64,000 nucleotides of DNA, taken from positions 2,578,797-2,642,796 of the forward strand of contig OZ251529.1 in NCBI GenBank assembly GCA_965243125.1, written 5' to 3'. The translations under genes were made by a program, and so were the position numbers. Of this stretch, positions 1-64,000 are shown in pieces. Source of the stretch: Dehalococcoidia bacterium. Its GTDB lineage: Bacteria > Chloroflexota > Dehalococcoidia > Bin125. The notes beneath the pieces are model-generated. The model was not told the origin of the DNA. It searched no databases and saw only the letters and a program-made list of their open reading frames with translations. Numbering within the stretch: position 1 is the stretch's first letter; each line of letters starts with the position of its first letter.

Positions 1-280
1 CCTCGATGCGGCGCTCGTGCAGCTGCTCCAGGGTGTGAGTGGGCCGCAGCACGCGGTAGAGCACCCAGCCGGGCAGATTGAGCACCAGCACGATCAGCAC
101 GGCGACCGCCTGGGTGAAGGGGTCGTCGCTGCGCTGCCGAATGTCGCGGCTGGTCCAGACCAGCCCGGCCAGCCAGAAGGCGGCCAGATAGGCGCCGATC
201 ACCACCGCGATGATCAACCCGGTGTTCTCCGGGCTGCCGCCCGGCCAGGAAAGACCTACGAGGTCAGTCAGTCCCGTCAT
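1..280 (-). CDS. Partial CDS (N-terminal part; 3' end lies beyond the window start): small membrane protein, two predicted TM helices
   Basis: Not in the supplied ORF track because it runs off the window edge. Hand translation from the reverse-strand ATG at 280 gives MTGLTDLVGLSWPGGSPENTGLIIAVVIGAYLAAFWLAGLVWTSRDIRQRSDDPFTQAVAVLIVLVLNLPGWVLYRVLRP... It has two hydrophobic segments and GC-rich third positions. Confidence 0.5.
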   Translation of the reverse strand, partial: MTGLTDLVGLSWPGGSPENTGLIIAVVIGAYLAAFWLAGLVWTSRDIRQRSDDPFTQAVAVLIVLVLNLPGWVLYRVLRPTHTLEQLHERRIE

Positions 281-349
281 GCCAGCCTCGAGTCCCCGCC
301 TGGGCCACTATACCCCGGGAGTGCGCAGAGCGCACAAACAGGCTATCCT

Positions 350-2557
350 ATGCCAATGCCTCACGATGACCCCCTCGACCTGTCGGCTCTGAATCCGGAG
401 CAGTTCGCAGCTGTCACGCATGGCGCAGGCCCTCTTCTGATCGTGGCCGGCCCCGGCAGCGGCAAGACGCGCGTGATCACCCACCGCATCGCCTGGCTCG
501 TCCGCGACCAAGGTGTCGATCCGGGGCGCATCCTCGGAGTCACCTTCACCAATCGCGCAGCACGCGAGATGGTCTCACGCTTGAGAGATCTGATTGGCGG
601 CTTACAGGCCCGCCAACTGTGGGTGGGCACGTTCCATCAGCTCTGCGTTCGGATGCTGCGCATCCGACCCGAACTCGCGAAGATTCCAAACCGCTTCGTC
701 ATAGTAGACGAAAACGATCAACGGCAGATCGTGCGCCGGGTGACTACGGGCCTGCGACTCGATCCGCGCGTCTACCTACCAAAGGAAACCCAACGTGAAA
801 TCTCTTCACACAAGCGTGCCCGACTGACTCCAGCGCAGTTCGCTGACCAAACCCAGACCGAGTACGACATCGTCCTAGCGCGGATTTGGGAGGCTTACGA
901 AGCCGAAAAACACGCGGCTGGCGCACTGGACTTCGACGACATCCTAATCGTCGGATATCGCCTCCTCGCTGGACCCGCCTCGGCGCGCCTGTTCCACAAG
1001 AAGTTCCTGCATACTCTCGTCGACGAGTTCCAAGACGTGGACGACCTACAGTACGACTTGGTACGCGGGTGGTCAGAAGCCTCAGGCAACGTGGCCGTGG
1101 TCGGCGATCCTGATCAGGCCATCTACTCGTGGCGAGGAGCAGGCGCACACATCATCGACCGTTTTCGCGAGGATCATCCCGCACTCAGCGAAGTCGAACT
1201 GAACACGAACTACCGGTCCACTCAGGAAATTCTCGATGTCGCCAATGCGGTCATGCTCCCGACGCCCGGACGCAAGCCGCGCGAGTTGGTCGCAGTCGCT
1301 CCAAACGGCGACAAGCCGCGCCTCGAGCAACTGCTGAACGAGGGAGACGAGTCTCGTTTCGTCGTTGAGCAAATAACGACAGAAGAACGTCACGGAACGC
1401 ACCAGCCACGTGAAGTGCTGGTCCTCTACCGAACACACGCTCAATCGAGAACAGTTGAGGAAGCGCTCCTTCGCGAAAGCATCGGCTACCGAATCATCGG
1501 TGCTCCACGTTTCTATGAACGTGAGGAGATCCGGGACCTCATCGCTTACCTGCGGCTCATCTGGAACTCGGCCGATCAAGTCGCCTTTCTGCGTGTCGTG
1601 AACACGCCCCGGCGAGGAGTCGGCAAGAAGTCGCTGCTCGCCCTGACGCAATGGGCAGCGGAACACGATCGAAACCTGATTGAAGCTGCCATGTTTGCGG
1701 TGGACCGCGATGCGTCGAGCATCTCGCCTCCATCAGTAACGCGCAGGGCAGCCAATGGCCTACGCAGACTACTGGAGGTGCTCGACCGAGCACGAGAGAT
1801 CCAGCAAGAGCAGCCACTGGCCGCAGCACTCAAGTACGTAATCGAGGAGATCCAGATCCGCGAACACATCCGCCGTGTTCACCCAGAGGATGCGGAGGAT
1901 CGGTGGGAGAACATTCAGGAACTACTGATCGTTGCAGAGCGCTACAGCGACTTGCCGCCCAGTGCCGCTCTGGAGGCATTCCTGACCGACGTCGCCCTCT
2001 TTTCTGAAGTTCGCGAAAGCGAAGATGAGCACAACTGGGTAACTCTCGCGACCATCCACCGTGCTAAGGGACTCGAGTTTCCTGCGGTCTTCGTGATTGG
2101 CTGCGAAGACGGTTTGCTGCCGCACGCTCGCTCGATCTCGGAAGACAACACAGACCAAATCGAAGAAGAGCGACGACTGCTGTATGTGGCGATCACGCGC
2201 GCCGAGCGCTTCCTTTATCTGACTCACACTGTCACGCGTACGAACAGTGGGCCCGCACGCATTCGTGAGCTTTCAGCTTTTCTAACTGAAGTTCCTGATG
2301 CCTTGCTCAAAATCAGAGCGGTGGATCCTCAAAGCGGCAACCGCGGACGAGCTGCCGAGCGTGTGCCTCGGCTGAACGGAGCAGAGAGTAGCCCCGACAC
2401 TACCGTACCGGGCGATCGCGTTGAACATCAGACGTTCGGCAGAGGCACGGTGATCGATGTTCGGGATCGCAACGGCGACACCGAGATCACAGTGCAATTC
2501 GATACAGGAAACACTAAGCACTTGCGCGCTTCTCTCGCGCCGCTAGCGAAGCTTTAG
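350..2557 (+). CDS. UvrD/PcrA-family SF1 DNA helicase, paralog 1 (lower-GC copy)
   Basis: Part of ORF 17..2557. I start it at ATG 350 (MPMPHDDPLDLSALNPEQ), where helicase homology begins. Motifs seen: GPGSGKT (Walker A), VDEFQD, TIHRAKGLEF, YVAITRA, and a C-terminal Tudor-like tail GDRVEHQTFGRGTV. The upstream 111 codons are Arg/Pro/Gln-rich shadow sequence overlapping the divergent gene. Confidence 0.9.
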   Translation: MPMPHDDPLDLSALNPEQFAAVTHGAGPLLIVAGPGSGKTRVITHRIAWLVRDQGVDPGRILGVTFTNRAAREMVSRLRDLIGGLQARQLWVGTFHQLCVRMLRIRPELAKIPNRFVIVDENDQRQIVRRVTTGLRLDPRVYLPKETQREISSHKRARLTPAQFADQTQTEYDIVLARIWEAYEAEKHAAGALDFDDILIVGYRLLAGPASARLFHKKFLHTLVDEFQDVDDLQYDLVRGWSEASGNVAVVGDPDQAIYSWRGAGAHIIDRFREDHPALSEVELNTNYRSTQEILDVANAVMLPTPGRKPRELVAVAPNGDKPRLEQLLNEGDESRFVVEQITTEERHGTHQPREVLVLYRTHAQSRTVEEALLRESIGYRIIGAPRFYEREEIRDLIAYLRLIWNSADQVAFLRVVNTPRRGVGKKSLLALTQWAAEHDRNLIEAAMFAVDRDASSISPPSVTRRAANGLRRLLEVLDRAREIQQEQPLAAALKYVIEEIQIREHIRRVHPEDAEDRWENIQELLIVAERYSDLPPSAALEAFLTDVALFSEVRESEDEHNWVTLATIHRAKGLEFPAVFVIGCEDGLLPHARSISEDNTDQIEEERRLLYVAITRAERFLYLTHTVTRTNSGPARIRELSAFLTEVPDALLKIRAVDPQSGNRGRAAERVPRLNGAESSPDTTVPGDRVEHQTFGRGTVIDVRDRNGDTEITVQFDTGNTKHLRASLAPLAKL

Positions 2558-2566
2558 CTCCAGACG

Positions 2567-4780
2567 ATGACCGCTCATGCTCAGCTCGATCTTTTCCAGC
2601 TCAATCCCGCGCAGCGGGAGGCGGTCACGCACGGCGACGGCGCGCTGCTGATTGTGGCGGGGCCGGGCAGCGGCAAGACGCGGGTGATCACGCAGCGGAT
2701 CGCCTGGTTGGTGCGCGAGCAGGGGGTCGCGCCGTGGCGAATCCTGGCGGTGACGTTCACCAACAAGGCGGCGCGGGAGATGCGCGAGCGGCTGGTGGGA
2801 CTGCTCGACGACGATGCGGACAAGCTCTGGCTGGGCACCTTTCACCGCATCTGCGTGCGAATGCTGCGCGCGCACGGTGAGCATGTCGACGTGCCGCCGG
2901 GCTTTGCGATTTTCGACGACGATGATCAGATGCGGCTGGTGCAGCGCTCGATCAAGGAACTCAATCTTGATCCGCGCAACTTCGGCACGCGGCAGGTGCT
3001 CAGCCGCATTTCGCGCCAGAAGAGCGAGGGCGTTTCGCTCGCTGATGCGGCCGGAGGCAGCGGCAGCTATTTCGACGAGGTGGTGGTGCGGGTGTGGGAG
3101 CTGTACCGCGACGGGATGCGCGAGGCGCAGGCGCTCGATTTCGACGATCTGCTGAACCGCACGCTCGCGCTGTTTGAGGTGCGGGAGGTCGCGGAGCTTT
3201 ATCAGCAGCGCTTTCGCCACACGCTGATCGACGAGTTCCAGGACACGAGCGTGATCCAGTACGACCTGGCGCGGGCCTGGTCGGCGGGCACGGGGAATCT
3301 GACGGTGGTGGGCGATCCGGATCAGTCGATCTACTCCTGGCGGGCGGCCGATGTGCGCAATTTGCGGCGCTTCATCGCGCACCATCCCGACGCGACGGAG
3401 GTGCAGCTGAATCAAAATTACCGCTCGAGTCAGCAGATTCTGGATGTGGCGAACGCAGTCATCGCGCCGGCGCGGGAGCGGATTCGGCGGACGCTGACCA
3501 GCGAGCGGGCGGAGGGCGCGCGGCCGCGGCTGCACGAGGCGTACAGCGAGGGCGACGAGGCGGAGTACATCACGCGCACCGTGTGGGAAGGGATGCGCGA
3601 GGGGCGGCTGCGGGCGGGCGACGCGGCAGTGCTCTACCGCACCAACGCGCAATCGCGCGCGATTGAAGAGGCGCTGATGGGGCGCGGCATCCCTTATCGG
3701 CTGATCGGCGCGACGCGCTTCTACGATCGGCGCGAAATCCGCGATCTGGTGGCCTACCTGCGGCTGGCGCGCAATCCCTACGACCGGCTGGCGTTCGAGC
3801 GGGTGGTCAATGCGCCGCGGCGCGGGGTGGGCGCGAAGACGCTGACCGCGCTGACCGACTGGGCGTCGGTACACGCGCAATCGCTGCTCGACGCGGCGGC
3901 CGCGGCGGGCGGCGTGGCCGATCTGGGCGTGGCGCCGCCGCGCGTCTCGAAAGGGGCGGCGAAGGGTCTGGCGCGCTTCGCGCAGACCGTGCAGCGCGCG
4001 CGCGCGACGGCCGCCGAAGCGCCGCTGACCGACGCGCTGCGGCTGATTCTGCTCGAAACCGACTTCCGCGAGTGGCTGGAGCGGCAGTCGGAGGAGGACG
4101 CGGAAGAACGCTGGGAGAACGTGCAGGAGTTGGTGACCGTGGCGGAGCGCTACGCGCCAATCGCGCCCGGTGCGGCGCTGGACGCCTTCCTGGAGGATGT
4201 GGCGCTGGTCTCCGATGTGGACGATCTGCCGGACGGCCCGCCCGACGCGGTGACGCTGATCACGCTGCATCAGGCGAAGGGGCTGGAGTTTCCGGTGGTG
4301 TTCATGGCGGGGCTGGAGGAGAATCTGCTGCCGCACCAGCTGTCGCTCGACGATCCGGCCAGCCTGGAGGAGGAGCGGCGCCTCTGTTATGTCGGGATCA
4401 CGCGCGCGGAGCGGGAGTTGCACCTGCTGCACTCGGTGCGGCGCGCCTATCAGGGGCGCAGCGGGCACAACCCGCCTTCGCGCTTTCTGAACGACATTGA
4501 TCCGGCGCTGCTGCGGACGGAGCGCAGCACGGCTCCGGTGGGGGCGGATGTGCGCCCGGCCGCGAATCGCTGGGCGTCGTGGGAGGATTTCGACGAGGCG
4601 CAGCCGGAGCCGGAGCAGATCAGCCTGAATCCGGGCGATCGGGTGCATCACCCCGCGTTCGGCGAGGGGGTAGTGCTCGTCGTGAATGCATCGGGCTTCG
4701 ACATCGAGATCACGGTGCGGTTCGCCGACGCGGGGGAGAAGACGCTGGCGGCGTCAATGGCGCAGCTGAGCAAGGTTTGA
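2567..4780 (+). CDS. UvrD/PcrA-family SF1 DNA helicase, paralog 2 (genome-typical GC)
   Basis: 737-aa ORF. Motifs seen: GPGSGKT, IDEFQD, TLHQAKGLEF, YVGITRA, and a C-terminal GDRVHHPAFGEGVV Tudor-like tail. It aligns collinearly with the upstream paralog. Confidence 0.93.
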   Translation: MTAHAQLDLFQLNPAQREAVTHGDGALLIVAGPGSGKTRVITQRIAWLVREQGVAPWRILAVTFTNKAAREMRERLVGLLDDDADKLWLGTFHRICVRMLRAHGEHVDVPPGFAIFDDDDQMRLVQRSIKELNLDPRNFGTRQVLSRISRQKSEGVSLADAAGGSGSYFDEVVVRVWELYRDGMREAQALDFDDLLNRTLALFEVREVAELYQQRFRHTLIDEFQDTSVIQYDLARAWSAGTGNLTVVGDPDQSIYSWRAADVRNLRRFIAHHPDATEVQLNQNYRSSQQILDVANAVIAPARERIRRTLTSERAEGARPRLHEAYSEGDEAEYITRTVWEGMREGRLRAGDAAVLYRTNAQSRAIEEALMGRGIPYRLIGATRFYDRREIRDLVAYLRLARNPYDRLAFERVVNAPRRGVGAKTLTALTDWASVHAQSLLDAAAAAGGVADLGVAPPRVSKGAAKGLARFAQTVQRARATAAEAPLTDALRLILLETDFREWLERQSEEDAEERWENVQELVTVAERYAPIAPGAALDAFLEDVALVSDVDDLPDGPPDAVTLITLHQAKGLEFPVVFMAGLEENLLPHQLSLDDPASLEEERRLCYVGITRAERELHLLHSVRRAYQGRSGHNPPSRFLNDIDPALLRTERSTAPVGADVRPAANRWASWEDFDEAQPEPEQISLNPGDRVHHPAFGEGVVLVVNASGFDIEITVRFADAGEKTLAASMAQLSKV

Positions 4781-4789
4781 GCGGAGAGG

Positions 4790-4865
4790 GGCTGTGCTCG
4801 GTACGCCGGGCCGACCCCCCAGTCCGCTACGCGGACAGCCCCCCTGCATAGGGGGCGATTGGGAG
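4790..4865. repeat. Mosaic GC-rich hairpin repeat (family 2), short copy
   Basis: Reads gtgctcgg..gccgaccccccagtccgctacgcggacagcccccctgcatagggggcgatt. The same modules recur at more than 10 other sites in the window. Confidence 0.85.
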
Positions 4866-4936
4866 GGACAGCTGCGTTTAGGGTGTTGAGGCGTATCCTC
4901 AGTTATGGTGAGTCGAGCGTTTTCGAGGAGCTGGCG

Positions 4937-7315
4937 ATGCGTGCTTTCGCTTCCACTGCCGCACAGGGTTTGCGCCTTCGGCTGCTTGCGCTCACGGCGC
5001 TGGCGGCGCTGCTGACTGCGGCGTTCGTTTCGCTGACACCCGTACAGGCGCAGACACCGCCGGATGATCTGGAGATCGCGCTCAGCCTGGCCGGCGACAC
5101 CGGCGAGGTTGCGCCCGGCTCAACGATCCAGGTGCGGCTCGAGCTGAGCTACGGCGGCGAAAGGCGCGCGGCCGGCCTGGCCGTCTCGGGCGGGGCACTG
5201 AGCGCGTCCGACGGCTACCGCTGGGCGAACGGCGACGGCAGCGTGACCATCCCCAGCCAACCGACGGGCGTGGTCGATCGGAGCACGGCGGCGATCGCGC
5301 CGCGCGGCGCGGCGGGGCAAGCGCTGGCGATGGACGACGCGCGCGGGCGCTTCCATGCCTCGGCCTGGGACGGGCGCACGCTCGCCGCCCGCGTTTTGCC
5401 TACGACCGGGGTCGATCCGCACATCCTGATCTACGACACCTCCACTTCTCCCGCGACCTACCGCGCGAGCGTGGCGAACCCGATCGCCGACCGCAACAGC
5501 AGCGCGGACCGGTTCGGCACCGGACACAATGACGTACTCTCGCCCGACCTCGCCGCGCTCGCCATCTGGCAGGAAGACGCCGACACGGCCTGGCTGTTCG
5601 TCGGCGCGGAAGCGGCGCGGGACGAGGGGTTGGCAGCCATCGGCGCGCTGTACATCTACGAACTGAGCTACGCCGCCAACGGCGCGCTGAGCATCGGCGC
5701 GCCGCACACGCTCCAGCCGCCGGCCAGCGAATACTCGAATCGCATGTCGGGCAACGCGGCCCGCTACGGCTCGAATGTCGCCATCTCGGCCGACGGCTCG
5801 ACGCTGGTCGTGGGCGCGCGGCGGATGAACCACGTGGGCGCGCTCTACGTCTACACCCGGCCGTCGGCCGGCTGGAGCGCGCTCGACTACGCGAGCGGCG
5901 TCAAAGTCACGCCGGTCGCCGTTCCCTCCTGGGGCGCAGCCGAGACCCGCCCGTTCGATCCCGCCGTCGCCGCCGAGTGCAACACCTACTGCCGCCGCGT
6001 GACCGCCAACGTGACCGGACCGCTGCCCGACACCCATCCGATTGAAGGCACCCGCTTCGGGGTGGGCAAGCTGGGCATTTCCGCCGACGGCACGACGATC
6101 GCCGTGGGCGCGCACACGAAGGTCTACCCGGACGACACGCCCGCAGGACGCTTCAGCGGGGGCGTGCAGCGCGGCGAGGTCTTCATCTTCAGCGCCCCGG
6201 CGGGCGGTTGGGGCAACGCGCGCGCCGTCTCGGGGACGGAGATTTGGGCCGGCGAGGACGCTTCCGCGTTCGACCCCGCGCTCCACTATTCGCCCGGCCC
6301 CAATCGGCGGGTAACCGCCCCAACCGCGAAGCTGCGCCCCTCGCCGTGGGCCGGCGCGGCGGCCGAGAACTTCGGCTCGGCGGTCGACATTTCCGCAGAC
6401 GGATCGGTCGTCGCGGTCGCGTCGGGCACACCGCGCCCGCTCAATACGCACGAGCCGATCGACCACTCGGCGGCATACATCTTCGAGCGCCGCGGCCGCG
6501 CCTGGTCCGACAGCGCCGCGCCGGCCGCCGCGTTCACACTCGACGCGGCCGCCCGCTCCTGGGGCGCGTGGGGAATGGAGCTGAACGCGGCCGGCGACAC
6601 GTTGCTGATCGGCCAGCGCGTTTGGCGCTACGACCAGGGGCGGACGATCGTGATCGAGCGTGCGGCCGGCGGCTGGGCGGATGTGTCCGCGGGGCTCGGG
6701 GACAACAGCGCGCTGCCGCCGACATCGTCGCTCGGGCAGATTACGCTGCCGTTCAGGGATTCCAACTCGGCCAAAGAGTTCGGCGCTCCGCTCTACCAGC
6801 TGAATGGGGGCGGGTTGGCGATCTCGGCCACCGGGAATCAATTCCCCTACGACCACCCCGGCGAAATCTGGCTCTACCGGAACGCCGATGACCGCTGTGT
6901 GACGTTTACGGGGGACGGCGACGAAGGGTCCGCCACTGTCTGTGCGATCGCCTTCGACAACGGGCGGATCACGATTCCGGCCGACGCCGCCGGCTCCTTC
7001 ACCGTTTCCGCTGAACTGAGCGTCGGCGGACAAACGCTGAGCGACACGCTGACGGTCTCGGTCGCCGCCGCTGTCGCCGAGGACGACCCGGCGGCGGCGC
7101 TGAGCAGCCGCGCGCCGAACGCGCTGAGCATGTGGCAAGGCGAGGGCGGCACGACAGCGGCGGCGCTGCTGGAGGCGCTGGGGGGCGAGATCAGCGCGAT
7201 TCTGCTCTGGCAGGACGGCCGCTGGGCGGCCTACGGGCTGGCCGACGGGGACAGGATTCCCGGCTCGACGGATTTCGCGATTCGGCCGAATGCGACGCTC
7301 TGGTTGGGCGGGTAG
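4937..7315 (+). CDS. Secreted FG-GAP/integrin-alpha-like beta-propeller repeat protein with a shared C-terminal module
   Basis: Start set at ATG 4937 (MRAFASTAAQGLRLRLLALTALAALLTAAFVSLTPVQAQ, a signal peptide). It has repeated blades: ISADGSTLVVGA..GALYVY, ISADGTTIAVGA..GEVFIF, ISADGSVVAVAS..AAYIFE. The C-terminus ILLWQDGRWAAYGL..GSTDFAIRPNATLWLGG matches four other proteins in the window. Confidence 0.8.
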   Translation: MRAFASTAAQGLRLRLLALTALAALLTAAFVSLTPVQAQTPPDDLEIALSLAGDTGEVAPGSTIQVRLELSYGGERRAAGLAVSGGALSASDGYRWANGDGSVTIPSQPTGVVDRSTAAIAPRGAAGQALAMDDARGRFHASAWDGRTLAARVLPTTGVDPHILIYDTSTSPATYRASVANPIADRNSSADRFGTGHNDVLSPDLAALAIWQEDADTAWLFVGAEAARDEGLAAIGALYIYELSYAANGALSIGAPHTLQPPASEYSNRMSGNAARYGSNVAISADGSTLVVGARRMNHVGALYVYTRPSAGWSALDYASGVKVTPVAVPSWGAAETRPFDPAVAAECNTYCRRVTANVTGPLPDTHPIEGTRFGVGKLGISADGTTIAVGAHTKVYPDDTPAGRFSGGVQRGEVFIFSAPAGGWGNARAVSGTEIWAGEDASAFDPALHYSPGPNRRVTAPTAKLRPSPWAGAAAENFGSAVDISADGSVVAVASGTPRPLNTHEPIDHSAAYIFERRGRAWSDSAAPAAAFTLDAAARSWGAWGMELNAAGDTLLIGQRVWRYDQGRTIVIERAAGGWADVSAGLGDNSALPPTSSLGQITLPFRDSNSAKEFGAPLYQLNGGGLAISATGNQFPYDHPGEIWLYRNADDRCVTFTGDGDEGSATVCAIAFDNGRITIPADAAGSFTVSAELSVGGQTLSDTLTVSVAAAVAEDDPAAALSSRAPNALSMWQGEGGTTAAALLEALGGEISAILLWQDGRWAAYGLADGDRIPGSTDFAIRPNATLWLGG

Positions 7316-7329
7316 GAGGACGGCCCGCT

Positions 7330-7472
7330 CCCAAATCGCCCTCCTACGCAGGGGGCGGGACGGACTCTGTGCTGTGTTCGGGGCGCCGGACCGACCCCCC
7401 AGTCCGCTTGCGCAGACAGCCCCCCTGCATAGGAGGGCGATTCCAGAGGGGCGATTCCGAGGGCACTAGACT
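7330..7472. repeat. Mosaic GC-rich hairpin repeat (family 2)
   Basis: Reads aatcgccctcctacgcaggggg...ggcgccggaccgaccccccagtccgcttgcgcagacagcccccctgcataggagggcgattcc, the same module order as the other copies. Confidence 0.85.
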
Positions 7473-7507
7473 GGCGGAGCGCATGATCGGCGCAGGGGGG
7501 TGCTTGG

Positions 7508-8128
7508 ATGGCTGCCACGAACGACATCTACGAGGCGATGCAGACGCAGCGCGCAGTGCGGCGCTGGACGGATCAGCCGGTCCCCGACGAGGTGATCGAG
7601 CGCATCATCCGCGCAGCGACCTGGGCGCCCTCCGGCAGCAATCTCCAGCCCTGGGGGTTCGTCGTTATCCGCGACGCCGAGCGGCGCGAGCTGATCGCGG
7701 AGGCGATCCGCGAGTCGTTCAAGCAGTTCGCGGGGCGGCTGCCGGATCCGGAATCGATTGAAGACCCAACCCAGCGCCGCATGATCCGCGGCGCAGTTGG
7801 CCTCTTCGCCAACTTCGCCGCCGCCCCCGTGCTCATCATCCCCTGCCTCATCGCAGCCCAGTCGCCCGCCCCGACCGGGCTGCTGGCGGGCAGCTCGATC
7901 TACCCCAGCATCCAAAACCTGATGCTGGCGGCGCGGGCGGAGGGTCTGGGCACGGTGCTGACCACCCCGCAGGACGGGATCATGGAAACGCTCCGCTCCG
8001 AAATCGGCATTCCGGAAGAGGCGCTGCCGGTCGCGATCATTCCGATGGGCTGGCCCGCCGCCAACTTCGGCCCGGTGACGCGCAAGCCGCTCGAGGAATT
8101 CCTCCACTGGGAGCGCTGGAACGCCTGA
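7508..8128 (+). CDS. Nitroreductase family protein
   Basis: 206-aa ORF. RAVRRWTDQPVPDEVIERIIRAATWAPSGSNLQPWGFVVI is typical of the nitroreductase fold. Confidence 0.8.
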   Translation: MAATNDIYEAMQTQRAVRRWTDQPVPDEVIERIIRAATWAPSGSNLQPWGFVVIRDAERRELIAEAIRESFKQFAGRLPDPESIEDPTQRRMIRGAVGLFANFAAAPVLIIPCLIAAQSPAPTGLLAGSSIYPSIQNLMLAARAEGLGTVLTTPQDGIMETLRSEIGIPEEALPVAIIPMGWPAANFGPVTRKPLEEFLHWERWNA

Positions 8129-8844
8129 TGCCCAACCGCCTGCGCTTCTCCGCTACCGCCGCCTACCGACACCTGCGCAAAGTCGATCCCGTGATCGGGC
8201 GGCTGATCGACGAGGTCGGCCCCTACCAACCGCGGCCCGGCGACGACCCCTACGGCCAACTCATCCGCACCTTGCTCTTTCAGCAACTCGCCGGGCCGGC
8301 CGCATCGGCCATCATGCGGCGCTGGTACGGCTCCTACGGCGATGAGTCGCGCACGCCCACGCCGGAGCAGATTTTTGCGACGAGCGACGAAGACTTCCGC
8401 GCCTGCGGCATCTCCCGCCAGAAAATGGGCTACCTGCGCGATCTGGCGGCGCACGCGGCGGACGGACGGCTGCCGTTCGACCGCCTCGACGAAATGAGCG
8501 ACGCGGAGGTACAGGAGGCGCTGACGGCGGTCAAAGGCGTCGGCGAGTGGACGGCCCACATGATGCTCATGTTCCACCTCGGCCGCCCCGACGTGCTGCC
8601 GGTGGGCGATCTGGGCGTGCGCAACGGAATGAAGGTGGCCTACGGGCTGGCCGAGCAGCCGACGCCGAAAGAGGCGCTGGCAATCGGCGCAAAGTGGTCG
8701 CCCTACGCCTCGGTCGCCTCCTGGTACATGTGGCAAATTCTGGAAGTCGTCACGCCCGAGGCGGTGAACCTGCAATCCGATGGGCAAGCCGGCAAGTCGG
8801 CCGACAAGAAGAAGGGACTGTGGGATGACTTCGAGGAATCGTGA
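8128..8844 (+). CDS. HhH-GPD DNA glycosylase (DNA-3-methyladenine glycosylase II / AlkA-like)
   Basis: 238 aa. It has a helix-hairpin-helix segment LTAVKGVGEWTAHMMLMF followed by PDVLPVGDLGVR (catalytic Asp context). The start overlaps the upstream stop (TGATG). Confidence 0.75.
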   Translation: MPNRLRFSATAAYRHLRKVDPVIGRLIDEVGPYQPRPGDDPYGQLIRTLLFQQLAGPAASAIMRRWYGSYGDESRTPTPEQIFATSDEDFRACGISRQKMGYLRDLAAHAADGRLPFDRLDEMSDAEVQEALTAVKGVGEWTAHMMLMFHLGRPDVLPVGDLGVRNGMKVAYGLAEQPTPKEALAIGAKWSPYASVASWYMWQILEVVTPEAVNLQSDGQAGKSADKKKGLWDDFEES

Positions 8845-9751
8845 GGGGCTGATCGGCTTCATCGGGACGGGCAACATCGGCAATCCGATGGCGCGCCAGA
8901 TGATCGCCGCCGGCCACCAGCTGCTGATCTTCGACCTGCGCCCCGAAACGATGGAAAACCTGCTCGAACTGGGCGCCGACGCCGGCGCGAGCGCGGCCGA
9001 TGTGGCGTCGCGCTGCTCGGTCGTCTTCACCTCCCTGCCCGGACCGGTCGAAGTCGAGGCCGTCGTCGCCGACGGCATCCTGGCCGGCGCGCAGCAGGGC
9101 GACATTCACGTCGACCTGAGCAGCAATTCGGTGACCGCGGTGCGGCGGATCGAGGCGCTCGAAGCCGCGCGCGGAGTGTCATACATCGATGCGCCGGTGA
9201 CGGGCGGCGTGCCCGGCGCGGAAGCCGGCACGCTGACCGTCCTGGGCAGCGGCGACGCGGACGCCTTCGAGCGCGTCCGCCCCTACCTCGACGCGATCGG
9301 CGCGAACATCTTTCACCTCGGTGAGGCGGGCGTGGGCTGTCTGGTCAAGTCGATCAACAACATGATCGTGCTCTGCGGCACGCACATCGTGCAGGAGGCG
9401 TTTGTGCTCGGCGCAAAGGCGGGGCTGGAGCCGGGCGCGCTGCTGGAGCAGTTGCGGCTGGGCACGGCCCGCCCCTATCTCGGCCTTGCGCCGTATCTGC
9501 TGGGGCGTCGGTTCGAGGATCCGTCGTTCACGCTGCGGCTGGCGGAGAAGGATGTGTCGCTGGCGCTGGAGGCGGCGCGGGCGCATCAGGTGCCGATGCC
9601 GGTCACCAACGCCGCGCACCAGACATACCTGCGAGCGCTGGCCGCCGATTTGGGCGAACAGTCCTTCCTGGCCACGCTCCAGGCGCTGGAAGCCGGCGCG
9701 GGCATCGAGGTGCCGGAGGTGCAAATCGGCGAGGGGCGCTCGGCGCTGTAG
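8825..9751 (+). CDS. NAD(P)-dependent oxidoreductase, 3-hydroxyisobutyrate/6-phosphogluconate dehydrogenase family
   Basis: Start set at ATG 8825. It has the Rossmann motif IGFIGTGNIGNPMARQM and family-typical central and C-terminal regions (DAPVTGG, GAGCLVKSINN). Confidence 0.8.
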   Translation: MTSRNREGLIGFIGTGNIGNPMARQMIAAGHQLLIFDLRPETMENLLELGADAGASAADVASRCSVVFTSLPGPVEVEAVVADGILAGAQQGDIHVDLSSNSVTAVRRIEALEAARGVSYIDAPVTGGVPGAEAGTLTVLGSGDADAFERVRPYLDAIGANIFHLGEAGVGCLVKSINNMIVLCGTHIVQEAFVLGAKAGLEPGALLEQLRLGTARPYLGLAPYLLGRRFEDPSFTLRLAEKDVSLALEAARAHQVPMPVTNAAHQTYLRALAADLGEQSFLATLQALEAGAGIEVPEVQIGEGRSAL

Positions 9752-9782
9752 GGGTTTCACGCCCGCCCTACCGTTCAGACCC

Positions 9783-9896
9783 GCACTCCACAACTCCCTC
9801 ATACTCGCGCTCCCTACCTCCGTCACACCCGCACTCCCTACCTCCGTCATACCCGCACTCCCTACCTCCGTCATACCCGCGCTTGCCGCGGGTATC
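9783..9896. repeat. 24-bp tandem half-site array ending in a GTCATACCCGCG..CGCGGGTAT palindrome (family P variant)
   Basis: Units of acccgcactccctacctccgtcat start at 9827 and 9851, with degenerate copies upstream. The array ends in the hairpin atacccgcg-cttgc-cgcgggtat. Confidence 0.85.
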
Positions 9897-10006
9897 TCGC
9901 CGTGAACAGCACTACCGTTACGCCTGCCGCCCTCCCGTCAGAACCGCCTAGCGGCGGAAATGACAAGGTTATGAGAACCGAATGTAACGGGGGTAGGAGT
10001 GCGAGG

Positions 10007-11338
10007 TCAGGGCTTCCACGGCTCGTAGCGGAAAACAATCGGCAGCTGATTGATGTCGGTCACCCCCGCGTCGTGGCGATAGATCACGACCTTGCCGTGC
10101 CCACAGTCGCCGAACTCGTCGCAGCCGAGCGCGCCCGTCAGGCCGTCAAAGCGCTGGCGGTCGTAGAGCGCAGCGCGCAGCGCAGCGCGGCCAATGCGCA
10201 GCGCGCCGTCGTCCTCAACGGCGACCGCTTCGATCGCCGACAGCAGCAGCGCCGCCGCGTCGTATCCGTATGCCCACAGGTCGGACTCGGGCTCGCCGAA
10301 CCACTCGCGGTATTGGGCCAGAGCCTCCTCCATGCTCTTGCCCGTCGCCTCGTTGACGTTGCCGCCCAACTCGAACGCCGGACCGGCGGCGTAGACGCCG
10401 TCCGTCTCGGGGACCGAGAGAAACGCTTCGGTGAATGTGACGTCGCCGGTGACGAACACGGTCTGCTCGAAGGCGGCGTTCCGCCGCGCTCCGCGCATGA
10501 AATGCAGCGCGTCGTCGGGCTGGAGCGGGAAGAAGACGACATCCGGCGCGGTCTCGGCGAGCGCCTGCAAGGCCGCGGAGATGTCGGTCTCGCCGCGCGT
10601 GATCGTTTCCACCAGCAGCAGTTCGCCGCCCAGCGCCTCGAAGGCATCGCCGAACGCCGCCGTCAGCTCGGCGTGATAGGTATCATTGTCGCGGATCGCC
10701 GCCGCGCGCCGCAGACCGAGCTCGTAGAAAACGAAGTCCGCCAGCGCGAGCCCCTCGTTGAGATCGTTGTTGATCACGCGCAGGTAGCCCTCGTGGTGAT
10801 TCTCGCCGCGCACGCCGCGCAGGTCGGAGGTGAGCGAGGCCGCGGTGTTGGCGGGCGAAATCATGACCATCTCGGCGTCGCTGATCAGCAGCGCGGCCTC
10901 AATTGCCGCGCTGGAGCAGATCGTGCCGATCACGCCGATCAGGCGGGAGTCGGCAATCGCCTCGCGCGCCGCGTCCTGGCCCGCCGCCGCCGAGCAGCCG
11001 CTGTCGAGCGGCTCGGTGAGGACAACTGCGCGCCCGAAGATGTCGCCGTAGTCGGCGATCGCCAGCCGCACGCCGTCGGCCACCGTCCGGCTGAGCTCGG
11101 GCAGCTCGGAGAAGGCGAGCATCGCGCCGATGCGGATCGGCTCGTCTTCGGCGATTTCAACCACGCCCAGAGGGCCGTCCGGAGGGCCGGGTTGGAGGTC
11201 GGGATCGTCGCTGCAAGCGCCTGCGGCCAGCGCGAGGAGCGCGCAGAGGGCTGTTGCGGCGAGGCTGCGGGCGAGGTAGGGCACGTTGTGGTCTCCGATG
11301 CGCAGCGTACGCGGAGCTGCCCGCTCCGCAATCACCAT
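10007..11338 (-). CDS. ABC transporter substrate-binding lipoprotein, LivJ/branched-chain amino-acid type
   Basis: 443-aa ORF with lipobox LALAAGAC and Peripla_BP_6-like sequence (IRIGAMLAFS, VIGTICSSAA, MISPANT). An alternative in-frame GTG start at 11284 gives a cleaner signal peptide. Confidence 0.8.
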   Translation of the reverse strand: MVIAERAAPRTLRIGDHNVPYLARSLAATALCALLALAAGACSDDPDLQPGPPDGPLGVVEIAEDEPIRIGAMLAFSELPELSRTVADGVRLAIADYGDIFGRAVVLTEPLDSGCSAAAGQDAAREAIADSRLIGVIGTICSSAAIEAALLISDAEMVMISPANTAASLTSDLRGVRGENHHEGYLRVINNDLNEGLALADFVFYELGLRRAAAIRDNDTYHAELTAAFGDAFEALGGELLLVETITRGETDISAALQALAETAPDVVFFPLQPDDALHFMRGARRNAAFEQTVFVTGDVTFTEAFLSVPETDGVYAAGPAFELGGNVNEATGKSMEEALAQYREWFGEPESDLWAYGYDAAALLLSAIEAVAVEDDGALRIGRAALRAALYDRQRFDGLTGALGCDEFGDCGHGKVVIYRHDAGVTDINQLPIVFRYEPWKP

Positions 11339-11415
11339 CCTGCGTAGGGGGCGATTCCGGAGCGGACAGCCCTCCCCTCAATCCCCCCACGATGGGGAGA
11401 GAGGTCGGAAGGGGC
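11339..11415. repeat. Mosaic GC-rich hairpin repeat (family 2), short copy
   Basis: Reads ctgcgtagggggcgattccggagcggacag...cccctcaatccccccacgatggggagagaggtcgg. Confidence 0.8.
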
Positions 11416-11463
11416 CGGGGCGGGTAGAATGTGGGGAGCGGCTGCTAGCTGGGGGAGCGGACC

Positions 11464-11868
11464 ATGTCGGACAAGCTTGAGCGCGATGTCGAAGAGGTGC
11501 TGGCGGGGATCGAGGATTTCGACTGGCGGCGGCGCGAGCGTCGGCCGGGGCCGTTTCGGCGGGCGATGCAGCGCTTCGCCCGCAAGTTGAGCGAGCGTTC
11601 CGCTCGTCTCAGCGCCGGGCACCTGATGCTGCTCGGCTCGCTGCTGGTGATCGTGGGCTTCGTGCTGCGCGGCAACTCGCTGGGGATGTGGGCGGTGATT
11701 CTGGGGGTGGTGCTGTTCTTGATCGGGATTGTCTGGTCGGCGCGGGGCGGGGGCGGTCGGAAGAGCGAGCCGACCACGCGGGGCGGCTACTGGCGCGATC
11801 GCTACATCTCCTACGACGAGCCGCCCGGCAATCCGCTCGCGCGCTGGTTCCGTCGGCGCGACCGCTAG
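11464..11868 (+). CDS. Hypothetical small membrane protein
   Basis: 134-aa ORF with an acidic N-terminus and two adjacent hydrophobic helices (LMLLGSLLVIVGFVL, WAVILGVVLFLIGIVW). Composition is non-shadow-like. Confidence 0.55.
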   Translation: MSDKLERDVEEVLAGIEDFDWRRRERRPGPFRRAMQRFARKLSERSARLSAGHLMLLGSLLVIVGFVLRGNSLGMWAVILGVVLFLIGIVWSARGGGGRKSEPTTRGGYWRDRYISYDEPPGNPLARWFRRRDR

Positions 11869-11873
11869 CTGCG

Positions 11874-13385
11874 ATGTCGGCCCGCCGAGGCGTGGGCTGG
11901 CTGGGAGCGCTGGCAGCGAGCGTGGCGCTTGCGCTGCTCGTCGCCTGCAGCGGCGAACGGATCGCAGAGGTAGCGGAGCAGGAAGCGCAGCCTGCCGCGG
12001 CAGATCAAACCGAAGCGGCGGAAAAAGGGCAATCTCGCGCCGCGACGGCTCAATCCGGGCAGGATCAACCGCAACCGTCCGGCGAGTCGTCAGGTGCGGA
12101 CGACGCGCAAGCGGGGGCGCGGCAAGAGGCGGGAAGCGACGCGCCGCGCGGTCAGCCGGCGGGGACGGCGCTGAGACCGGAGCCGATCGACGCGGACTAC
12201 GCGATGGAGATGCTGCGGGCGATTGCGGAAGGGATTGGGGGGCGCTTCAACGGGCAGCCGGGCGAGCGGGCGATGATCGAGTTCATGGCGGAGGCGCTGC
12301 GCGGCGAGGGATATGAGACGGCGATTGAGCCGTTCGAGTTTGTGTCGCTCGACCAGAGCCACCAGGTCAGCATCAGTTCGGTATCCGCTGGCATCGGCTT
12401 GGTCACTTCTTTCCCGGCATTCTTGATGGAGGGCAGCCCGGACGTACCGGCGTCGGGACCGATCGTGTCGGTGCCCGGTATCGGGACGACGGACGATTTC
12501 GCTTTGGTCGATGTGGAAGGGGCGATCGCAGTGGTGGCTCGCGGAGAGTTGACGTTCAGCGAGAAGCAGCGCAACGCGGAGGCGGCCGGCGCGGTGGCGC
12601 TGCTGATCGTTAATCTCGGCGGCGCGGCCTTCGCCGGGACGCTGACCGAGCCGGGCGAGATACCCGTCTTCGCGGTACCGGATCAGTTCGCCGAACAGCT
12701 GCGTCCCAACGGAGACGCGACGGCGACGATCCGGCAACCGGTGGAAGGCGAGTTCCTGGAGTCCTGGAATGTGGTCGCGCGGCGGGCGGGCGGAGTCTGC
12801 CGAGTGGTGGTGGGCGGGCACTACGACTCAGTGCCGAATGTGCAGGGGGCGAACGACAACGCGAGCGGCATCGCGGTGACGCTGGCGCTGGCGCGAGCCT
12901 GGGCGGGCGCGGCGAGCGCCGCCGATGTCTGCTTCGTCGGCTTCGGCGCGGAGGAGTTGGGGTTGCACGGCTCGCAGGCGTTCGTGGAAGCGGTGCGCGA
13001 GTCGGGCGAACTGGCGGAGATCACGGCAATGCTGAACCTCGACGCCTTCGGCAACGGAGAGCGTCCGATCATCGGCGTGGGCAGCGAGGATCTGACCGAG
13101 CTGTTCGAACGCCTCGGCGAGCAACTGGGCATCGAGGTCGAATCAGGAGAGGGCAATCCGGGGCAGGGTTCGGACCACGCAGCGTTCTACCAGGCCGGCG
13201 TGCCCGTGATCTTCCCCATTACGCGGGGCGGGATCCTGCATGTGCCGGCGGACAACATGGACAACATCGACGCAACGCTGGTGCGCGATGTGGGGCTGCT
13301 GGCGCAGGCGATGCTGGAATGTCTGCTCGAACGCGCGGGCTCGCAGATCGAACCGCGCCTTTCGTGCGATGCTGAGGTGCAATGA
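11874..13385 (+). CDS. M28 family metallo-aminopeptidase with PA domain (lipoprotein)
   Basis: Start set at ATG 11874 (MSARRGVGWLGALAASVALALLVACSG, lipobox). M28 motifs seen: GGHYDSV, NDNASGIA, FGAEELGLHGS, GSDHAAF. Confidence 0.85.
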   Translation: MSARRGVGWLGALAASVALALLVACSGERIAEVAEQEAQPAAADQTEAAEKGQSRAATAQSGQDQPQPSGESSGADDAQAGARQEAGSDAPRGQPAGTALRPEPIDADYAMEMLRAIAEGIGGRFNGQPGERAMIEFMAEALRGEGYETAIEPFEFVSLDQSHQVSISSVSAGIGLVTSFPAFLMEGSPDVPASGPIVSVPGIGTTDDFALVDVEGAIAVVARGELTFSEKQRNAEAAGAVALLIVNLGGAAFAGTLTEPGEIPVFAVPDQFAEQLRPNGDATATIRQPVEGEFLESWNVVARRAGGVCRVVVGGHYDSVPNVQGANDNASGIAVTLALARAWAGAASAADVCFVGFGAEELGLHGSQAFVEAVRESGELAEITAMLNLDAFGNGERPIIGVGSEDLTELFERLGEQLGIEVESGEGNPGQGSDHAAFYQAGVPVIFPITRGGILHVPADNMDNIDATLVRDVGLLAQAMLECLLERAGSQIEPRLSCDAEVQ

Positions 13386-14041
13386 GACGCGCAATGATCA
13401 TCCTCGGCATCCTGCTAACCGCCGCGCTTGCCCTGCTGGCGGTGGGCTGCGGCGGCGCGTCCGCGCCGGCGGCGGAGGTCGCTGCGGAGCCCGCGCCGAT
13501 GTCGTCCGACGGGCAGGTGATCCCGGTGGAAGCGCTGCCCGATCCGCTGCCGGAGCCGTACATCTTCCGCGACACCGCGGCGGTTGAGCGGGAGATGCCG
13601 ACCGAGACGATTTACGTCGTGCTGCCGGGCGACACGCTGGCGGGCATCGCAGCGGGCTACTGCATCACGGTGGAGGAGATTCAGCGGCTGAACAACATTG
13701 TGGACGCGGCGTCGCTGGGGATCGGCGACGAGCTGCGCATCCCGCTGAGGGAAGGTTCGTGCGGCGTGGCCGCGCCGCAGGACTCCTCGGGGGCAAGCGA
13801 CGGCGACGCGCAGCCGACCGGGCCGCAGCGTCCGCCGGGCGAGGTGTACGTGGTGGAGCCGGGCGACACGCTGGTGGAGATCGCGGAGGCGTTCGGTTTC
13901 GGCTGGCGGGACATTGCGGACTACAACAATCTGTCCGACGCGCAGGCGGGCGCGCTGCAGGTTGGGCAGGAGTTGATTATTCCGCCGGCGTCGGCGCTGC
14001 CGGCGGAAGAGGAGGCGGAGCGGGCGGAGCCGCCGGGGTAA
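13382..14041 (+). CDS. LysM domain protein (two LysM repeats), lipoprotein signal
   Basis: It has a LAVGCGG lipobox and two LysM units (YVVLPGDTLAGIAAGY...LRIP and YVVEPGDTLVEIAEAF...LIIP). ATGA overlap with the upstream gene. Confidence 0.85.
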   Translation: MRRAMIILGILLTAALALLAVGCGGASAPAAEVAAEPAPMSSDGQVIPVEALPDPLPEPYIFRDTAAVEREMPTETIYVVLPGDTLAGIAAGYCITVEEIQRLNNIVDAASLGIGDELRIPLREGSCGVAAPQDSSGASDGDAQPTGPQRPPGEVYVVEPGDTLVEIAEAFGFGWRDIADYNNLSDAQAGALQVGQELIIPPASALPAEEEAERAEPPG

Positions 14042-14049
14042 GGGAGTAA

Positions 14050-14103
14050 TTCGGAAGCCCCCCTCTCAATCTCCCCCCACGATGGGGGGAGAGGCCGGAA
14101 GCG
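14050..14103. repeat. Family 2 repeat, single C6-loop-G6 hairpin module
   Basis: Reads cccctctcaatctccccccacgatggggggagaggccggaag. Confidence 0.8.
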
Positions 14104-14139
14104 CCGCCCTTGCCGCTGAAAGAGCGTAGGCTCACAACC

Positions 14140-16386
14140 ATGAGCATAAAAACTGGGCGCGCTTGGTCCGAAGACCCGCTGGGGGAATCGCTCACCCACG
14201 CGCGCGTCTCCGTGGACGGCGGCGACTCGCTGCTGGTGGGGCGCTCAGGGGCGCTGCGCGCGCGCGGCGGGTTGGACGGGGTGTTATTGGCGGCGCTGCG
14301 GGACCGCGTGGTGTCGGCAGAGGCCGAGCTGGGCGAGCCGGCCCAGTTGCGCTGGCGCGTCGGCCAGGATGCAGCGCTCGCGGTGGAAGATGTCGGGCCG
14401 ATTGAAGCGCCGCTGCCGTGGTCGGCGATGGAGGCGCAGGGCGCGGATCAGTGGGGCTGGGAGGGTCTGGGCGAGCACGCGGAGGATCAGTGGTCGCGGG
14501 CCAACGCGGGCGAGGTGTTTCCGGGAGTGATGACGCCGCTGACGTGGTCGCTGACGGGCGCGGCGCTGGATCGGGGTTTTGCGACGCCGTGGGGTCGGAT
14601 GGCGCGGGGCCGTCGGTTCGTGGCGCTGTTCGATGGCTACGTCTATTTCAATTTCGGGCTGATCCTGGAGTTGCTGGGCAATCGCGTGGGAATGCGCACG
14701 GCGGATTTTTTGCAGGCGGTAGGGGGGCCGGAGGCGCAGTCGGATGCTGCCCTCTCCGAAATCGCCTCTCCGGAATCGCCCCCCTTGCAGGAAACCGCCC
14801 CATCCGAATCGCCCCCCTATGCAGGGGGGCCGCCGCGCGGCGCGGCGGGGGGGTCGGAACGGACTCTGTCCTCTGCTCGGGGCGCCGGACCGACCCCCCA
14901 GTCTGCTTCGCAGACAGCCCCCCTGCATGGGGGGGCGATTTCAGAGCCGAAGCCCCTGCGTGGGGGGGCGATTTCGGACCGCCCCAACTATTGGCGGCTG
15001 TTCGTTAACCTGCCGTTTCTGACCTGGCGGGCGGCGGTGCAGCGCTGGTTGCCGCTGCGCTGGCCGCGCGAGCGGGCGGCGGCGGCGCGCGAGCGGGCGC
15101 GGTTGCGGGCGGTCGGCGCGGACGCTTCGGATGGGGAGATGTTGCGCGCGCTGCGCGGCTCGGCCCAGTTCTCCTCCGATTTCGTCGTGTTTCTGATGCA
15201 GTGCCAGACGGCCGCTTTCGGGCAGGTGCAGTTCCTGCTCTGGCTCTCGGAGGCCTGGGTGGGCGACCGCGCGCTGGCGCTGCGTCTGCTCCAGGGGCTG
15301 CCCAATGTGCTCACGGCGGAGAGCAACCTCGAGCTGTGGCGGCTGGCCGAGCGCGCCGCGCAGGACGCGCCGGCGGCGGCCGTGATCGCCGCGACGCCGG
15401 CCGAGGAGCTGTTGGCGGCGCTTGAGGCGGAGGCTGGCGCGGCCTGGCTGGCCGACGAGTTGCGCTCGTTTCTGGCCGAGCACGGGCACCGCACGACGGC
15501 GGAGCTGGAGCTCTCGACGCCGCGCTGGTCGGAAGAGCCGGCGCCGCTGTTGGGGACCTTCCGCGATTACGCGCTGCACCCGCAACAGACGAGTCTGGAG
15601 CGGCTGCACGCGCGGCAGGTCGCGGATCGCCAGGCGGCGGAGGCGCAGGCGCGGCGCGCGCTGACCGCGCACCCCGTCGAACGCTGGCTGCCCGCCCGCT
15701 GGCTGTTCTATCTGCTGGTCGTGCGCGACGCGCAGGCGCTCCAGCCGTTGCGCGAGAATCCGAAGTACATGCTGATGCAGATCAGCCTCGAACAGCGGCG
15801 GCTCTACCTGCTGCTGGGCGAGCGCTGGCGCGCGTGCGGCGCGCTCGACGCGGCGGATGATGTTTTCTGGCTGCTGGGCGGGGAGGCGCTGACACTGGCG
15901 CGGCAGATCGACGACGCGGCGGTGCGCGGTCGGGTGCGCAGCCGGATGCGGCGTCGGCGTCGGCAGTACGAGCAGTGGATGTCGCAAACGCCGCCGCCGA
16001 TCCGCGATCGTCGCGGCGCGCCGCTGGCGTCGGCGCTGGCAGCGGCCGCCGCGCCGGTTGCGGAGTCGGGTCCGCTGCGCGGCATCGCCGCCTCCGCGGG
16101 CGTCGCGCACGGTCGCGCACGAGTGGCGACCTCGCCGGCCGAAGGCCGCGAGCTGATCGCCGGCGAGGTGCTGGTCGCGCGTTTCACGGATCCGGGCTGG
16201 ACGCCGATTTTCCCCTTGGCGTCGGCGGTGGTCACGGAGATCGGGGGGATGCTCTCGCACGGCGCGGTGGTCGCGCGGGAATACGGCATTCCAGCCGTAG
16301 TCAACGTGCGCGGCGCAACGACGCGCATCCAAACGGGCGATCTGTTGGAGGTGGACGGCTCGGCGGGCGTGGTGCGGGTGTTGTAG
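14140..16386 (+). CDS. PEP-utilising enzyme family protein (PEP/pyruvate-binding N-domain plus C-terminal mobile His domain), carrying an in-frame repeat insertion
   Basis: The C-terminus GIAASAGVAHGRARV...ARFTDPGWTPIFPLASAVVTEIGGMLSHGAVVAREYGIPAV is the PEP-utilising mobile domain. The N-terminus NAGEVFPGVMTPLTWS is typical of this family. I prefer ATG 14140, because the track start 14110 is a TTG inside a repeat. Confidence 0.8.
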   Translation: MSIKTGRAWSEDPLGESLTHARVSVDGGDSLLVGRSGALRARGGLDGVLLAALRDRVVSAEAELGEPAQLRWRVGQDAALAVEDVGPIEAPLPWSAMEAQGADQWGWEGLGEHAEDQWSRANAGEVFPGVMTPLTWSLTGAALDRGFATPWGRMARGRRFVALFDGYVYFNFGLILELLGNRVGMRTADFLQAVGGPEAQSDAALSEIASPESPPLQETAPSESPPYAGGPPRGAAGGSERTLSSARGAGPTPQSASQTAPLHGGAISEPKPLRGGAISDRPNYWRLFVNLPFLTWRAAVQRWLPLRWPRERAAAARERARLRAVGADASDGEMLRALRGSAQFSSDFVVFLMQCQTAAFGQVQFLLWLSEAWVGDRALALRLLQGLPNVLTAESNLELWRLAERAAQDAPAAAVIAATPAEELLAALEAEAGAAWLADELRSFLAEHGHRTTAELELSTPRWSEEPAPLLGTFRDYALHPQQTSLERLHARQVADRQAAEAQARRALTAHPVERWLPARWLFYLLVVRDAQALQPLRENPKYMLMQISLEQRRLYLLLGERWRACGALDAADDVFWLLGGEALTLARQIDDAAVRGRVRSRMRRRRRQYEQWMSQTPPPIRDRRGAPLASALAAAAAPVAESGPLRGIAASAGVAHGRARVATSPAEGRELIAGEVLVARFTDPGWTPIFPLASAVVTEIGGMLSHGAVVAREYGIPAVVNVRGATTRIQTGDLLEVDGSAGVVRVL
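14752..14982. repeat. Family 2 mosaic repeat lying inside the PEP-utilising enzyme CDS, in frame
   Basis: Contains ccgaaatcgcc, cccctatgcagggggg, ggcgccggaccgaccccccagtctgcttcgcagacagcccccctgcatggggggg and gcgatttc modules identical to intergenic copies. Boundaries are approximate. Confidence 0.85.
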
Positions 16387-16396
16387 GGCTGCCGCC

Positions 16397-16576
16397 TTCC
16401 GGAAGCGCCCCCTCTGGAATCGCCCCCTCATCACGGGCGCTTTTCTGACTGCCCCCCATCGTGGACGCCCATCAAACCGCCCCCCATCGTGGGGGCTACG
16501 GGGGGGGTTCCGCCAACGCGCCCGCCGCCGCGCCCCCCTCTCAATCTCCCCCCGCAACGGGGGGAGAAGCCGGAAA
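16397..16576. repeat. Mosaic GC-rich hairpin repeat (family 2)
   Basis: Lies between convergent genes. Modules seen: ggaatcgccccct, ccccccatcgtgggggctacgggggg, cccctctcaatctccccccgcaacggggggagaagccgg. Confidence 0.85.
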
Positions 16577-16581
16577 GAAGC

Positions 16582-17502
16582 TCAGGCGAGCGGGGGTGAG
16601 GGGCCCAGCAGCGGGCGCTGGCGGGCGTCGGCGGCCAGGGCGATGTAGCTCCAGGGGGCGATCAGGGCGGCGTCCATGCCGCGCAGCGCGATGGTGGCGG
16701 TTTCGGTTTCGAGCTGGGGCACCAGCGCGAGCAGGACCTGGATGGCGAATTCGGCGTCGGGCGGGAGGGCGGCGGCGCTTGCTCTGAGGCCGCGGCGGAT
16801 TTGTTTGCGCACGGCGCGCCCGTCAAGCACGGCGTCGGGCGCGGCGGCGAGTACGATCGGTTCTTCGAGACCGGGGACGCGCTGAATGCTCCAGGTGTCC
16901 TCGGAATCGACGCTGGTCGTCGTCCCCTCCTTGCGCAGCCCGTTGGCGACGAGCACCAGGAAGTCGATCAGTTGGGTGACGCGCTCCTGGTCGTCGGGCA
17001 GGCGGTGGAGCGCGCTGCTGTCGAGCTGGTACTCGCCCATCACCTGCCCGGTGAAGCGCGCCCAGTGCTGCGAGAGGCCGCCGAGCACGCTCATGTAGGA
17101 GCCGTCGCCGCCGGTCTTGCGGATGCCGAGTTGGATGGGGAAGGCGACCTCGCCGCGCGCGCCGTCGGGTAAGTCGGCGGCGGCCTCCATAATCCGCGCG
17201 GCTGCGGCGTCGGGATCGTCGGGCAGCGCGGCATTGGGCGGCGTCCAGAGCGCGAGGTCGCGCGCACCGTAGGCGTGCAGGCGCTCTTCAAGGGCAGCCT
17301 TGCGGCGCATCGTCTCGCCGTCGGCCTCAAGCGGGTAGAGCGGCGCGACGCAGATCACGCCCGCGCGCCCGCCGGCGCGGCAGCGGGCGTAGGCCGCGTC
17401 GTCGTCGGGCGGCTCGTGGCTGATCTCGATGTCGTGGTTTCGGCGCAGCGCGTCAACGGCGAGTTGCGCGCCGATCCAGATGAGCTGTCGGCTGGGCTGC
17501 AT
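16582..17502 (-). CDS. Hypothetical protein (306 aa), last gene of the two-component operon
   Basis: Part of ORF 16582..17766. Start set at ATG 17502 (MQPSRQLIWIGAQL), just downstream of the kinase stop at 17528. Composition is balanced and I recognise no motif. Confidence 0.6.
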   Translation of the reverse strand: MQPSRQLIWIGAQLAVDALRRNHDIEISHEPPDDDAAYARCRAGGRAGVICVAPLYPLEADGETMRRKAALEERLHAYGARDLALWTPPNAALPDDPDAAAARIMEAAADLPDGARGEVAFPIQLGIRKTGGDGSYMSVLGGLSQHWARFTGQVMGEYQLDSSALHRLPDDQERVTQLIDFLVLVANGLRKEGTTTSVDSEDTWSIQRVPGLEEPIVLAAAPDAVLDGRAVRKQIRRGLRASAAALPPDAEFAIQVLLALVPQLETETATIALRGMDAALIAPWSYIALAADARQRPLLGPSPPLA

Positions 17503-17527
17503 GCAAGGAGGATAGAGGGCGATCCAC

Positions 17528-18979
17528 TCACACAGCCGGTCCCGCAATGGGCAAGCGGATGCGGATCGTCGCGCCCTCGCCGAGGCGGCTTGCGGCGCTG
17601 ATCTCGCCGCCGTGCGCGCGGACGATCTCGCGGCTGATCGCCAGCCCCAACCCCGCGCCGGGACCGCTGCGGTCGGGCGACTGGTAGAAGCGGTCGAAGA
17701 GGTGCGGCAGCCGCTCGGCGGCGATGCCCTCGCCGCTGTCTTCAACCTCCAGCAAGAGCACGTCACTGTCGCGGCGGGCGCGCAGCTCGATCAGCCCGGC
17801 CTCGGTGTGGCGCAGCGCGTTGTCGGCCAGGTTGGAGAGCACCTGCACGAGACGATCGTGGTCGGCGCGGATGGCGGGCGCGTCGGGCGCGACGACGCTG
17901 CGCAGGCGCAAGCCCTTGTCTTCGGCGCGGGGCTCGAACAACTCCTCCACGTGGTGCAGCAGCTCGGCGGGCGCGACATCGGAGAGTTCGAGCCGCTCCT
18001 GGCCCGATTCGAGCCGCGAGAGGTCGAGCATCTGCTCGACCATCCGCAGCATCCGCCGCGTCTCCTGCTGGATCACGCCCAGCGCGTGCTGCTGGCGTTC
18101 GGGCGAGGCGACCGCACCCTCCTGAAGCGCGCCGGCGAAGCCGCGGATCGAGGTCAGCGGGGTGCGCAGCTCGTGGCTGATGTCGGCGATGAAGCCGCGC
18201 ATCGCGCGCTCGTTGTCGGCGACGCGCTGCGCCATGCGGTTGAAGGCGGCAGCCAGCTCGCGCACCTGGCGCGGGCCGCGCTCGGTGGCGCGCGCCTCGT
18301 AGCCGCCGGGCCCAAACTGCGCGACCACGCCCATCAGATCGCGCAGCGGACGCATCAGCGAGCGAGAGAGCACGATCGCCAGCAGCGACGCAGCCACAAT
18401 GCCGGCCAGCGCGGAGAGCAGCAGCCGCGCGACCAGGTCGGCGTCGGCGGCGGAGACGCGGTCTTCGGCGAAGGTCACGGCGAGCAGCACGGCCCGTTCC
18501 TTGCCGGAGCGATCGGTGTAGACCGCGAGCACGCGGCTCATCACGTCCTGGCGATGCTCGCCGATGCCGAGCTCGGAGCGGTACCAGCCGTCGCGCTCGC
18601 CGTGCTCGACGATCTCTTTCCAGGTCACGGGGAAGATCAGGCCGCGCACGTTGCCGCCGGCGTCGAAGCCTTCGAGCACGCGCCCGACGGCGTTGAGCAG
18701 CAGGACGGTGGTTTCGGTGTCTTCGGCGTGGTTGCGGATGCGCTCGGCGAGTTCGTCGGATGGCAGGCCGCGCTCGACGCCGCGGCTGATGTCGACGGCG
18801 ATGGCGGTGGCGACGGAGCGCAGTTCCTGGCGGTCGACCGACTCACGGTAGCCGCCGAGCAGCCCGGCGAAGACGGTCGCGCCGACGCCGAGGGTGAGGA
18901 TGACGACGAGCAGAAAACCGAGGAAGAGGCGCAGGCCGAAGCCGGCCCCGCGAACGTGATCGATGAGCCGTCGGAACAC
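17528..18979 (-). CDS. Sensor histidine kinase (TM-sensor-TM-HAMP-HisKA-HATPase)
   Basis: It has the H-box ISHELRTPLTSI, an N-box region LSNLADNALRHT, and G-boxes DSGEGI and GAGLGLAISREIV, with two TM helices flanking a roughly 150-aa extracytoplasmic segment. Confidence 0.92.
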   Translation of the reverse strand: MFRRLIDHVRGAGFGLRLFLGFLLVVILTLGVGATVFAGLLGGYRESVDRQELRSVATAIAVDISRGVERGLPSDELAERIRNHAEDTETTVLLLNAVGRVLEGFDAGGNVRGLIFPVTWKEIVEHGERDGWYRSELGIGEHRQDVMSRVLAVYTDRSGKERAVLLAVTFAEDRVSAADADLVARLLLSALAGIVAASLLAIVLSRSLMRPLRDLMGVVAQFGPGGYEARATERGPRQVRELAAAFNRMAQRVADNERAMRGFIADISHELRTPLTSIRGFAGALQEGAVASPERQQHALGVIQQETRRMLRMVEQMLDLSRLESGQERLELSDVAPAELLHHVEELFEPRAEDKGLRLRSVVAPDAPAIRADHDRLVQVLSNLADNALRHTEAGLIELRARRDSDVLLLEVEDSGEGIAAERLPHLFDRFYQSPDRSGPGAGLGLAISREIVRAHGGEISAASRLGEGATIRIRLPIAGPAV

Positions 18980-18994
18980 GGCGCCGCGCCCTGC

Positions 18995-19681
18995 TCAGCC
19001 GCCGGGCTGCGTCTGCACGAGCTTGTAGCCCACGCCGCGCACGGTCTCGATGGCGATCGCGCCGGAGGTCAGCTTGCGCCGCAGCTGGTTGACATGCACA
19101 TCCACCGTCCGCGTCTCGCCGAAGTAGTCGTAGCCCCAGACGGTCTCCAGCAACTGCTCGCGGCTGAGCACGATCCCTTCGTGCTCGGCCAGGCGGCGCA
19201 GCAGGTCGAACTCCTTGTTGCGCAGCTGCAGCGGCTCGCCGTCGAGCGTCGCCTCATGCCGCTGCCAGTCGATCTTGAGCGGACCGACGACCACGCCCGC
19301 TCGCTCGCTCGCGGGCGCGCCGCCGGCGCGCCGCAGGATCGCCTTCACCCGCGCGGTCAGCTCGCGCGGGTGAAACGGCTTGCCGAGGTAGTCGTCGGCG
19401 CCCAACTCCAGCCCCACGATCCGGTCCACATCCTCGCCGCGCGCCGTGAGCATCAGGATCGGAATGTCGGAGTCGCGCCGCAGTTCGCGGCAGACTTCGT
19501 AGCCGGAGCGCTTGGGCATCATCAGATCGAGCACAATCAGGTCGGGAGACTGCGCGCGGGCGGCGGCGAGCGCCTGCTCGCCGTCGCCCGCCGTGATCAC
19601 GCGAAAACCCTCGCGCTCCAGGTAGAGCGTGAGGAGCTCGCGGATGGGTTCCTCATCGTCGGCGATCAGGATCGTTTCCAT
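18995..19681 (-). CDS. OmpR/PhoB-family response regulator
   Basis: It has the receiver motif DLIVLDLMMP and a winged-helix C-terminus with TVRGVGYKL. Confidence 0.93.
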   Translation of the reverse strand: METILIADDEEPIRELLTLYLEREGFRVITAGDGEQALAAARAQSPDLIVLDLMMPKRSGYEVCRELRRDSDIPILMLTARGEDVDRIVGLELGADDYLGKPFHPRELTARVKAILRRAGGAPASERAGVVVGPLKIDWQRHEATLDGEPLQLRNKEFDLLRRLAEHEGIVLSREQLLETVWGYDYFGETRTVDVHVNQLRRKLTSGAIAIETVRGVGYKLVQTQPGG

Positions 19682-19720
19682 CGCGAGCTCCTCCCGTGTT
19701 CGCGTCGCGCCAGCGGTGGC

Positions 19721-20854
19721 TTACCAGGCCCAGCCGCCGCCGCGCTTGCCGTGGCCGCGCTCCGCGCCCTCGAAACCGCCGCGCCCGTGGCGCATGCCCT
19801 CGAAGCCGTCGTTGACGAAGCCTGCGATCTGCTCGCTGAGCATCGCGCGGATCGCCGCCGCCTTGGCCTCGGTCAGGTCGCCCGACGCCACTTTGGCGTC
19901 CAGCTCCTCGTCCATCCGCGCGACCAGCGTGTCGATCACGGTCTGCGGCGCGACACCGTTGGCTTCCGCGATTTCGGCCAGCGTGTCGCCGGAGGCCAGC
20001 GACTCCATCAGCGTTTGGCAGTCGGCCGCGCCGACCAGCTCCGCCATGCCGTCGCAGTCCTGGGCATCCAGCCCGGCGTGTCCGCGCAGGCCGCGGCCGC
20101 CGCCGAAGCGGCGCTCGTCCATGCTGCGATCGACCCAGCCCGTCGCCTTGTCCGCGATGCCCTCGCGGTAGCGATCGGCCTGCGCCTCGGTCAGCTTGCC
20201 GGCCTCAACAGCGGCGTCGATCTCCGCGTTGATCGCCGCGACGATCCCGTCGATCACCGTCTGCCGCGCAATGCCGTTGGACTCGGCCACTTCGGCCAGC
20301 GACTGCCCGTCGGCCATCGCCGTCTCGAGCGCCGCGCAGTCGGCCGCGCCGACCAACTCCGCCATCCGCGCGCAGTCGTCGGAGTCCGGGCCGCCGTGCC
20401 CGCGCCGTCCGTGGTCGTAGTCGCCGCTAAAGCGCCGCTCGTTCACACTGCGATCGACCCAGCCGGCCGCCCTGTCCGCGATGCCCTCGCGGTAGCGGTC
20501 GGCCTGCGCCGCGGTCAGCTCGCCGTTGGCCACGGCTTCGTCAAGCTCCGCGCCGATCGCCGCAACGATCCCGTCGATCACCGTCTGCCGCGCAACGCCG
20601 TTGGACTCGGCCACGTCGGCGAGCGACTGGCCGTCGGCCATCGCCGTCTCGAGCGCCGCGCAGTCGGCCGCGCCGACCAACTCCGCCATCCGCGTGCAGT
20701 CGTTGTCGTGCCCGCGCCGTCCGTCGCCGTCCCGATCGCCGCCGCCGGGACGCGCGGCGACGATGCTCATCACCGCGATCGCCACGGCGACCGCCGTGAT
20801 CGCCGGCCAGAGCCAGCGTCCCTTCCCTGAAAGTCGGTTTCGCAAGCCAGTCAT
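19721..20854 (-). CDS. Membrane-anchored protein made of three tandem ~108-aa repeats, each with a C-x11-C pair
   Basis: N-terminal TM helix WLWPAITAVAVAIAVMSIVAA. The repeat is C.RMAELVGAADCAALETAMADGQSLA.VAESNG.ARQTVIDGIVAAI.AE.D.AV..G.LT.AQADRYREGIAD.A.GWVDRS..ERRF. The DNA period is 324 bp: gccgcgcagt occurs at 20331 and 20655. Confidence 0.8.
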   Translation of the reverse strand: MTGLRNRLSGKGRWLWPAITAVAVAIAVMSIVAARPGGGDRDGDGRRGHDNDCTRMAELVGAADCAALETAMADGQSLADVAESNGVARQTVIDGIVAAIGAELDEAVANGELTAAQADRYREGIADRAAGWVDRSVNERRFSGDYDHGRRGHGGPDSDDCARMAELVGAADCAALETAMADGQSLAEVAESNGIARQTVIDGIVAAINAEIDAAVEAGKLTEAQADRYREGIADKATGWVDRSMDERRFGGGRGLRGHAGLDAQDCDGMAELVGAADCQTLMESLASGDTLAEIAEANGVAPQTVIDTLVARMDEELDAKVASGDLTEAKAAAIRAMLSEQIAGFVNDGFEGMRHGRGGFEGAERGHGKRGGGWAW

Positions 20855-20977
20855 GATCGTGCTCCTTCTGCTGCCGGGCGGCTCTCCACCGCCCGCATCA
20901 ACAGAGTGCGCCCGCCGTGTAAGAGGCGTACACGCTGCGTGTTGGCAGATCGTGAAGTTCGCGTAATCTCCCGCCGC

Positions 20978-22309
20978 TCACGGAATATCCGGATCGTAGT
21001 CCCGCCCAATCTGCCCCGCCGCCTCCATCGCCGCGATTTCCTCCGCCGAGTAGCCCAGCACCTCGCCGTAGACGTACTCGTTGTCCTCGCCCAGCGCGGC
21101 CGGCGGCTTGAACAGGTCGACGGGCGTGCGCTCGAAGCGGTAGAACGGGCCGTTGAAGCGGAACGGGCCGACGCCGTCGGCCAGCGTGCGCACGTGATTG
21201 AGGCCGCGCGCCTGCACATGCGGATCGTCGAGCACGCGCGGCGCGGCCAACACCGGCGCGGCGGGCACGCCGTGCGACTGAAGCAGGTGGAACAGCTCGT
21301 AGTCGTCGCGCTCTGCCGTCCACGCGCTCAGCTCGCGATCGATCAGTTCCTGCGCCGCGCGCCGACCCTCCGCCGTCTCCAGCTCCGCCGCCGACGCCCA
21401 CAGCGGATCGCCCATCGCCGCGCGCAGGCCGCGCCACTGCGCGTCGTTGAGCACCGTGATCGAGATCCAGCGGTCGCCGCCGTCGCTTGCGTCGCCCCCC
21501 GAACGCGCCGGATAGACGCCGTGCGGGACATCGCCGTCCAGCGACGCATTGCCGCGCCGCTCCTGCACGACGCCGTTCAGCGCGTAATCCATGAACGCCT
21601 GCGCCAACATCCCGCCCGCGCATTCGGCCTGCGCCATCTCGATGAACTGCCCCTCGCCCGTCCGTCGCCGATGCCGCAGCGCCGCCATGATTGCGAACGC
21701 GCCGTGCGCGCCCGCCACGTAATCGCCGGAAAAGATCGCCGTGATGTGGGACGGATCCAGATCCGGGTAGCCGCGCAGCATCGTGTGCCCCATCACGCTT
21801 TCAAGGTGTACGCCCAGCGCGCGCGCCTCGCGGTAGGGCCCGCTCTGCCCGTAGGCCGGCATGCGCAGCGCGATCAGGTCGGGGCGGCGCGCGCGCAGGA
21901 AATCGGGGCCGATCCCGAGCTTTTCCAGCGTGCCCGCGGCGTTGTTTTCGACCAGTGCGTCGGAACGCTCGACCAGCCGGCCGAACGCCTCGCGCCCCGC
22001 CGCGCTAAGCAGATCGATCGTGACCGAATACTTGTTACGAAACATCTGCACAAAGGTCGGCGGGTAGTTCCAGGGGCGCTCGCCCGGCACGCCGTAAGGG
22101 TAGCCGGTCGCCCAGCCCGCGCCGGCCGCAATCGCGGCGGCCGGCGGACGCGCCACGGCGCCCCGCGTCATCGGCTGCCAGACGTGAACGTTCTCGACCT
22201 TGATCACCTCCGCGCCCAGGTCCGCGAGCAGCGTGGCCGCGAACGTGCCGGCCCAGACGACCGTTAGATCAATCACCCGCACGCCGTCCAACGGCTTGAC
22301 CGGACTCAT
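20978..22309 (-). CDS. Family III CoA-transferase (CaiB/BaiF type)
   Basis: Start set at ATG 22309 (MSPVKPLDGVRVIDLTVVWAGTFAATLLADLGAEVIKVE, the classic family III N-terminus). ATGA overlap with the upstream paralog. Confidence 0.88.
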   Translation of the reverse strand: MSPVKPLDGVRVIDLTVVWAGTFAATLLADLGAEVIKVENVHVWQPMTRGAVARPPAAAIAAGAGWATGYPYGVPGERPWNYPPTFVQMFRNKYSVTIDLLSAAGREAFGRLVERSDALVENNAAGTLEKLGIGPDFLRARRPDLIALRMPAYGQSGPYREARALGVHLESVMGHTMLRGYPDLDPSHITAIFSGDYVAGAHGAFAIMAALRHRRRTGEGQFIEMAQAECAGGMLAQAFMDYALNGVVQERRGNASLDGDVPHGVYPARSGGDASDGGDRWISITVLNDAQWRGLRAAMGDPLWASAAELETAEGRRAAQELIDRELSAWTAERDDYELFHLLQSHGVPAAPVLAAPRVLDDPHVQARGLNHVRTLADGVGPFRFNGPFYRFERTPVDLFKPPAALGEDNEYVYGEVLGYSAEEIAAMEAAGQIGRDYDPDIP

Positions 22310-23514
22310 GAGACCACTCCCGCCTCGCGCAGCGCGGCGATCTCCGACGCGCCGTAACCGCTTTCGCCCAGCACTTCGTCGGTGTGCTCGCCCAGACGCG
22401 GCGCGCCCCGCCGCAGCAACCACGGCGAAGCCGGCATCGTGAACGGACGTCCCGGCAGCTCAAAGCTCCCCAGATCGGCGTGCTCCGCGCGCTGCCAGAA
22501 GCCGCGCTCGCGGAAATGCTCGTCGGCGAACAGCTCATCCACCGTCAGCAGCGGCGCGCAGAGCACCTTCGCCCGCCGCGCCGCCTCCCAGACCTCCCGC
22601 TTGCCGCGCGCCAACAGCCAGGGCAGCATCTGGGCGTTGAACTCCTCGACCAGCTCCGGTTGCAGCGCCGCGCGCGGGTCGCGCCACTTGGCGTCCTGCG
22701 CCCATTCCGCGCCGTCGAGCATCTCCACCAGACGATCCCAGCGCAGCGCGGCGCCCGAAAACTCCACATAGCCGTCGGCGCAGGGATAGACGCCCGCCAG
22801 AATGCCCGCCGCCGGCCCCGGCGCGCGCAGCGATTGCCGTTGCGCGAACTCCCAGCCGATCGTCGTCGCGTGGCGGCGGTCCACCCCGTTGAACTGCGCG
22901 TCGGCCAGCGCGAAATCTACCCGTTGGCCGATGCCCTGTAGTTCCGAGACCGTGACCGCCGCCAGCAATGCCGTCGCCGCCGCCGCGCCGCACTCCACCA
23001 GCGCCGCCGTGCCGTACATTTTCACCGGCGCGCGATCCTGCGTCCCAATCGTGTACATCTCGCCCGCGAAGCCGTACAGCGTCAAATCCGACAGCGCATA
23101 GTCCCGATACGGGCTCTCCAACCCAAACGGCGTGATCGAGATCAGCGACACCGCCGGCTTGCGCGCGTGAATTCGCTCCCAGCCCAGCCCCAGCGCATCC
23201 AGCCGCCCGGGCGGCCCTGTCTCCACCGCCACATCGCACCAGTCCACCAGCCGGTCGAACACCTCGCCCGCCCCGCCCGTCGCCAGGTCCAGCACGACGC
23301 CGCGCTTGTTGGTGTTGAACCAGAAGAACGTGCCGGAGCGCTCGGGCCCGGGCACGCCGTCCTTGAACGGTCCCTGCCGCCGCAGCGCCTCCCCGCCCGG
23401 CGGCTCAACCTTGACCACCTCCGCCCCAAAGTCGGCGAACAGCTTGGTCGCGTAAGCCCCGGCGATTCCCTCGCCGAGGTCCAACACGCGGATGCCGTCG
23501 AGCGCGGTAGGCAT
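22306..23514 (-). CDS. Family III CoA-transferase (CaiB/BaiF type)
   Basis: Start set at ATG 23514 (MPTALDGIRVLDLGEGIAGAYATKLFADFGAEVVKVEPP). The 177 codons upstream in the track ORF are Arg-rich shadow. Confidence 0.88.
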   Translation of the reverse strand: MPTALDGIRVLDLGEGIAGAYATKLFADFGAEVVKVEPPGGEALRRQGPFKDGVPGPERSGTFFWFNTNKRGVVLDLATGGAGEVFDRLVDWCDVAVETGPPGRLDALGLGWERIHARKPAVSLISITPFGLESPYRDYALSDLTLYGFAGEMYTIGTQDRAPVKMYGTAALVECGAAAATALLAAVTVSELQGIGQRVDFALADAQFNGVDRRHATTIGWEFAQRQSLRAPGPAAGILAGVYPCADGYVEFSGAALRWDRLVEMLDGAEWAQDAKWRDPRAALQPELVEEFNAQMLPWLLARGKREVWEAARRAKVLCAPLLTVDELFADEHFRERGFWQRAEHADLGSFELPGRPFTMPASPWLLRRGAPRLGEHTDEVLGESGYGASEIAALREAGVVS

Positions 23515-23540
23515 TGGCGGAGTGTAGGGCGAAACGGCGG

Positions 23541-23783
23541 CTACGATTCGGAGTCGCCGTCGTCGGCGGGCGGGCGCCAGGCGGCGGGATCGGGAATCAG
23601 CCGATCGACGATCGCCATCATTCCCAGGAACGGGAGAAACCCCAGCGCGGTGCCGAGCGCCCACCACCACTCCGCGCCGACCAGCGCGAGCACGCAGCCG
23701 CTCACGGTGAGGCCCATGCCGAGGATCGAGATCACGCGCAGCACCACCGCGATCGGTGGAATGCGCGGCTGCTGAAGGCTCAC
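23541..23783 (-). CDS. Hypothetical small membrane protein (2 TM)
   Basis: 80 aa, with IAVVLRVISILGMGLTVSGCVLALVGA and WWWALGTALGFLPFLGMMAIV and an acidic tail. It fits the gap between neighbouring genes. Confidence 0.5.
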   Translation of the reverse strand: MSLQQPRIPPIAVVLRVISILGMGLTVSGCVLALVGAEWWWALGTALGFLPFLGMMAIVDRLIPDPAAWRPPADDGDSES

Positions 23784-23797
23784 GACGACCGACTCCG

Positions 23798-24310
23798 CTA
23801 GCTCTCGCTGATCGTGACTGTCTTGATCGCCGGGCCGGGTTCGCGGGCGCGATCCGGATCGCGCGCGGGCAGGCCGTGGACGACATCCATGCCGGCCGTG
23901 ACGCGCCCGAAGACGGTGTAGTCGTCGTCGAGGAACGGCGTCGGCTCGAAGGTGATGTAGAACTGGCTGCCGGCCGAGTTGGGCGCGGCCGTCTTGGCCA
24001 TCGCCACCGTGCCCTCGGTGTTGTGCTTGTTGGCGTTGACCTCATCGGGGATGTTGTAGCCGGGTCCGCCGGTACCGCGCCCGGTCGGGTCGCCGCCCTG
24101 CGCCATGAAGCCCTTGATGATGCGGTGGAAGGTGACGCCGTCGTAGTAGCCGTCGCGCGCCAGGAAGACGAACGAGTTGACCGTCTCCGGCGCGTCGGCC
24201 GCGTACAGCTCGATATCGATCGAGCCGCCGGCCTCCAGCTCGATCGTCGCCTGGTAGTTCACGCCGTCTTGCAGCGCCATCGCTGGGCGCTGCGCGTAGC
24301 TCTTGGCCAT
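23798..24310 (-). CDS. ppiB: Cyclophilin-type peptidyl-prolyl cis-trans isomerase
   Basis: It has FHRIIKGFMAQGGDPTGRGTGGPGY and GTVAMAK....NSAGSQFYI, the cyclophilin signatures. Confidence 0.92.
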   Translation of the reverse strand: MAKSYAQRPAMALQDGVNYQATIELEAGGSIDIELYAADAPETVNSFVFLARDGYYDGVTFHRIIKGFMAQGGDPTGRGTGGPGYNIPDEVNANKHNTEGTVAMAKTAAPNSAGSQFYITFEPTPFLDDDYTVFGRVTAGMDVVHGLPARDPDRAREPGPAIKTVTISES

Positions 24311-24315
24311 TCCGG

Positions 24316-25146
24316 TTACTCCTCTGCGTCTGTCGCGGGCGCAGCCCGCTCGATCTTGATCGACACGATTGTCGGCCCGGCCGGGTCCGGCGGTTGGGCG
24401 GCGGGATCGCGCTCCGCAAACTCGTCGAGCAGTTCCATGCCCGAGGTGACTGCTCCGAACGCGGTGAAGCTCTGCTCGTCGAGGAAACCGGCGGGCGCGA
24501 GGGTGATGAAGAACTGCGAAGATGAAGCGCCGAGGCCGCTGCGCGCCATCGAGATCACCCCTCGCGCGTCGAGTGTGAGCTGCGCCGCCGCGTCGGCGGC
24601 GACCTGCTCATCGGGCAGGGTATAGCCCGCGCCGCCGGTGCCCGTCGCCGTGGGGTCGCCCGCCTGCGCCACGAACTCCGGCACGACCCGGTGGAAGGTC
24701 AGGTCGTCGTAGAAGCCCTGCTCGGCGAGGAAGACGAAGTTATTCACGTGGATCGGCGCGTCGTCCTCAAAGAGGTCGATCTCCACGACGCCGTTCTCCA
24801 GCTCGATCACGGCGCGGTAATCCGCGCCTTCTTCCAGCGCCATCACCGGCGCGCCGCTGAACTGCGGCTTGCCCTCGACGGCGCCCGTCTCGACCGGCTC
24901 GGTGACGGTGCGGCGCACCGGCGGCGGCGTGTTGGGGTTGACGGTCGGTCCGCTACCCACGGTGGCGACCAGCCCGCCGACGAGCGCGATGATCGCCACG
25001 ACGCCGAAGCCGATCAGCAGCCAGCGATTGCGGAAGATCGAACGACCACCGCCGCCCCCGCGGTCAAAGCCGCGCGTCTCCGCCCGGCGGCGTGCCAGCC
25101 GCTGCGGGCGCGTGCGGGCGCTGCGTCCTCCACCCCTTGACGACAA
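24316..25146 (-). CDS. Cyclophilin-type PPIase with N-terminal basic region and TM anchor
   Basis: TM helix WLLIGFGVVAIIALVGGLVATV followed by FHRVVPEFVAQAGDPTATGTGGAGY and GVISMAR...SSSQFFI. Confidence 0.9.
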   Translation of the reverse strand: MSSRGGGRSARTRPQRLARRRAETRGFDRGGGGGRSIFRNRWLLIGFGVVAIIALVGGLVATVGSGPTVNPNTPPPVRRTVTEPVETGAVEGKPQFSGAPVMALEEGADYRAVIELENGVVEIDLFEDDAPIHVNNFVFLAEQGFYDDLTFHRVVPEFVAQAGDPTATGTGGAGYTLPDEQVAADAAAQLTLDARGVISMARSGLGASSSQFFITLAPAGFLDEQSFTAFGAVTSGMELLDEFAERDPAAQPPDPAGPTIVSIKIERAAPATDAEE

Positions 25147-25261
25147 CTCGCGCTCCCTGCCCGCCGCATTTCGCTGTGCTCGCTGTACGGCTACAGGCTA
25201 TCACCGCCGCGCCTAGAATCAGCGCGAGGAACGCGGAGGCGACGCGGAAAGGACGCGCAGG

Positions 25262-25873
25262 TTGCAGTTTCGAGCGAGAGACGAGGCGCAGATCGCAACG
25301 GGCGAGGTGACGCTCACGTTCCGCCGCTGGCGCAGCCCGCAGGCGCGCGTCGGCGGGCGCTACCGCGTCGGCGGCGGCGCGGTGGAGGTGGAGGAAGTGC
25401 GCACAATTGCGCCGGCTGAGATCACCATGTCGGACGCGCAGGCGGCGGGGCACAACTCGCCCGCCGAGGCGCTGGCGGAGATCGAGCGGCAGCGGCGGCG
25501 CGGGGCTGATCACGATGCGCCGCTCTACCGCGTCGCGTTTCGCTACGCGGGCGCGCACATTGATCCGCGCACACGGCTAGCGGCAGACGACGCGCTCGGC
25601 GGTGAAGAAGTGGATGATCTGGTTGGGCGGCTGGACAAGATGGATGCTCGCTCGCAGCGGGGTGCATGGACGCGCACGACACTGGCGGCGATCGCGGCGC
25701 AGCCGGGGCGTCGGGCAGGCGATCTGGCGGCGGCGGTCGGCTGCGAGACGGCGAAGTACAAGGCGGATGTGCGTAAGCTCAAAGCGTTGGGGCTGACGAT
25801 CAGCCTGGAGGTGGGCTACCAACTCTCGCCGCGCGGCGAGGCGCTGCTGGCGGCGCTGGAGGAGCGGTCATGA
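25262..25873 (+). CDS. Hypothetical protein, ASCH/PUA-like N-terminal domain plus probable winged-helix C-terminus
   Basis: 203 aa with a TTG start. EVTLTFRRWRSPQARVGGRYRVG..VEVEEV resembles ASCH domains. This is a weak call made by eye. Confidence 0.5.
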   Translation: MQFRARDEAQIATGEVTLTFRRWRSPQARVGGRYRVGGGAVEVEEVRTIAPAEITMSDAQAAGHNSPAEALAEIERQRRRGADHDAPLYRVAFRYAGAHIDPRTRLAADDALGGEEVDDLVGRLDKMDARSQRGAWTRTTLAAIAAQPGRRAGDLAAAVGCETAKYKADVRKLKALGLTISLEVGYQLSPRGEALLAALEERS

Positions 25874-26691
25874 GCGAGGCGACGGAGCGCTACGCCGAAA
25901 TGGTGCGGGCCCGCGAGCGGCAGAAGGCGGAGCTGGCGACACCGCTCACCGAGGAGCGCTGGGCTGAGTACGCGCCCACCTACCGTTTCGACCCCCGCCG
26001 CGAGCCGGAACCGCAGCTGGCGGCCGTGATCAGGCTGCTGGAGTCGGACGACGAGATCATCGAGGTCGGCGGCGGCGCGGGGCGAATCGGCCTACCCTTG
26101 GCGCTGCGGGCGCGCTCGCTGATCAACGTGGAGCCCTCGGCGGGTATGCGCGAGCAGTTCGACATCTGCGTCGCGGAGCATGGGATCGAGAACGCGCGCG
26201 CGCTGGCGAGCGTCTGGCCGCCCGCGGAGCCCATGCAAGCGGACCTGGTGGTGAGCGCCGACGTGACCTATTTCGTGGCGGAGATCGAGCCGTTTCTGCT
26301 GGCGCTGGACCGCGCCGCGCGGCGGCGCGTCGCGCTGCTGACCTGGACCGTGCCGCCGCCCAACGTGAACGCGCCGCTCTTCCGGCTCGCCTTCGGCGTT
26401 AACGAGGCGCCCGCGCCGAGCTTCCGCGAACTGCTGCCGATCCTGTGGGAAAACGGCATCATCCCTGACGTGCGCGTGGTGGACGAGTGGTTCACCTGGC
26501 CGGAGCGGCTGCCAACGGATGAGGCCTCGGCGATTGAGTTCGCGCTGGCCGAGCTGGAGCCGCGCGACGAGCCGGCCGCCCGCCGCCAGGTGGCTGCGCG
26601 TTTGGACGAGCTGTACGAGCGCGGCGCGAGCTGGGAGCCGACTTGGCGCACCCCATCGCAGGCAATGCTGATTACGTGGCCGACGGGTTAG
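25870..26691 (+). CDS. Class I SAM-dependent methyltransferase
   Basis: It has the motif I-like segment IIEVGGGAGRIGLPLA. ATGA overlap with the upstream ORF. Confidence 0.7.
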   Translation: MSEATERYAEMVRARERQKAELATPLTEERWAEYAPTYRFDPRREPEPQLAAVIRLLESDDEIIEVGGGAGRIGLPLALRARSLINVEPSAGMREQFDICVAEHGIENARALASVWPPAEPMQADLVVSADVTYFVAEIEPFLLALDRAARRRVALLTWTVPPPNVNAPLFRLAFGVNEAPAPSFRELLPILWENGIIPDVRVVDEWFTWPERLPTDEASAIEFALAELEPRDEPAARRQVAARLDELYERGASWEPTWRTPSQAMLITWPTG

Positions 26692-27097
26692 GCAAGACGT
26701 CGCGGGCGGCGACGATGGCTTGGGCCGCGCCCGTGATCGCCGGCATCAGCGCGGCGATTTGGGCTTCGTTGAGCGCGTCGGCGACGGACTGGTAGCCGGC
26801 GCGCGCCAGCATCGGGCGCAGGCGGCCTCGCTCGAAGCAGTTGAGCGTCCACTCCAGCGCATCGCCGGCTGCGGTCAGGTCCAACATCAGCCGTTCGTCG
26901 TCGGCCTGCGGGCCGTAGTGGTAGTGCGGGGCGACGCGGAAGCAGTCGAAACGCAGCAGCTCGGTGTCATCGCCGTCCACTTCGCCGCGCACCTCAATGC
27001 AGAGGCCATCGTCGCCGGCGATGTCGTCCCGGTAGCGCATCGCAAACGTCACCCCGCCCGCTTCGATCCGCGCTCGCGCCTCGGTTGCGTCGTTCAT
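26672..27097 (-). CDS. Hypothetical protein (141 aa)
   Basis: Balanced composition (MNDATEARARIEAGGVTFAMRYRDDIAGDDGLCIEVRGEV...), convergent with the methyltransferase. No recognisable motif. Confidence 0.5.
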   Translation of the reverse strand: MNDATEARARIEAGGVTFAMRYRDDIAGDDGLCIEVRGEVDGDDTELLRFDCFRVAPHYHYGPQADDERLMLDLTAAGDALEWTLNCFERGRLRPMLARAGYQSVADALNEAQIAALMPAITGAAQAIVAARDVLPNPSAT

Positions 27098-27171
27098 GCT
27101 TCACCTCCAGCCGCGGCCCGGCGTTCGGGCGCTAGCGGGAAGGTAGCGAATTCGGCGCGGCGATGGGTAGG

Positions 27172-27246
27172 TGGTACCCCCGGTAGGATTCGAACCTACG
27201 CTCCCGGCTCCGGAGGCCGGTGCTCTATCCCCTGAGCTACGGGGGC
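27172..27246 (-). tRNA. tRNA-Arg (anticodon CCG), CCA encoded
   Basis: Reverse strand reads GCCCCCGTAGCTCAGGGGATAGAGCACCGGCCTCCGGAGCCGGGAGCGTAGGTTCGAATCCTACCGGGGGTACCA. It folds by hand into a cloverleaf: 7-bp acceptor, D arm GCTC/GAGC, anticodon stem CCGGC/GCCGG with loop CTCCGGA, T arm GTAGG/CCTAC with loop TTCGAAT. Confidence 0.93.
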
Positions 27247-27292
27247 GGGACCGCCAGCTTAACACCCCCGCAACGGCATGGCGGCGCGGCAG

Positions 27293-28930
27293 CTACACGG
27301 CGTAGAGCAGATCGCCGTCGACGTAGGTCTGCTGGACCTGGATGTCGTTGATGGCGTCGGGCTCGACGAGCGACGGATCGTGGCTGAGCACGACCAGATC
27401 GGCACGCTTGCCGACCTCGATCGAGCCCACCTCGTGCTCTCGGAACATCGCGGCGGCGGAGTTAAGCGTGTAGGTGCGCAGCGCTTCGAGCGGCGAGACA
27501 GCCTGCTCCTCGGCAACCAGACTGCCATCGCGGGCGCGGCGCGAGACCAGCGCGGCAAGGCCAAGCAACGGCTCGACCGGCGCGCAGGGGAAGTCGGAGC
27601 CGGAAGCGACCATCGCGCCGGCGTCGAGCATCTCGCGGTAGGGAATCGGGCGAGCGTCGATGCCGGCGGCGGCGATCCGCGTCTCGAAGAAATTGCCGAC
27701 GGCGTGCAGGAACGGCGGCTGGTGGGAGATGATCACGCCGAGCGAGCGGGCGCGCTCGATCTGCTCCGCCGAGCCCAGCGAGAAGTGCTCGATGCGGTAA
27801 CGGGGGTCGTCGCGCGGGACCTCGCGGAGGGCGCGCTCGAAGGCGTTGAGGCCCTGCTCGACGGCGCGGTTGCCGATGCAGTGGATCGCAACCTGGAGAT
27901 TGTGCGACGCAGCATCGAGCACGAGGTGGTCGACCTCCTCCTGCCCGTAGTAGGGCGCGCCGACATCCTCCGTCGCGCCGTCGGCGTGGCAGATGGTCAT
28001 CGCAGGGCTGGGCCAGACCGGATCCATGAAGATCTTGACGATGCCGCCGCGCAGCCGATCCGACACATCGTCCTCAAGGAACGCGCCGCCCGCGGCGTCC
28101 TCCGGCGCGGCGAAGAAGCTCGGACCGCCGCGCATCTGGTGAATGACGATCGGCAGCTTGCCGCGCTCGTCGGTCAGGCGGTAAATCTCGGCGCTCTCCG
28201 GCATGACCAGCGCGTCGCCCACGCTGGTAATGCCGTGCGAGAGGTGGCGCTGCGCGTTCTGCTGCACCAGGTCGGCCACGGCGTCGGGCCCGAAGGTGTC
28301 GACATGGCTGCGCATCGAGGCGTGATGTACGCGGTCCATGGCGCGTTCCCAGAGCACGCCGTTCGGCTCGCCGCGTTGATCGCGCCGAATTTCGCCGCCG
28401 GGCGGATTCGGCGTGTCGCGGTCAATCCCCACCACCGCGAGCGCGGCCGAGTTGGCGTAGCAGGCGTGATAGGAGGAGTCCATCACGCAGACCGGATTGC
28501 GCGACGCGGCCTCGTCCAGCTCGCCGCGCAGCAGCGCGGCGCTGTCATCGGCCTCGAACGGGTCGCCGCCGGTTTCCAGCGTGCGGGTGGTGAAACCGAG
28601 CCCCCAAATCCACTGACCTTCGGGGGCACCGTCGGCGGCGGCGGCGAGCGCGTCGAGCACGGCCTGTTTGCCGGCCAGCGGCGGCGTGCGACAGTCGACC
28701 GAGCGCGGCTCGAACGTGGTCATCGAGAAGTGGTTGTGCGGATCGCAGAAGCCGGGGATCAGCGCGCGCCCGCGCAGCGGCACGTGGGTCGCGTCGGGGC
28801 CGACCGCGCGGCGCACCTCATCGCTGTCGCCGACGGCGACGATCCGCCCGTCGCGCACCGCCGCGCCCGACGCAACGCGGTCCAGCGCGTCCATCGTCAG
28901 CACCCGCCCGCCGGTGAACAACACTTCCAT
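27293..28930 (-). CDS. Amidohydrolase family metal-dependent hydrolase (Amidohydro_3 / YtcJ-like)
   Basis: Start set at ATG 28930 (MEVLFTGGRVLTMDA). It has LIPGFCDPHNHF (HxH metal site), AIHCIGNRAV and GSDFP. Confidence 0.85.
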   Translation of the reverse strand: MEVLFTGGRVLTMDALDRVASGAAVRDGRIVAVGDSDEVRRAVGPDATHVPLRGRALIPGFCDPHNHFSMTTFEPRSVDCRTPPLAGKQAVLDALAAAADGAPEGQWIWGLGFTTRTLETGGDPFEADDSAALLRGELDEAASRNPVCVMDSSYHACYANSAALAVVGIDRDTPNPPGGEIRRDQRGEPNGVLWERAMDRVHHASMRSHVDTFGPDAVADLVQQNAQRHLSHGITSVGDALVMPESAEIYRLTDERGKLPIVIHQMRGGPSFFAAPEDAAGGAFLEDDVSDRLRGGIVKIFMDPVWPSPAMTICHADGATEDVGAPYYGQEEVDHLVLDAASHNLQVAIHCIGNRAVEQGLNAFERALREVPRDDPRYRIEHFSLGSAEQIERARSLGVIISHQPPFLHAVGNFFETRIAAAGIDARPIPYREMLDAGAMVASGSDFPCAPVEPLLGLAALVSRRARDGSLVAEEQAVSPLEALRTYTLNSAAAMFREHEVGSIEVGKRADLVVLSHDPSLVEPDAINDIQVQQTYVDGDLLYAV

Positions 28931-29016
28931 GTTCGCGCCTCCGTGCATCAAGCCGTGCGTCGCGCGCAGGCTACCCATTCGCCGACGGGCGTGTGCGGCG
29001 CGCCGGTTGATGCGCA

Positions 29017-30567
29017 TCAGTCGATCCGCTTGCGATACTGCACCGCCTCGGCGACGTGCTGGACGGTGATGTTTTCCGAGCCGGCCAGGTCCGCGATGGT
29101 GCGCGAAACCTTGAGCACGCGGTGGAAACCGCGCGCGGAGAGGTTGAGCCGATCGACCGCCTCGCGCACCAGCGTCTCGGCGGCGTTGTCCAGATGATCC
29201 ATGCAGTGGCGGCGCACATCGCGGGCGGTCAGCGCCGCGTTGGAGCGCGGCCCGCCCCCGCCGTGCCGCGCGTGCTGGAGCTTGCGCGCGGCGACGACCC
29301 GCTCGCGCACCGCAGCCGACGGCTCGCCCGGCGGCGCTTCGGTACCGTCGGCGGCCCGCATCAGCTTCTGCACCGCCACGCGCGGCACATCGACGAACAG
29401 ATCGATCCGATCCAGCACCGGTCCCGAGATGCGCCGCTGGTAACGATGCACGGCTGAATCGGCGCAGGTGCAGGGTTGCTCGGAGCCGAAGTTGCCGCAG
29501 GGACAGGGATTCATCGCGCCGATCAGCGTGATGTCGGCCGGATAGGTCACCGCGCCGTGCGCGCGGGAGATCGTGACCTTGCGATCCTCCAGCGGCTGGC
29601 GCAGCGCCTCCAGCGCGCGCACGCTGAACTCCGGCAGCTCGTCGAGAAAGAGCACACCGCGATGCGCCATCGTGATCTCGCCCGGACGCAGCCGCTGGCC
29701 GCCGCCGACCAGCCCGGCGTTGGAGATCGTGTGGTGCGGCGAGCGGAACGGCCGCCGCCGAACCAGCCGCGTCCCGGCCGTGCCGACGCCCGCGACGCTG
29801 GCGATCTGCGTCACCTCCAGCGCCTCATCGATGGTCAGCGGCGGCAGAATGCCGGGCAGGCAGGAGGCGAGCAGTGTCTTGCCCGCGCCCGGCGGTCCGT
29901 TCATCAGCAGATTATGTCCGCCCGCGGCGGCGACCTCCAGCGCCCGCTTCACGTGCTCCTGGCCGCGCACCTCTTCGAAATCGTGCGTGTCGGCGTCGGG
30001 CGGCGGCTCTTCGCTGAGATCGGGTCCGGAGCGCCAGATCGCGTCGCTTAGCGGGCGCTCCTCGGTCGCGATCGCGATCCAGTCGCGCAGCGAATCGACG
30101 GCGACCACCTCGATGCCGTCGATCAGCGCGGCTTCGTCGGCGTCCACCGTGGGCACCACGATCCGGCTGACCTCGGCGTCGCGCGCGGCGGCGGCCACGG
30201 AGAGCACGCCGCGCACATGCCGCAACTCGCCGTCCAGCGCCAACTCGCCCAGGAAGAGCGTGTCCTCCACGGCGCTCTCGCAGATTTGGCCGGTGGCGAC
30301 CAGCATCCCGACCGCAATCGGCAGGTCGTAGCCCGCCCCCTCCTTGCGCAGGTGCGCAGGCGCGAGATTGACCGTGACGCGCTTGGTGGGGAAGCCCGCG
30401 CCGGCGTTGCGAATCGCCGAGCGCACCCGCTCGCGCGCCTCGTCCACCGCCGCGTCGGGCAGCCCCACAATCGTCGTTTTCGGCACTCCGCTGGAGATAT
30501 CCACCTCCACGCAGATCGGCTCGCCGTCGAGCCCGACCACCGCGCCGCCGTGTACCCGTGTGTGCAT
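29017..30567 (-). CDS. YifB/ComM family Mg-chelatase-like AAA+ ATPase
   Basis: Start set at ATG 30567 (MHTRVHGGAVVGLDGEPICVEVDIS). It has Walker A GPPGAGKT, GVLFLDELPEF (Walker B) and a C-terminal ARGFHRVLKVSRTIADL. Confidence 0.9.
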   Translation of the reverse strand: MHTRVHGGAVVGLDGEPICVEVDISSGVPKTTIVGLPDAAVDEARERVRSAIRNAGAGFPTKRVTVNLAPAHLRKEGAGYDLPIAVGMLVATGQICESAVEDTLFLGELALDGELRHVRGVLSVAAAARDAEVSRIVVPTVDADEAALIDGIEVVAVDSLRDWIAIATEERPLSDAIWRSGPDLSEEPPPDADTHDFEEVRGQEHVKRALEVAAAGGHNLLMNGPPGAGKTLLASCLPGILPPLTIDEALEVTQIASVAGVGTAGTRLVRRRPFRSPHHTISNAGLVGGGQRLRPGEITMAHRGVLFLDELPEFSVRALEALRQPLEDRKVTISRAHGAVTYPADITLIGAMNPCPCGNFGSEQPCTCADSAVHRYQRRISGPVLDRIDLFVDVPRVAVQKLMRAADGTEAPPGEPSAAVRERVVAARKLQHARHGGGGPRSNAALTARDVRRHCMDHLDNAAETLVREAVDRLNLSARGFHRVLKVSRTIADLAGSENITVQHVAEAVQYRKRID

Positions 30568-30782
30568 GATGACTCCCTTTCTGTCAGACATGCTGCCTGA
30601 CGCGCTTCGCCAGACTGTTCTGTCGGACGTGTGCTCGGAACGCCCGTTCGCTCGTATCCTAGAACACACATTCAGCCGCGCGCAAGCCCCTGCCCCCACG
30701 CTCACATGCTGGCGTAACCTGATGGTCCGCCAGCGGACGACAGCCCGCGCGAGACCGCGCGACAGACGATCGGGAGGATGCG

Positions 30783-31916
30783 ATGACCTACAGCCCGGAC
30801 CTGTTCCCCGTGCTCGATGAAATGGCGTTCTTCAACCACGCCGGCGTCTCGCCGCTGCCCACGCCCGCCGCCGACGCCGTGCGCGCCTATGTGGAGCACG
30901 CCACGCGGCGCGGCTGGACGGACTCCAACTGGGTGGAGGAGATCGACGCGCTGCGCGAGGATGCCGCCAAACTGCTCGGCGCGCGCGGCGGGCACGAGAT
31001 CGGAATGGTGCCCAACACCGCGACCGGACTCTCGATCGTCGCCGGCAGCCTGCCCTGGCAGGCCGGCGACCACGTCGTCGTGACCGACGCCGAGTACCCA
31101 TCCAACCGTCACACCTGGACGGCGCTGGGCGCAAAAGGCGTGGAGATCGACATCGTCGCGGCGCAGCCCGACGGGCGCATCCCCACCGAGGACGTCGTCG
31201 CCGCAATCGGCCAACGCACGCAGCTGGTTGCGATCTCGCACGTGCAGTGGGGCTCCGGCTTCCGCAGCCCTCTGCGCCCGCTGGCCGACGCCGTCCACGC
31301 GCAGGGCGGGCTGATCGCCGTGGACGCGATCCAGTCGGCGGGCGCGATGCCGATCGACGTGGTCGGCGACGACATCGACTTCCTCGCCGCCGGCGGGCAC
31401 AAGTGGCTGCTCGGCCCGACCGGTTCGGGGTTGCTCTACGTGCGCGAGAACCTGATCGCCGAGATGATCCCGCCGCTGCTCGGCGCGAGCAGCATGATCG
31501 ACGGCCTGGAGCACGGCGGCGAGACGATTCTGCTCAAAGAAGACGCCAGCCGCTTCGAGCCGGGCGCAAGCCCCACGGCGACGCTGCTCGGCCTGCGCGG
31601 CGCGGTCTCGCTGCTGCTGGAGATCGGACTGGAGACCGTCTGGTCTCAGCTCAGCGACATCACCGATCTGCTCTGCGAGGGTCTGGCCTCAATCGGCTGC
31701 AACGTCTTCTCCCCGCGCGGCGCTGCGGAGCGCAGCGGAATCGTCTGCTTCGACCGCCCGCCCGCCCTCGCGGAGCGGGAAACGCTCGACGAAACCTGGG
31801 AGCTCCTCGGCGAGCAGCAGATCGCTACCGCAATCCGCTTCAACCGCCTCCGCGCCTCCCCCCACTTCTACACCCCGCCCGAGCATGTGGAGCGGCTGGT
31901 AGCCGCGCTGGCCTAA
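30783..31916 (+). CDS. Class V aminotransferase / cysteine desulfurase-like PLP enzyme
   Basis: It has a strong SD (gggagga) 5 nt before the ATG and a PLP-lysine context FLAAGGHKWLLGPTGSG. Confidence 0.85.
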   Translation: MTYSPDLFPVLDEMAFFNHAGVSPLPTPAADAVRAYVEHATRRGWTDSNWVEEIDALREDAAKLLGARGGHEIGMVPNTATGLSIVAGSLPWQAGDHVVVTDAEYPSNRHTWTALGAKGVEIDIVAAQPDGRIPTEDVVAAIGQRTQLVAISHVQWGSGFRSPLRPLADAVHAQGGLIAVDAIQSAGAMPIDVVGDDIDFLAAGGHKWLLGPTGSGLLYVRENLIAEMIPPLLGASSMIDGLEHGGETILLKEDASRFEPGASPTATLLGLRGAVSLLLEIGLETVWSQLSDITDLLCEGLASIGCNVFSPRGAAERSGIVCFDRPPALAERETLDETWELLGEQQIATAIRFNRLRASPHFYTPPEHVERLVAALA

Positions 31917-31926
31917 GCGCCGCTCA

Positions 31927-32182
31927 GGGAAATCGCCCCCCTATGCAGGGGGGGGCGCCGCGCCGCGCCGCGGGGGGTCGGTGCGGAGTCTGCGCTGTGC
32001 TCGGGGCGCCGGACCGACCCCCCAGTCCGCTGGAAGCGGACAGCCCCCCTGCACAGGGGGGCGATTCCGGCCTCTCCCCCCATCCTGGGGGGAGATTGAG
32101 AGGGGGGCTCCGTCCGCGCACGCAGAACCCCCCCGTAGCCCCCCCACGATGGGGGGCGATTCGGAAGGAGCGATTCCGCAGC
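31927..32182. repeat. Mosaic GC-rich hairpin repeat (family 2), near full-length composite copy
   Basis: All modules are present in one copy, between convergent genes: gaaatcgcccccctatgcagggggg / gcgccgcg..cggggggtcgg / gtgctcggggcgccggaccgaccccccagtccgc..gcggacagcccccctgcacaggggggcgattcc / cctctccccccatcctggggggagattgagagggggg / cccccgtagcccccccacgatgggggg. Confidence 0.9.
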
Positions 32183-32199
32183 GGGCGGGGAGCGCGGCG

Positions 32200-33390
32200 C
32201 TAGAGGGCGTCGTAGAGCAGGTCGATCAATCGTCTCACGTGGCGGTGCTGCCAGCCGGCGCGGCCGCGATTCATGACGTAGCCGAAGCCGAGGGCGGCCT
32301 TGCGATCGGCGAAGCCGAGCGAGCCGCCGCCGCCGAAATGGCCGAAGGTTTCGGGGTTGGGGCCGAGCGGACGCTCACGCATCGCCAGCTGGAAGCCGCT
32401 GCCGAAGCGGGTCGCGCGGCCCAGCACGCGATCGAGGCCGTAGACCTGCTCGGCCGAGGCGGCGGCGATGGTGGGCGGCGCGAGGAGCTGCGCTCCTCCG
32501 GCGGCGGTGGTGGGCGGCGCGCCGTCGGTCGCCAGCGCGCCGTAGAGGCGGGCGAGGGCGCGGGCGTTGCCGTGGCCGTTGGTGGAGGGGAACTCGGCGG
32601 CGCGGTACTCGCGGCTGTTCTGGCTGCCGGGGCCCCGCTCGATCATCGGCGGGTTGCGGTTGGCGAGCAGTTGCAGCGGGTTGGGCGGCGAGCGCACGAG
32701 GTCGGGCGGCTGCTGCATCGGCAGCATGTCGGCGGTGCGGGCGTCGTCGGCCGCCTTCGTGCCGAAGTGGAAGTCGATGCCCAGCGGCTCGCCGATTTCC
32801 TGCCGGAGGAACGCGCCGATCCGCGTTCCGGTTGCGCGGCGGATCAGTTCGCCGATCAGGAAGCCCTGGGTGTTGGAGTGATAGCCATGCGCGGTACCCG
32901 GCGGCCACCAGGGTTCCTGCGCGGCGAGCGCGCCGCACATGATGTCCCAGCGCAGTTGCGAACCGCGCGGCAGCGGGCGTCGGATCGCCGGCAGCCCGGC
33001 CTGGTGGGTGAGCAGCCAGCGGATGCGCACATCCTCTTTGCCCGCTTGCGCAAACTCGGGCCACCATTCGGCGACGCGCCCGTCGATATCGAGTGCGCCG
33101 CGCTCGACGAGCCGCCAGACAAGGATCGCGGCGACGGCTTTGCCGACGGAGTAGCAGCAAACGAGCGTGTTTTGCGCCCACGGCGTGCTGTGCGCGGCGT
33201 CGGTCCAGCCGCCCCAGAGGTCGAGCACGGGCTCGCCGCGCAGCGTGACCGCGAGCGCTGCGCCGGTCTCGCTGCCGGCGGCGAAGTTCTCCCGGAAGGC
33301 GTCGCGGACGGCGGCGAAGCGGGGGTCGCACTCGCCCTGCACGGGGGCGTCGGCGGGCGAGGGGAGCTCCCGGCGCTGCGGCAAGGTCAC
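32200..33390 (-). CDS. Serine hydrolase, beta-lactamase (class C/esterase) family
   Basis: It has the SxxK motif YSVGKAV. GTGA overlap with the prmC stop. Confidence 0.82.
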   Translation of the reverse strand: MTLPQRRELPSPADAPVQGECDPRFAAVRDAFRENFAAGSETGAALAVTLRGEPVLDLWGGWTDAAHSTPWAQNTLVCCYSVGKAVAAILVWRLVERGALDIDGRVAEWWPEFAQAGKEDVRIRWLLTHQAGLPAIRRPLPRGSQLRWDIMCGALAAQEPWWPPGTAHGYHSNTQGFLIGELIRRATGTRIGAFLRQEIGEPLGIDFHFGTKAADDARTADMLPMQQPPDLVRSPPNPLQLLANRNPPMIERGPGSQNSREYRAAEFPSTNGHGNARALARLYGALATDGAPPTTAAGGAQLLAPPTIAAASAEQVYGLDRVLGRATRFGSGFQLAMRERPLGPNPETFGHFGGGGSLGFADRKAALGFGYVMNRGRAGWQHRHVRRLIDLLYDAL

Positions 33391-34259
33391 GCGACGATGC
33401 TCAGGGCGCGGGGGCGCTCGGAGAAGTCGTTGAGCACGCGCACGGTCGCGTCGGGCAGCAGTTGGGCGGCGCTGGAGGCGAGTACGTCCTCCTGGCCCGG
33501 GTCGAGCTCGAGCACCGCGATGCCGTTGGGCGCGAGGCGCGGGCGCAACTGGGTGAGTAGCCGCAGCTGCAGCGCGGCGCCGTTGCGCCCCGGCGTGAGC
33601 GCCTGACGCGGCTCGTGCTGCGCGACCTCCGGCTCGAGTTGTGGCAGCCGCTCCTCCGGGATGTAAGGGAGGTTGGCGACGATGCAGTGAAACGGCCCCT
33701 GCAGCGGGGTGAGCAGGTCGCCCTGCACGAAGTCGGCGCTGGCGCGGCGCAGCAGCCGCGCGGCGTTTTCGCGCGCGACGCTCAGCGCGGCGGCGGAGAT
33801 ATCGGTGGCGACCAGCCGCGCGCCGCGGCGGTGGTGGGCGATCGCGATCCCCACCGCGCCCGAGCCCGCGCCGACATCGGCGATCCGCGCGCCGCGCACC
33901 CGCGCCTTGCGCAGGTGATCGAGCGCGGTGTCGACCAACAGCTCCGATTCAGGCCGCGGGATCAGCACATCGGGCGTGACGCGGAATTCGAGCCGATAGA
34001 ACTCGCGCGAGCCGGTGATGTAGGCCAGCGGGCGGCGCTCGATCCGCTCTTCAAGCAGCTCGAAGAAGCGGTCGAAATCCCGCTTCGTCATCGGGTCGGT
34101 CAGCGTCGCGTAAAACTGCGCGCGGTTGCGGCTGGTGGCGTGGCGCAGCAATACCTCGGCCTCGAAGCGGGCGTCGCCGATGCCGGCCTTCTCGAGCAGC
34201 TGGGTAGCCGACATCCAGACATCGCGCAGGTTGACGATCTCGTCGCCGCCGCCGCTCAC
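33387..34259 (-). CDS. prmC: Release factor glutamine N5-methyltransferase PrmC/HemK
   Basis: It has ADVGAGSGAVGIA (SAM motif) and the NPPY-type motif ANLPYIP. I start it at the in-frame GTG 34259, which overlaps the prfA stop (GTGA). ATG 34214 is the alternative. Track codons upstream of 34259 are shadow. Confidence 0.85.
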   Translation of the reverse strand: MSGGGDEIVNLRDVWMSATQLLEKAGIGDARFEAEVLLRHATSRNRAQFYATLTDPMTKRDFDRFFELLEERIERRPLAYITGSREFYRLEFRVTPDVLIPRPESELLVDTALDHLRKARVRGARIADVGAGSGAVGIAIAHHRRGARLVATDISAAALSVARENAARLLRRASADFVQGDLLTPLQGPFHCIVANLPYIPEERLPQLEPEVAQHEPRQALTPGRNGAALQLRLLTQLRPRLAPNGIAVLELDPGQEDVLASSAAQLLPDATVRVLNDFSERPRALSIVA

Positions 34260-35326
34260 GCGCCGGCCTCCGCCAGCAGCCGCGCCTCTTCCGCCACCGC
34301 CGCCGCGTCGATCATCGGGTCGAGGTTGCCGTCGAGCAGGCCGCCGAGGTCGTGGCGGGTCAGCCCGATGCGGTGGTCGGTGACGCGGTTTTCGGGGAAG
34401 TTGTAGGTGCGGATTTTCTCGGCGCGCTCGCCGCTGCCGACCTGCGCGCGGCGAGCGTCGGCGCGTTCGGCCTGTCGCGCTTGTTCCTGCATCTCGTAGA
34501 GCCGCGCGCGCAGCACCGAACGCGCCTTGATTTTGTTCTTCAGCTGCGAGCGTTCGTCGGTGCAGGTCACCACGATGCCGCTCGGCTCGTGCGTCAGCCG
34601 CACGCCGGTCTGCACCTTGTTCACGTTCTGCCCGCCCGCGCCGCCGGAGTGAAAGAGATCGAGGCGGATATCGGCCTCGTCCAGTTCCACATCGAACTCC
34701 TCGGCCTGGGGCAGCACGGCGACGGAGGCGGTGGAAGTGTGGATACGCCCCTGCGCCTCGGTTTCGGGCACGCGCTGCACGCGGTGGACGCCGCGCTCGT
34801 ACTTGAGCCGCGAGAACGCGCCGTCGCCGTCGATCTCGCAGATCACCTCCTTGACTCCGCCGGCCGCGTTCTCGCTGAGGCTGAGCACATCGGTCTTCCA
34901 TTTCTGGGTTTCGGCGTAGCGGACGTAGGCGCGCAGCAGGTCGCCGGCCCAGAGCCCGGCTTCGTCGCCGCCGACGCCGGCGCGGATTTCGACGATCACG
35001 CTGCGCTCGTCGTTGGGGTCGCGCGGCAGCAGCGCGCGGCGCGCCTCCTGCTCAAGCTGCTCGATTCGCTCGGTCAGCTCGTCGAGCTCCGCCTGCGCCA
35101 GCTCGCGCAGCTCGGCATCGTCGGTATCGTTCAGCACTTCGCGGGCCTGCGCAAGGCCGCCGCTGGCCTGCTCCCAGTCGTCGAGCAGCTGCACGACGGG
35201 CTGGAGCGAGGCGTGCTCCCGCGCCAGCGTCTGGAGCCGCGCCGGATCGGTGCTCACGGCGGGGTCGGCCAGCTCGCGCTCGATCGCGTCGCGCCGTTCG
35301 CGCACGGCCTGGAGTTTCTCCCACAT
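34256..35326 (-). CDS. prfA: Peptide chain release factor 1
   Basis: It has the GGQ motif SGGAGGQNVNKV and the RF1-type P-x-T motif in RVQRVPETEAQGRIHTS. Confidence 0.95.
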   Translation of the reverse strand: MWEKLQAVRERRDAIERELADPAVSTDPARLQTLAREHASLQPVVQLLDDWEQASGGLAQAREVLNDTDDAELRELAQAELDELTERIEQLEQEARRALLPRDPNDERSVIVEIRAGVGGDEAGLWAGDLLRAYVRYAETQKWKTDVLSLSENAAGGVKEVICEIDGDGAFSRLKYERGVHRVQRVPETEAQGRIHTSTASVAVLPQAEEFDVELDEADIRLDLFHSGGAGGQNVNKVQTGVRLTHEPSGIVVTCTDERSQLKNKIKARSVLRARLYEMQEQARQAERADARRAQVGSGERAEKIRTYNFPENRVTDHRIGLTRHDLGGLLDGNLDPMIDAAAVAEEARLLAEAGA

Positions 35327-35365
35327 GATGCGCGGCTCCGCGATCGTTCGGTCTCTTCGGGCGGC

Positions 35366-36673
35366 TCAGTCGCGCTCAGTATATGGAGCGCCGCCGCCGG
35401 CCTCTGTGATTTCGGCTACGACGGCGTCGAGCGACAGATCGCGCTGCTCGCCGCTGCTCATCTCGCGCAGGGTGACGGCGCCCGCGGCGAGGTCGCGCTC
35501 GCCGACGATGATCGCCCAGCGGCAGCCCGACCGCCCGGCGTGCCGCAGTTGCGCCTTGAGCGAGCGCCCGCCGAAGGCCAGCGTCGCCGACACGCCCGCC
35601 CGCCGCAACCGCCCCGCCAGCCCGCCGGCCGCGGATGCCACGCCCGCGCCGAGCGTCGCGATCACCACTTCCGGCTGCTCCTCGTCGTCCTCGGCCAGGC
35701 CCTGTTCGCGCAGCTGGAGGGCGAAGCGATCGATGCCCATCCCGAAGCCGATGCCCGGCGTCGGCGGCCCGCCGATCTGCTCGATCAGCCCGTCGTAGCG
35801 CCCGCCGGCCAGCAGCGTGGTCTGCGATCCCTCGGCCGAGCCCGGCACGAGCTCGAAGACGGTGTGCGTGTAGTAATCCAGGCCGCGCACCAGGCTGGGG
35901 CGCTCCTCGTAGCGGATGCCGAGCGCGTCCAGCTGCGCCTTGACCGCCGCGTAGTAAGCGGCGGACTCGTCGCTGAGGTGATCCGTGATCAGCGGCGTGC
36001 CCTGCTGATACGGGCGCGTCCGCTCGTCCTTGCTGTCGAGCAGCCGCATCGGCGCGCGCTGGAAGCGAGCGCGGTCGTCGGGCGCAATGCGGTCCAGATG
36101 CGGCTCGAAGTGCGCCTTCAGCTTGGGCACGTAGGCGCGGCGATCCTCGAGATCGCCGATGCTGTTGATCAGCAGCGTTAGATCGCCCAGCCCGAGTCGC
36201 TCCGCGATCCGCCAGCCGAGATCGATCACCTCCGCGTCGAGCGCCGCGTCGCGCACGCCCAGCGCCTCCACGCCGAACTGCGTGTGCTGGCGGAAGCGGC
36301 CCGCCTGCGGGCGCTCGTAGCGGAACATCGGCGCGACGTAGGCCAGTTTGACCGGCTGCGGCAGATTGGCCATCCCGTGCTGGAGATAGGCGCGGCAGAC
36401 CGAGGCCGTGCCCTCCGGGCGCAGCGCCAGACGATCGCCGCCGCGATCCTCGAAGACGTACATCTCTTTCTCGACGATGTCCGTCGCCTCGCCCACGCCG
36501 CGCGAGTAGAGCTCGGCGCTCTCAAACGTGGGCGGCTCGATGAAGCCGTAGCCGCAGAGCCGCGCCTGCTCGCGCGCCGCGGCGACGATTCGGTCGCGCA
36601 CGCGATGCTCGGCGGGCAGCAGGTCGCGCGTGCCGCGCGGCGCCTGGAACGCCTGGAACATCGATCGGTCCAA
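35366..36673 (-). CDS. hisS: Histidine--tRNA ligase
   Basis: It has APRGTRDLLP, class II motifs (MFRYERPQAGRFRQHTQ, GGGRYDGL-like LAGGRYDGLI) and an anticodon-binding C-terminus. The start could also be ATG 36661. Confidence 0.93.
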   Translation of the reverse strand: MDRSMFQAFQAPRGTRDLLPAEHRVRDRIVAAAREQARLCGYGFIEPPTFESAELYSRGVGEATDIVEKEMYVFEDRGGDRLALRPEGTASVCRAYLQHGMANLPQPVKLAYVAPMFRYERPQAGRFRQHTQFGVEALGVRDAALDAEVIDLGWRIAERLGLGDLTLLINSIGDLEDRRAYVPKLKAHFEPHLDRIAPDDRARFQRAPMRLLDSKDERTRPYQQGTPLITDHLSDESAAYYAAVKAQLDALGIRYEERPSLVRGLDYYTHTVFELVPGSAEGSQTTLLAGGRYDGLIEQIGGPPTPGIGFGMGIDRFALQLREQGLAEDDEEQPEVVIATLGAGVASAAGGLAGRLRRAGVSATLAFGGRSLKAQLRHAGRSGCRWAIIVGERDLAAGAVTLREMSSGEQRDLSLDAVVAEITEAGGGAPYTERD

Positions 36674-36755
36674 TCACTTCCGTCGTGGGCGAACTCAGCG
36701 TACAGCGGCCGCCCCAAATGCTGATCAATCGCGCCGATGCGCGTACATTGTGGCT

Positions 36756-39011
36756 ATGACCACCGCCGGCCCGACCACCGCCCCTGCCGCCTCGGCCGCC
36801 TCGGCCGCCTCGGCCGCCAAGCCCGATACCGCGGACCGCTCGCTGCACCCGGCCTTCGACGACCTGACGGGCGTGCTCGAGGGCTACCTCGCGCCCGAGG
36901 AGCTCGCGCAGGTCGAGCGCGCCTACGAGTTCGCCCGCAGCGCCCACAGCGGACACCTGCGGCGCTCCGGGCACCCTTACATCTCACACCCGCTGGCGGC
37001 CGCGATCGTCTGCGCCGAGCTGCAGCTCGACGTGCCCGCCGTGCAGGCCGCGCTGCTGCACGACGTGATGGAGGACTGCGGCATCACCCGCGCCGAACTG
37101 GTCGACGCCTTCGGCGTCGATGTGGCCAAGCTGGTCGACGGCGCGACCAAGCTCAGCGCGCTGCACCTGCCCGATGTCGAACACCCCGCCGTCGATGAGG
37201 ACGCGCAGGCCGAAAACCTGCGCAAGATGTTCATCGCCATGGCCGACGATGTGCGGGTCGTGATCGTCAAACTCGCCGACCGCCTGCACAACATGCGCAC
37301 GCTGGGCGCGATGCCGCCCGAGAAGCAGCGCCGCATCTCGCGCGAAACGATGGAAATCTACGCCCCGCTCGCCGCCCGGCTCGGCATCTGGCAGATCCGC
37401 GCGCAACTCGAAGACCTGTCCTTCAAATACCTCGAACCGGCCGCCTACGAGCGCGCCTCGCGGCTCGTCGCCGCGCGCCGCGAAACCCGCGAGCGCTACC
37501 TGCGCCAGCTGCGCCGCCAGCTCGAAAACGCGCTCGACGCCGCCGGGCTGCGCGCCGAGGTCAAGGGCCGCGTCAAACACCTCTACTCGATCCACCAGAA
37601 AATGCGCAAATACGCCGCGCAGGGCAAATCCTTCAGCGACATCTACGACCTGCTCGCGGTGCGCGTGCTGACCGAGTCGACCGCCGACTGCTACGCCGCG
37701 CTGGGCGTCGTCCACGGGATGTGGCGGCCGATCGCCGGCGAGTTCGACGACTACATCGCCAGCCCGCGGCCCAGCGGCTATCAGTCGCTGCACACCACCG
37801 CCTACTGGTCCTCCTCGCACCCCGTCGAGGTGCAGATCCGCACGCATCAGATGGACTACGACGCGGAGTACGGCGTCGCCGTCCACTGGCTCTACAAGGA
37901 GGGCCGCAACACCGACCCGGACGACCGCGAGCGGCTCTCCTGGCTGCGCCAGCTGGTCGACTGGCAGGGCGAGCTGCCGGGCAGCGGCGATTTCCTCGAA
38001 ACGCTGCGCAGCGACATCTTCCAGGATCAGGTCTTCGTCCACACCCCGGCCGGCGAGATCATCGCCCTGCGGCGCGGCGCGACGCCGCTCGACTTCGCCT
38101 TCCGCATCCACAGCGACGTCGGGACCTCCTGCGTCGGCGCGAAGGTCAATGGGCGGCTCGTCCAGCTCTCAACCCCGCTCGACAACGGCGATCTGGTCGA
38201 GATCGTGACCAGCCGCAACTCGCGCGGACCCAGCCGCGACTGGCTCAATCCCGCGCTCGGTTACGTCACCACCCAGACCGCGCGCACCAAAATCCGCCAG
38301 TGGTTCCGACGCCAACAGCGCGGCGAAAACATCGCCCGCGGGCGCGAAGAACTCGAGCGCGAACTGCGCCGCCTCGGCCTGCGGCTCTCCAATGTCGAGG
38401 ACGAAGTCGTCGCCGTCGCCGGCGGCAAAACGCTCGACGACGCACTGGCCTTAATCGGCGCCGGCGATCCGACGGCGCACCAGGTCGCGCTGCGCGTCGC
38501 CACGCCCGAAGAGGCCGCACCCGCCCCGCCGCCCGCGCGCCTGCCCGACGCCGCGCCGCCCGACGAGGACCTGGCCGGCTCCGTGCGCGTGCTCGGCGCG
38601 CCCAATGTGCTGACCCGTATCGCCGCCTGCTGCCAGCCGCGCCGCGGCGACCCGATCCGCGGCTACGTCACCCAGGGCCGCGGCGTCAGCGTTCACCGCA
38701 CCGATTGCCACAACGTCGTCCATACCGCCGAGCGCCACCGTCTGCTCGATCTGCAATGGACGCGCGGCGGCGGCAACTATGTCGCCCGCCTGCGCGTCGA
38801 CGGCTGGGACCGTGTCGGCTTCGCCCGCGACGTCGCCACCATCTGCGCCGACGAGGACGTGAACATGGTCTCGCTGACCACCAGCGAGCCGAACGGCGGC
38901 CAGGTCAGCATCAGCTTCAGCGTCGAAGCCGCCAACCTCGCCCAACTCCAGCGCCTAATTCACAAGCTCGACGACATCCGCGGCGTCCTGGCCGTAGAAC
39001 GCGAAACCTGA
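36756..39011 (+). CDS. relA: Bifunctional (p)ppGpp synthetase/hydrolase, RelA/SpoT (Rel) family
   Basis: Start set at ATG 36756. It has the HD domain HRRSGHPYISHPLAAA, the synthetase region RVKHLYSIHQKM and YQSLHTT, and TGS and C-terminal ACT-like regions. Confidence 0.93.
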   Translation: MTTAGPTTAPAASAASAASAAKPDTADRSLHPAFDDLTGVLEGYLAPEELAQVERAYEFARSAHSGHLRRSGHPYISHPLAAAIVCAELQLDVPAVQAALLHDVMEDCGITRAELVDAFGVDVAKLVDGATKLSALHLPDVEHPAVDEDAQAENLRKMFIAMADDVRVVIVKLADRLHNMRTLGAMPPEKQRRISRETMEIYAPLAARLGIWQIRAQLEDLSFKYLEPAAYERASRLVAARRETRERYLRQLRRQLENALDAAGLRAEVKGRVKHLYSIHQKMRKYAAQGKSFSDIYDLLAVRVLTESTADCYAALGVVHGMWRPIAGEFDDYIASPRPSGYQSLHTTAYWSSSHPVEVQIRTHQMDYDAEYGVAVHWLYKEGRNTDPDDRERLSWLRQLVDWQGELPGSGDFLETLRSDIFQDQVFVHTPAGEIIALRRGATPLDFAFRIHSDVGTSCVGAKVNGRLVQLSTPLDNGDLVEIVTSRNSRGPSRDWLNPALGYVTTQTARTKIRQWFRRQQRGENIARGREELERELRRLGLRLSNVEDEVVAVAGGKTLDDALALIGAGDPTAHQVALRVATPEEAAPAPPPARLPDAAPPDEDLAGSVRVLGAPNVLTRIAACCQPRRGDPIRGYVTQGRGVSVHRTDCHNVVHTAERHRLLDLQWTRGGGNYVARLRVDGWDRVGFARDVATICADEDVNMVSLTTSEPNGGQVSISFSVEAANLAQLQRLIHKLDDIRGVLAVERET

Positions 39012-39120
39012 GCCGGCGCCGGAATCACTCTTCAAGCAGCCGCAGCCGCTCCGGAAATCGCACTCCAAGCAGGGAGAGGGGCTGCCCCTCCGAAATCACG
39101 CTCCAAGCAGGGGCGCACCT

Positions 39121-39230
39121 TCGTCATTCCTGCCCCCTTGTCCGCCATCTCTGCGCCCTCCATCCGTCATTCCTGCCGCCCCCTTCCGCCATCCCTGCGC
39201 CCTCCTTCCGTCATTCCTGCCGCCCCCTTC
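39121..39230. repeat. Degenerate tandem array of family P half-sites (cgtcattcctgcc...)
   Basis: cgtcattcctgcc occurs at 39123, 39176 and 39210, with degenerate ccatc(c/t)ctgcgccctcc units between. It lies directly upstream of MITE copy A. Confidence 0.8.
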
Positions 39231-39394
39231 CGTCATTCCTGCGTAGGCAGGAATCCACGCGGGCCTCGTGATTGTGAATGCACTTCGGCGTTTCGACGGG
39301 CCGCCAGAAGCGGCCTTCGAGGGCCGTTGGGACCTCTGAAGCGCGAACGAGGGCGGTGGATCGCCTGGATTCCTGCCTACGCAGGAATGACGGA
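39231..39394 (+). mobile_element. MITE-like element, copy A (~164 bp), with hairpin-forming 27-bp terminal inverted repeats
   Basis: The left end is CCGTCATTCCTGCGTAGGCAGGAATCC and the right end is GGATTCCTGCCTACGCAGGAATGACGG. Each end contains the palindrome ATTCCTGC-GTAG-GCAGGAAT. The ~110-bp core is homologous, in inverted orientation, to copies B, C and D. Confidence 0.85.
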
Positions 39395-39483
39395 AGGGGG
39401 GCGTAGGGGTTGTTGGAGGGGGCGCAGGGGTGTTGGATGGGGGGTGGCAGGACTGATACGGGGGGCGCTAGACTTGCGGTGCG

Positions 39484-39774
39484 ATGCCCAAAGAACCGTG
39501 CGTCTACATTCTTGCCAGCAAGCGCAACGGGACGACCTACATCGGCGTTACGTCCGATTTGCCGCGCCGCGTCTGGATGCACAAAGAGGATCTGGTGGAG
39601 GGCTTCACGAAGCACTACGGGGTACACACGCTCGTCTGGTATGAACTGCACGAGACGATGATCGAGGCGATCACCCGCGAGAAGCAGCTCAAGCGCTGGA
39701 AGCGCGATTGGAAGATTCGTCTGATCAACGAGTCCAACCCGCAGTGGCGAGACCTGTACAACGAACTCGCCTAA
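39484..39774 (+). CDS. GIY-YIG nuclease family protein (small URI-domain, UPF0213/YhbQ-like)
   Basis: 96 aa. It has VYILASKRNGTTYIGVTSDL (GIY...YIG), R..H, and E..AI..EKQLKRW. It is visibly AT-richer than its flanks. Confidence 0.9.
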   Translation: MPKEPCVYILASKRNGTTYIGVTSDLPRRVWMHKEDLVEGFTKHYGVHTLVWYELHETMIEAITREKQLKRWKRDWKIRLINESNPQWRDLYNELA

Positions 39775-39839
39775 CCTTCGGCGCTCTCCCGCCCGCCAGT
39801 CCTACACCCCCGCCCGCCATCCCTCCGTCTCTCTTCCAT

Positions 39840-39989
39840 CACCCCTGCGCCCCCTGTCCCTCATCCCTGCGCCTCCTCCTCCGTCATCCCTGCGCCTCCT
39901 CCTCCGTCATCCCTGCGCCTCCTCCCCCGTCATCCCTGCGCCTCCTCCATCACCCCTGCGCCCTCCTCCGTCATTCCTGCCACCCCCCC
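39840..39989. repeat. Degenerate tandem array of family P half-sites (ccgtcatccctgcgcctcct x ~5)
   Basis: Units of cctcctccgtcatccctgcg repeat at a ~29-bp period from about 39860 to 39990, leading into MITE copy B. Confidence 0.8.
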
Positions 39990-40152
39990 CCGTCATTCCT
40001 GCGTAGGCAGGAATCCAGGCGACCCGCCGCCCTGGTTCGCGCCCCAGAGGTCCAACGGCGCTCGAACGCTGCTGCGGGAGGCCCGTCGAAACCCCGAAGC
40101 GCATCCACAACCGCGAGACCCGCGTGGATTCCTGCCTACGCAGGAATGACGG
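39990..40152 (-). mobile_element. MITE-like element, copy B (inverted relative to copy A)
   Basis: It has the same TIRs. The core ccaggcgacccgccgccctggttcgcgcc...gcgcatccacaaccgcgagacccgcgtgg is the reverse complement of the copy A core with scattered substitutions. Confidence 0.85.
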
Positions 40153-40177
40153 AAGAGGGGCGCAGGAATGGCAGAGG

Positions 40178-40325
40178 GGCAGGAATCCAGGCGATCCGCC
40201 GCCCTGGTTCGCGCCCCGGAGGTCCAACGGCCCTCCAACGCTGCTGCGGGAGGCCCCGTCGAAACCCCGAAGCGCATTCACAACCGCGAGACCCGCGTGG
40301 ATTCCTGCCTACGCAGGAATGACGG
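40178..40325 (-). mobile_element. MITE-like element, copy C (left TIR truncated)
   Basis: It starts with ggcaggaatcc only (half TIR). The core is near-identical to copy B and the right TIR is intact. An extra half-site follows at about 40335-40347. Confidence 0.8.
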
Positions 40326-40472
40326 AAGAGGGGCGCAGGAATGACGGAGGGGGGCAGGGACGGTGCCAGGGGCGCAGCCGGCGGGCGAGGGGCGGCGGCC
40401 CCGCTTTGGCGGGGCCGCCTTTGGTCGCCTCTTTGGTCGCCTCTTTGGCCGCTCTGGCCTAGCCGCTCTGGC

Positions 40473-43400
40473 CTAGCCGCCCAGCCAGAGGACCACGCCC
40501 GGGTCTACGTGGAAGTCCATCGAGCCGGGCACGACCTGGCCCTCGGAGACCGCGTAGCGCAGCCACTTGCCGTTCTGCCAGAGCAGAATCGCCGTGATCT
40601 GCTCATTGTCGATGTCGCCCAGAATGTCCGAGGCGTAGACCATCGCGTCGCCGATCCAGGTCGTGAAATCGTTCGGACGCGGGTTGGTCAGACCCTCCGC
40701 CGGGCGCTCCTCGCGCTCCATGTGGCCCACGCTGAGCAGCTTCACGTCGGTCGCCGGCGTCGCCGTCGCGCGCACCCAGGCGTTGCCCTGCCCGACCACC
40801 AGATAGCTGGCCGAAGCCTTGCCGTCGGTCGTCGCGTTGACCGTGCTCAGCTGCACCACAATCGCAGTGCGGCTGGTCGAGCCGTCCGCCCAGCGGACCG
40901 GCGTGCCGTCGGGCACCGGCGTGCCGTCGGCGTCGAGCACCGTGGCGATCACCGAGAACGTGCCGCCCCGCGCGGTCGAGCCTTCCACCTTGTCGAAGGC
41001 CAGCGTCGCCGCGCCGCCCGTGACCGTGAAGTTGCGCGTGAACGTCTTGCTCGCGGCGCTCAGCGTCAGCGCGTACTGCCCGGTCGCCAGCGGCGAGCTC
41101 GGGTCCGCGTTGACGTTGACCTCGAGCAGCAGTCTGCCCTCGCCGTCGCGCGCGAAGCCGTCCGCCGGGGCCGCGGCCGCCGAGCCGCTGTAGGGCTTCG
41201 GCCAGGCCACGCTGAAGTTCGAACTCGAGCGCGTCGCCTCGCTGTAGACCACCCGCCCTTCGGCGTTGCGGATCACCACCCGCCCGTTCGCCGCGTTCGG
41301 CACCTCCACCTTGTTGCCGCCCGCGTCGGCCGCCGTGACCGACAGCGTCATCAGGTCGCGGTTGTCCACATCCTCGTCGGCCACGTTCTCGTCGCCCGCG
41401 TCCGGCGTGTCCACGTTGAGCACGCTGGTGCGCGGCGCGCCCACCTCAATCGTCTCGGCCGGCCCGGCGAAGACCACGGTGACCGCCTCGGGTTCGACGA
41501 TCTCGCCGATCCGCGGCTGCACGCTGGCCCGCACTTCCGCCGTGCCCGGCGTGCCCGGATGCTCGATCGCGATCCGAATGTTGCCCGAGTTCGCCGCGGT
41601 CAGCGCCGAGACCGGCACCTGGCAGCTCAGCCCGCCGTCGCCCCCGCTGCAACCGCCGCCGATCGTGGTCGACAGCCGCCCGCGGTTGGCCGTGATCAGC
41701 ACCGAGGCGATGCTGTTCGCGCTCGCGCCGCCGCCGCCCGAGTTGGTCACCGACAGCTGCAGCGTCGTCCGGTCGCCGCGCTTCGCCAGCACCGAGGGGA
41801 ACGTCCGGTCGTCGTCCGAATTCGTCGGGTCGCCCGGATCCTCGGCCAGCCCGAACTCCACGTTGGCCACCTCCGTGACCGTGCCGATCGTCACCTCCAG
41901 CTCGTCGGTCAGCACCCGGCTGGGCGTGTCCGCGTCGTCGTCGCCGTCGTCCACCCGGAACGTGCCCGAGATGGTGAACTTGCCGTCGGGCGTGCCCTCG
42001 GGAATCACGATCTCCGTGTCGGGCAGCGCGATCACGCAGGTCCAGGTGGTCGCGTCGTCCAGCGTGCGGGCCGCGCAGCCCTGCGCGGACGACAGCTCCG
42101 CGGCGCTGTCCCGCACCGCCGTGCGTTCGGTGGGACCAGCGCCGTCGTTCAAGTCCACGCCATCCAGATCGAAGGACCAGGCGCGGCCCGTGCCGACGCC
42201 CTGGTAGAGCAGGATGTTTGCCGGCGCCGCGCCGCCCGGGAGGTAGGAGGAGTGCGGCGCTTCGGACTGGCCCACGATCAGCGTGTCGTCGTCGAGCGCG
42301 ATGCCGGCGCGCGCGCCGAACAGCGCGTTGGGCGTGTTGCGCGGCGCGTTGATCACCATCGTGGATGTGCTGGCGTCCGCCCAGCTGCTGCTGTTGTAGA
42401 GGTGCGCCGTGCCCGACTCGAACACGCTGTTCGCCCCGTCGCTGGTCCGCAGCTTGAAGACGCCGCCGGTCACCGCGATCGTGTTGCCGTCGTCGTTGAT
42501 CGCCACGCTGTTGCCGAAGCGGTCGTTGGCGTGCGAGGTCGCGCTGTTGGTCAGCACCGCGGTCGCGTGGTGATCGAGCAATTCCTGTCCAGCGGCCCAA
42601 GGGGTGCCGGGCTCCACCCAGACGACGGCGGCGCCGGCCCAAGGGTTGATCCGGTTATGCCGTGCGGCCTCAACGCACTGGCCCCGCACGAGGCGCGGGT
42701 AACCGCCGGCGCCCGCGACGACCGTGCTGCCGTCGTGGTCCAGCGCGACGCTCTGGCCCAGGTAGAGGCACTCGGCGCTGCCGATCGCGTGCGTCTCCAG
42801 GCCCACGGTCAGGCGCGACGCCCGCAGGATTCGCTGCGGCACGAGCGTGCTCGTGACTTTGGTCCAGCCGCCCGTCGGCTGCACGAACACGGAGACGGCG
42901 CCCAGGTTGCGCTTCGTCGGGTTGTTGAAGGGGAAATCGGCGAGCGGGTGGCCGATCGCGATCGTCGTTTCGTCGCCGGAGATCGCGATCCCGGTGCCTT
43001 CCCAATGCTGGTCGCCGGCGTACATGCCCGGGTTGAGCGGGCTGACATGCATCAGGTCCGCGATCGTCATGTCGATCCAGGTGTGCTTGTTGTTGGTCCC
43101 CCCCTGCGGGCGCCGGAAGACCCAGCCGGCCACGGTGTCCCAGCGGTCGGCGTAGGCGGTGCCGTCCTGGGGTTCGAGCAGGGCGGGCGCGCCGGAGATC
43201 GCGATGTATTGGCCGGAGTCGCTGATCGCGACGCCCGCGCCGAACTTGAGGATGCTGTGCAGCTGGCGGGCGTTGGCGTCGGCGGGGTTTGGGGGGCTGG
43301 GCTGGGGCACGAAGGCGGTCGGCGCGAGCCGCGCCGCCCGCTCCACGAGGTCTTCGGCGTCGGTCAGCTTGAACAGGTAGACGGCGCCCTGGCCGGGGTG

Positions 43401-44135
43401 GCTGGGCGCGCCCTCGGGGTTGCGCCCGGGCGCGTCGTTGCCGCGCGAGCAGCCCCAATACGAAATGCCCGCCGGGCATTCGTCCACGCCGTCCTGAGGG
43501 GCGCCGACCGCGATGATCAGATTCTCGGAATTGTTGCCGGCGCCGTTGACGGCCACGGAGGTGCCGAATTCGGCGTCGACATGGGCGTCGGCGCCGGCCG
43601 TAATCCGCTGCAGGAACTTGCCGTTGATGAAGACATCGACCGCGCCGGCGTTCCGCATCCCGTCGACGTTGGCTTTGGGGTAGCCGACCACCACGATGTC
43701 GCCGCCGTCGGCTGCGGAGCGGGCTTTGACGGCGACGGCCGCGCCGCCGAGCGCGGCGTTGTTGCCGGCGCGGGTGTAGGGCGGGATGTTGTTGACGTTT
43801 TGGCCGGCCAGCGTGTCGGCGTTGACAGTGAGCAGGGTGCGCCCGGTGCTCTCCCAGTCGCGCCCGCCGGAGAGCCGCAGCGAGCCGCCGAGCACGGTAA
43901 ACTCGCCCAGTTGGGCGTGCTCGTGGCTGAGCGTCGCGCGCACGCGCACACTGGTGCCGGGCGCGATAATGTTGTCGGAGTCCTCAACGAGGCTGAGCGT
44001 CAGCGCGAGGTCGCTGGGCGGCGGGGCGGCGGCGGCCGGCGCGAGGGCCGCGATCGCCGCAGCCAGCAGCATGGCGAGCGCCCCCAAAGCCAGCAGCGGG
44101 ATGCGGGAGCGCGCAAGAGTCGTCAACGCAGGCAT
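40473..44135 (-). CDS. Large secreted FG-GAP beta-propeller plus Ig-like repeat protein (adhesin-like) with the shared C-terminal module
   Basis: 1220 aa. Signal peptide MPALTTLARSRIPLLALGALAMLLAAAIAALAPAAA. It has about seven FG-GAP-like blades (VVVGYP..GAVDVFI, IIAVGAPQDG..GAVYLF, IAIGHP..GAVSVFV, VVAGAGG..GAAVVWV, and others), then Ig-like segments. The C-terminus is ILLWQNGKWLRYAVS..GSMDFHVDPGVVLWLGG. Confidence 0.85.
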   Translation of the reverse strand: MPALTTLARSRIPLLALGALAMLLAAAIAALAPAAAAPPPSDLALTLSLVEDSDNIIAPGTSVRVRATLSHEHAQLGEFTVLGGSLRLSGGRDWESTGRTLLTVNADTLAGQNVNNIPPYTRAGNNAALGGAAVAVKARSAADGGDIVVVGYPKANVDGMRNAGAVDVFINGKFLQRITAGADAHVDAEFGTSVAVNGAGNNSENLIIAVGAPQDGVDECPAGISYWGCSRGNDAPGRNPEGAPSHPGQGAVYLFKLTDAEDLVERAARLAPTAFVPQPSPPNPADANARQLHSILKFGAGVAISDSGQYIAISGAPALLEPQDGTAYADRWDTVAGWVFRRPQGGTNNKHTWIDMTIADLMHVSPLNPGMYAGDQHWEGTGIAISGDETTIAIGHPLADFPFNNPTKRNLGAVSVFVQPTGGWTKVTSTLVPQRILRASRLTVGLETHAIGSAECLYLGQSVALDHDGSTVVAGAGGYPRLVRGQCVEAARHNRINPWAGAAVVWVEPGTPWAAGQELLDHHATAVLTNSATSHANDRFGNSVAINDDGNTIAVTGGVFKLRTSDGANSVFESGTAHLYNSSSWADASTSTMVINAPRNTPNALFGARAGIALDDDTLIVGQSEAPHSSYLPGGAAPANILLYQGVGTGRAWSFDLDGVDLNDGAGPTERTAVRDSAAELSSAQGCAARTLDDATTWTCVIALPDTEIVIPEGTPDGKFTISGTFRVDDGDDDADTPSRVLTDELEVTIGTVTEVANVEFGLAEDPGDPTNSDDDRTFPSVLAKRGDRTTLQLSVTNSGGGGASANSIASVLITANRGRLSTTIGGGCSGGDGGLSCQVPVSALTAANSGNIRIAIEHPGTPGTAEVRASVQPRIGEIVEPEAVTVVFAGPAETIEVGAPRTSVLNVDTPDAGDENVADEDVDNRDLMTLSVTAADAGGNKVEVPNAANGRVVIRNAEGRVVYSEATRSSSNFSVAWPKPYSGSAAAAPADGFARDGEGRLLLEVNVNADPSSPLATGQYALTLSAASKTFTRNFTVTGGAATLAFDKVEGSTARGGTFSVIATVLDADGTPVPDGTPVRWADGSTSRTAIVVQLSTVNATTDGKASASYLVVGQGNAWVRATATPATDVKLLSVGHMEREERPAEGLTNPRPNDFTTWIGDAMVYASDILGDIDNEQITAILLWQNGKWLRYAVSEGQVVPGSMDFHVDPGVVLWLGG

Positions 44136-44627
44136 AGTGGTGAGGCTCCTGACACACGGGCTCGTTTCACGTCCTCATGGTAGTGCCCCCTACCCTACAG
44201 AAAACACCCCCTACGATTCTGTCCCCCCCCCCCCCCAGTTTCACAAAGGTTTTACGGGCCGCGCGATCCGCCCTCTCCCCCCATCCTGGGGGGAGACTGA
44301 GAGGGGGGTTCGCCGACGTCGCACGCAGAACCCCCCCGTAGCCCCCCCACAATGGGGGGGCGGTCAGAAATCCCCCCACGCAGGGGGGGCTGTCTGTCCG
44401 GAATCGCCCCCCTACGCAGGGGGGCTGTCTGCGTAAGCAGACTGGGGGGTCGGTCCGGCGCACCGAGCACAGCACCGCCGCCCCGACCCCCCCGCCGCGC
44501 AGCGCGGCGGCCCCCCTGCATAGGGGGGCGATTCGGAGGGGACGATTCCCGAGAGCCCCTATCTGGTCGGAGGTGGTAGGAAATGTTCCAATATGTCAAG
44601 GTTTGTCCAAAACAGTCAGGGTCGGCG

Positions 44628-44722
44628 GGACCCTCCGGCCTCTCCCCCCATCGTGGCGGATCCCCTCCGGCCTCTCCCCCCGTCGCGGGGGATCCCCTCC
44701 GGCCTCTCCCCCCGTCGCGGGG
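44628..44722. repeat. 32-bp tandem repeat array, 3 units (ggatcccctccggcctctcccccc[ag]tcgcgg[cg])
   Basis: Read directly. There are no spacers between units. Confidence 0.9.
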
Positions 44723-45049
44723 GGAGATTGAGAGGGGGGCTCCGGCCGCCGCGCACGCCCCGAACCCCCCCGTAGCCCCCCCACAATGGGGGGGCGGTCA
44801 GAAATCCCCCCACGCAGGGGGGCTGTCTGTCCGGAATCGCCCCCCATCGCAGGGGGGCTGTCTGCGCAAGCAGACTGGGGGGTCGGTCCGGCGCACCGAG
44901 CACAGCACGACCGCCGCGCCGACCCCCCCGCCGCGCGGCGCGGCGGCCCCCCTGCATAGGGGGGCGATTCCCGAGAGCTCCTATCTGGTCGGATGTGGTA
45001 GGAAATGCTCCAATATGTCAAGGTTTGTCCAAAACAGTCAGGGTCGGCA

Positions 45050-45271
45050 GGACCCTCCGGCCTCTCCCCCCATCGCGGCGGATCCCCTCCGGCCTCTCCC
45101 CCCGTCGCGGCGGATCCCCTCCGGCCTCTCCCCCCATCGCGGCGGATCCCCTCCGGCCTCTCCCCCCATCGCGGCGGATCCCCTCCGGCCTCTCCCCCCG
45201 TCGCGGGGGATCCCCTCCGGCCTCTCCCCCCGTCGCGGGGGATCCCCTCCGGCCTCTCCCCCCGTCGCGGG
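45050..45271. repeat. 32-bp tandem repeat array, 7 units (same unit as 44628-44722)
   Basis: Unit starts are at 45050, 45080, 45112, 45144, 45176, 45208 and 45240. The period is exactly 32 bp after the first unit. Confidence 0.92.
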
Positions 45272-45480
45272 GGGAGATTGAGAGGGGGGCTCCGGCCGCC
45301 GCACACGCCCCGAACCCCCCCGTAGCCCCCCCACGATGGGGGGCAGTCAGAAATCACCCCCCACGCAGGGGGCTCCGCTCCGAAATCGCCCCCCATCGCA
45401 GAGGGGCTGTCTGCGCAAGCAGACTGGGGGGTCGGTCCGGCGCACCGAGCACAGCACGACCGCCGCCCCGACCCCCCGCC

Positions 45481-45675
45481 TCAGCGGCGCGGCGGCGACA
45501 TCGTCGTCTGCCAGCGGCAGTTGTGGCACGGCGGAAACTCCGTCAGGCCGCTGATGCGGCCCAGGAAGCGGCCGCAGTTGGGGCAGGTGGCGCGGATGCT
45601 CGGCTGCTCGGGCTGACGTGCGGGCTGACGTGTGGGTTGACGTGTGGGCTGCTGGTCGGTCTGACGTGCGGGCAT
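45481..45675 (-). CDS. Possible small zinc-ribbon protein (64 aa) with an N-terminal (T/A)RQP repeat
   Basis: MPARQTDQQPTRQPTRQPARQPEQPSIRATCPNCGRFLGRISGLTEFPPCHNCRWQTTMSPPRR has CPxC...CHxC. The ATG at 45675 lies 2 nt after the terminase stop. The last codons and the stop lie in repeat-derived sequence. Coding status is uncertain. Confidence 0.35.
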   Translation of the reverse strand: MPARQTDQQPTRQPTRQPARQPEQPSIRATCPNCGRFLGRISGLTEFPPCHNCRWQTTMSPPRR

Positions 45676-45677
45676 AC

Positions 45678-47102
45678 TCAACTCCTTTGGCGGCGCGCCG
45701 GCATTGCGGCGCGGCCGATGCCGACTCGCGGCGGCGCAACAGATGCGCGCCGGCGCTCGTCGGCTGCTTCGTGCATGTAGCGATCCGCGTCGAGCAGATC
45801 GTCGTCCTCCTTGACCGGCTTGGCCGCGCCGCCCGCGCTCGGGTCGGGCGGCTCCCAGCGGTAGGCCGACATCCGCTCGGGGAAGATCGTCAGCTCGGGC
45901 AGGTAGTAGGAGCGGGGCGCGCCGCCCTCGCCGGCGGCGAGCCGGCGCTGTACCAGGTCGATCCCGGCCTGCACGCTGTGCGGACCGCCGACGGAGGGCG
46001 TGATCGAGAGCCCCTGGCGGGCGAGCCGGTTGATCCAGGCGCTCTGGCTGCGGTCGGCGCGCCAGTGAATGCGCCGCCCCCCAATACCGCCGGAACCGCC
46101 GGAACCGCCGGCGAAGCGCGCGGCGCAGCCCTGCATCCACGCCTCCAGCCGCGCGATCACGTCGTGCCCGCCGCTCTCGAACTCCGCCAGCCGAATCAGG
46201 ACATCCGCGCCGCAGGCCGCGCGGGCGTCGGTCAGCCCCGCCACGATCCCGGCCGTCTTGTGGTGATGCTCGGCCGGCCCGCCGAAATCGAGTCCGCCGA
46301 CGTAGCGCGCGAAAGGCGGCAGCGGCTCGTCCCAGCGGTGCCGCAGCCGGTCGAAGCGGGGGTAGACCAGCCCGAGAAAGGCGTCGAAGCGCCCCTCGAC
46401 GAAGCGCGTCACCCAGTCGTCGGAGAGCATCGCGCGCTGGAGCGCCTCGTAGTTGGCCGGCAGCCAGGGGTTGTCGCGCATCCGCGCGGCGACGAACTCC
46501 AGCCGCAGGCCGGCCTGCTCGAAGCGATCCAGCGGCAGCTCCCGGCGCACAAACCAGCGCTCGAACCAGCCCGGCCAGGGGTTGCTGGCGGCCGCGAACA
46601 GGCGCAGCGGCTGCGCGCGGTGGCGCAGCCGCGTGATCAGCATCCGCGCCGCATCCTCCGACACCTCGCCCGCCTCATCGATGAACACCGCGCCGTACTC
46701 CTGCGAGCCCAACCCGGTCCAATCGGTCAGATGCCGAAACTGGATGACCGAGCAGGGGCTGGATCCGGCGGCGCGGATCGCCAGCTGCTCGGGGCCGGAG
46801 CGGCGCCGCTCGGCGATCAGGTGGTCGGGGCAGCGGTCGAAAAATTCGCTCATCGTGGTGCTGCGCAGATCGGTGTAGCGGAGTCGGGCGATCAGGATGC
46901 GCGTCCCTGGGAAGGTCTGCGCCGTATCGAGCGCCAGCTCGACCAGCGCGCGCGTCTTGCCGCCGCCCATCGCCCCGCCGTAGCCCGCCAGCACGATCCC
47001 CTCCGGCAGCGGCGCGCGCGTCGTCTGCCAGAGCTCCCGCTGGCGCGCGGTCGGAACAAAGCCGAAAGCATCGCCCCCCAGGTCAAGCGTCGGTGCAGCC
47101 AT
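45678..47102 (-). CDS. Phage terminase large subunit (TerL, Terminase_6-like), isolated
   Basis: Start set at ATG 47102 (MAAPTLDLGGDAFGF). It has Walker A GYGGAMGGGKT, Walker B VFIDEAGE, and nuclease-domain Asp contexts VGGLDFGG and DDLLDADRYM. Confidence 0.85.
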   Translation of the reverse strand: MAAPTLDLGGDAFGFVPTARQRELWQTTRAPLPEGIVLAGYGGAMGGGKTRALVELALDTAQTFPGTRILIARLRYTDLRSTTMSEFFDRCPDHLIAERRRSGPEQLAIRAAGSSPCSVIQFRHLTDWTGLGSQEYGAVFIDEAGEVSEDAARMLITRLRHRAQPLRLFAAASNPWPGWFERWFVRRELPLDRFEQAGLRLEFVAARMRDNPWLPANYEALQRAMLSDDWVTRFVEGRFDAFLGLVYPRFDRLRHRWDEPLPPFARYVGGLDFGGPAEHHHKTAGIVAGLTDARAACGADVLIRLAEFESGGHDVIARLEAWMQGCAARFAGGSGGSGGIGGRRIHWRADRSQSAWINRLARQGLSITPSVGGPHSVQAGIDLVQRRLAAGEGGAPRSYYLPELTIFPERMSAYRWEPPDPSAGGAAKPVKEDDDLLDADRYMHEAADERRRASVAPPRVGIGRAAMPARRQRS

Positions 47103-47123
47103 ACGGAAGAATACAGAACGTAA

Positions 47124-47147
47124 GTTCGATTTGCAAGCAAATCGAAC
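47124..47147. promoter_or_regulatory. Perfect 11-2-11 palindrome GTTCGATTTGC-AA-GCAAATCGAAC, 22 nt upstream of the terminase start
   Basis: Read directly. It is the only AT-rich perfect palindrome in this region. It is a candidate operator or 5'-UTR hairpin. Confidence 0.35.
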
Positions 47148-47148
47148 G

Positions 47149-47252
47149 GGGCGCTCCGGAATCGCCCCCCTATGCAGGGGGGCTGTCTGCGTAAGCAGAC
47201 TGGGGGGTCGGTCCGGCGCACCGAGCACAAGACAGACTCCGCGCCGACCCCC
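47149..47252. repeat. Family 2 mosaic repeat
   Basis: Reads ctccggaatcgcccccctatgcaggggggctgtctgcgtaagcagactggggggtcggtccggcgcaccgagcac. Confidence 0.85.
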
Positions 47253-47273
47253 TCCGTCATTCCTGCGCCCCCT

Positions 47274-47435
47274 CCGTCATTCCTGCGTAGGCAGGAACCC
47301 AGGCGAACCGCCCGCGTTCGTTCGCGACTCGGACTCTCAACGGCCCTCCAACGCTGCTTTGGGAGGCCGTCAGAACACGGAGGCTCGATCACAACCACGA
47401 GGTCGCCTGGATTCCTGCCTACGCAGGAATGACGG
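47274..47435 (-). mobile_element. MITE-like element, copy D
   Basis: It has both TIRs (ccgtcattcctgcgtaggcaggaa(c)cc ... ggattcctgcctacgcaggaatgacgg). The core is related to B and C but more diverged. One extra half-site precedes it at 47255. Confidence 0.82.
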
Positions 47436-47500
47436 AAGGAGAGCGCCGAGGCTTTTGACGAATTGCGCAAAGGATCATCGTGCAGGAGAGGTTTCTCAAT

Positions 47501-47655
47501 GCCCCCCCATCGTGGAAGCGCCCATCTCAATACCCCCCCATCCTGGGGGGGCTACGGGGGGGTCTGCGGGCAGCCGGCGGAGCCCCCCTCTCAATCTCCC
47601 CCCGCGACGGGGGGAGAGGCCGGAGTGGAATCCCCCGCGACGGGGGGAGAATTCG
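47501..47655. repeat. Family 2 mosaic repeat overlapping the 3' end of the beta-helix protein gene
   Basis: Reads ccccccatcgtgg, cccccccatcctgggggggctacgggggg, cccctctcaatctccccccgcgacggggggagaggccgg. Confidence 0.85.
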
Positions 47656-50080
47656 GCCCCTGCGCCCACACGGCGTCGCGGGTGGCGCGCAGGCGCAGCA
47701 CGGGCGCGCCCCAGGGCGGCGGCTGCCACGCGCCGGCGGCTTCGGGCCAGATCACCCGCCAGCGCTGTTCGTCGCGATCCCACTGCTCGACGATGCTGAG
47801 CAGCCCCGGCTGCGCCGCCTCGAGCCGCGCCAGGGCGTCGGACGCCTGCGTCCACGGACCGTTCCAGCTGACCACGTTGAAGCCGCGGCGCAGTTCAATC
47901 ACGGCGGGCGCGCCCTCGTCTGCGTCAACGGCGCTCTCCGTCGAGAAATACGTATACGCCGGGCCGGGCGCGAGCTGCAGCAGCAGCGCGTCGCCGCCGC
48001 CCACCGTGCGCAGCGTGTTCAGATCACCCGGTGTGAGCGGCGACCAGCCGCGCCAGCCCTCGTCCGCGCTCCAGCGCCAGGCCGCGCGCAGCTCGCCGCG
48101 CAGCGGCGCGAGCGCCTCGCCGACCGGGCGCGCCGCGCCCTCCACCGCCGCCCAGTGCAGCTCGCTCTCGCCGGCGCGCGCGGGAATCGTCTGCCGCGCG
48201 GGCGCGGAGAACGGCGCGGAAAACTCCGAGGTCGCGCCGCCCCGCGCGATGCCCACCGCGCGAATCTCGCCCTCGGCGAGCACCAGCGTGACCGCCTCGA
48301 ACGCGCCGTCGCCCCCCACCTGCGCGCGGGCCAGCGCGCCCGGGCGATCCAGCCCCACGACGTAGATTTCGACTCGCGTACCCGGCTCGCCGCGCCCGCG
48401 AATCGTGCTGCGCAGCTGGTTGTTGGGAATCGCCTCCACCGCGTAGCTGAGCAGCGTCGGCACGGCTGGCGCGTCGGCCTGATCGGCGAGGTCGATGTCC
48501 AGCCCGCTGTTGGCGATGAAGATGTTGCGCGTGATCAGGTTGTCGCGGGCGTTCGCGCCGCCGACCAGCACCGCCGCACCGGCGACGCCGCCGATTCTGT
48601 TCTCGCGGATCGTCGCCCGTCGCGCGCCCTCGCCCAGCTCGACGCCGACGCCGGTCTCTTCCGCCGATGCGAACGCCGTCTCGACGAACCGCGCGCCGAT
48701 CCGGTTGTGCGAAACCGCCGCGTCCTCCAGCTCCGCGAGCAGGAGCGCGACGCCCACGCCGCGAATCGCGTTGCCCAGCCCGCGGTCGCCGCCGATCCTC
48801 ACGTCCGCGGCCTCCCGCGCCTCGATCCCGACCGCTCCCGCCCCGCCGGACGCAACGACATTGCGCTGGAGACTGATCCGCGAGGTATCCGCGCCGCCGA
48901 TTACGATCCCGCGCTCGCCGGCCAGCACCTGATTGCCGATCACCCGCACCTCCGACGCGCCGGCGATGATCGAGACGCCCTCTTCGAGGTTGGGCGCCGG
49001 CCGAGCGTCCGCCAGGTCGTCGGAGTCGGGCGCAGGAACGAGCCCGATCCAGTTGTCCTGCAGCCGCACCTCCCGCGCGCCCTGCTCCACCGCGACGCCG
49101 ACGCGGTTGGCCGCGATGATGTTGCGCTCGGACGCGCCGACCGTGACCCGCGCCGCGCCGGGACCGAAAAAGAGGCCGACATCGTTGCCCGCCGGCGCGC
49201 CGTCCGCGGTCACCCCGATCCGGTTGCCGTCGACCGCGCTCGCGGCGCGGGTCTCGCGGAACTCGACGCCGGCCACGCGGCTGGCGCAGATGATGTTGCC
49301 GCGCAGCTCGGCCTGGGCTGAATCGACGACCAGCACGCCGTCGTCGTTGGCCAGCGGCCGGCCGTCGGCGTTGAGCCCAATCGTGTTGCCGATCACGCGC
49401 GCGCCGACCACGCCGCCGCCGCCGATCACCACGCCGTGCCCGCTGCGCTCGGGCGCGCTGTTGCCGGCGATGCGGTTGCCGCAGCCCGCGCACTCGCCGC
49501 CGATCCGCGCCCCCGCCGCGCCGCCCAGCACGGCGACGCCGCTTAGACGATTCGGCGCGGCCGCGCGCCCGTCGGCGCTCATCCCCAGCCAGTTGGACTC
49601 GACGACCGCGCCGCGCGCCGCCGCCCCGATCACGCCGATCCCGTAGCGCTGAAAGCCGCCGACGCCGAGCCCGCGCACGGTCGCGCTGGGGCCCGCGATC
49701 AGAATGCCCGCGGCGTCGCCCGCCCGGCTGCCGTCGAGATAGATCGGCGGCGGGCGATCGGCGCTCCAGCCGGCCTGCGTCGTCGCGTCGAGCGTGATCC
49801 CCGCGCCGCGCAGCGCGGGCAACTGGATGTTCGGCGCGATCGTCGCAGGCCCCGCCAGGGCGAAGCGGATCAGGTCGCCCCCGTCCGACTCGTTGGCGGC
49901 GTTGATCGCGGCGCGCAGACTGCAAATCTGGGCGCAGCCCTCGGGACCGGGATCCTCGGCGGTGGTCACGATCCAAACATGCGCGGGCGCGTCCTGCGCG
50001 AGCGCCTGGCCGAGCGCGAGCGCGCCGAGCGCAGCGCAGCCCAGGGCGCAGACCAGCAGCGCCGCCGCGAGCCGAATCAG
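47591..50080 (-). CDS. Secreted right-handed parallel beta-helix (NosD/CASH-like) repeat protein with the shared C-terminal module; probable CTG start
   Basis: It has recurrent G N x I x x N xx GV motifs (VIGNTIGLN, LRGNIICASRVAGVEF, IAANRVGVAV, VIGNQVLAGERGIVI, and others). The track ORF starts at GTG 49969, but the in-frame upstream codons encode LIRLAAALLVCALGCAALGALALGQALA|QD, a signal peptide. CTG 50080 is preceded by GGGAG with a 7-nt spacer. Confidence 0.8.
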   Translation of the reverse strand: MIRLAAALLVCALGCAALGALALGQALAQDAPAHVWIVTTAEDPGPEGCAQICSLRAAINAANESDGGDLIRFALAGPATIAPNIQLPALRGAGITLDATTQAGWSADRPPPIYLDGSRAGDAAGILIAGPSATVRGLGVGGFQRYGIGVIGAAARGAVVESNWLGMSADGRAAAPNRLSGVAVLGGAAGARIGGECAGCGNRIAGNSAPERSGHGVVIGGGGVVGARVIGNTIGLNADGRPLANDDGVLVVDSAQAELRGNIICASRVAGVEFRETRAASAVDGNRIGVTADGAPAGNDVGLFFGPGAARVTVGASERNIIAANRVGVAVEQGAREVRLQDNWIGLVPAPDSDDLADARPAPNLEEGVSIIAGASEVRVIGNQVLAGERGIVIGGADTSRISLQRNVVASGGAGAVGIEAREAADVRIGGDRGLGNAIRGVGVALLLAELEDAAVSHNRIGARFVETAFASAEETGVGVELGEGARRATIRENRIGGVAGAAVLVGGANARDNLITRNIFIANSGLDIDLADQADAPAVPTLLSYAVEAIPNNQLRSTIRGRGEPGTRVEIYVVGLDRPGALARAQVGGDGAFEAVTLVLAEGEIRAVGIARGGATSEFSAPFSAPARQTIPARAGESELHWAAVEGAARPVGEALAPLRGELRAAWRWSADEGWRGWSPLTPGDLNTLRTVGGGDALLLQLAPGPAYTYFSTESAVDADEGAPAVIELRRGFNVVSWNGPWTQASDALARLEAAQPGLLSIVEQWDRDEQRWRVIWPEAAGAWQPPPWGAPVLRLRATRDAVWAQGPNSPPVAGDSTPASPPVAGGD

Positions 50081-51708
50081 CGCGTCGCTCCCGGCAAGCG
50101 CGCGGCGGCGTCCATGCGGATGTGCAGCCGGTCGCCGTTGGCCACCTGGAACGCTTCCTCAACCGGCGCGTCCCGCTGTGTGGTGTAGACCTGCCAGCCT
50201 GTTCCTTCGGGATGCTGCCGCCAGACGGTCACATTGAGATGGCCGATCGGGGCGATCGCGTCGGCGATCGATTTGTCCGCGCCGACCCAGGTGACGACGT
50301 TCATCCCTTTCGCCAGCGCCAGCCCCGAGCCTGCCAGATCGGCGAGCAGGCCGGACGCGCCCACTTCTTGCGGGTTCTCGATCAACCAGGCCTGGAGCAG
50401 CGGCGCGCCGCCCGCCGCCCCGGCGGCGCGCTCGATCCGCAGGCGGCTGGTCGCCACGCCGCGCCGCACGATCGAGTTCTCCGGTGTCAATTCCGCCTCG
50501 CCTGCTTCGAGCACCACCCGCCAGCGCACGGTGTAGCCGGAGGCCGAGAGGCGGCCCGTGGCATCGACCACCTCGGCGCGCAGAATGTACTCACGCGCCT
50601 CCGTGCCGGACCGGTCGGAGCTTTCGAGCATGTCCACCAGCGCCGCTGTGACGTACATCGTTTCCGGCGCGCCCACCACGGTCAGCTCGATGATGTCGCT
50701 CAGCCCGCTTCCCTCCGCGTCGGCCCGCAGCCAATAGTCGCCCGAGCGCGCCGCGTCCGTGGTCGCCTGCACCAGCACCCCGCCGGCCGCGTCGGTGATC
50801 AACTCGTCGAGCTCGCTGTCGGCGCTCAGCCGAATGCCGGAATCGTCCTGCGCCGCAAACGACACGCGCTGACCGGGCACGGCGCGGCCGCCCGCGTCGA
50901 GCAGCCGCGCGAGCACGATCGCGGCGGCGGTCTCCGAGCCGCGCTCCATCACCGGCGTCAGCGCCCAGAGACGCAGGCTGACCGGCTCGCCGTGGAACGC
51001 GAGCGCAAGCTCTGCCGCCGCGTCCACGCTGACCGCCCGCAGCGTTGCGGCGCCGGGGGCGGCCGCGCTGACCGTCGCGCTCACGCGCCCGCGTTCGGAG
51101 CTGCGCAGCGCCAGCAGCGATCCGCTTGCGCCGTCAGCCGCGCGCAGCACCGGATCGCCGTCCGCGCTCGTCGCCTCGAGCCGCAGCGGCGCGCCCGGCA
51201 CCGGCTGGCCGAGCCGATCGCGCACCTCGATCTGCACGACATGCGAGCGCGAGGCATCCAGCGGGCGCTCGGGCGTGGGGCGCAGAATGGCGATCTCGGC
51301 CGGCGCGCCGATGAACGCGACAGTTACAGCGTCGACCATCAACCCGGCCCGCGCGGTGACCACCGCCAGGCCCGGGCGGCCGTCGCCAACCAGCGTGACC
51401 GCCGCGACGAGGTCGCCGCCGCCGGAAGGCGAAGGCCGCACAATCACCCGCGAAGGTCCGGAAGCAGCGCCGAACGCGCCCAGATCGGAAGTGATCGTGA
51501 TCGTCGTGTCGGCGCCCGCCGCGTCCGCGGCCAGGCGAATCGTCACCCGCGCGCTGCCGCCGTCGGCCAGCACCGTGTCGTTGTCCACCGCAATTCGCAG
51601 CTGTTCGCCCTGCGCCGTCGCGGCGCTCAGCGCGAGTACGAGCAACGCGGCGCAGAACGCCGCCAGGCCAATTGCACCAACTGCGCGCCGGATCATTCGA
51701 GCCGCCAT
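50077..51708 (-). CDS. Secreted protein with bacterial Ig-like (Big/invasin-type) repeats and the shared C-terminal module
   Basis: Start set at ATG 51708 (MAARMIRRAVGAIGLAAFCAALLVLALSAATAQG, signal peptide). It has repeated ~90-aa beta-rich segments (..ATLRAVSVDAAAELALAFHG.., ..GLAVVTARAGLMVDAVTVAFIG..). Confidence 0.78.
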   Translation of the reverse strand: MAARMIRRAVGAIGLAAFCAALLVLALSAATAQGEQLRIAVDNDTVLADGGSARVTIRLAADAAGADTTITITSDLGAFGAASGPSRVIVRPSPSGGGDLVAAVTLVGDGRPGLAVVTARAGLMVDAVTVAFIGAPAEIAILRPTPERPLDASRSHVVQIEVRDRLGQPVPGAPLRLEATSADGDPVLRAADGASGSLLALRSSERGRVSATVSAAAPGAATLRAVSVDAAAELALAFHGEPVSLRLWALTPVMERGSETAAAIVLARLLDAGGRAVPGQRVSFAAQDDSGIRLSADSELDELITDAAGGVLVQATTDAARSGDYWLRADAEGSGLSDIIELTVVGAPETMYVTAALVDMLESSDRSGTEAREYILRAEVVDATGRLSASGYTVRWRVVLEAGEAELTPENSIVRRGVATSRLRIERAAGAAGGAPLLQAWLIENPQEVGASGLLADLAGSGLALAKGMNVVTWVGADKSIADAIAPIGHLNVTVWRQHPEGTGWQVYTTQRDAPVEEAFQVANGDRLHIRMDAAARLPGATR

Positions 51709-51822
51709 GCCGCACTCCGCCCGTAGAGTCAGTGTATGGCGGTGATCCATTCGCTTCGGCGCGTAACAACGTTGTGTTTACGCCGCGTTCACGCTGTATG
51801 TAAAAGGCTCGCCCGACCCTGC

Positions 51823-51942
51823 GACGGCCGACCCCCCAGTCCGCTGACGCGGACAGCCCCCCTGCGTAGGGGGGCGATTCCGGATCTGAATCCTCCCCCT
51901 ATGCAGGGGGAGGCGCCGCGTAGCGGCGGAGGGGGTCGGCCT
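51823..51942. repeat. Family 2 mosaic repeat (partial)
   Basis: Reads ggccgaccccccagtccgctgacgcggacagcccccctgcgtaggggggcgattccgg...ccccctatgcaggggg. Confidence 0.85.
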
Positions 51943-51960
51943 CGGCGCAAGGCACGCGAA

Positions 51961-51984
51961 GGGCGGGGCCGAACGGCCCCGCCC
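51961..51984 (-). terminator. Putative intrinsic terminator hairpin downstream of the acidic-repeat gene
   Basis: Perfect 10-bp GC stem GGGCGGGGCC-gaac-GGCCCCGCCC, 60 nt past the stop at 52044. Only two U residues follow on the transcribed strand, so the call is tentative. Confidence 0.35.
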
Positions 51985-52043
51985 TCCGGAGTGCTCGGAG
52001 CGGGTTTCGCGCCAGAAGCGCGAAGCCGGACGTCGGCTGGCGT

Positions 52044-52766
52044 CTAGCTCTGCGAGTGCGAGCGACGGCGGATGGCCGCGCCGCCGACCAGGGCGATCAG
52101 CGCCAGCGCGCCGGCGATGCCGCCGTAGACGGCGGTCGAAACGCCGCGGCTGCCGTCGGCCAAGCCGCCGGTGCCTTGCACGCCGTAGCCGGCGTCGCCA
52201 ACGGTGTCGCCATCGCCAGCCATGCCCTTGTCGTCGTCCATCATGGTGTCGCTGCCGTCATCTTCACCCATCAGAGTGTCGCTGCCGTCTTCACCCATCA
52301 TGGTGTCGTCGCCATCTTCACCCATCAGAGTGTCGTCGCCGTCTTCACCCATCAGAGTGTCGTCGCCGTCTTCACCCATCATGGTGTCGTCGCCGCTGCC
52401 TTCGGGCATCGCGCTGGTCGCGGCCAGCGTCAGCTGGGTGCTCTTGCCCTGCGGCGCGTCGTAGGTCTCGCCGGCCGGCTGCCCGTCGACCGTGAAGGTC
52501 ACGCCCGTCGTGTCGCCGGGAACCTGAATGGACCAGCCGTCCGCGTTGCCGTAGGTCGTGGAGCCGACCTGCTCGCCGTTGGCCCAGGCCACGATCAGCT
52601 TGCCGGCGGCGTCCTCGCCGTCCAGCGTCACGGTCGGGCTGCCGCCGACTTCGTCCCAGTTCCAGAAGGTGTGCGGCGGCGAGTTCTGCGCCAGCGCAGC
52701 GCCCGCGATCAGGAGCGCCAACAGCGCCGCTCCCGCCATCGCCACCAGTCGAGGCATCTTCAACAT
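52044..52766 (-). CDS. Secreted protein with an acidic Met-rich 9-aa tandem repeat and a C-terminal TM anchor plus basic tail
   Basis: Signal peptide MLKMPRLVAMAGAALLALLIAGAALAQ, then a beta-rich ~90-aa domain, then (GDDT[LM]MGED)x6. The C-terminus is GTGGLADGSRGVSTAVYGGIAGALALIALVGGAAIRRRSHSQS. Confidence 0.8.
   Translation of the reverse strand: MLKMPRLVAMAGAALLALLIAGAALAQNSPPHTFWNWDEVGGSPTVTLDGEDAAGKLIVAWANGEQVGSTTYGNADGWSIQVPGDTTGVTFTVDGQPAGETYDAPQGKSTQLTLAATSAMPEGSGDDTMMGEDGDDTLMGEDGDDTLMGEDGDDTMMGEDGSDTLMGEDDGSDTMMDDDKGMAGDGDTVGDAGYGVQGTGGLADGSRGVSTAVYGGIAGALALIALVGGAAIRRRSHSQS
52239..52400. repeat. 27-bp in-frame tandem repeat (about 6 units) inside the CDS
   Basis: atca(g/t)(a/g)gtgtcgtcgcc(g/a)tcttcaccc is repeated and encodes GEDGDDT(L/M)M. 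Confidence 0.9.
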
Positions 52767-52849
52767 GCGGTCCGTCCCTTCGCTTTCTGTCCCTGCACGC
52801 AGCCTAGCATCTACGCTCGGCGCGTTTCAGGCAACTCCTGTTTGCGCCT

Positions 52850-54718
52850 CTAGCCGCTCAGCCAGAGGATATCGCCCAAGGTGATCGTGAAGTCCACGGC
52901 GCCCGGCAACGGCCGCCCCGAACTCTCCCCGTACGCCCCGTAGCGTTTGGTCGTGCTGTTGAACTTGAAGATCGCGTCCACCCCGCGGTCGGCGATGCCC
53001 GCGTCGAACAGGTCGCTCGCTCGCGTGGTGGCGGAGGAGATCCAGGACACATAACCGTTGATCTCCAGCGTGGCCAGCCCGCTCAGCCCAACCGACGCAT
53101 CGGTCGTGCTCGCCCCGCCGCCGCCCGGCGTCGCCGGAATGTTGATGATCTGAGTGCCCGTGACGCCGTCGGCGGTCGCGCGCACCAGCGCCCGCCCGCT
53201 CGACACCACCAGGTATTGCACCGAGGCGCGGCCGGCGAACGTCTTCGGCGACTCGCCGCCCGCCGCGACCAGCTGCGCGCCACCCGCGCCGACCGTCCCA
53301 ATCGAGTCCGTCCCGAACCTCACCGTCGTGCCGTCCGCCACCGACTGCCCGTCGGCGTCGGTCACGTCGGCCGTCAGCACGATCTGCGCGGCGCCCTGGC
53401 TCCAGCTCGGCTCCGAGGCGGAAACGGTCACCGCGGCGGCCTTGCCGGCCACCCGGAACGTCTGCTCGCCCGACGCGCCCCGCCCGCTCGCGCGCAGGGT
53501 GTACTCGCCGGTCGCCAACGGGCTGCCGCTCGCAGCCAGCGTCTCCAACTCAACGAAGATCCGGCCGGCGCTGTCGGGCTCCAGCTGCTCGCGGGCGATC
53601 GCGCTCGACGGCACCGTGCGGCCGTCCGGGTTGCGAATGCTCAGCGCGAGCGTGCTCGGCGTCTCTGCGGCGTTGCCGCTGGCGTCAACGGCGCTGACCT
53701 CGAAGCGAATCGTGCCGCGCTCGCCGGCGTCTTCCTCGTTCAGCAGCGCGCCCGAGGCCGCGCCGATCGTCAGTTTGTCGGCGGCGCCGGAAAAGGTCAG
53801 CCGCGGCGACTTCGCCTCGTGCGACTCGCCGTCGGCGGTCGTCACCACCCGCACCGTCACCTCCGCGCTGGCCGGCGCGCTGCTGGTCGCCTTGATCACG
53901 ATCGACTCTGCGCCCCGCCCGCCCAACTGCGAGACGGACCGGGAAGTCCACTGGCAGATCGATCCGTCGCAGCTCGCGCCGCCGGCGGTCGTCTCCAGCG
54001 TCAACGGCGGCCCGCTGACCAGAATCGTCGAAATCGCGCCCGGATCCGCAGCGGCGTTGTTCTCGTTCAGAATCTTGAGCACCAGCTCAATGCCGTCCGA
54101 GCCGCCCGCCGCGCGGGTGCTCGGCTCCCCTTCCGCCAACTCCAGCGTCACGCTCTCCACCTCATTGATGTCCGCCACGGTCAGCTTCGCCGTCGCCGCC
54201 GGCAGAGCCTCGCCCGTCAGCAGATCGCCGGTCACATCGGTGATCGCCAGGCTGTACTCCGTGTTCGTCACGGAGAGCGTGTACTCGCCCTCCCTGACGC
54301 CGAACAGGTTGGCGTCGTACGCGCCCACCAGGCAATCCCAGACCAGCGGGTCCTCGGCGTCGGCGAGCGCGCACTCGGGCATGTCGGCGGCCGGAGTGCC
54401 CTCGCGATTCGTGACTTCGACGCTGCCGCTGGACCGCACCCTCAAGCCGGTCGCCTCCACGTTCGTGAAGTCGTCGTCCTCCACCTCATCGCTCAGGTGG
54501 ATCCGCAGCACCACATCGACATCGAGCTCGCGAAGGCCGCCCGGATCGGGCGGCACGGTGGCGTCGGAGTCGTCGATCACGATCCGCATTTCCACCTCGG
54601 TGACTTCAATGGAGTCCTGCGCGTAGGCGGCGGAGGACGCAGCTGCCGCGGCCAGCGCCGCCGCGACGACCGCGAGCAGCCCCAGACCGAGCATCCGCGA
54701 GGAAAGCGCCTGACTCAT
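52850..54718 (-). CDS. Secreted Ig-like repeat protein with the shared C-terminal module
   Basis: Signal peptide MSQALSSRMLGLGLLAVVAAALAAAAASSAAYAQ, then serial beta-rich ~100-aa segments. The C-terminus is IFKFNSTTKRYGAYG..GAVDFTITLGDILWLSG. Confidence 0.8.
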   Translation of the reverse strand: MSQALSSRMLGLGLLAVVAAALAAAAASSAAYAQDSIEVTEVEMRIVIDDSDATVPPDPGGLRELDVDVVLRIHLSDEVEDDDFTNVEATGLRVRSSGSVEVTNREGTPAADMPECALADAEDPLVWDCLVGAYDANLFGVREGEYTLSVTNTEYSLAITDVTGDLLTGEALPAATAKLTVADINEVESVTLELAEGEPSTRAAGGSDGIELVLKILNENNAAADPGAISTILVSGPPLTLETTAGGASCDGSICQWTSRSVSQLGGRGAESIVIKATSSAPASAEVTVRVVTTADGESHEAKSPRLTFSGAADKLTIGAASGALLNEEDAGERGTIRFEVSAVDASGNAAETPSTLALSIRNPDGRTVPSSAIAREQLEPDSAGRIFVELETLAASGSPLATGEYTLRASGRGASGEQTFRVAGKAAAVTVSASEPSWSQGAAQIVLTADVTDADGQSVADGTTVRFGTDSIGTVGAGGAQLVAAGGESPKTFAGRASVQYLVVSSGRALVRATADGVTGTQIINIPATPGGGGASTTDASVGLSGLATLEINGYVSWISSATTRASDLFDAGIADRGVDAIFKFNSTTKRYGAYGESSGRPLPGAVDFTITLGDILWLSG

Positions 54719-54880
54719 CGCCGCTGCTCATCTCCGCGCCGACCGTCGATGCCACCGCGATGGGGTGATCCGTCGGCTCTCATACAGCCTACGCAGCCCT
54801 ACCGCCCCCACGCCCACCCTGCTTTACGTCTGCGCAACACTGCCGCGCCGCAAACGGCAATGGGCACCCAAAGCGCGCCC

Positions 54881-55262
54881 CTCCGAAATCGCCCCCTACG
54901 CAGAGGACCTCGCTCCGGAAATCGCCCCCCTACGCAGAGGACCCCGCTCCGGGAATCGCCCCCCTACGCAGAGGACCCCGCTCCGGGAATCGCCGCCCCC
55001 CTATGCAGGGGACCTCGCTCCGGGAATCGCCCCCCTATGCAGGGGCCTCGCTCCGGAAATCGCCCCCTATGCAGGGGGGCTGTCCGCGCAGCGGACTGGG
55101 GGGTCGGTCCGGCGCACCGAGCACAGCACACCGCCCCCCATCCTGGGGAAGAAAAGTGCCCCCCCATCCTGGGGGGGCTACGGGGGGGTGCCTGCGAGCG
55201 CGCGCCTCACCCCCCTCTCAATCTCCCCCCGCGACGGGGGGAGAGGTCGGAAAGGGACTCCG
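54881..55262. repeat. Family 2 repeat block, including about 6 tandem ~37-bp units of the 'aatcgcccccctacgcagagg' module
   Basis: ctccgg(a/g)aatcgcccccctacgcagaggacc(c/t)cg is repeated from 54881 to about 55080. The gaccgacccccc and cccctctcaatctcccccc modules follow. Confidence 0.88.
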
Positions 55263-55272
55263 CACTCCCCTC

Positions 55273-55302
55273 CCGTCATTCCTGCCTGCGCAGGAATGAC
55301 GG
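55273..55302. repeat. Solo family P palindrome: CCGTCATTCCTGC-CTGC-GCAGGAATGACGG
   Basis: Perfect 13-bp arms. It equals the outer halves of the two MITE TIRs joined with no core. Two extra aatgacgg half-sites follow. Confidence 0.85.
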
Positions 55303-55346
55303 ATGGGGCAAATGACGGATGGGGCGCCGGAACAACGGCCCGCCCC

Positions 55347-56576
55347 CTACCCCCGCCCAATCACCAGCGACACCGACGTCGTGCCCGAGCCGCCGATGTT
55401 CAGCGTCGCCACTCGCTTCGCGTCCGGCACCTGGTAGTCGCCCGCCGCGCCCGTCACCTGCCGGTGAGCGTCCAGCGCCTGGCGCACGCCCGTCGCGCCG
55501 ACCGGGTGGCCGCCGCCGATCAGCCCGCCCGACGGATTCATCGGCAGCGCGCCCTCGAAATCGATCACCCCGTCCTCGATCGCCTCAAACGAGCGGCCCG
55601 GCTCGGTCAGCCCGAAGTGGTCGATCGCCATGTAGTGCGAGGTCGTGAAGCAGTCGTGCGTCTCGATCGCGTCCAGCTGCCGGGCATCCTCGACGCCGGC
55701 CCGCTCGAAGGCGTCCACGATCGCCCGCCGCGTATGCGGCAGGATGTAGGGATCGCCCGCGGCCTGCGAGATCTTGCTGTCGAAGGTCAGCGCCGCCGTG
55801 CGGTGGCCCCAGCCCTCGATGCGCGGCACATCGGCCAGCTCGACGCCGTTGCGCTCCGCCCACTCGGCCGCCTTCGCCTCCGACGCCAGCACCAGGCTGA
55901 CCGCGCCGTCGGTGATCTGCGAGCAGTCGCGCACCGCCAGCCGACCCGTCACCTGCGCGGCGTACTTGCCGCCCTGCAGCTCATCGAGATCGCCCAGCCA
56001 GGCGCGCGTCTGCGCCTTGGGGTTGCGCTGCGCGTTGGCGTAGTTCAGCTCCGCCAGCCGCGTCAGATGCGCCGCGTCCAGCCCGTAGCGCTCCTCATAG
56101 ACATCGCCCAGCCGCCCGAACAGCTTCGGGAACGGCAAATCCACCCCCGCCGCCTCCAGCTCATACCAGCCCGCCGTGCCGAGGAAATCGCCGCCCTCAA
56201 CCGGGCTGACCGTCTTCATCTGCTCCACACCCAGCACCAGCGCCGTCTCGTAGCGCCCCGCCTCGATCTCCGCCGCGCCCATCAGGATCGAAATCGAACC
56301 CGACGCGCAGGCCGCCTCGTGCCGCGAGGTCGGCAGCCCGCCGAAATCCGGATCGATCTCCGCGAAAAAGCCGCCCAACTGCCCTTGCTTGGCGTACAGC
56401 TCACCGGCGAAGTTGCCCACATGCGCCGTGTCGATGTCGTGCGCCTCCAGACCTGTCGCCTCCAGCGCGCCCTGCACCGCCTCGCCCATGATCTCCCGCA
56501 GATTCGCCTCCTCCTTGCGCCAGTTGCGCGCAAAATCCGTCTGGTATCCGCCGAGGATGTAGACCGCAGTGCTCAT
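55347..56576 (-). CDS. Thiolase-fold protein (SCP-x/lipid-transfer-type acetyl-CoA acyltransferase-like)
   Basis: Start set at ATG 56576 (MSTAVYILGGYQTDFARNW). It has the active-site Cys context HEAACASGSI and a C-terminal GGGHPVGATGVRQ ... NIGGSGTT. Confidence 0.85.
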   Translation of the reverse strand: MSTAVYILGGYQTDFARNWRKEEANLREIMGEAVQGALEATGLEAHDIDTAHVGNFAGELYAKQGQLGGFFAEIDPDFGGLPTSRHEAACASGSISILMGAAEIEAGRYETALVLGVEQMKTVSPVEGGDFLGTAGWYELEAAGVDLPFPKLFGRLGDVYEERYGLDAAHLTRLAELNYANAQRNPKAQTRAWLGDLDELQGGKYAAQVTGRLAVRDCSQITDGAVSLVLASEAKAAEWAERNGVELADVPRIEGWGHRTAALTFDSKISQAAGDPYILPHTRRAIVDAFERAGVEDARQLDAIETHDCFTTSHYMAIDHFGLTEPGRSFEAIEDGVIDFEGALPMNPSGGLIGGGHPVGATGVRQALDAHRQVTGAAGDYQVPDAKRVATLNIGGSGTTSVSLVIGRG

Positions 56577-56647
56577 GATCGCCCTCTCATCTGATTTCGG
56601 TGCGTGTGCCGAGAGTAGCAGCCCGCGCCGCTCCCTCAGTAGCCCCC

Positions 56648-57502
56648 TCAGTACCCCCGGAAGACCGGCGCCCGCTTCTCCCGCCAGCTCTGCCGACCTT
56701 CCTCCGCGTCGTACGTCCGCCGCACCCGATCCGACACCTCCACCTCGTGCGACAGCGTGTCGCGCAGCGAGTGCTCCGCTCCGTAGTCGATCAGCTCCTT
56801 GAACGTCGCCGCGTTCAGCGTCGGCAGCGCCGCCAGGTCCGACACGAACCGCGCCGCCTCTTCGTCGAAATCCTCCAGCGGCCAGACGCGGTTCGCCCAG
56901 CCCCAGGCCAGCGCCTCTTCCGCCTCCAGATGCCGACCCGTGACCAGCAGCTCCAGCGCCCGCCCGCGCCCCACGATCCGCGGCACAAACCACGTCGTGC
57001 CGCCGTTCATCCCGATCGCCCGCTGCACCCGGTGGTCGCCCACCTCGATGTTGTCCGCGCAGAGCCGCATGTCGCAGGCCGACGCGATCTCCCAGCCGTG
57101 CCCCAGCGCCCAGCCCGTCACCAGCGCCACCACCGGCTTGCGCAGCGCCCGCAAACTCAGCAGGAATGGATGATGCACCGTCACGCTGCTGTCAATCGGA
57201 TGGACCGGCTCCATCCCGTACAGATCATCCCCCGAGCAGAACGCCTGCGTGCCCGCCCCGCGCAGCGTCACCACCCGCACATCCGGACGCCGCGCCGCGA
57301 AATCGATCAGCCGCTGCAACTCGTGCAGCAGCCGAAAGCTCAGCGCATTCAGCCGCTCCGGGCGATTCAGCGTGATCGCCAGCACCCCCTCCTCCGTCAC
57401 CTCCCACAGCGTCGCCTGCCACTCCCCGTCCGCCATCGGACGCGGCCTTTCTGGCCAATCTGCCGGCCAATCCGCCGCCGTTACGTCATGCTGCGTCGTC
57501 AT
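56648..57502 (-). CDS. Enoyl-CoA hydratase/isomerase (crotonase) family protein
   Basis: It has ITLNRPERLNALS, AFCSGDDL and G.ALGHGWEIA, the crotonase fold signatures. Confidence 0.85.
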   Translation of the reverse strand: MTTQHDVTAADWPADWPERPRPMADGEWQATLWEVTEEGVLAITLNRPERLNALSFRLLHELQRLIDFAARRPDVRVVTLRGAGTQAFCSGDDLYGMEPVHPIDSSVTVHHPFLLSLRALRKPVVALVTGWALGHGWEIASACDMRLCADNIEVGDHRVQRAIGMNGGTTWFVPRIVGRGRALELLVTGRHLEAEEALAWGWANRVWPLEDFDEEAARFVSDLAALPTLNAATFKELIDYGAEHSLRDTLSHEVEVSDRVRRTYDAEEGRQSWREKRAPVFRGY

Positions 57503-58173
57503 CAGTCATCCTCTCCAATCAGCGCCCAGACCTCCTCGAAATCGATCGTGAAGCCCGGCAACTCCGGTTCCGCCGACAGCTCCGACGGACGCTCCAGCCG
57601 CACGACCTCGCGCCCCGGCCGGTAGACGAACACCAGCCGATCATCGGGGTCGACCAGCACGCCCAACCGCACGCCGAAGCCGATCCACTCCGCCATCTTG
57701 TCCTGCTGCGCTTTGAGCTGGTCGCTCGGCGAGCGCACCTCCACAACGAAGTCGGGGATCGCCGCGACGATGCGGCGACGCTTCGCGCGGCTCATGTCGC
57801 CCAGCCGCTCATCGCTGATCCAGCATGCGTCGGGCTGGCGCACGCTGCCGTCGGAGCGCTGGATGCCGGTGCTCGCGCCGTAGACCTGGCCAGTGTGATG
57901 GCCCACCCACCAATTCCCCAGCAGTCGGCTGAATTCACTTTCGAGCGCGCCGCTCTCTCCACCTACAGGCCAGTTCATCACCAACGCCCCTTCCGCGTCG
58001 CGCTCGAAGCGCAGACCGTCGTTCAACGACGAAATGCGCAGCAGCAGATCGTCCGTCAGCGGGCACTCCGCCGGAAAGCGCAGCGTCGGCAACGCCGGCA
58101 GCTCCGGCGCCCCCGCCGACGCGACCGCCACCCCGCCCAATTCCGCCTCCCGCGTCGCCGTCGCAGTCGCCAT
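57502..58173 (-). CDS. Uma2 (DUF820) family PD-(D/E)xK endonuclease
   Basis: Start set at ATG 58173 (MATATATREAELG). It has RFERDAEGALVMN, PDACWISDERL and PDFVVEVRSPSD (the D...E-V-R/K core), typical of Uma2. Confidence 0.8.
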   Translation of the reverse strand: MATATATREAELGGVAVASAGAPELPALPTLRFPAECPLTDDLLLRISSLNDGLRFERDAEGALVMNWPVGGESGALESEFSRLLGNWWVGHHTGQVYGASTGIQRSDGSVRQPDACWISDERLGDMSRAKRRRIVAAIPDFVVEVRSPSDQLKAQQDKMAEWIGFGVRLGVLVDPDDRLVFVYRPGREVVRLERPSELSAEPELPGFTIDFEEVWALIGEDD

Positions 58174-58204
58174 CGCGCCCCCTCCACCGCGATAGTAGCC
58201 CCTC

Positions 58205-58300
58205 CGCTCCCGCCCAGGGGCGCCCGCCCCGTCATTCCCGCCCCCCTCCCCGTCATTCCCGCCGCCCTCCCCGTCATTCCCGCCCCCGAGCGGGAATCTC
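58205..58300. repeat. Family P variant: 3 tandem half-sites (ccccgtcattcccgcc) ending in the palindrome ATTCCCGC-CCCCGA-GCGGGAAT
   Basis: Read directly. It lies between the Type ISP gene stop and the Uma2 start. Confidence 0.85.
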
Positions 58301-58321
58301 CCCGCACGCCCCAATCCCCGC

Positions 58322-61300
58322 TCAGTCCGCCTCCTCCAGCGCCGGCAGAGCATCCACAATCCGCATCGTCTCCACGCTCACCGTCACGATCCGCTTCACC
58401 AGCTGCGGGATGTAATCCGGCTGCGGCGGCTCCAACTCCAGGCCCCAGTCGTTCGGATCGTTCACGATCCCGCTCGCCTTGTCCGTCCGCACCTGATAGC
58501 GGTCGAGCAGCCATTCCAGCGCCGAGCGCGGGCCCACCACGTAGCGATGCGCCCCTTCGGGAATCCCCCGCAGCGTCAGCCAGTCGTTGACCACCATCGC
58601 CGAGCGATCCTTCTGCTTGGGCGTGCCCGCCCACTTCAGCTTCCGCACGTACCAGCGTGCATCGTCGTCGGGCGCCCCGTCGCTCCAGACCTCCTCCAGC
58701 GCATACGGCTCCACCTGCTCGTAACCGATGTGCAGGTTGAGCAGCGCCTGCCCCGCCTCCGCAAAGGCGTAGAACGACGCCGCCGTAGTCACCTCCGGAA
58801 TGCGCGGCAGCATCCGCGAGAGGTCCGCTGCGTAGCGCTCGCGATAGTCCGACGAGTGCAGGATGCCGTAGACGTAGGCGAAGATTCCGTCCTTGGTGAC
58901 ATCTCCGCCGTAGCGCGACTGGTAGACAGCCAGAGCTTGGTCTGTGATGTTGTCGTGGGGCGCAGTCTCGTGATGATCTGTGATCATCGTGTCCTGCGAC
59001 AACGAATATTGGCGGGCCTGCTTTTCGGGAGTTGAGTCGTAGGCGTACCGGGGGAATGTGAACGTCGCCTGTCCGGTCGCACCGCCCGCGCACGCAACGT
59101 CCGGGACTGCGTCAGTCGCGAGGATCCCTGGCACCCTACCGGCGACCCTAAGCTTGTACTCGATGACGATCTGAGGCACTTGGTGTGCTGCGGATGGGAA
59201 AATGTCGAGGATTCGGTGGGTGCTGTTGTTCAGAGCCCTGTCCAAGTAGAGATGCTGTCGGAAGAACGGCCGGTAAAGCGATGAGCCGAAACCTGCCTCG
59301 TTGACCTCGATCAACTTGCCGTTTTTCGCAGCGCGTTCGGCCTTAGCTTCCCACTTGAATTGCGTTGGGATGCGCTCCGGCCAGCCCTGCCCTTTGTGGT
59401 CCTTCCTGGCCTGATCGTTGTAAAACGCGACCTGCGCGCTCACACGACTGCGTAGTTTGCGATCCGATGTGCTGAACACCCAAGCGTCTCGCTTCGTCTC
59501 CAGCCCGTTGGACGCCAACCCGAACAGCGGCGGACTGCCATCAGTCTGGTTGCCGCTGTTTGCCAACGGGCGGAGGATGGCAAAGTGTTCGCTGCGCTGG
59601 TTGATCCAGTCGCCGTGCTTGTTCGGCGTGACCGTGCGCCACTTGTCATCATGGACACTCGAACCAGCGATGATGCCCTGCTTTTCTTTGGTGGAGAGAC
59701 CATCACCGATGTCGCGATACCGGATTTCTGCCCCAGATGTCGGCACTGATCCGGGACGCCGGACCAACAGCAGCACTGCGACACCAGTTCGCGTGCCAGA
59801 GCTGAATGCGGACTCACCCTCCGCCTCAGCTTGCCGACCGACCGTTCGCAGGTTGCCTCGAAAGTCGTAGACGTAGATTGCGTGGAACTCGTCAGCCAGC
59901 GATTTGCGAAACGCATCGAATGCGGTTCCGTCGACGAAGCCGCTGTTGGTCACGTACGCGACGACGCCTCCATTTGACGACGCAAGTACGCGATTAGAGG
60001 CCCAGCGGATCGCACGCACATAGTGATCGTACAGCGCAACCCGATTGGTTGCCTCAGAGTTCGCGGCATAGGCCCCGGTAATTGACGAAGCAGAGGCCGC
60101 AACGCCTGCGCCCCTGCCGTCAAGGTGCGGGTACGAGCGATTGGGATTCTGATCATCGTGCTTCTTCTGCCCACCCGACCATGGCGGATTGCCGATGATC
60201 ACGCGGATATCCAGCCCCAGCTGCCGCTCGATCTGCTCGCTGTTGTTGGCGAACAGCCCCGTACCCTGTCGCTCGCCCGGCTCCGTCATCTGGAACGTGT
60301 CGGTCAACACGCCCCCCGTAAACGGCTCGTAGCCCGCGTCGAGCTTGTGCGCCGCCATTGCGTCGCGGTAGGCGTTCTCGATGTTGACCGCCGCGATATA
60401 GTAGGCGAGCAGCATGATCTCGTTGGCGTGGATTTCGTTGCGGTACTTGCGCCGCAGGTCTTCCACGCCGATCAGGCCGCTCTGGAGCAGTTGCGCGATG
60501 AACGTGCCGGTGCCGGTGAACGGATCGAGGATATGCACGCCCTTGTCGCCGAGCGACGCGCCGAACTCGCGTTGCAGCAGGTCCGCCACCGCGCGGATGA
60601 TGAAGTCGACGATCTCCAGCGGCGTGTAGACGATGCCCAGCCGCTCGGCGTCCTTGGGGAACGCTTCACGGAAGAAGTTCTCGTAGAGCTCGTTGGCGAC
60701 TCGCCGGCGGCCCTCGGCGTTGTCGATCCCCTCCACCCGCCGCCGCACGTTCTCGTAGAAGCCGCTCAGCCGCGCCGTTTCCGCGTCGAGCCCCTCGCCC
60801 GCGAGCGCGTCGATCATTCGCTGCATCGCCCGCGAGACCGGGTTGCTCTCGGTGAAATCGGAGCCGCCGAACAGCGCGTCGAAGACGGGCTTGGTAATCA
60901 GGTGCTGCGCCAGCATTGCCGCCGCGTCGTCCTCCGTAATCGAATCGTTGAGGTTGCGCCGCAGCGACGCGACGAAGTCGTCGAAGCGCTTGCCCAGCGT
61001 GTCGGAGCCCGAGATCAGGAAGCGAATGCGGCTATGCAGCCGGCTCGCGATATCGGCGACCGACGCCGCCCAGTGCTTCCAGTAGCGGCGCTCGCCGCAG
61101 CGGATCACGATCTGCGCGTAGATCGCGTCGCGCCACTGCGCCAGCTGCTCGTCGATCCCCTCCAGAATCAGCTGTCGGCCCTCTGCAACCGGATCGCCCT
61201 CGCCCTCCGTCTCTTCGCCATCGCCGCCGCCCGGTCCCACCCCGATCACGCAGATCGGGCCTTCGCGCCCCTCGTTCAGATCAAGCTTGTTCACCCAGGC

Positions 61301-63160
61301 GTCGAGCCGGTCATCGTGCGAGCGCAGCGCCTGGAGCACCTCCCAGACATGGGCGTAGGCGTCGTTCTTGTCCAGCGCCCGCGACGGGTCCTCGTCCGCC
61401 GGCACGACTACAGGCAGGATTATGTAGCCCCACTGCTTGTCTTCCGTGCGACGCATCACCCGACCCACGGCCTGCACGACGTCGATCTGCGACTTGCGCG
61501 GCTGGAGGAAGAGCACGGCGTCGAGCGAGGGCACGTCGATCCCCTCGGTCAGGCAGCGGGCGTTGGAGAGGATGTGGCACTGCTGATCCATCATCATTGT
61601 TTCGCCGCCCAGCCAGCGCAGCTTGCCGGCGCGCTCCAGCACGCCGGTTGTGCCGTCCACGTGCTGCGCCTCGGCCTGAAGATGCCGCTGCGAGCGGCCC
61701 GCGTCGTCCTGCAGCTGCCCTACCAGATTCACAAAGTGCTTGGAGTTAGCAATCGTGTTGGAAAACGCCACCGCTCGCCGCATCGGCTGCGGATCGTCCT
61801 TGAATTCACGCCCCTCCGGGTCGTGCTTGGCCAGCCCGTTCAGGCAGCCGATCACTCGCCCCACATCGCCCACGTTGACCGAGTCGCCCAACTCCTCGGA
61901 GTACTCGAGGTTGATCTGATCTTCGCTGATCACCAGGATCGCTACCTTGTAGTCGCTCAGCAGCTGCTCGTTGACGGCCTGCGCGAAGCCCAATCGATGA
62001 AACTCCGGTCCGTAGACGCTTTCGTCGTCCATCGAGGCCAGCACGACATCGTTCGCTTCGGCCTTCTTCTTCGCCGCCGCCGCATAGAGGCGCGGCGTGG
62101 CCGTCATGTAGAGCCGCTTTTTCGCGCGGATCCGCTCGGCGTCGTGGACCAGCAGGAAATTGGAGCGCTCCTCGCCCTTGAGCGTCGCGCCGGTGGTGCG
62201 GTGCGCCTCGTCGCAGATCACGAGGTCGAACGCCGGCATCCCCGCGTCCTGCGCTTCGGCGATCCGCTGCATCGACTGGTAGGTGCTGAACACGACTGTG
62301 AGGCGGTTGGGCGCGTCAACGGAGGCCGCCCGCGCCAGCCGCTCGGCGTCGGTCGTGGCCGGAATCGGCAGGTCGTAGGTGCGCGCGCTGTCGCCGTCGC
62401 GCTGCCCCACTTTCGGGTCGGAGCAGACGGCGAAGGCGCGGATCGGGATGCGCGATTCGGCGGCCCACTCGCGCAGCGACTGGTTGACCAGGGAGATTGA
62501 GGGCGCGGCGAAGAGCACGCGCCCGCCCTCGCCGGCGAGTTGCTCGGCGGCGCGCAGGGCGGTGAATGTCTTGCCCGTGCCGCAGGCCATGATCAGCTTG
62601 CCGCGGTCGTGCCGCTCAAAACCCGCGTAGACATCATCCAAGGCCGCTCGCTGGTGAGGACGCAATTCTTTGCGCGGCTTTTCGACCAGATCCGCGGCCG
62701 AGTCGTGGAGATAGGCATCCCAGTCGATGGTCGTCGCGTCTGCTCCGAAGAGATCGACGCGCTGCACCGGCGGACGCTGATTATCGATCAGCTTGACGAG
62801 GTTGCGGCTCCACTCCGATGTGGTGGTGATGACGACGCGCTCGTCGAAGGCGGCATTCGTGTTGGACAAGAACGACCGGAGGTGGCTCTGGTAGAGCTTT
62901 GAGCCGGGCGCGTAGCACTTGCACTGGATGGCGACGAGGCTGCCGTCGGGACGCTCGGCCACGATGTCCACGCCGACCACATCGCCGCTGTCGTCGCCCG
63001 GCCAATCGCTCCAGCGCCACACCTTCGTGAATTCGCCGAGCGGACTGCGATTGGTGCGCAGGACTTCCGCCACAAGCGGCTCGAATTGGCGCCCGCGCTC
63101 AAACGGGTCCTCGTAGTCGGTGCAGAGCTGCTCGTAGACGTCGCCGAACGTTGCAGGCAT
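58322..63160 (-). CDS. Type ISP restriction-modification enzyme (Mrr-like nuclease, SF2 helicase-like ATPase, gamma-class N6-adenine methyltransferase and TRD in one polypeptide)
   Basis: 1612 aa. It has the nuclease core GVDIVAERPDGSLVAIQCK; helicase motif I MACGTGKT and motif II VICDEAHR; later SF2 motifs (MTATP, QAVGRVMR); MTase motif I ILDPFTGTGTF and motif IV IGNPPWSG; and a long C-terminal region. The domain order matches LlaGI/LlaBIII-type enzymes. Confidence 0.88.
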   Translation of the reverse strand: MPATFGDVYEQLCTDYEDPFERGRQFEPLVAEVLRTNRSPLGEFTKVWRWSDWPGDDSGDVVGVDIVAERPDGSLVAIQCKCYAPGSKLYQSHLRSFLSNTNAAFDERVVITTTSEWSRNLVKLIDNQRPPVQRVDLFGADATTIDWDAYLHDSAADLVEKPRKELRPHQRAALDDVYAGFERHDRGKLIMACGTGKTFTALRAAEQLAGEGGRVLFAAPSISLVNQSLREWAAESRIPIRAFAVCSDPKVGQRDGDSARTYDLPIPATTDAERLARAASVDAPNRLTVVFSTYQSMQRIAEAQDAGMPAFDLVICDEAHRTTGATLKGEERSNFLLVHDAERIRAKKRLYMTATPRLYAAAAKKKAEANDVVLASMDDESVYGPEFHRLGFAQAVNEQLLSDYKVAILVISEDQINLEYSEELGDSVNVGDVGRVIGCLNGLAKHDPEGREFKDDPQPMRRAVAFSNTIANSKHFVNLVGQLQDDAGRSQRHLQAEAQHVDGTTGVLERAGKLRWLGGETMMMDQQCHILSNARCLTEGIDVPSLDAVLFLQPRKSQIDVVQAVGRVMRRTEDKQWGYIILPVVVPADEDPSRALDKNDAYAHVWEVLQALRSHDDRLDAWVNKLDLNEGREGPICVIGVGPGGGDGEETEGEGDPVAEGRQLILEGIDEQLAQWRDAIYAQIVIRCGERRYWKHWAASVADIASRLHSRIRFLISGSDTLGKRFDDFVASLRRNLNDSITEDDAAAMLAQHLITKPVFDALFGGSDFTESNPVSRAMQRMIDALAGEGLDAETARLSGFYENVRRRVEGIDNAEGRRRVANELYENFFREAFPKDAERLGIVYTPLEIVDFIIRAVADLLQREFGASLGDKGVHILDPFTGTGTFIAQLLQSGLIGVEDLRRKYRNEIHANEIMLLAYYIAAVNIENAYRDAMAAHKLDAGYEPFTGGVLTDTFQMTEPGERQGTGLFANNSEQIERQLGLDIRVIIGNPPWSGGQKKHDDQNPNRSYPHLDGRGAGVAASASSITGAYAANSEATNRVALYDHYVRAIRWASNRVLASSNGGVVAYVTNSGFVDGTAFDAFRKSLADEFHAIYVYDFRGNLRTVGRQAEAEGESAFSSGTRTGVAVLLLVRRPGSVPTSGAEIRYRDIGDGLSTKEKQGIIAGSSVHDDKWRTVTPNKHGDWINQRSEHFAILRPLANSGNQTDGSPPLFGLASNGLETKRDAWVFSTSDRKLRSRVSAQVAFYNDQARKDHKGQGWPERIPTQFKWEAKAERAAKNGKLIEVNEAGFGSSLYRPFFRQHLYLDRALNNSTHRILDIFPSAAHQVPQIVIEYKLRVAGRVPGILATDAVPDVACAGGATGQATFTFPRYAYDSTPEKQARQYSLSQDTMITDHHETAPHDNITDQALAVYQSRYGGDVTKDGIFAYVYGILHSSDYRERYAADLSRMLPRIPEVTTAASFYAFAEAGQALLNLHIGYEQVEPYALEEVWSDGAPDDDARWYVRKLKWAGTPKQKDRSAMVVNDWLTLRGIPEGAHRYVVGPRSALEWLLDRYQVRTDKASGIVNDPNDWGLELEPPQPDYIPQLVKRIVTVSVETMRIVDALPALEEAD

Positions 63161-63187
63161 TGGACAACTCTAGCCGATGCGCCGCGC

Positions 63188-64000
63188 TTAGCCAATCACA
63201 CCGGCGGCGGCGAGGGCGGCGATCTGCTCCTCGCTGAAGCCCAGACGCTCCGCCAGCAGCTCGGCGCTGTGCTCGCCCAGCTCGGGGGCGTCGCGGCGGA
63301 TTTCGGCCGGCGTGGCCAGCAGGTCCGCGGGGTGCCGCAGCGTGGGCGTCGGACCGTAACGCCGATGCTCGTGCTCGGCCAGATAGCCGTTGGCGATCAC
63401 CGCCGGGTCCGAGGGCAAATCGCCGATCTTCTGCACTCGCGTAAAGATCAGATTCGGCTCCTGCGCCAGCCGCCGCTCCCACTCCGCGCGCGGCGCCGAG
63501 GCGAACCGCTCCTCCAGAATCGCGATCAGCTCCCCGCAGTGTTCGCCCATCGCCGCCAGCGTCGTGAAACGCGGATCGTCGGTCAGCCGCTCCAGCCCCG
63601 CCGCGCGGCAGAACGCCGCCCAGTCGCGCTCCGCTTCCAGAATGCCCAGTATCAGCCATTCCCCGTCGCCGCACTGGTACAGATTCCAGAGCGGATTGGC
63701 CGCCGCGCTGCGGTCGAAGCGCGGCCATTCGTTGAGCCCGGTCAGCATCGCCACGCTGACGCCCCAGTACGAAAGCCACATCGTGGCCATAATGTGCGAG
63801 ACTTCGACGCGCTGCCCGCGCCCGCCGTTGCGCTCGCGCGCGGCCAGCGCCGCCAGAATGCCGTAGGCCAGGCAGGTTGCGCCCATCACGTCGGCCACGC
63901 CGAGCGTGTTCCAGTTGGGCGGGTCGCCCGGCGCGCCCATCGAGTACATGAAGCCCGCCCGCGCCTGCCCCACCGCGTCGAGCGCCGGCAGATGCGCCTC
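63188..64000 (-). CDS. Family III CoA-transferase, partial (C-terminal ~270 aa; 5' end beyond the window)
   Basis: The reading frame stays open to the window edge. Its sequence is related to the CoA-transferases at 20978-23514 (..GVADVMGATCLAYGILAAL.., C-terminal EEQIAALAAAGVIG). Confidence 0.8.
   Translation of the reverse strand, partial: EAHLPALDAVGQARAGFMYSMGAPGDPPNWNTLGVADVMGATCLAYGILAALAARERNGGRGQRVEVSHIMATMWLSYWGVSVAMLTGLNEWPRFDRSAAANPLWNLYQCGDGEWLILGILEAERDWAAFCRAAGLERLTDDPRFTTLAAMGEHCGELIAILEERFASAPRAEWERRLAQEPNLIFTRVQKIGDLPSDPAVIANGYLAEHEHRRYGPTPTLRHPADLLATPAEIRRDAPELGEHSAELLAERLGFSEEQIAALAAAGVIG

Follow-up and report, generated by a model that had tools for sequence, protein, structure and literature searches.

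A GIY-YIG nuclease gene of the Ssn family and its probable CGTC-tagged recognition hairpins in a Chloroflexota genome

The window, a 64-kb stretch of DNA from an uncultured member of the Chloroflexota, contains a small gene, ssn, that lies among hairpin-ended repeats. One named RelA match, at 63% identity, likewise makes a Chloroflexota host probable. It is very probable that this gene encodes a small, single-domain GIY-YIG nuclease of the Ssn family and that the repeats around it are its cognate recognition hairpins. The Ssn family corresponds to cd10448 (Chenal et al., Nat Commun 2025, PMC11893778). The hairpins have been named NTS or SRM (Chenal et al., 2025) and CGTC-tagged REPs, to which dRS3 of Neisseria belongs (Di Nocera et al., BMC Genomics 2013, PMC3733652). 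In Neisseria, SsnA binds the hairpin only as ssDNA, cuts a few nt upstream of it and limits transformation; it neither binds nor cuts dsDNA, RNA or the opposite strand (PMC11893778). The main text of that paper does not name the Chloroflexota. The first-pass annotation of the window knew of no GIY-YIG enzyme described as mobilizing MITEs or REPs, but the pair of enzyme and repeat has been published, as the Ssn/NTS-SRM system (Chenal et al., 2025, PMC11893778). The window case correctly finds again what was already in print in 2025, and for that reason it adds little on its own. What is new here is modest: the Chloroflexota host, a T:A stem variant that the published motif misses, the half-site arrays and the inversion of the upstream repeat in a sister strain.

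The ssn open reading frame encodes 96 amino acids (Table 1). Pfam GIY-YIG (PF01541) matches residues 5-78 of the protein with an E value of 2.6e-16, which bears out the GIY-YIG gene that had been annotated at this position. Searches of Pfam, NCBIfam and PADLOC found no second domain and no other family at threshold; PADLOC gave no match, and NCBIfam and PHROGs gave sub-threshold similarity to homing endonucleases only. The protein is 63% identical to the 94-aa SsnA ortholog of N. gonorrhoeae over 92 residues, ungapped (E 9e-44; tblastn E 4e-32); the protein assayed in the published work is SsnA of N. meningitidis. The window protein belongs to the Ssn family. Through the gonococcal ortholog it falls within the homology limit of Chenal et al. 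(E < 1e-10 to Neisseria SsnA), and it has the length and domain content of Ssn nucleases (~94-100 aa, no added DNA-binding domain). It shares with Neisseria SsnA the same 94-96-aa single domain and the same catalytic Tyr/Tyr/Glu. Y8, Y19 and E66 align with SsnA Y6, Y17 and E64, the three residues at which mutation kills the N. meningitidis enzyme (PMC11893778). Among 28 homologs there is no variation at Y8, Y19, G21, R29, H33, E66 or N85. The gene for the gonococcal ortholog itself has NTS hairpins on its flanks.

Table 1. Positions of the ssn gene, the hairpin repeats and the half-site arrays in the window.
Feature	Position	Strand	Hairpins	Description
Variant hairpin	9783-9896	+		stem ATACCCGC / ATACCCGCG, 5-nt loop; three half-sites of 24-bp period before it
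Half-site array	39122-39230	+		period ~22 bp; CGTCATTCCTGC and degenerate forms; outside left end of A
Copy A	39231-39394		39231-39258 (+), 39365-39392 (-)	head-to-head dimer, tags outward, 106-nt spacer
Degenerate half-site array	39393-39460	-		outside right end of A, to 24 bp before the ssn start codon
ssn gene	39484-39774	+		ATG-to-TAA open reading frame, 96 aa; single-domain GIY-YIG nuclease, Ssn family (cd10448-like)
Half-site array	39794-39990	+		~9 units of 20-23 bp, between the ssn stop codon and copy B
Copy B	39990-40152		39991-40018 (+), 40124-40151 (-)	head-to-head dimer, spacer inverted relative to A
Reverse half-sites	40152-40372	-		outside right ends of B and C, e.g. 40335-40346; overlaps C
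Copy C	40178-40325		40297-40324 (-)	dimer without tag and left arm of its left hairpin
Half-site 5' of copy D	47255-47266			single unit
Copy D	47274-47435		47275-47302 (+), 47407-47434 (-)	head-to-head dimer
Solo perfect palindrome	55273-55302			CGTCATTCCTGC-CTGC-GCAGGAATGACG, tag on both sides
Variant hairpin	58205-58300	+		stem ATTCCCGC, 6-nt loop; two half-sites before it; hairpin with half-sites at 58229-58296

The repeats around ssn are ~164 bp long. They end in 28-nt hairpins of the form CGTC-ATTCCTGC-GTAG-GCAGGAAT-CCAG, and the tail after the palindrome is CCA(C/G). A hairpin with a GTAG loop had been described at each repeat end, and the search agrees: with up to 3 mismatches, the 20-mer ATTCCTGCGTAGGCAGGAAT gives 16 strand-matches at 8 window sites and none in 100 shuffles. 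CGTCATTCCTGC, with at most 1 mismatch, has 21 matches in the window against 0.54 expected. Predicted folds of the ssDNA forms reach -9.2 kcal/mol (z -4.2) for the end hairpin, -69.4 kcal/mol (z -10) for the complete 175-nt element of copy A and -17.9 kcal/mol (z -8) for the solo palindrome at 55274-55301. The more distant copies or derivatives that had been listed at 47274, 55273, 58205 and 9783 were recovered as dimer D, the solo palindrome and two variant hairpins. The dimer spacers are 106-114 nt long and 74-95% alike. Copies B and C are 95% identical, and D is 74-78% identical to both. The interior of A matches B and C at 84-85% as the reverse complement and at 64-65% in the same orientation, so B and C do lie opposite to A, as had been noted. 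Insertion into a palindromic target was rejected, since it would not explain why the hairpins at the two ends repeat each other in full, loops included, in inverted orientation. No Rfam family was found at the repeats at gathering thresholds. The only match in the window at these thresholds is a tRNA at 27175-27246.

These hairpins have all the defining features of CGTC-REPs, which are a 5' unpaired CGTC, a stem of 8-9 bp starting with A-T and then T-A, a loop of 4-5 nt and a CCA tail (PMC3733652). They resemble the CGTC-1 type in the CGTC tag, the 8-bp stem beginning with A-T, the 4-nt loop and the CCA tail, and also in that several stem variants occur in one genome (PMC3733652). Most CGTC-REPs are head-to-head (HH) dimers with a conserved spacer, usually of 20-100 bp (PMC3733652). 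Copies A, B and D are likewise HH dimers, with spacers slightly above that range. Other CGTC-tagged kin named for comparison are dRS3/NIME of Neisseria and RPE-4/RPE-6 of Rickettsia. Chloroflexi are unlisted among the hosts in PMC3733652, and half-site arrays like those of the window are undescribed there. Di Nocera et al. (2013) goes unmentioned in both the main text and the references of PMC11893778. The present analysis explicitly ties the Ssn hairpins to the CGTC-REP superfamily, for which the lack of an associated enzyme had been named as an unsolved question in 2013.

The Ssn/NTS system is like the window in having oriented hairpins (CGTC, 8-bp stem, GNAN loop, CCA) at the gene and dispersed in the genome. 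The two hairpins nearest ssn, at 39365-39392 and 39991-40018, flank the gene and possess every element of the NTS architecture. Compared with the published NTS sequence, CGTCATTCCCGCGMAVGCGGGAATCYRG (PMC11893778), the window hairpin differs by one compensated stem pair, C:G to T:A (CCTGC/GCAGG), and its GTAG loop does not fit the GMAV consensus of NTS loops. In the 64-kb window there are 0 matches to the published motif for SRM searches, HGTCWYN(0-2)YYVSBRHN(0-5)WNVSBRGN(0-2)RNCYNB (PMC11893778), which requires V where the stem has a T. Since the literal motif finds nothing here, we infer, rather than observe, that the CCTGC variant is recognized as cognate. The case shows that the published motif overlooks whole lineages with compensated stem changes. 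Thus the published counts of Ssn homologs "without repeats" are probably overestimates. The CCTGC stem with its GTAG loop also offers a natural specificity variant of enzyme and hairpin for the ssDNA-tool applications that have been proposed for Ssn enzymes.

The association of the GIY-YIG gene with the hairpin repeats is real and conserved. In a sample of 80 homolog loci from many phyla, GTCATTCC was found within 0-200 bp upstream of the ATG 65 times and GGAATGAC within 0-200 bp past the stop codon 60 times, against a background of ~0-2 per 100-bp bin. The first-pass annotation had proposed repeat association among homologs as a check, and the published SRM motif does lie within 300 bp of the gene in 71 of the 80 loci (on both sides in 45); the corresponding figures of Chenal et al. 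(PMC11893778) are 71% and 42%. Only ~0.7 occurrences of this motif were found in a simulated 64-kb window. Among the hairpins at homolog loci, which were selected for pairing, the stems differ by changes on both arms, and the tag and tail are constant. The closest homologs (loci L081, L082, L083, L086 and L087; 79-95% identity) all have the CCTGC stem. At least 120 metagenome contigs have the window-type hairpin, and just 5 of these also have ssn, each time 11-52 bp from the hairpin. The dispersal is therefore a pattern of many repeats and few genes.

A layout of hairpin, ssn and hairpin with the tags strictly outward was found in 27/80 loci, and the median distance to the hairpin is 16.5 nt on the ATG side and 12 nt on the side of the stop codon. 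Unlike the gene at most loci, the window gene is not enclosed by a hairpin pair. It lies between dimers whose tags face the gene, a layout also found in Neisseria (the gonococcal locus) and in 5/80 loci. Ssn loci have single hairpins directly at the gene, whereas the window gene has 22-bp half-site arrays and complete dimers. The first-pass annotation had described the gene as bracketed by inverted copies. This is correct for the orientation in the window and does not hold as a conserved feature. The upstream copy is turned round in a sister strain whose gene is 95% identical and whose synteny is shared, and it is missing altogether in the relative L083.

On their outer sides the copies are accompanied by degenerate half-sites, each made of the tag and the left arm, in tandem arrays with units of 21-23 bp; the first-pass annotation does not mention them. 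In the array between ssn and copy B, the units are most hairpin-like where they are nearest the hairpin, and the number of units differs in the sister strains L081 and L082. The 21-23-bp arrays sit exactly on the side at which Ssn would cut, and they decay with distance from the hairpin.

How the pair may work can be proposed from homology to the characterized Neisseria and Wolbachia enzymes, from which the ssDNA nuclease activity and the cut position of the window protein are also predicted. Single strands could be exposed during replication, repair or recombination, or arrive as incoming DNA. A strand with CGTC-ATTCCTGC-GNAG-GCAGGAAT-CCA would fold into an 8-bp hairpin, and Ssn would bind this hairpin sequence-specifically and in one orientation only. 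The strand would then be hydrolyzed a few nt 5' of the CGTC tag, and dsDNA and RNA would not serve as substrates. A candidate ssDNA substrate for the window protein is CGTCATTCCTGCGTAGGCAGGAATCCAG. The ~164-bp "MITEs" are head-to-head hairpin dimers with outward tags and a spacer of ~106-114 nt, analogous to REPINs/BIMEs.

The comparison with REP/RAYT systems that had been made for this locus is apt. Chenal et al. (PMC11893778), who report the gene-repeat association and the enzymology, make the same comparison in their discussion (IS200/IS605-RAYT-REP). In REP/REPIN-RAYT systems, as in the window, one or a few nuclease genes are flanked by inverted, tagged ssDNA hairpins, and many hairpins, mostly inverted dimers, are dispersed. 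Recognition of a hairpin with an unpaired tag on one strand may be a further likeness to the Ssn system. However, RAYT is an HUH Y1 tyrosine transposase with a covalent intermediate and Ssn is a hydrolytic GIY-YIG nuclease, and the REP tag is GTAG whereas the window tag is CGTC. No Y1 transposase domain was found in the 37 window proteins, and by gene and tag the locus is not a REPtron.

It can be hypothesized that the nuclease mobilizes the repeats. Ssn might excise and reinsert, or copy, the hairpin dimers and the cassette of hairpin, ssn and hairpin, and might be the "missing transposase" of the CGTC-REPs; this is a tentative proposal with the odds somewhat against it. [quoted passage not shown] The tags-out layout looks like an insertion sequence. 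Across Chloroflexota, Pseudomonadota, Planctomycetota, Rhodothermales and Acidobacteriota the protein keeps 62-73% identity, and many ssn copies are on short, broken contigs, which together suggest horizontal spread and multiple copies. There are 2-3 gene copies within 20 kb in L035 and L080 and a decayed gene remnant behind a hairpin in L085. In the strain with the 95%-identical gene, the opposite upstream dimer is only 83% identical. Relatives with 88% and 80% identical RelA lack ssn and the hairpins beside relA, and 39 homologs come from contigs predicted to be viral, where SRMs flank 20 of the 39. Such mobilization would be compatible with the identification as an Ssn nuclease, as an added function.

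Several observations speak against mobilization. GIY-YIG enzymes hydrolyze DNA, and we know of no strand transfer, ligation or covalent intermediate for them. SsnA has been shown to cleave only, and the characterized orthologs cut ssDNA only (PMC11893778). No target-site duplication was seen around A, B or D. The flanks are inverted half-site arrays, for example CCCCCTTC/CGTC...GACG/GAAGGGGG, and not direct repeats. A clean empty site was not recovered among the relatives without ssn beside relA, because these also have an inverted bla-relA block and a different intergenic repeat family. The gene position is fixed in Neptuniibacter (L025, L027 and L063) and in Thiobacillus (L003, L010 and L014), as would be expected for vertical inheritance. 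The term "MITE" of the first-pass annotation also does not apply in its strict sense. The copies have terminal inverted repeats of 28-32 nt, but A, B and D have no target-site duplication and the enzyme has no known transposase activity. Cassettes of hairpin, ssn and hairpin that share an end type are common (the 27/80 above, counted strictly) and would be candidates for a cognate autonomous element if Ssn acted as a transposase. No transposase Pfam domain was found in the 37 predicted window proteins at E <= 1e-6, in agreement with the earlier statement that the window has no transposase.

A wider version, in which Ssn is the propagating enzyme of the whole CGTC-REP superfamily and the system is now active in this Chloroflexota lineage, is doubtful. 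If it were true, the upstream dimer, which is inverted and replaced from one near-identical strain to the next, would record that activity. The half-site arrays would be footprints of repeated nicking by Ssn followed by slipped or template-switched repair, and the C:G to T:A stem change would be a co-evolved shift in specificity. Should the arrays and the dimer turnover be products of Ssn, they would provide evidence for the first time on the way these repeats multiply.

A role in ssDNA restriction or recombination control, as in Neisseria, is also doubtful for the window. Hairpin-bearing strands would be cut, homology would be shortened and integration near repeat-flanked genes would be lowered. 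Deletion of ssnA in N. meningitidis gives ~5-fold more transformation by NTS-bearing DNA, and this effect is gone when the NTSs are mutated (PMC11893778). The window gene shares its tags-facing-gene layout with the gonococcal locus. However, natural competence is not known for the uncultured host, and the window has nothing that bears on transformation. The role of Ssn in other bacteria is still to be elucidated, according to PMC11893778.

The hairpins could possibly act at the RNA level, as terminators, mRNA stabilizers or translational control of ssn, with a secondary link to the nuclease. The common layout, in which one hairpin precedes the ATG by 13-17 nt and a second follows the stop codon directly, would fit this, and Di Nocera et al. 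(PMC3733652) argue that many REPs are transcribed. This is nonetheless quite unlikely. SsnA does not bind RNA, and the unpaired tag and tail, which are conserved in one orientation, agree with the residues that SsnA needs for binding and cutting ssDNA (PMC11893778). T-runs are absent after the hairpins, and the region has no Rfam family match.

It is highly improbable that the protein is a free-standing homing endonuclease of the GIY-YIG type, one that would break unoccupied sites in dsDNA and be copied into them through repair: the sub-threshold matches to TIGR01453 (18.2 bits against a cut-off of 56) and to PHROG 314/5123 (E 0.002-0.007), and the likeness of the solo palindrome (55274-55301) to two joined outer half-sites, stand against a single 96-aa domain without the joined DNA-binding domain of GIY-YIG homing endonucleases, complete inverted hairpins with loops that misfit a single palindromic target, and characterized family members that leave dsDNA uncut (PMC11893778).

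The top PDB-sequence profile matches of the 96-aa protein, WD40 repeat proteins, consist of many 4-7-bit stretches and were rejected as repeat or composition artefacts. A literature search on the UPF0213/YhbQ group found nothing relevant, and we know of no hairpin association in that group. Its members (1ZG2, BH0048) are likewise small stand-alone GIY-YIG domains and are only distantly related to the window protein, whose sole meaningful PDB match is the UPF0213 protein 1ZG2 (E 1.2e-4). The ssn gene is, as had been noticed, AT-richer than its surroundings, with a GC content of ~0.60 against 0.65-0.75.

We infer that the window protein encoded by ssn is an ssDNA-specific, hairpin-guided nuclease, and this is highly probable. 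On one strand, Ssn would recognise the CGTC-stem-loop-stem-CCA unit in folded form and cut just 5' of the CGTC tag, and the dimers (two hairpins and a spacer) and solo hairpins would be its target sites in the genome. The family includes SsnA of Neisseria meningitidis, a 94-aa GIY-YIG protein (NMV_0044/NMB0047, CDD cd10448) that binds the NTS motif, CGTCATTCCCGCGMAVGCGGGAATCYRG, solely as ssDNA and on one strand only (Chenal et al., Nat Commun 2025, PMC11893778). SsnA has no activity on dsDNA or RNA, and its cutting is lost with Y6A, Y17A, and E64A (PMC11893778). An N. gonorrhoeae ortholog was found by tblastn of the plasmid collection PLSDB in two records of 2.17 Mb each, NZ_CP119140.1 (L084) and NZ_CP119142.1. 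These are chromosomes deposited as plasmids, and this misfiling made direct comparison with the Neisseria ortholog possible. The gonococcal ORF has 94 aa, Tyr at 6 and 17, and NTS hairpins on its flanks. The window protein is 63% identical to it over 92 residues with no gaps (E 9e-44). Y8, Y19, and E66 align with its Y6, Y17, and E64, and their equivalents are invariant in 28 homologs.

The window contains four copies of the element (A to D). Each element end is a 28-nt unit, CGTC-ATTCCTGC-GTAG-GCAGGAAT-CCA(G/C), with an ssDNA folding energy of -9.2 kcal/mol (z -4.2), compared with -69.4 kcal/mol (z -10) for the complete element. The 20-nt palindrome is present at 8 sites (16 strand-matches) and never in shuffles, and the tag with the left arm, CGTCATTCCTGC, has 21 matches where 0.54 are expected. 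As reverse complement, the interior of A agrees with B and C at 84-85%, compared with 64-65% in the same orientation; B and C are 95% alike. The first-pass annotation had described hairpin ends, an inversion of A relative to B and C, and a gene AT-richer than its surroundings, and all three hold; the GC content of ssn is about 0.60 against 0.65-0.75 in its flanks. The further sites that it listed are genuine relatives, one solo palindrome and two variant-stem hairpins. It had also seen no transposase, and no transposase domain was found in the 37 predicted window proteins. A second near-perfect palindrome, CCGTCAGAACCGCC-TAGC-GGCGGAAATGACAAGG, has the tag on both sides and lies 35 bp past one variant array.

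Features of the window and of compared loci (window positions unless a locus is named)
Feature	Position	Strand	Remarks
ssn ORF, 96 aa	39484-39774	+	Pfam GIY-YIG PF01541, E 2.6e-16
Copy A	39231-39394		~164-bp element
Copy B	39990-40152		~164-bp element
Copy C	40178-40325		without left hairpin arm
Copy D	47274-47435		~164-bp element
Solo perfect palindrome	55274-55301
Variant-stem hairpin	58229-58296		stem ATTCCCGC
Variant-stem hairpin	9783-9896		stem ATACCCGC
Second near-perfect palindrome	9930-9960
Half-site arrays, window	39122-39230, 39393-39460, 39794-39990, 40152-40372, 58229-58271, 9783-9861
Half-site arrays, elsewhere	L083 10360-10548		also L086, L034, L033, L080
C-run/G-run hairpins	14073-14935, 16548-16564, 31936-32156, 44277-45343, 47165-47614, 51857-51874, 55159-55241
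Short tandem duplications	40419-40475		12 bp x2 and 14 bp x2, exact
Terminase_3-like ORF, 516 aa	45681-47228	-	E 2e-7
Type ISP enzyme (1612 aa) and Uma2-family ORF	57505-63160	-
Decayed ssn remnant	L085 2752-2950

CGTC-tagged REPs have a CGTC tag, an 8-9-bp stem starting A-T, a 4-5-nt loop, and a CCA tail, and are mostly head-to-head dimers with the tags outside (Di Nocera et al., 2013, PMC3733652). They are known as dRS3 in Neisseria and RPE-4/RPE-6 in Rickettsia, and a dedicated transposase is apparently missing (PMC3733652). The window hairpins agree with them on every defining point. The published motif for NTS-like hairpins, SRM, has no match in the 64-kb window because one stem position is T:A and the motif permits only non-T. 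Stems with CCTGC are also present in the closest homologs (95%, 82%, 81%, and 79% identical), and one homolog at 78% identity has a CCGGC stem. Together with the homology and the catalytic residues, the stems identify the pair, on sequence grounds, as a family member with a shifted and compensated stem. The pair adds minor new details to a known system. Its host is probably a member of Chloroflexota, judging from one RelA relative with an organism name, at 63% identity, and from Chloroflexota/Dehalococcoidia names that occur among the ssn loci. The SRM/NTS hairpins belong to the CGTC-REP superfamily, with its "missing transposase" question, a connection that the main text and references of PMC11893778 seem not to state; "Di Nocera", "CGTC-tagged", and "REPIN" are all absent from them.

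The association of gene and hairpin is general across homologs. Relatives of the window protein number in the thousands. Among them, the best 120 share 68-100% identity with it and represent Burkholderiales, Deltaproteobacteria, Anaerolineales, Dehalococcoidia, Desulfobacterales, and others; many are on short contigs. With one genome scanned per species, at least 591 relatives were confirmed, and 80 loci were kept with flanks of up to 10 kb. In these, GTCATTCC occurs 65 times within 200 bp upstream of the start codon and GGAATGAC 60 times within 200 bp downstream of the stop (background 0-2 per 100-bp bin). The common upstream part is cGTCATTCCsGC-GNAN-GCsGGAAT-CCAG, then about 13-17 nt and ATG; downstream, the stop is followed by about 6-12 nt and CTGG-ATTCCsGC-NTNC-GCsGGAAT-GACg. 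Stems vary between loci on both arms (ATTCC/GGAAT, ACCCC/GGGGT, ATACC/GGTAT, GTCCC/GGGAC), and the tag and tail stay constant despite this. The SRM motif lies within 300 bp of the gene in 71 of the 80 loci and on both sides in 45, close to the published 71% and 42% of SsnA homologs; where a genome has over 200 SRMs, an SsnA homolog is encoded in 81% of cases (PMC11893778). The window-type hairpin was found on at least 120 metagenome contigs, five of them with ssn at 11-52 bp from the hairpin. The earlier proposal of a single gene-repeat system is borne out by these loci, and its REP/RAYT analogy is apt. The system is not undescribed, as had been thought: Chenal et al. (2025) noted that NTS-ssnA-NTS resembles an insertion sequence and likened it to IS200/IS605, RAYTs, REPs, and BIMEs (PMC11893778). 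In four loci (L003, L013, L024, and L034), the upstream hairpin has a 20-35-nt loop insert, itself a second hairpin, in line with the published cleavage despite loop extensions (PMC11893778).

Most window hairpins have tandem arrays outside their tag, a feature absent from the first-pass annotation. The units repeat every 21-24 bp and consist only of degenerate half-sites (tag and left arm). Their likeness to the hairpin is highest next to it and falls with distance. The arrays are always on the outer side of the tag, where Ssn reportedly cuts. Of 81 sources, 7 had arrays of at least two units, and no description of them was found in PMC11893778 or PMC3733652.

The arrangement around ssn varies. 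Window hairpins turn their tags towards the gene, which lies between dimers, an arrangement shared by 5 of the 80 loci and the gonococcal locus; in 27 of the 80, the tags point away and the gene is inside the nearest hairpin pair. A gene between inverted copies is present in the window but is not a rule: L083 (82% identical) lacks the upstream dimer and keeps the downstream array, dimer, array layout. Two loci with a 95%-identical gene, L081 and L082, share the relA-ssn synteny and differ in the number of half-site units. Their upstream dimer spacer (L081 9711-9869, L082 1914-2072) is inverted relative to window 39231-39392. It matches copy A at 83% as reverse complement and 61% in the same orientation, and is nearer to B and C (85-87%), which suggests that it was inverted or that another copy took its place. 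Next to relA, ssn and its hairpins are absent from relatives with RelA 88% and 80% identical (L088, L089). Compared with these, the beta-lactamase, PrmC, RF-1, HisS, and RelA block (bla-prmC-prfA-hisS-relA; about 32200-39011) is inverted, and the ssn cluster therefore lies at one breakpoint, that on the relA side. The other, at 31936-32156, bears C-run/G-run hairpins.

REP/RAYT-like propagation of the repeats by Ssn is a tentative possibility. Some mobility is suggested by the IS-like hairpin-gene-hairpin cassettes, protein similarity across phyla, ssn remnants, turnover of dimers between near-identical strains, and homologs on predicted viral contigs. However, the fold acts by hydrolysis, copies A, B, and D show no target-site duplications, and the gene has conserved positions in some genera, which argues against mobility by Ssn alone. 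A role in ssDNA restriction or recombination control in the host, as in Neisseria, where DNA with NTSs transforms about 5-fold better once ssnA is deleted (PMC11893778), is likewise a tentative possibility, held slightly less probable. The two roles are mutually compatible.

The remnant in L085 is truncated, follows a tagged hairpin, and lies just upstream of an intact cassette. Three ssn-like copies were found within 20 kb in L035 and two in L080. On IMG/VR predicted viral contigs, 39 homologs (L090-L128) have 47-63% identity, and for 20 of these, SRM motifs immediately adjoin the gene.

A second, commoner hairpin family consists of C6-7, a 4-7-nt loop, and G6-7 (32 matches against 0.09 expected). 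Its density peaks in the intergenic region at 44.1-45.7 kb, and related tandem arrays fill relA-adjacent intergenic regions in L088 and L081. CTAC (GTAG on the opposite strand) follows some copies, so these may be GTAG-tagged REPs. The Terminase_3-like ORF, a weak match to phage terminase large subunit, adjoins copy D, and no further phage genes were noticed around it. The Type ISP restriction-modification enzyme adjoins a Uma2-family putative endonuclease. The Uma2 ORF is predicted to have an N-terminal extension, which contains the variant array at 58 kb and is probably non-coding, since the Pfam match begins at residue 108. The two short duplications are flanked by the repeat cluster and by the end of a gene for a 1220-aa FG-GAP protein.

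Follow-up and report, generated by a model that had tools for sequence, protein, structure and literature searches.

A conserved, independently folding C-terminal domain predicted on diversified secreted proteins, and a candidate membrane-anchored partner encoded beside it

A stretch of 64,000 nucleotides of bacterial DNA, referred to here as the window, encodes five large proteins with similar C-termini, which raises the questions of whether these tails are one module and what such a module would do at the end of a secreted protein. A first-pass annotation, made from the sequence alone, had described a shared module of about 65 residues on otherwise unrelated passengers and read it as a sorting, anchoring or secretion signal. 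The five open reading frames that it listed are all present at the coordinates given below, and the secretion that it supposed agrees with a signal-peptide-like N-terminus in 5/5 of their products.

The shared C-terminal module is borne out, most clearly by three homologous tails, which we refer to as A, B and C. That of A (7097–7312, + strand) ends an FG-GAP protein of 792 aa encoded at 4937–7315, that of B (40476–40697, − strand) a protein of 1220 aa with an FG-GAP and Ig-like passenger encoded at 40473–44135, and that of C (52853–53080, − strand) an Ig-like protein of 622 aa encoded at 52850–54718. In BLASTP comparisons tails A and B are 39% identical over 92 aa (E 5e-17), A and C match at E 4e-4 and B and C at E 3e-36, and the Smith–Waterman scores of all three pairs are reached by 0/2000 shuffles. 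Tail A scores 116.8 bits against an HMM of the A, B and C tails and 90.6 bits (residues 722–791) against a family HMM of 163 sequences, against which B scores 96.7 bits (residues 1148–1219) and C 77.3 bits (residues 547–621); over both HMMs the three tails span 77–135 bits. The measured length of the module is about 70–75 aa rather than 65.

The claim of five members holds for these three canonical tails and for a divergent fourth, D, while the fifth protein, E, carries two tandem copies and is joined through D only. The module of D (50107–50313, − strand) ends a protein with a Big_1/Invasin_D3 passenger (gene 50077–51708/51750) and scores 17.5 bits against the 163-sequence HMM, a value that none of 3000 shuffles attains (maximum 10.7). 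It is the top non-member match in the six-frame translated window (E 0.004; the runner-up has 6.5 bits), and hhalign aligns it to the family over 59 columns (P 0.011). The beta-helix protein E, encoded at 47591–50080 as first annotated, has an upstream D-like copy, E1 (47954–48178, − strand), and a C-terminal one, E2 (47651–47896, − strand), the latter followed by a 22-aa extension that runs into an intergenic repeat element. The annotated start, at 50080, is a CTG and overlaps the TGA of D; the signal peptide of E has no ATG, GTG or TTG start, and the first canonical start is a GTG at 49969. The Smith–Waterman score of D against E1 is reached by 0/2000 shuffles, and D against E2 has a P of about 0.001. 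The first-pass annotation had allowed that the similarity might disappear under formal alignment statistics; it survives for A to D, whereas E alone is not significant (hhalign P 0.13): against the family HMM, E1 by itself gives nothing and E2 by itself a P of about 0.03. A sub-profile of D, E1 and E2 aligns to the family profile in register (hhalign P 2.7e-4, 58 columns) and matches other members precisely at their C-terminal module, so that membership of E, resting on D and this sub-profile, is probable. Searching metagenome contigs with D gave no match, and nor did a six-sequence profile (A, B, C, D, E1 and E2) searched against 5.8 billion proteins, the latter because the profile was too diluted.

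The HMM search that the first-pass annotation had proposed reveals a genuine conserved family with an almost strictly C-terminal location. Among 1.84 billion proteins there are 378 cluster representatives at E<=1e-3 and 128 at E<=1e-10, and the end of the module is the last residue of the protein in 127/161 occurrences and lies at most two residues from the C-terminus in 152/161; a few proteins have internal or tandem copies. Over the 25 aa preceding the module, E, P and A are over-represented and aromatics under-represented, and we define the family by an HMM match that is C-terminal and lies behind such an E/P/A linker in a protein with a Sec signal. A, B and C belong to the family so defined, with 77–97 bits against its HMM, as does the divergent D with its 17.5 bits. 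The consensus reads ..F.tW.G....AS.LL..L.g...I.lW.g..W.RY...DG...PGS.DF.I..Gd.LWL.. and contains a near-invariant PGSxDF and a W..Y pair, conserved in all subtypes. The module has neither a transmembrane-like segment nor a basic tail, ending instead in ...LWLGG, ...LWLSG or ...LYISN, and in its best 18-residue window the median number of residues that are A, I, L, V, F, M, W or G is 12. A word-indexed search with a 68-tail profile returned only 8 short fragments, which are truncated or frameshifted gene calls; proteins of 80 aa were considered as stand-alone modules and rejected, an overlapping upstream ORF encoding the remainder of the gene. The family consensus found one locus only (L001) when searched against genomes, and an exact look-up of C among contig-encoded proteins gave no record.

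Modelling of the isolated module, also proposed at the outset, gave a confident AlphaFold2 structure for tail B (pLDDT 97.4, pTM 0.86), in which a short helix, a strand, a helix, a beta-hairpin, the PGSxDF loop and a terminal strand follow one another. The tail is thus predicted to be an uncatalogued, independently folding alpha/beta domain of about 70–75 aa, a globular fold (pLDDT 97) that speaks against a peptide-like sorting signal. Known families were searched for widely. Pfam and NCBIfam recognise no family in the tails, Pfam giving nothing even at E<=10 for tail B and the family consensus; a sequence profile search of the PDB with the module returned only noise, and Foldseek searches of the module model against the PDB and BFVD gave at best an E of 0.29–0.35 with a TM below 0.4. 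That the first-pass annotation did not recognise the module as LPXTG, PEP-CTERM, T9SS CTD, SLH or dockerin agrees with this, as no model for any of these matches it. In particular, a dockerin (PF00404) was rejected on the lack of a Pfam match and a predicted strand–helix–hairpin–strand structure, and a T9SS CTD on the absence of TIGR04183/Por_Secre_tail from the tail, the presence of helices in the model and the lack of a Foldseek match to a CTD; the sole Por_Secre_tail match (12.8 bits, cut-off 23) lies in the Ig-like region of B, at residues 941–973. Signals of the LPXTG, PEP-CTERM, PGF-CTERM and GlyGly-CTERM types were rejected for the module on the lack of a transmembrane-like stretch and of NCBIfam matches, and SLH (PF00395), LysM, SH3b and CWB domains on the lack of Pfam matches in the tails. 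We found no description in the literature of the domain or of the gene cassette described below.

The carriers of the module are Sec-type secreted proteins built of Ig, FG-GAP, fn3 or beta-helix domains, with a hydrophobic signal-like N-terminus in 110/146. In the window, Pfam supports the differing passenger types: FG-GAP in A and B (FG-GAP_2 in A, E 4.8e-9), FlgD_ig/Ig-like in C (FlgD_ig, E 7e-9), Big_1/Invasin_D3 in D (Big_1, E 1.7e-11) and Beta_helix/NosD in E (Beta_helix, E 4.6e-11). To call them otherwise unrelated is too strong, since homology links 139/146 passengers; FG-GAP repeats are common to A and B, and B and C are homologous along about 530 aa. The co-directional 14-kb cluster of four of the genes likewise exists as described, but it also contains a terminase-like gene, repeats in multiple copies and, lying between C and D, a small gene that is missing from that description.

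This small gene (52044–52766, − strand) lies 83 nt downstream of C, giving the order C, then S, then D and E, and encodes a protein of 240 aa that we call S. It has a signal peptide, an SPPHTFWN motif, an 8-strand beta domain, a spacer of acidic 9-residue repeats of Ca-binding type (HemolysinCabind, E 4.9e-13) and a C-terminal GTGGLADGS followed by a TM helix and an RRR anchor. AlphaFold2 predicts a signal helix at residues 4–25, the beta domain at 32–114, disorder at 115–210 and the TM helix at 211–233, and no NCBIfam sorting-signal model matches the protein. We define a cassette as a module gene whose immediate downstream gene encodes a protein with a PPHxF(Y/W) beta domain, an acidic spacer and a GGLADGS–TM–Arg end. 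C and S form the cassette of the window, and the partner lies directly downstream of a module gene in 10 other loci (L002, three times; L003, L004, L005, L006, L007, L009, L010 and L011; L012, twice), so that the pairing holds for every Ig-rich (C-type) member with downstream DNA, in 10 loci. When the sampling starts from the partner instead (4 proteins, 5 partner genes), 5/5 of the partner genes have a module gene directly upstream. The partner is also strongly multiplied, with at least 422 matches, and a single 3.6-Mb contig carries 14 distinct 90% clusters of it. The window has one partner gene to five module proteins, and none adjoins the FG-GAP-type members (A, B and those of L001, L015 and L016). 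Across six cassettes the passengers are 29–39% identical in 14/15 pairs (one pair has 66%), the modules 51–86%, the partner heads 77–90% and the partner anchors 86–98%. The module of L010 has only 51–56% identity to those of the other cassettes, against 81–90% for its partner, and divergence of the module is thus unmirrored in the partner among these six; gene conversion could be a partial source of the high identity among partner paralogues. The adjacency of module and partner, seen at the level of gene order, indicates only a functional link and is not proof of binding. The co-occurring protease or sortase-like gene that the first-pass annotation had envisaged adjoins the module in none of the loci examined, and across 16 loci its neighbourhood shows no conserved gene for a processing enzyme or for secretion.

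The reads derive from sponge metagenomes and one related locus is labelled Dehalococcoidia, so a sponge symbiont of the Dehalococcoidia/SAR202 type is the probable source. The contigs of four runs have an even, DNA-like depth and hold no transcript information. Sponge SAR202 genomes have been reported to lack peptidoglycan synthesis genes (PMC6306507); an organism without peptidoglycan is therefore likely here, and a protein-based anchor would be needed.

The part of the original proposal that we retain is anchoring, which is plausible and finds indirect support in the conserved downstream gene for a membrane-anchored protein. On the reading we favour, which we put at slightly less than an even prospect, the module is a common foot by which diversified adhesin-like proteins stay on the surface, probably docked on the stalk protein; surface retention and the physical contact of foot and stalk are what we infer. 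An exported passenger would be held at the cell surface by its foot, which would bind non-covalently a small conserved stalk protein made of an Ig-like head starting with PPHxF(Y/W), an acidic spacer of Ca-binding type and the C-terminal motif, TM helix and Arg anchor. The Ig-rich subgroup encodes this stalk protein immediately downstream, and the same receptor, or a different one, may serve the FG-GAP-type members A and B in trans; since these two have no adjacent partner, the stalk protein is a candidate receptor. Internal and tandem copies of the module fit a binding domain better than a signal that needs a free C-terminus. A broader picture, conceivable but rather unlikely, is of a two-part display system in peptidoglycan-less Dehalococcoidia/SAR202-type sponge symbionts, in which the foot plugs into a membrane-anchored Ca-binding stalk and tandem arrays of cassettes allow rapid diversification of the exposed passengers for host interaction or for evasion of phages or phagocytosis.

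An unlikely alternative that still deserves weight is that the module itself binds a glycan, an S-layer component or the sponge host matrix, the small protein being a co-expressed but independent surface protein. The near-invariant PGSxDF looks exposed and is kept with the W..Y pair even in the partner-less A/B type, internal or tandem copies are frequent among binding modules, and the carriers resemble adhesins; yet a head that binds a ligand would not be expected to sit almost always at the very C-terminus, with a flexible linker before it, nor to be the conserved part of a protein whose remainder diversifies, and neither Pfam nor the PDB offers a similar carbohydrate-binding module. Less credible still is a folded export or sorting domain of T9SS CTD type, recognised by a dedicated machine and then removed or coupled to an anchor. 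The original argument from a shared terminal module on differing passengers, the extreme C-terminal position on Sec-signal cargo of varied architecture and the CTD-like size all suit it, but the tail has no TIGR04183 match, its helix-containing fold matches no CTD structure, internal copies occur, the 16 loci hold no conserved processing enzyme or secretion gene alongside, and an organism with probably a single membrane would need no second translocation step. We regard as equally doubtful an intramolecular folding aid, or a self-association or lattice domain that would oligomerise the large proteins into an S-layer-like coat and need no specific receptor: it is unusual for a lattice protein to have many divergent paralogues in one genome, neither the model nor the searches give a sign of oligomerisation, and phage-type C-terminal chaperone domains are not similar, although the organism is probably wall-less and a large Ig-rich protein with a small TM stalk resembles two-component S-layers (SlaA/SlaB). 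That the tails agree by chance or composition is already refuted for A to D and practically negligible overall: E alone is insignificant against the family profile, but A, B and C score 77–135 bits, hundreds of database members share the terminal placement, and the shuffle controls, the D/E sub-profile match and the pLDDT 97 model all argue otherwise.

Sponge-associated Chloroflexota are abundant and uncultivated, and the findings bear on how they build and decorate their surface and are recognised or tolerated by the host. HMMs for the foot and the stalk, together with a confident model, make it possible to catalogue the surface proteome of these symbionts; in the tandem arrays, invariant anchor parts stand against hypervariable passengers, a contrast indicative of surface variation, and the domain would fill a gap in Pfam and NCBIfam with a predicted fold that has no PDB or BFVD counterpart. 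Because a small membrane-anchored protein is always encoded next in the Ig-rich subgroup, the data suggest that variable proteins are kept at the cell surface by a means not described before.

Several known systems invite comparison. With a T9SS CTD the module shares its folded nature, a length of about 70–80 aa and a place at the very end of cargo that is exported by Sec and varies in its passengers; unlike a CTD, the tail has no model match, a differing predicted secondary structure and no structural match, and the T9SS is an outer-membrane system of Bacteroidota whereas the module loci are Dehalococcoidia-like. With the tripartite signals (LPXTG, PEP-CTERM, PGF-CTERM and GlyGly-CTERM) it is the partner, not the module, that has a likeness, its end combining the short Gly-rich motif GTG(S)GGLADGS with a TM helix and a cluster of Arg; the partner matches no NCBIfam sorting-signal model, however, the module has no hydrophobic segment or basic tail, and no sortase, exosortase or rhombosortase gene is seen in the loci. 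The cohesin–dockerin pairs of cellulosomes likewise place a small module, about 70 aa long, at the C-terminus of assorted secreted proteins; a scaffold protein anchored to the cell carries the beta-sandwich receptor (here a putative receptor), and acidic repeats of Ca2+ type are present within the system. The parts differ: the module matches no dockerin in sequence or fold, being beta-rich with one main helix where a dockerin consists of a duplicated EF-hand-like helix pair; the repeats of Ca type occupy the spacer of the partner rather than the module; and a cohesin has 140 aa as against about 80 aa for the Ig/transthyretin-like partner head. The archaeal Sulfolobales, which have no peptidoglycan, build a SlaA/SlaB system in which the gene for a large outer protein is followed by that of a smaller stalk protein; the latter combines a signal peptide with beta-sandwich domains and one TM helix at its C-terminus. 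No homology to it was detected, and it is one lattice pair with a coiled-coil stalk, unlike the many divergent cassettes per genome and the acidic disordered repeat of the partner stalk found here; what the two systems have in common is the gene order, the architecture of the stalk and an organism without peptidoglycan, the last being likely in our case.

The five secreted repeat-protein genes named in the first-pass annotation are all present in the window, where, since G+C is about 70 %, real genes were told from spurious ORFs by third-position G+C. Genes A (4937-7315, forward strand, 792 aa) and B (40473-44135, reverse strand, 1220 aa) encode Pfam FG-GAP repeats, C (52850-54718, reverse strand, 622 aa) FlgD_ig/Ig-like domains, D (50077-51708 or 51750, reverse strand, about 543-557 aa) Big_1/Invasin_D3 domains and E (47591-50080 as originally read, reverse strand, 829 aa) a right-handed beta-helix (Beta_helix, NosD). 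As read from the sequence, all five N-termini have the basic stretch, hydrophobic stretch and A-x-A-type site of a Sec signal peptide. The passengers, meaning the parts N-terminal to the common C-terminal module, had been described as otherwise unrelated, which is overstated because homology between B and C covers about 530 aa and not the tail alone, and FG-GAP repeats are common to A and B. The open reading frame of E does reach 50080, but the codon there is a CTG overlapping the TGA of D (CTGA) rather than a canonical start; the signal-peptide-like N-terminus (50077-50161) contains no ATG, GTG or TTG start, and translation from the first canonical codon, GTG at 49969, would leave the signal peptide out. 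E may begin at a rare CTG, may have lost its start codon to mutation or may be decaying. A different sponge metagenome run contains a related strain that is about 3 % different across D and E (window 51667; 47632-51834), with an in-frame 9-nt gap as the sole length difference, a pattern that fits both being kept as coding sequence. The last 22 codons of E extend into one of the intergenic repeats.

Under formal alignment statistics the proposed common tail stands for A, B and C. BLASTP gives 39 % identity over 92 aa for A-B (E 5e-17), with E 4e-4 for A-C and 3e-36 for B-C; an HMM of these three tails retrieves only A, B and C from the six-frame window (117-135 bits), the rest being noise, and for each of the three pairs the Smith-Waterman score was attained by none of 2000 shuffles. 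The tail of D scores 17.5 bits against a 163-sequence family HMM (best of 3000 shuffles, 10.7), is the top non-member in the six-frame window (E 0.004; runner-up 6.5 bits) and aligns in register over 59 columns by hhalign (P 0.011), and these scores make D a significant member, though a divergent one. The tail of E alone has no significant match to the family. E contains two tandem D-like copies, an upstream one (E1) and a last one (E2), and in Smith-Waterman comparisons with D the former has a score attained by 0 of 2000 shuffles and the latter a P of about 0.001. A sub-profile of D, E1 and E2 matches the family profile (P 2.7e-4, 58 columns) and, on full-length family members, falls exactly on their C-terminal module. 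Because of these links, and because a canonical module occurs on a beta-helix/NosD passenger elsewhere in the family, E is accepted despite its weak own score; we accept all five as members, with certainty falling from A-C through D to E. Chance similarity of the tails is excluded for A-D.

An exhaustive search with an A/B/C-profile HMM of 1.84 billion representative proteins recovered 378 proteins at E≤1e-3, 128 of them at E≤1e-10. Position and architecture were counted in the best 150 family proteins plus the cluster members of B and C. The module runs to the final residue in 127 of its 161 occurrences and stops no more than two residues from the end in 152, with extra internal or tandem copies in four proteins; its carriers span 54-1955 aa (median 715), and a hydrophobic, signal-like N-terminus is present in 110 of 146. 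The 25 residues preceding it are rich in Glu, Pro and Ala and poor in aromatics, and are therefore read as a linker; the module itself has no TM-like segment. Nearly invariant are an Ala in the helix, W..Y in the hairpin and PGS.DF in the loop after it; most often the sequence ends in ...YISN, ...WLSG or ...WLGG. Among the passengers of 56 members, Pfam finds Big_1 (nine), FG-GAP (four), fn3 (two), PKD, Beta_helix/NosD and similar domains, and most have no Pfam domain.

Pfam and NCBIfam match none of the five tails. AlphaFold2, given the B tail with 68 diverse family tails, predicts for the B tail a short helix, strand, helix, beta-hairpin, loop and C-terminal strand (mean pLDDT 97.4, pTM 0.86). 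Foldseek found no similar fold in the PDB (best E 0.35, TM ≤0.37, with sensitivity lower for small domains) or in BFVD, and the module profile retrieved only noise from PDB sequences, so the predicted fold, compact, alpha/beta and confident, is without a recognisable relative.

On the contigs of short database matches, module genes lie in tandem arrays, with a gene of about 195-205 aa following each after 70-130 nt. A single such partner gene, here called S (52044-52766, reverse strand, 240 aa), is present in the window, 83 nt downstream of C and homologous to the small array proteins (E 1e-10). S begins with a signal peptide and, directly after the cleavage site, SPPHTFWN; the corresponding PPHRFYG of the partner family is invariant in 120 of the 120 best matches. 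There follow a beta domain of eight predicted strands (pLDDT 55-89; best Foldseek match the Ig/transthyretin-like 4v4c_B, E 0.026), disordered acidic nine-residue repeats (RTX Ca-binding repeat model, E 4.9e-13) and a C-terminus of GTGGLADGS, a TM helix and RRR, with no match to the NCBIfam sorting-signal models. The partner family has at least 422 members (E≤0.01), none of them named and none with a Pfam domain, and one 3.6-Mb contig holds 14 distinct 90 % clusters and a 1.16-Mb contig 10.

Pairing of module gene and partner gene holds in every Ig-rich (C-type, L002-type) case with downstream DNA, namely the window and the related loci L002 (three times), L003, L004, L005, L006, L007, L009, L010, L011 and L012 (twice). 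Sampling from the other side, with four proteins picked solely by partner homology, placed a module gene directly upstream of five of five partner genes. No such pairing is seen for carriers of the FG-GAP type, neither for A and B of the window nor for those of L001, L015 and L016. In L010 a second, longer partner-like gene (10955-11677, 240 aa, weak Big_6) directly follows the regular one, so partner paralogues can be tandem too. Frameshifts split some module and partner genes on long-read sponge MAG contigs (L002 7246-8243; L003 7045-8243 and 8251-8924), and the 80-aa 'stand-alone modules' called as genes in databases are spurious products of these splits.

Across six of these cassettes, compared from several assemblies, passenger identity is 29-39 % in 14 of 15 pairs (66 % for L010-L011), and identity is 51-86 % in the module, 77-90 % in the partner head and 86-98 % in the partner anchor. 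Constraint is seen in what is proposed to be the cell-holding portion, and diversification in the exposed portion. Finer module-partner co-variation was not found among the six; L010 has the most divergent module but not the most divergent partner.

The best-supported reading, which we hold tentatively, takes the module for a surface-retention foot, probably docking non-covalently onto the head of the stalk protein. Another reading, a domain that binds a ligand or the envelope and whose neighbour gene is unrelated to it, is unlikely. An export or sorting domain like the T9SS CTD is improbable: the terminal position and signal-like N-termini suit it, and no sortase, protease or secretion gene was seen conserved beside the module genes. 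We give as little credence to a self-association or folding domain.

The window sequence was found in sponge metagenome runs, database records place B and C on a 3.17-Mb NCBI contig, and the only labelled relative is a Dehalococcoidia MAG with 70 % G+C. Family-III CoA-transferases, MR_MLE enolases, enoyl-CoA hydratases, short-chain dehydrogenases and luciferase-like monooxygenases are abundant in the related loci; paralogue expansion of this kind is described for SAR202 (PMC6946804), and we infer from this likeness a SAR202 assignment. Sponge SAR202 genomes have been reported without peptidoglycan synthesis genes (PMC6306507). Around the window cluster lie thiolase and enoyl-CoA hydratase genes and a Uma2-family endonuclease gene (57502-58359) adjoining a Type ISP restriction-modification enzyme (58322-63160, reverse strand; a single 1612-aa chain with Mrr_cat_2, ResIII/helicase, ISP_coupler, N6_Mtase and Type_ISP_C). 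Directly upstream of A, two UvrD/PcrA-type helicase genes stand in tandem (17-2557 and 2567-4780, forward strand). A lone terminase large-subunit-like gene (45678-47228, reverse strand; Terminase_3, E 2e-7) between B and E is flanked by repeats, with other phage genes not evident. The intergenic DNA beside all module genes consists of several short-repeat families (66-460 nt, 74-94 % identical within the window), at 39012-40472, 44136-45677, 47229-47590, 51751-52043 and 54719-55346, with further sites at approximately 4600-4800, 7200, 14000-14900, 16400 and 31800-32000. Their depth in sponge metagenome assemblies runs to thousands, against 16-30x for genes, and they have the look of REP/MITE-like elements present in very many copies. 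Embedded in repeats downstream of B is a small low-GC ORF (39484-39774, forward strand; GC1 0.54, GC2 0.39) whose N-terminus is GIY-YIG-nuclease-like in appearance.

In the proposed arrangement, the foot would be a folded domain after a flexible linker on Sec-exported adhesin-like proteins, and would probably dock non-covalently onto the head of a small stalk protein held in the membrane through its C-terminal anchor, with the acidic segment, possibly stiffened by Ca2+, spacing head from membrane. Terminal modules that hold varied cargo on the cell are a known concept. Module, partner and cassette are absent from the curated families (Pfam 2025, NCBIfam June 2026), from solved structures and from the literature searched, and this would be a new kind of cargo-holding terminal module, together with its new partner, from a lineage in which the envelope has hardly been studied. 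As proposed, it would work in the manner of cohesin-dockerin display and of SlaA/SlaB in wall-less archaea, while belonging to neither family.
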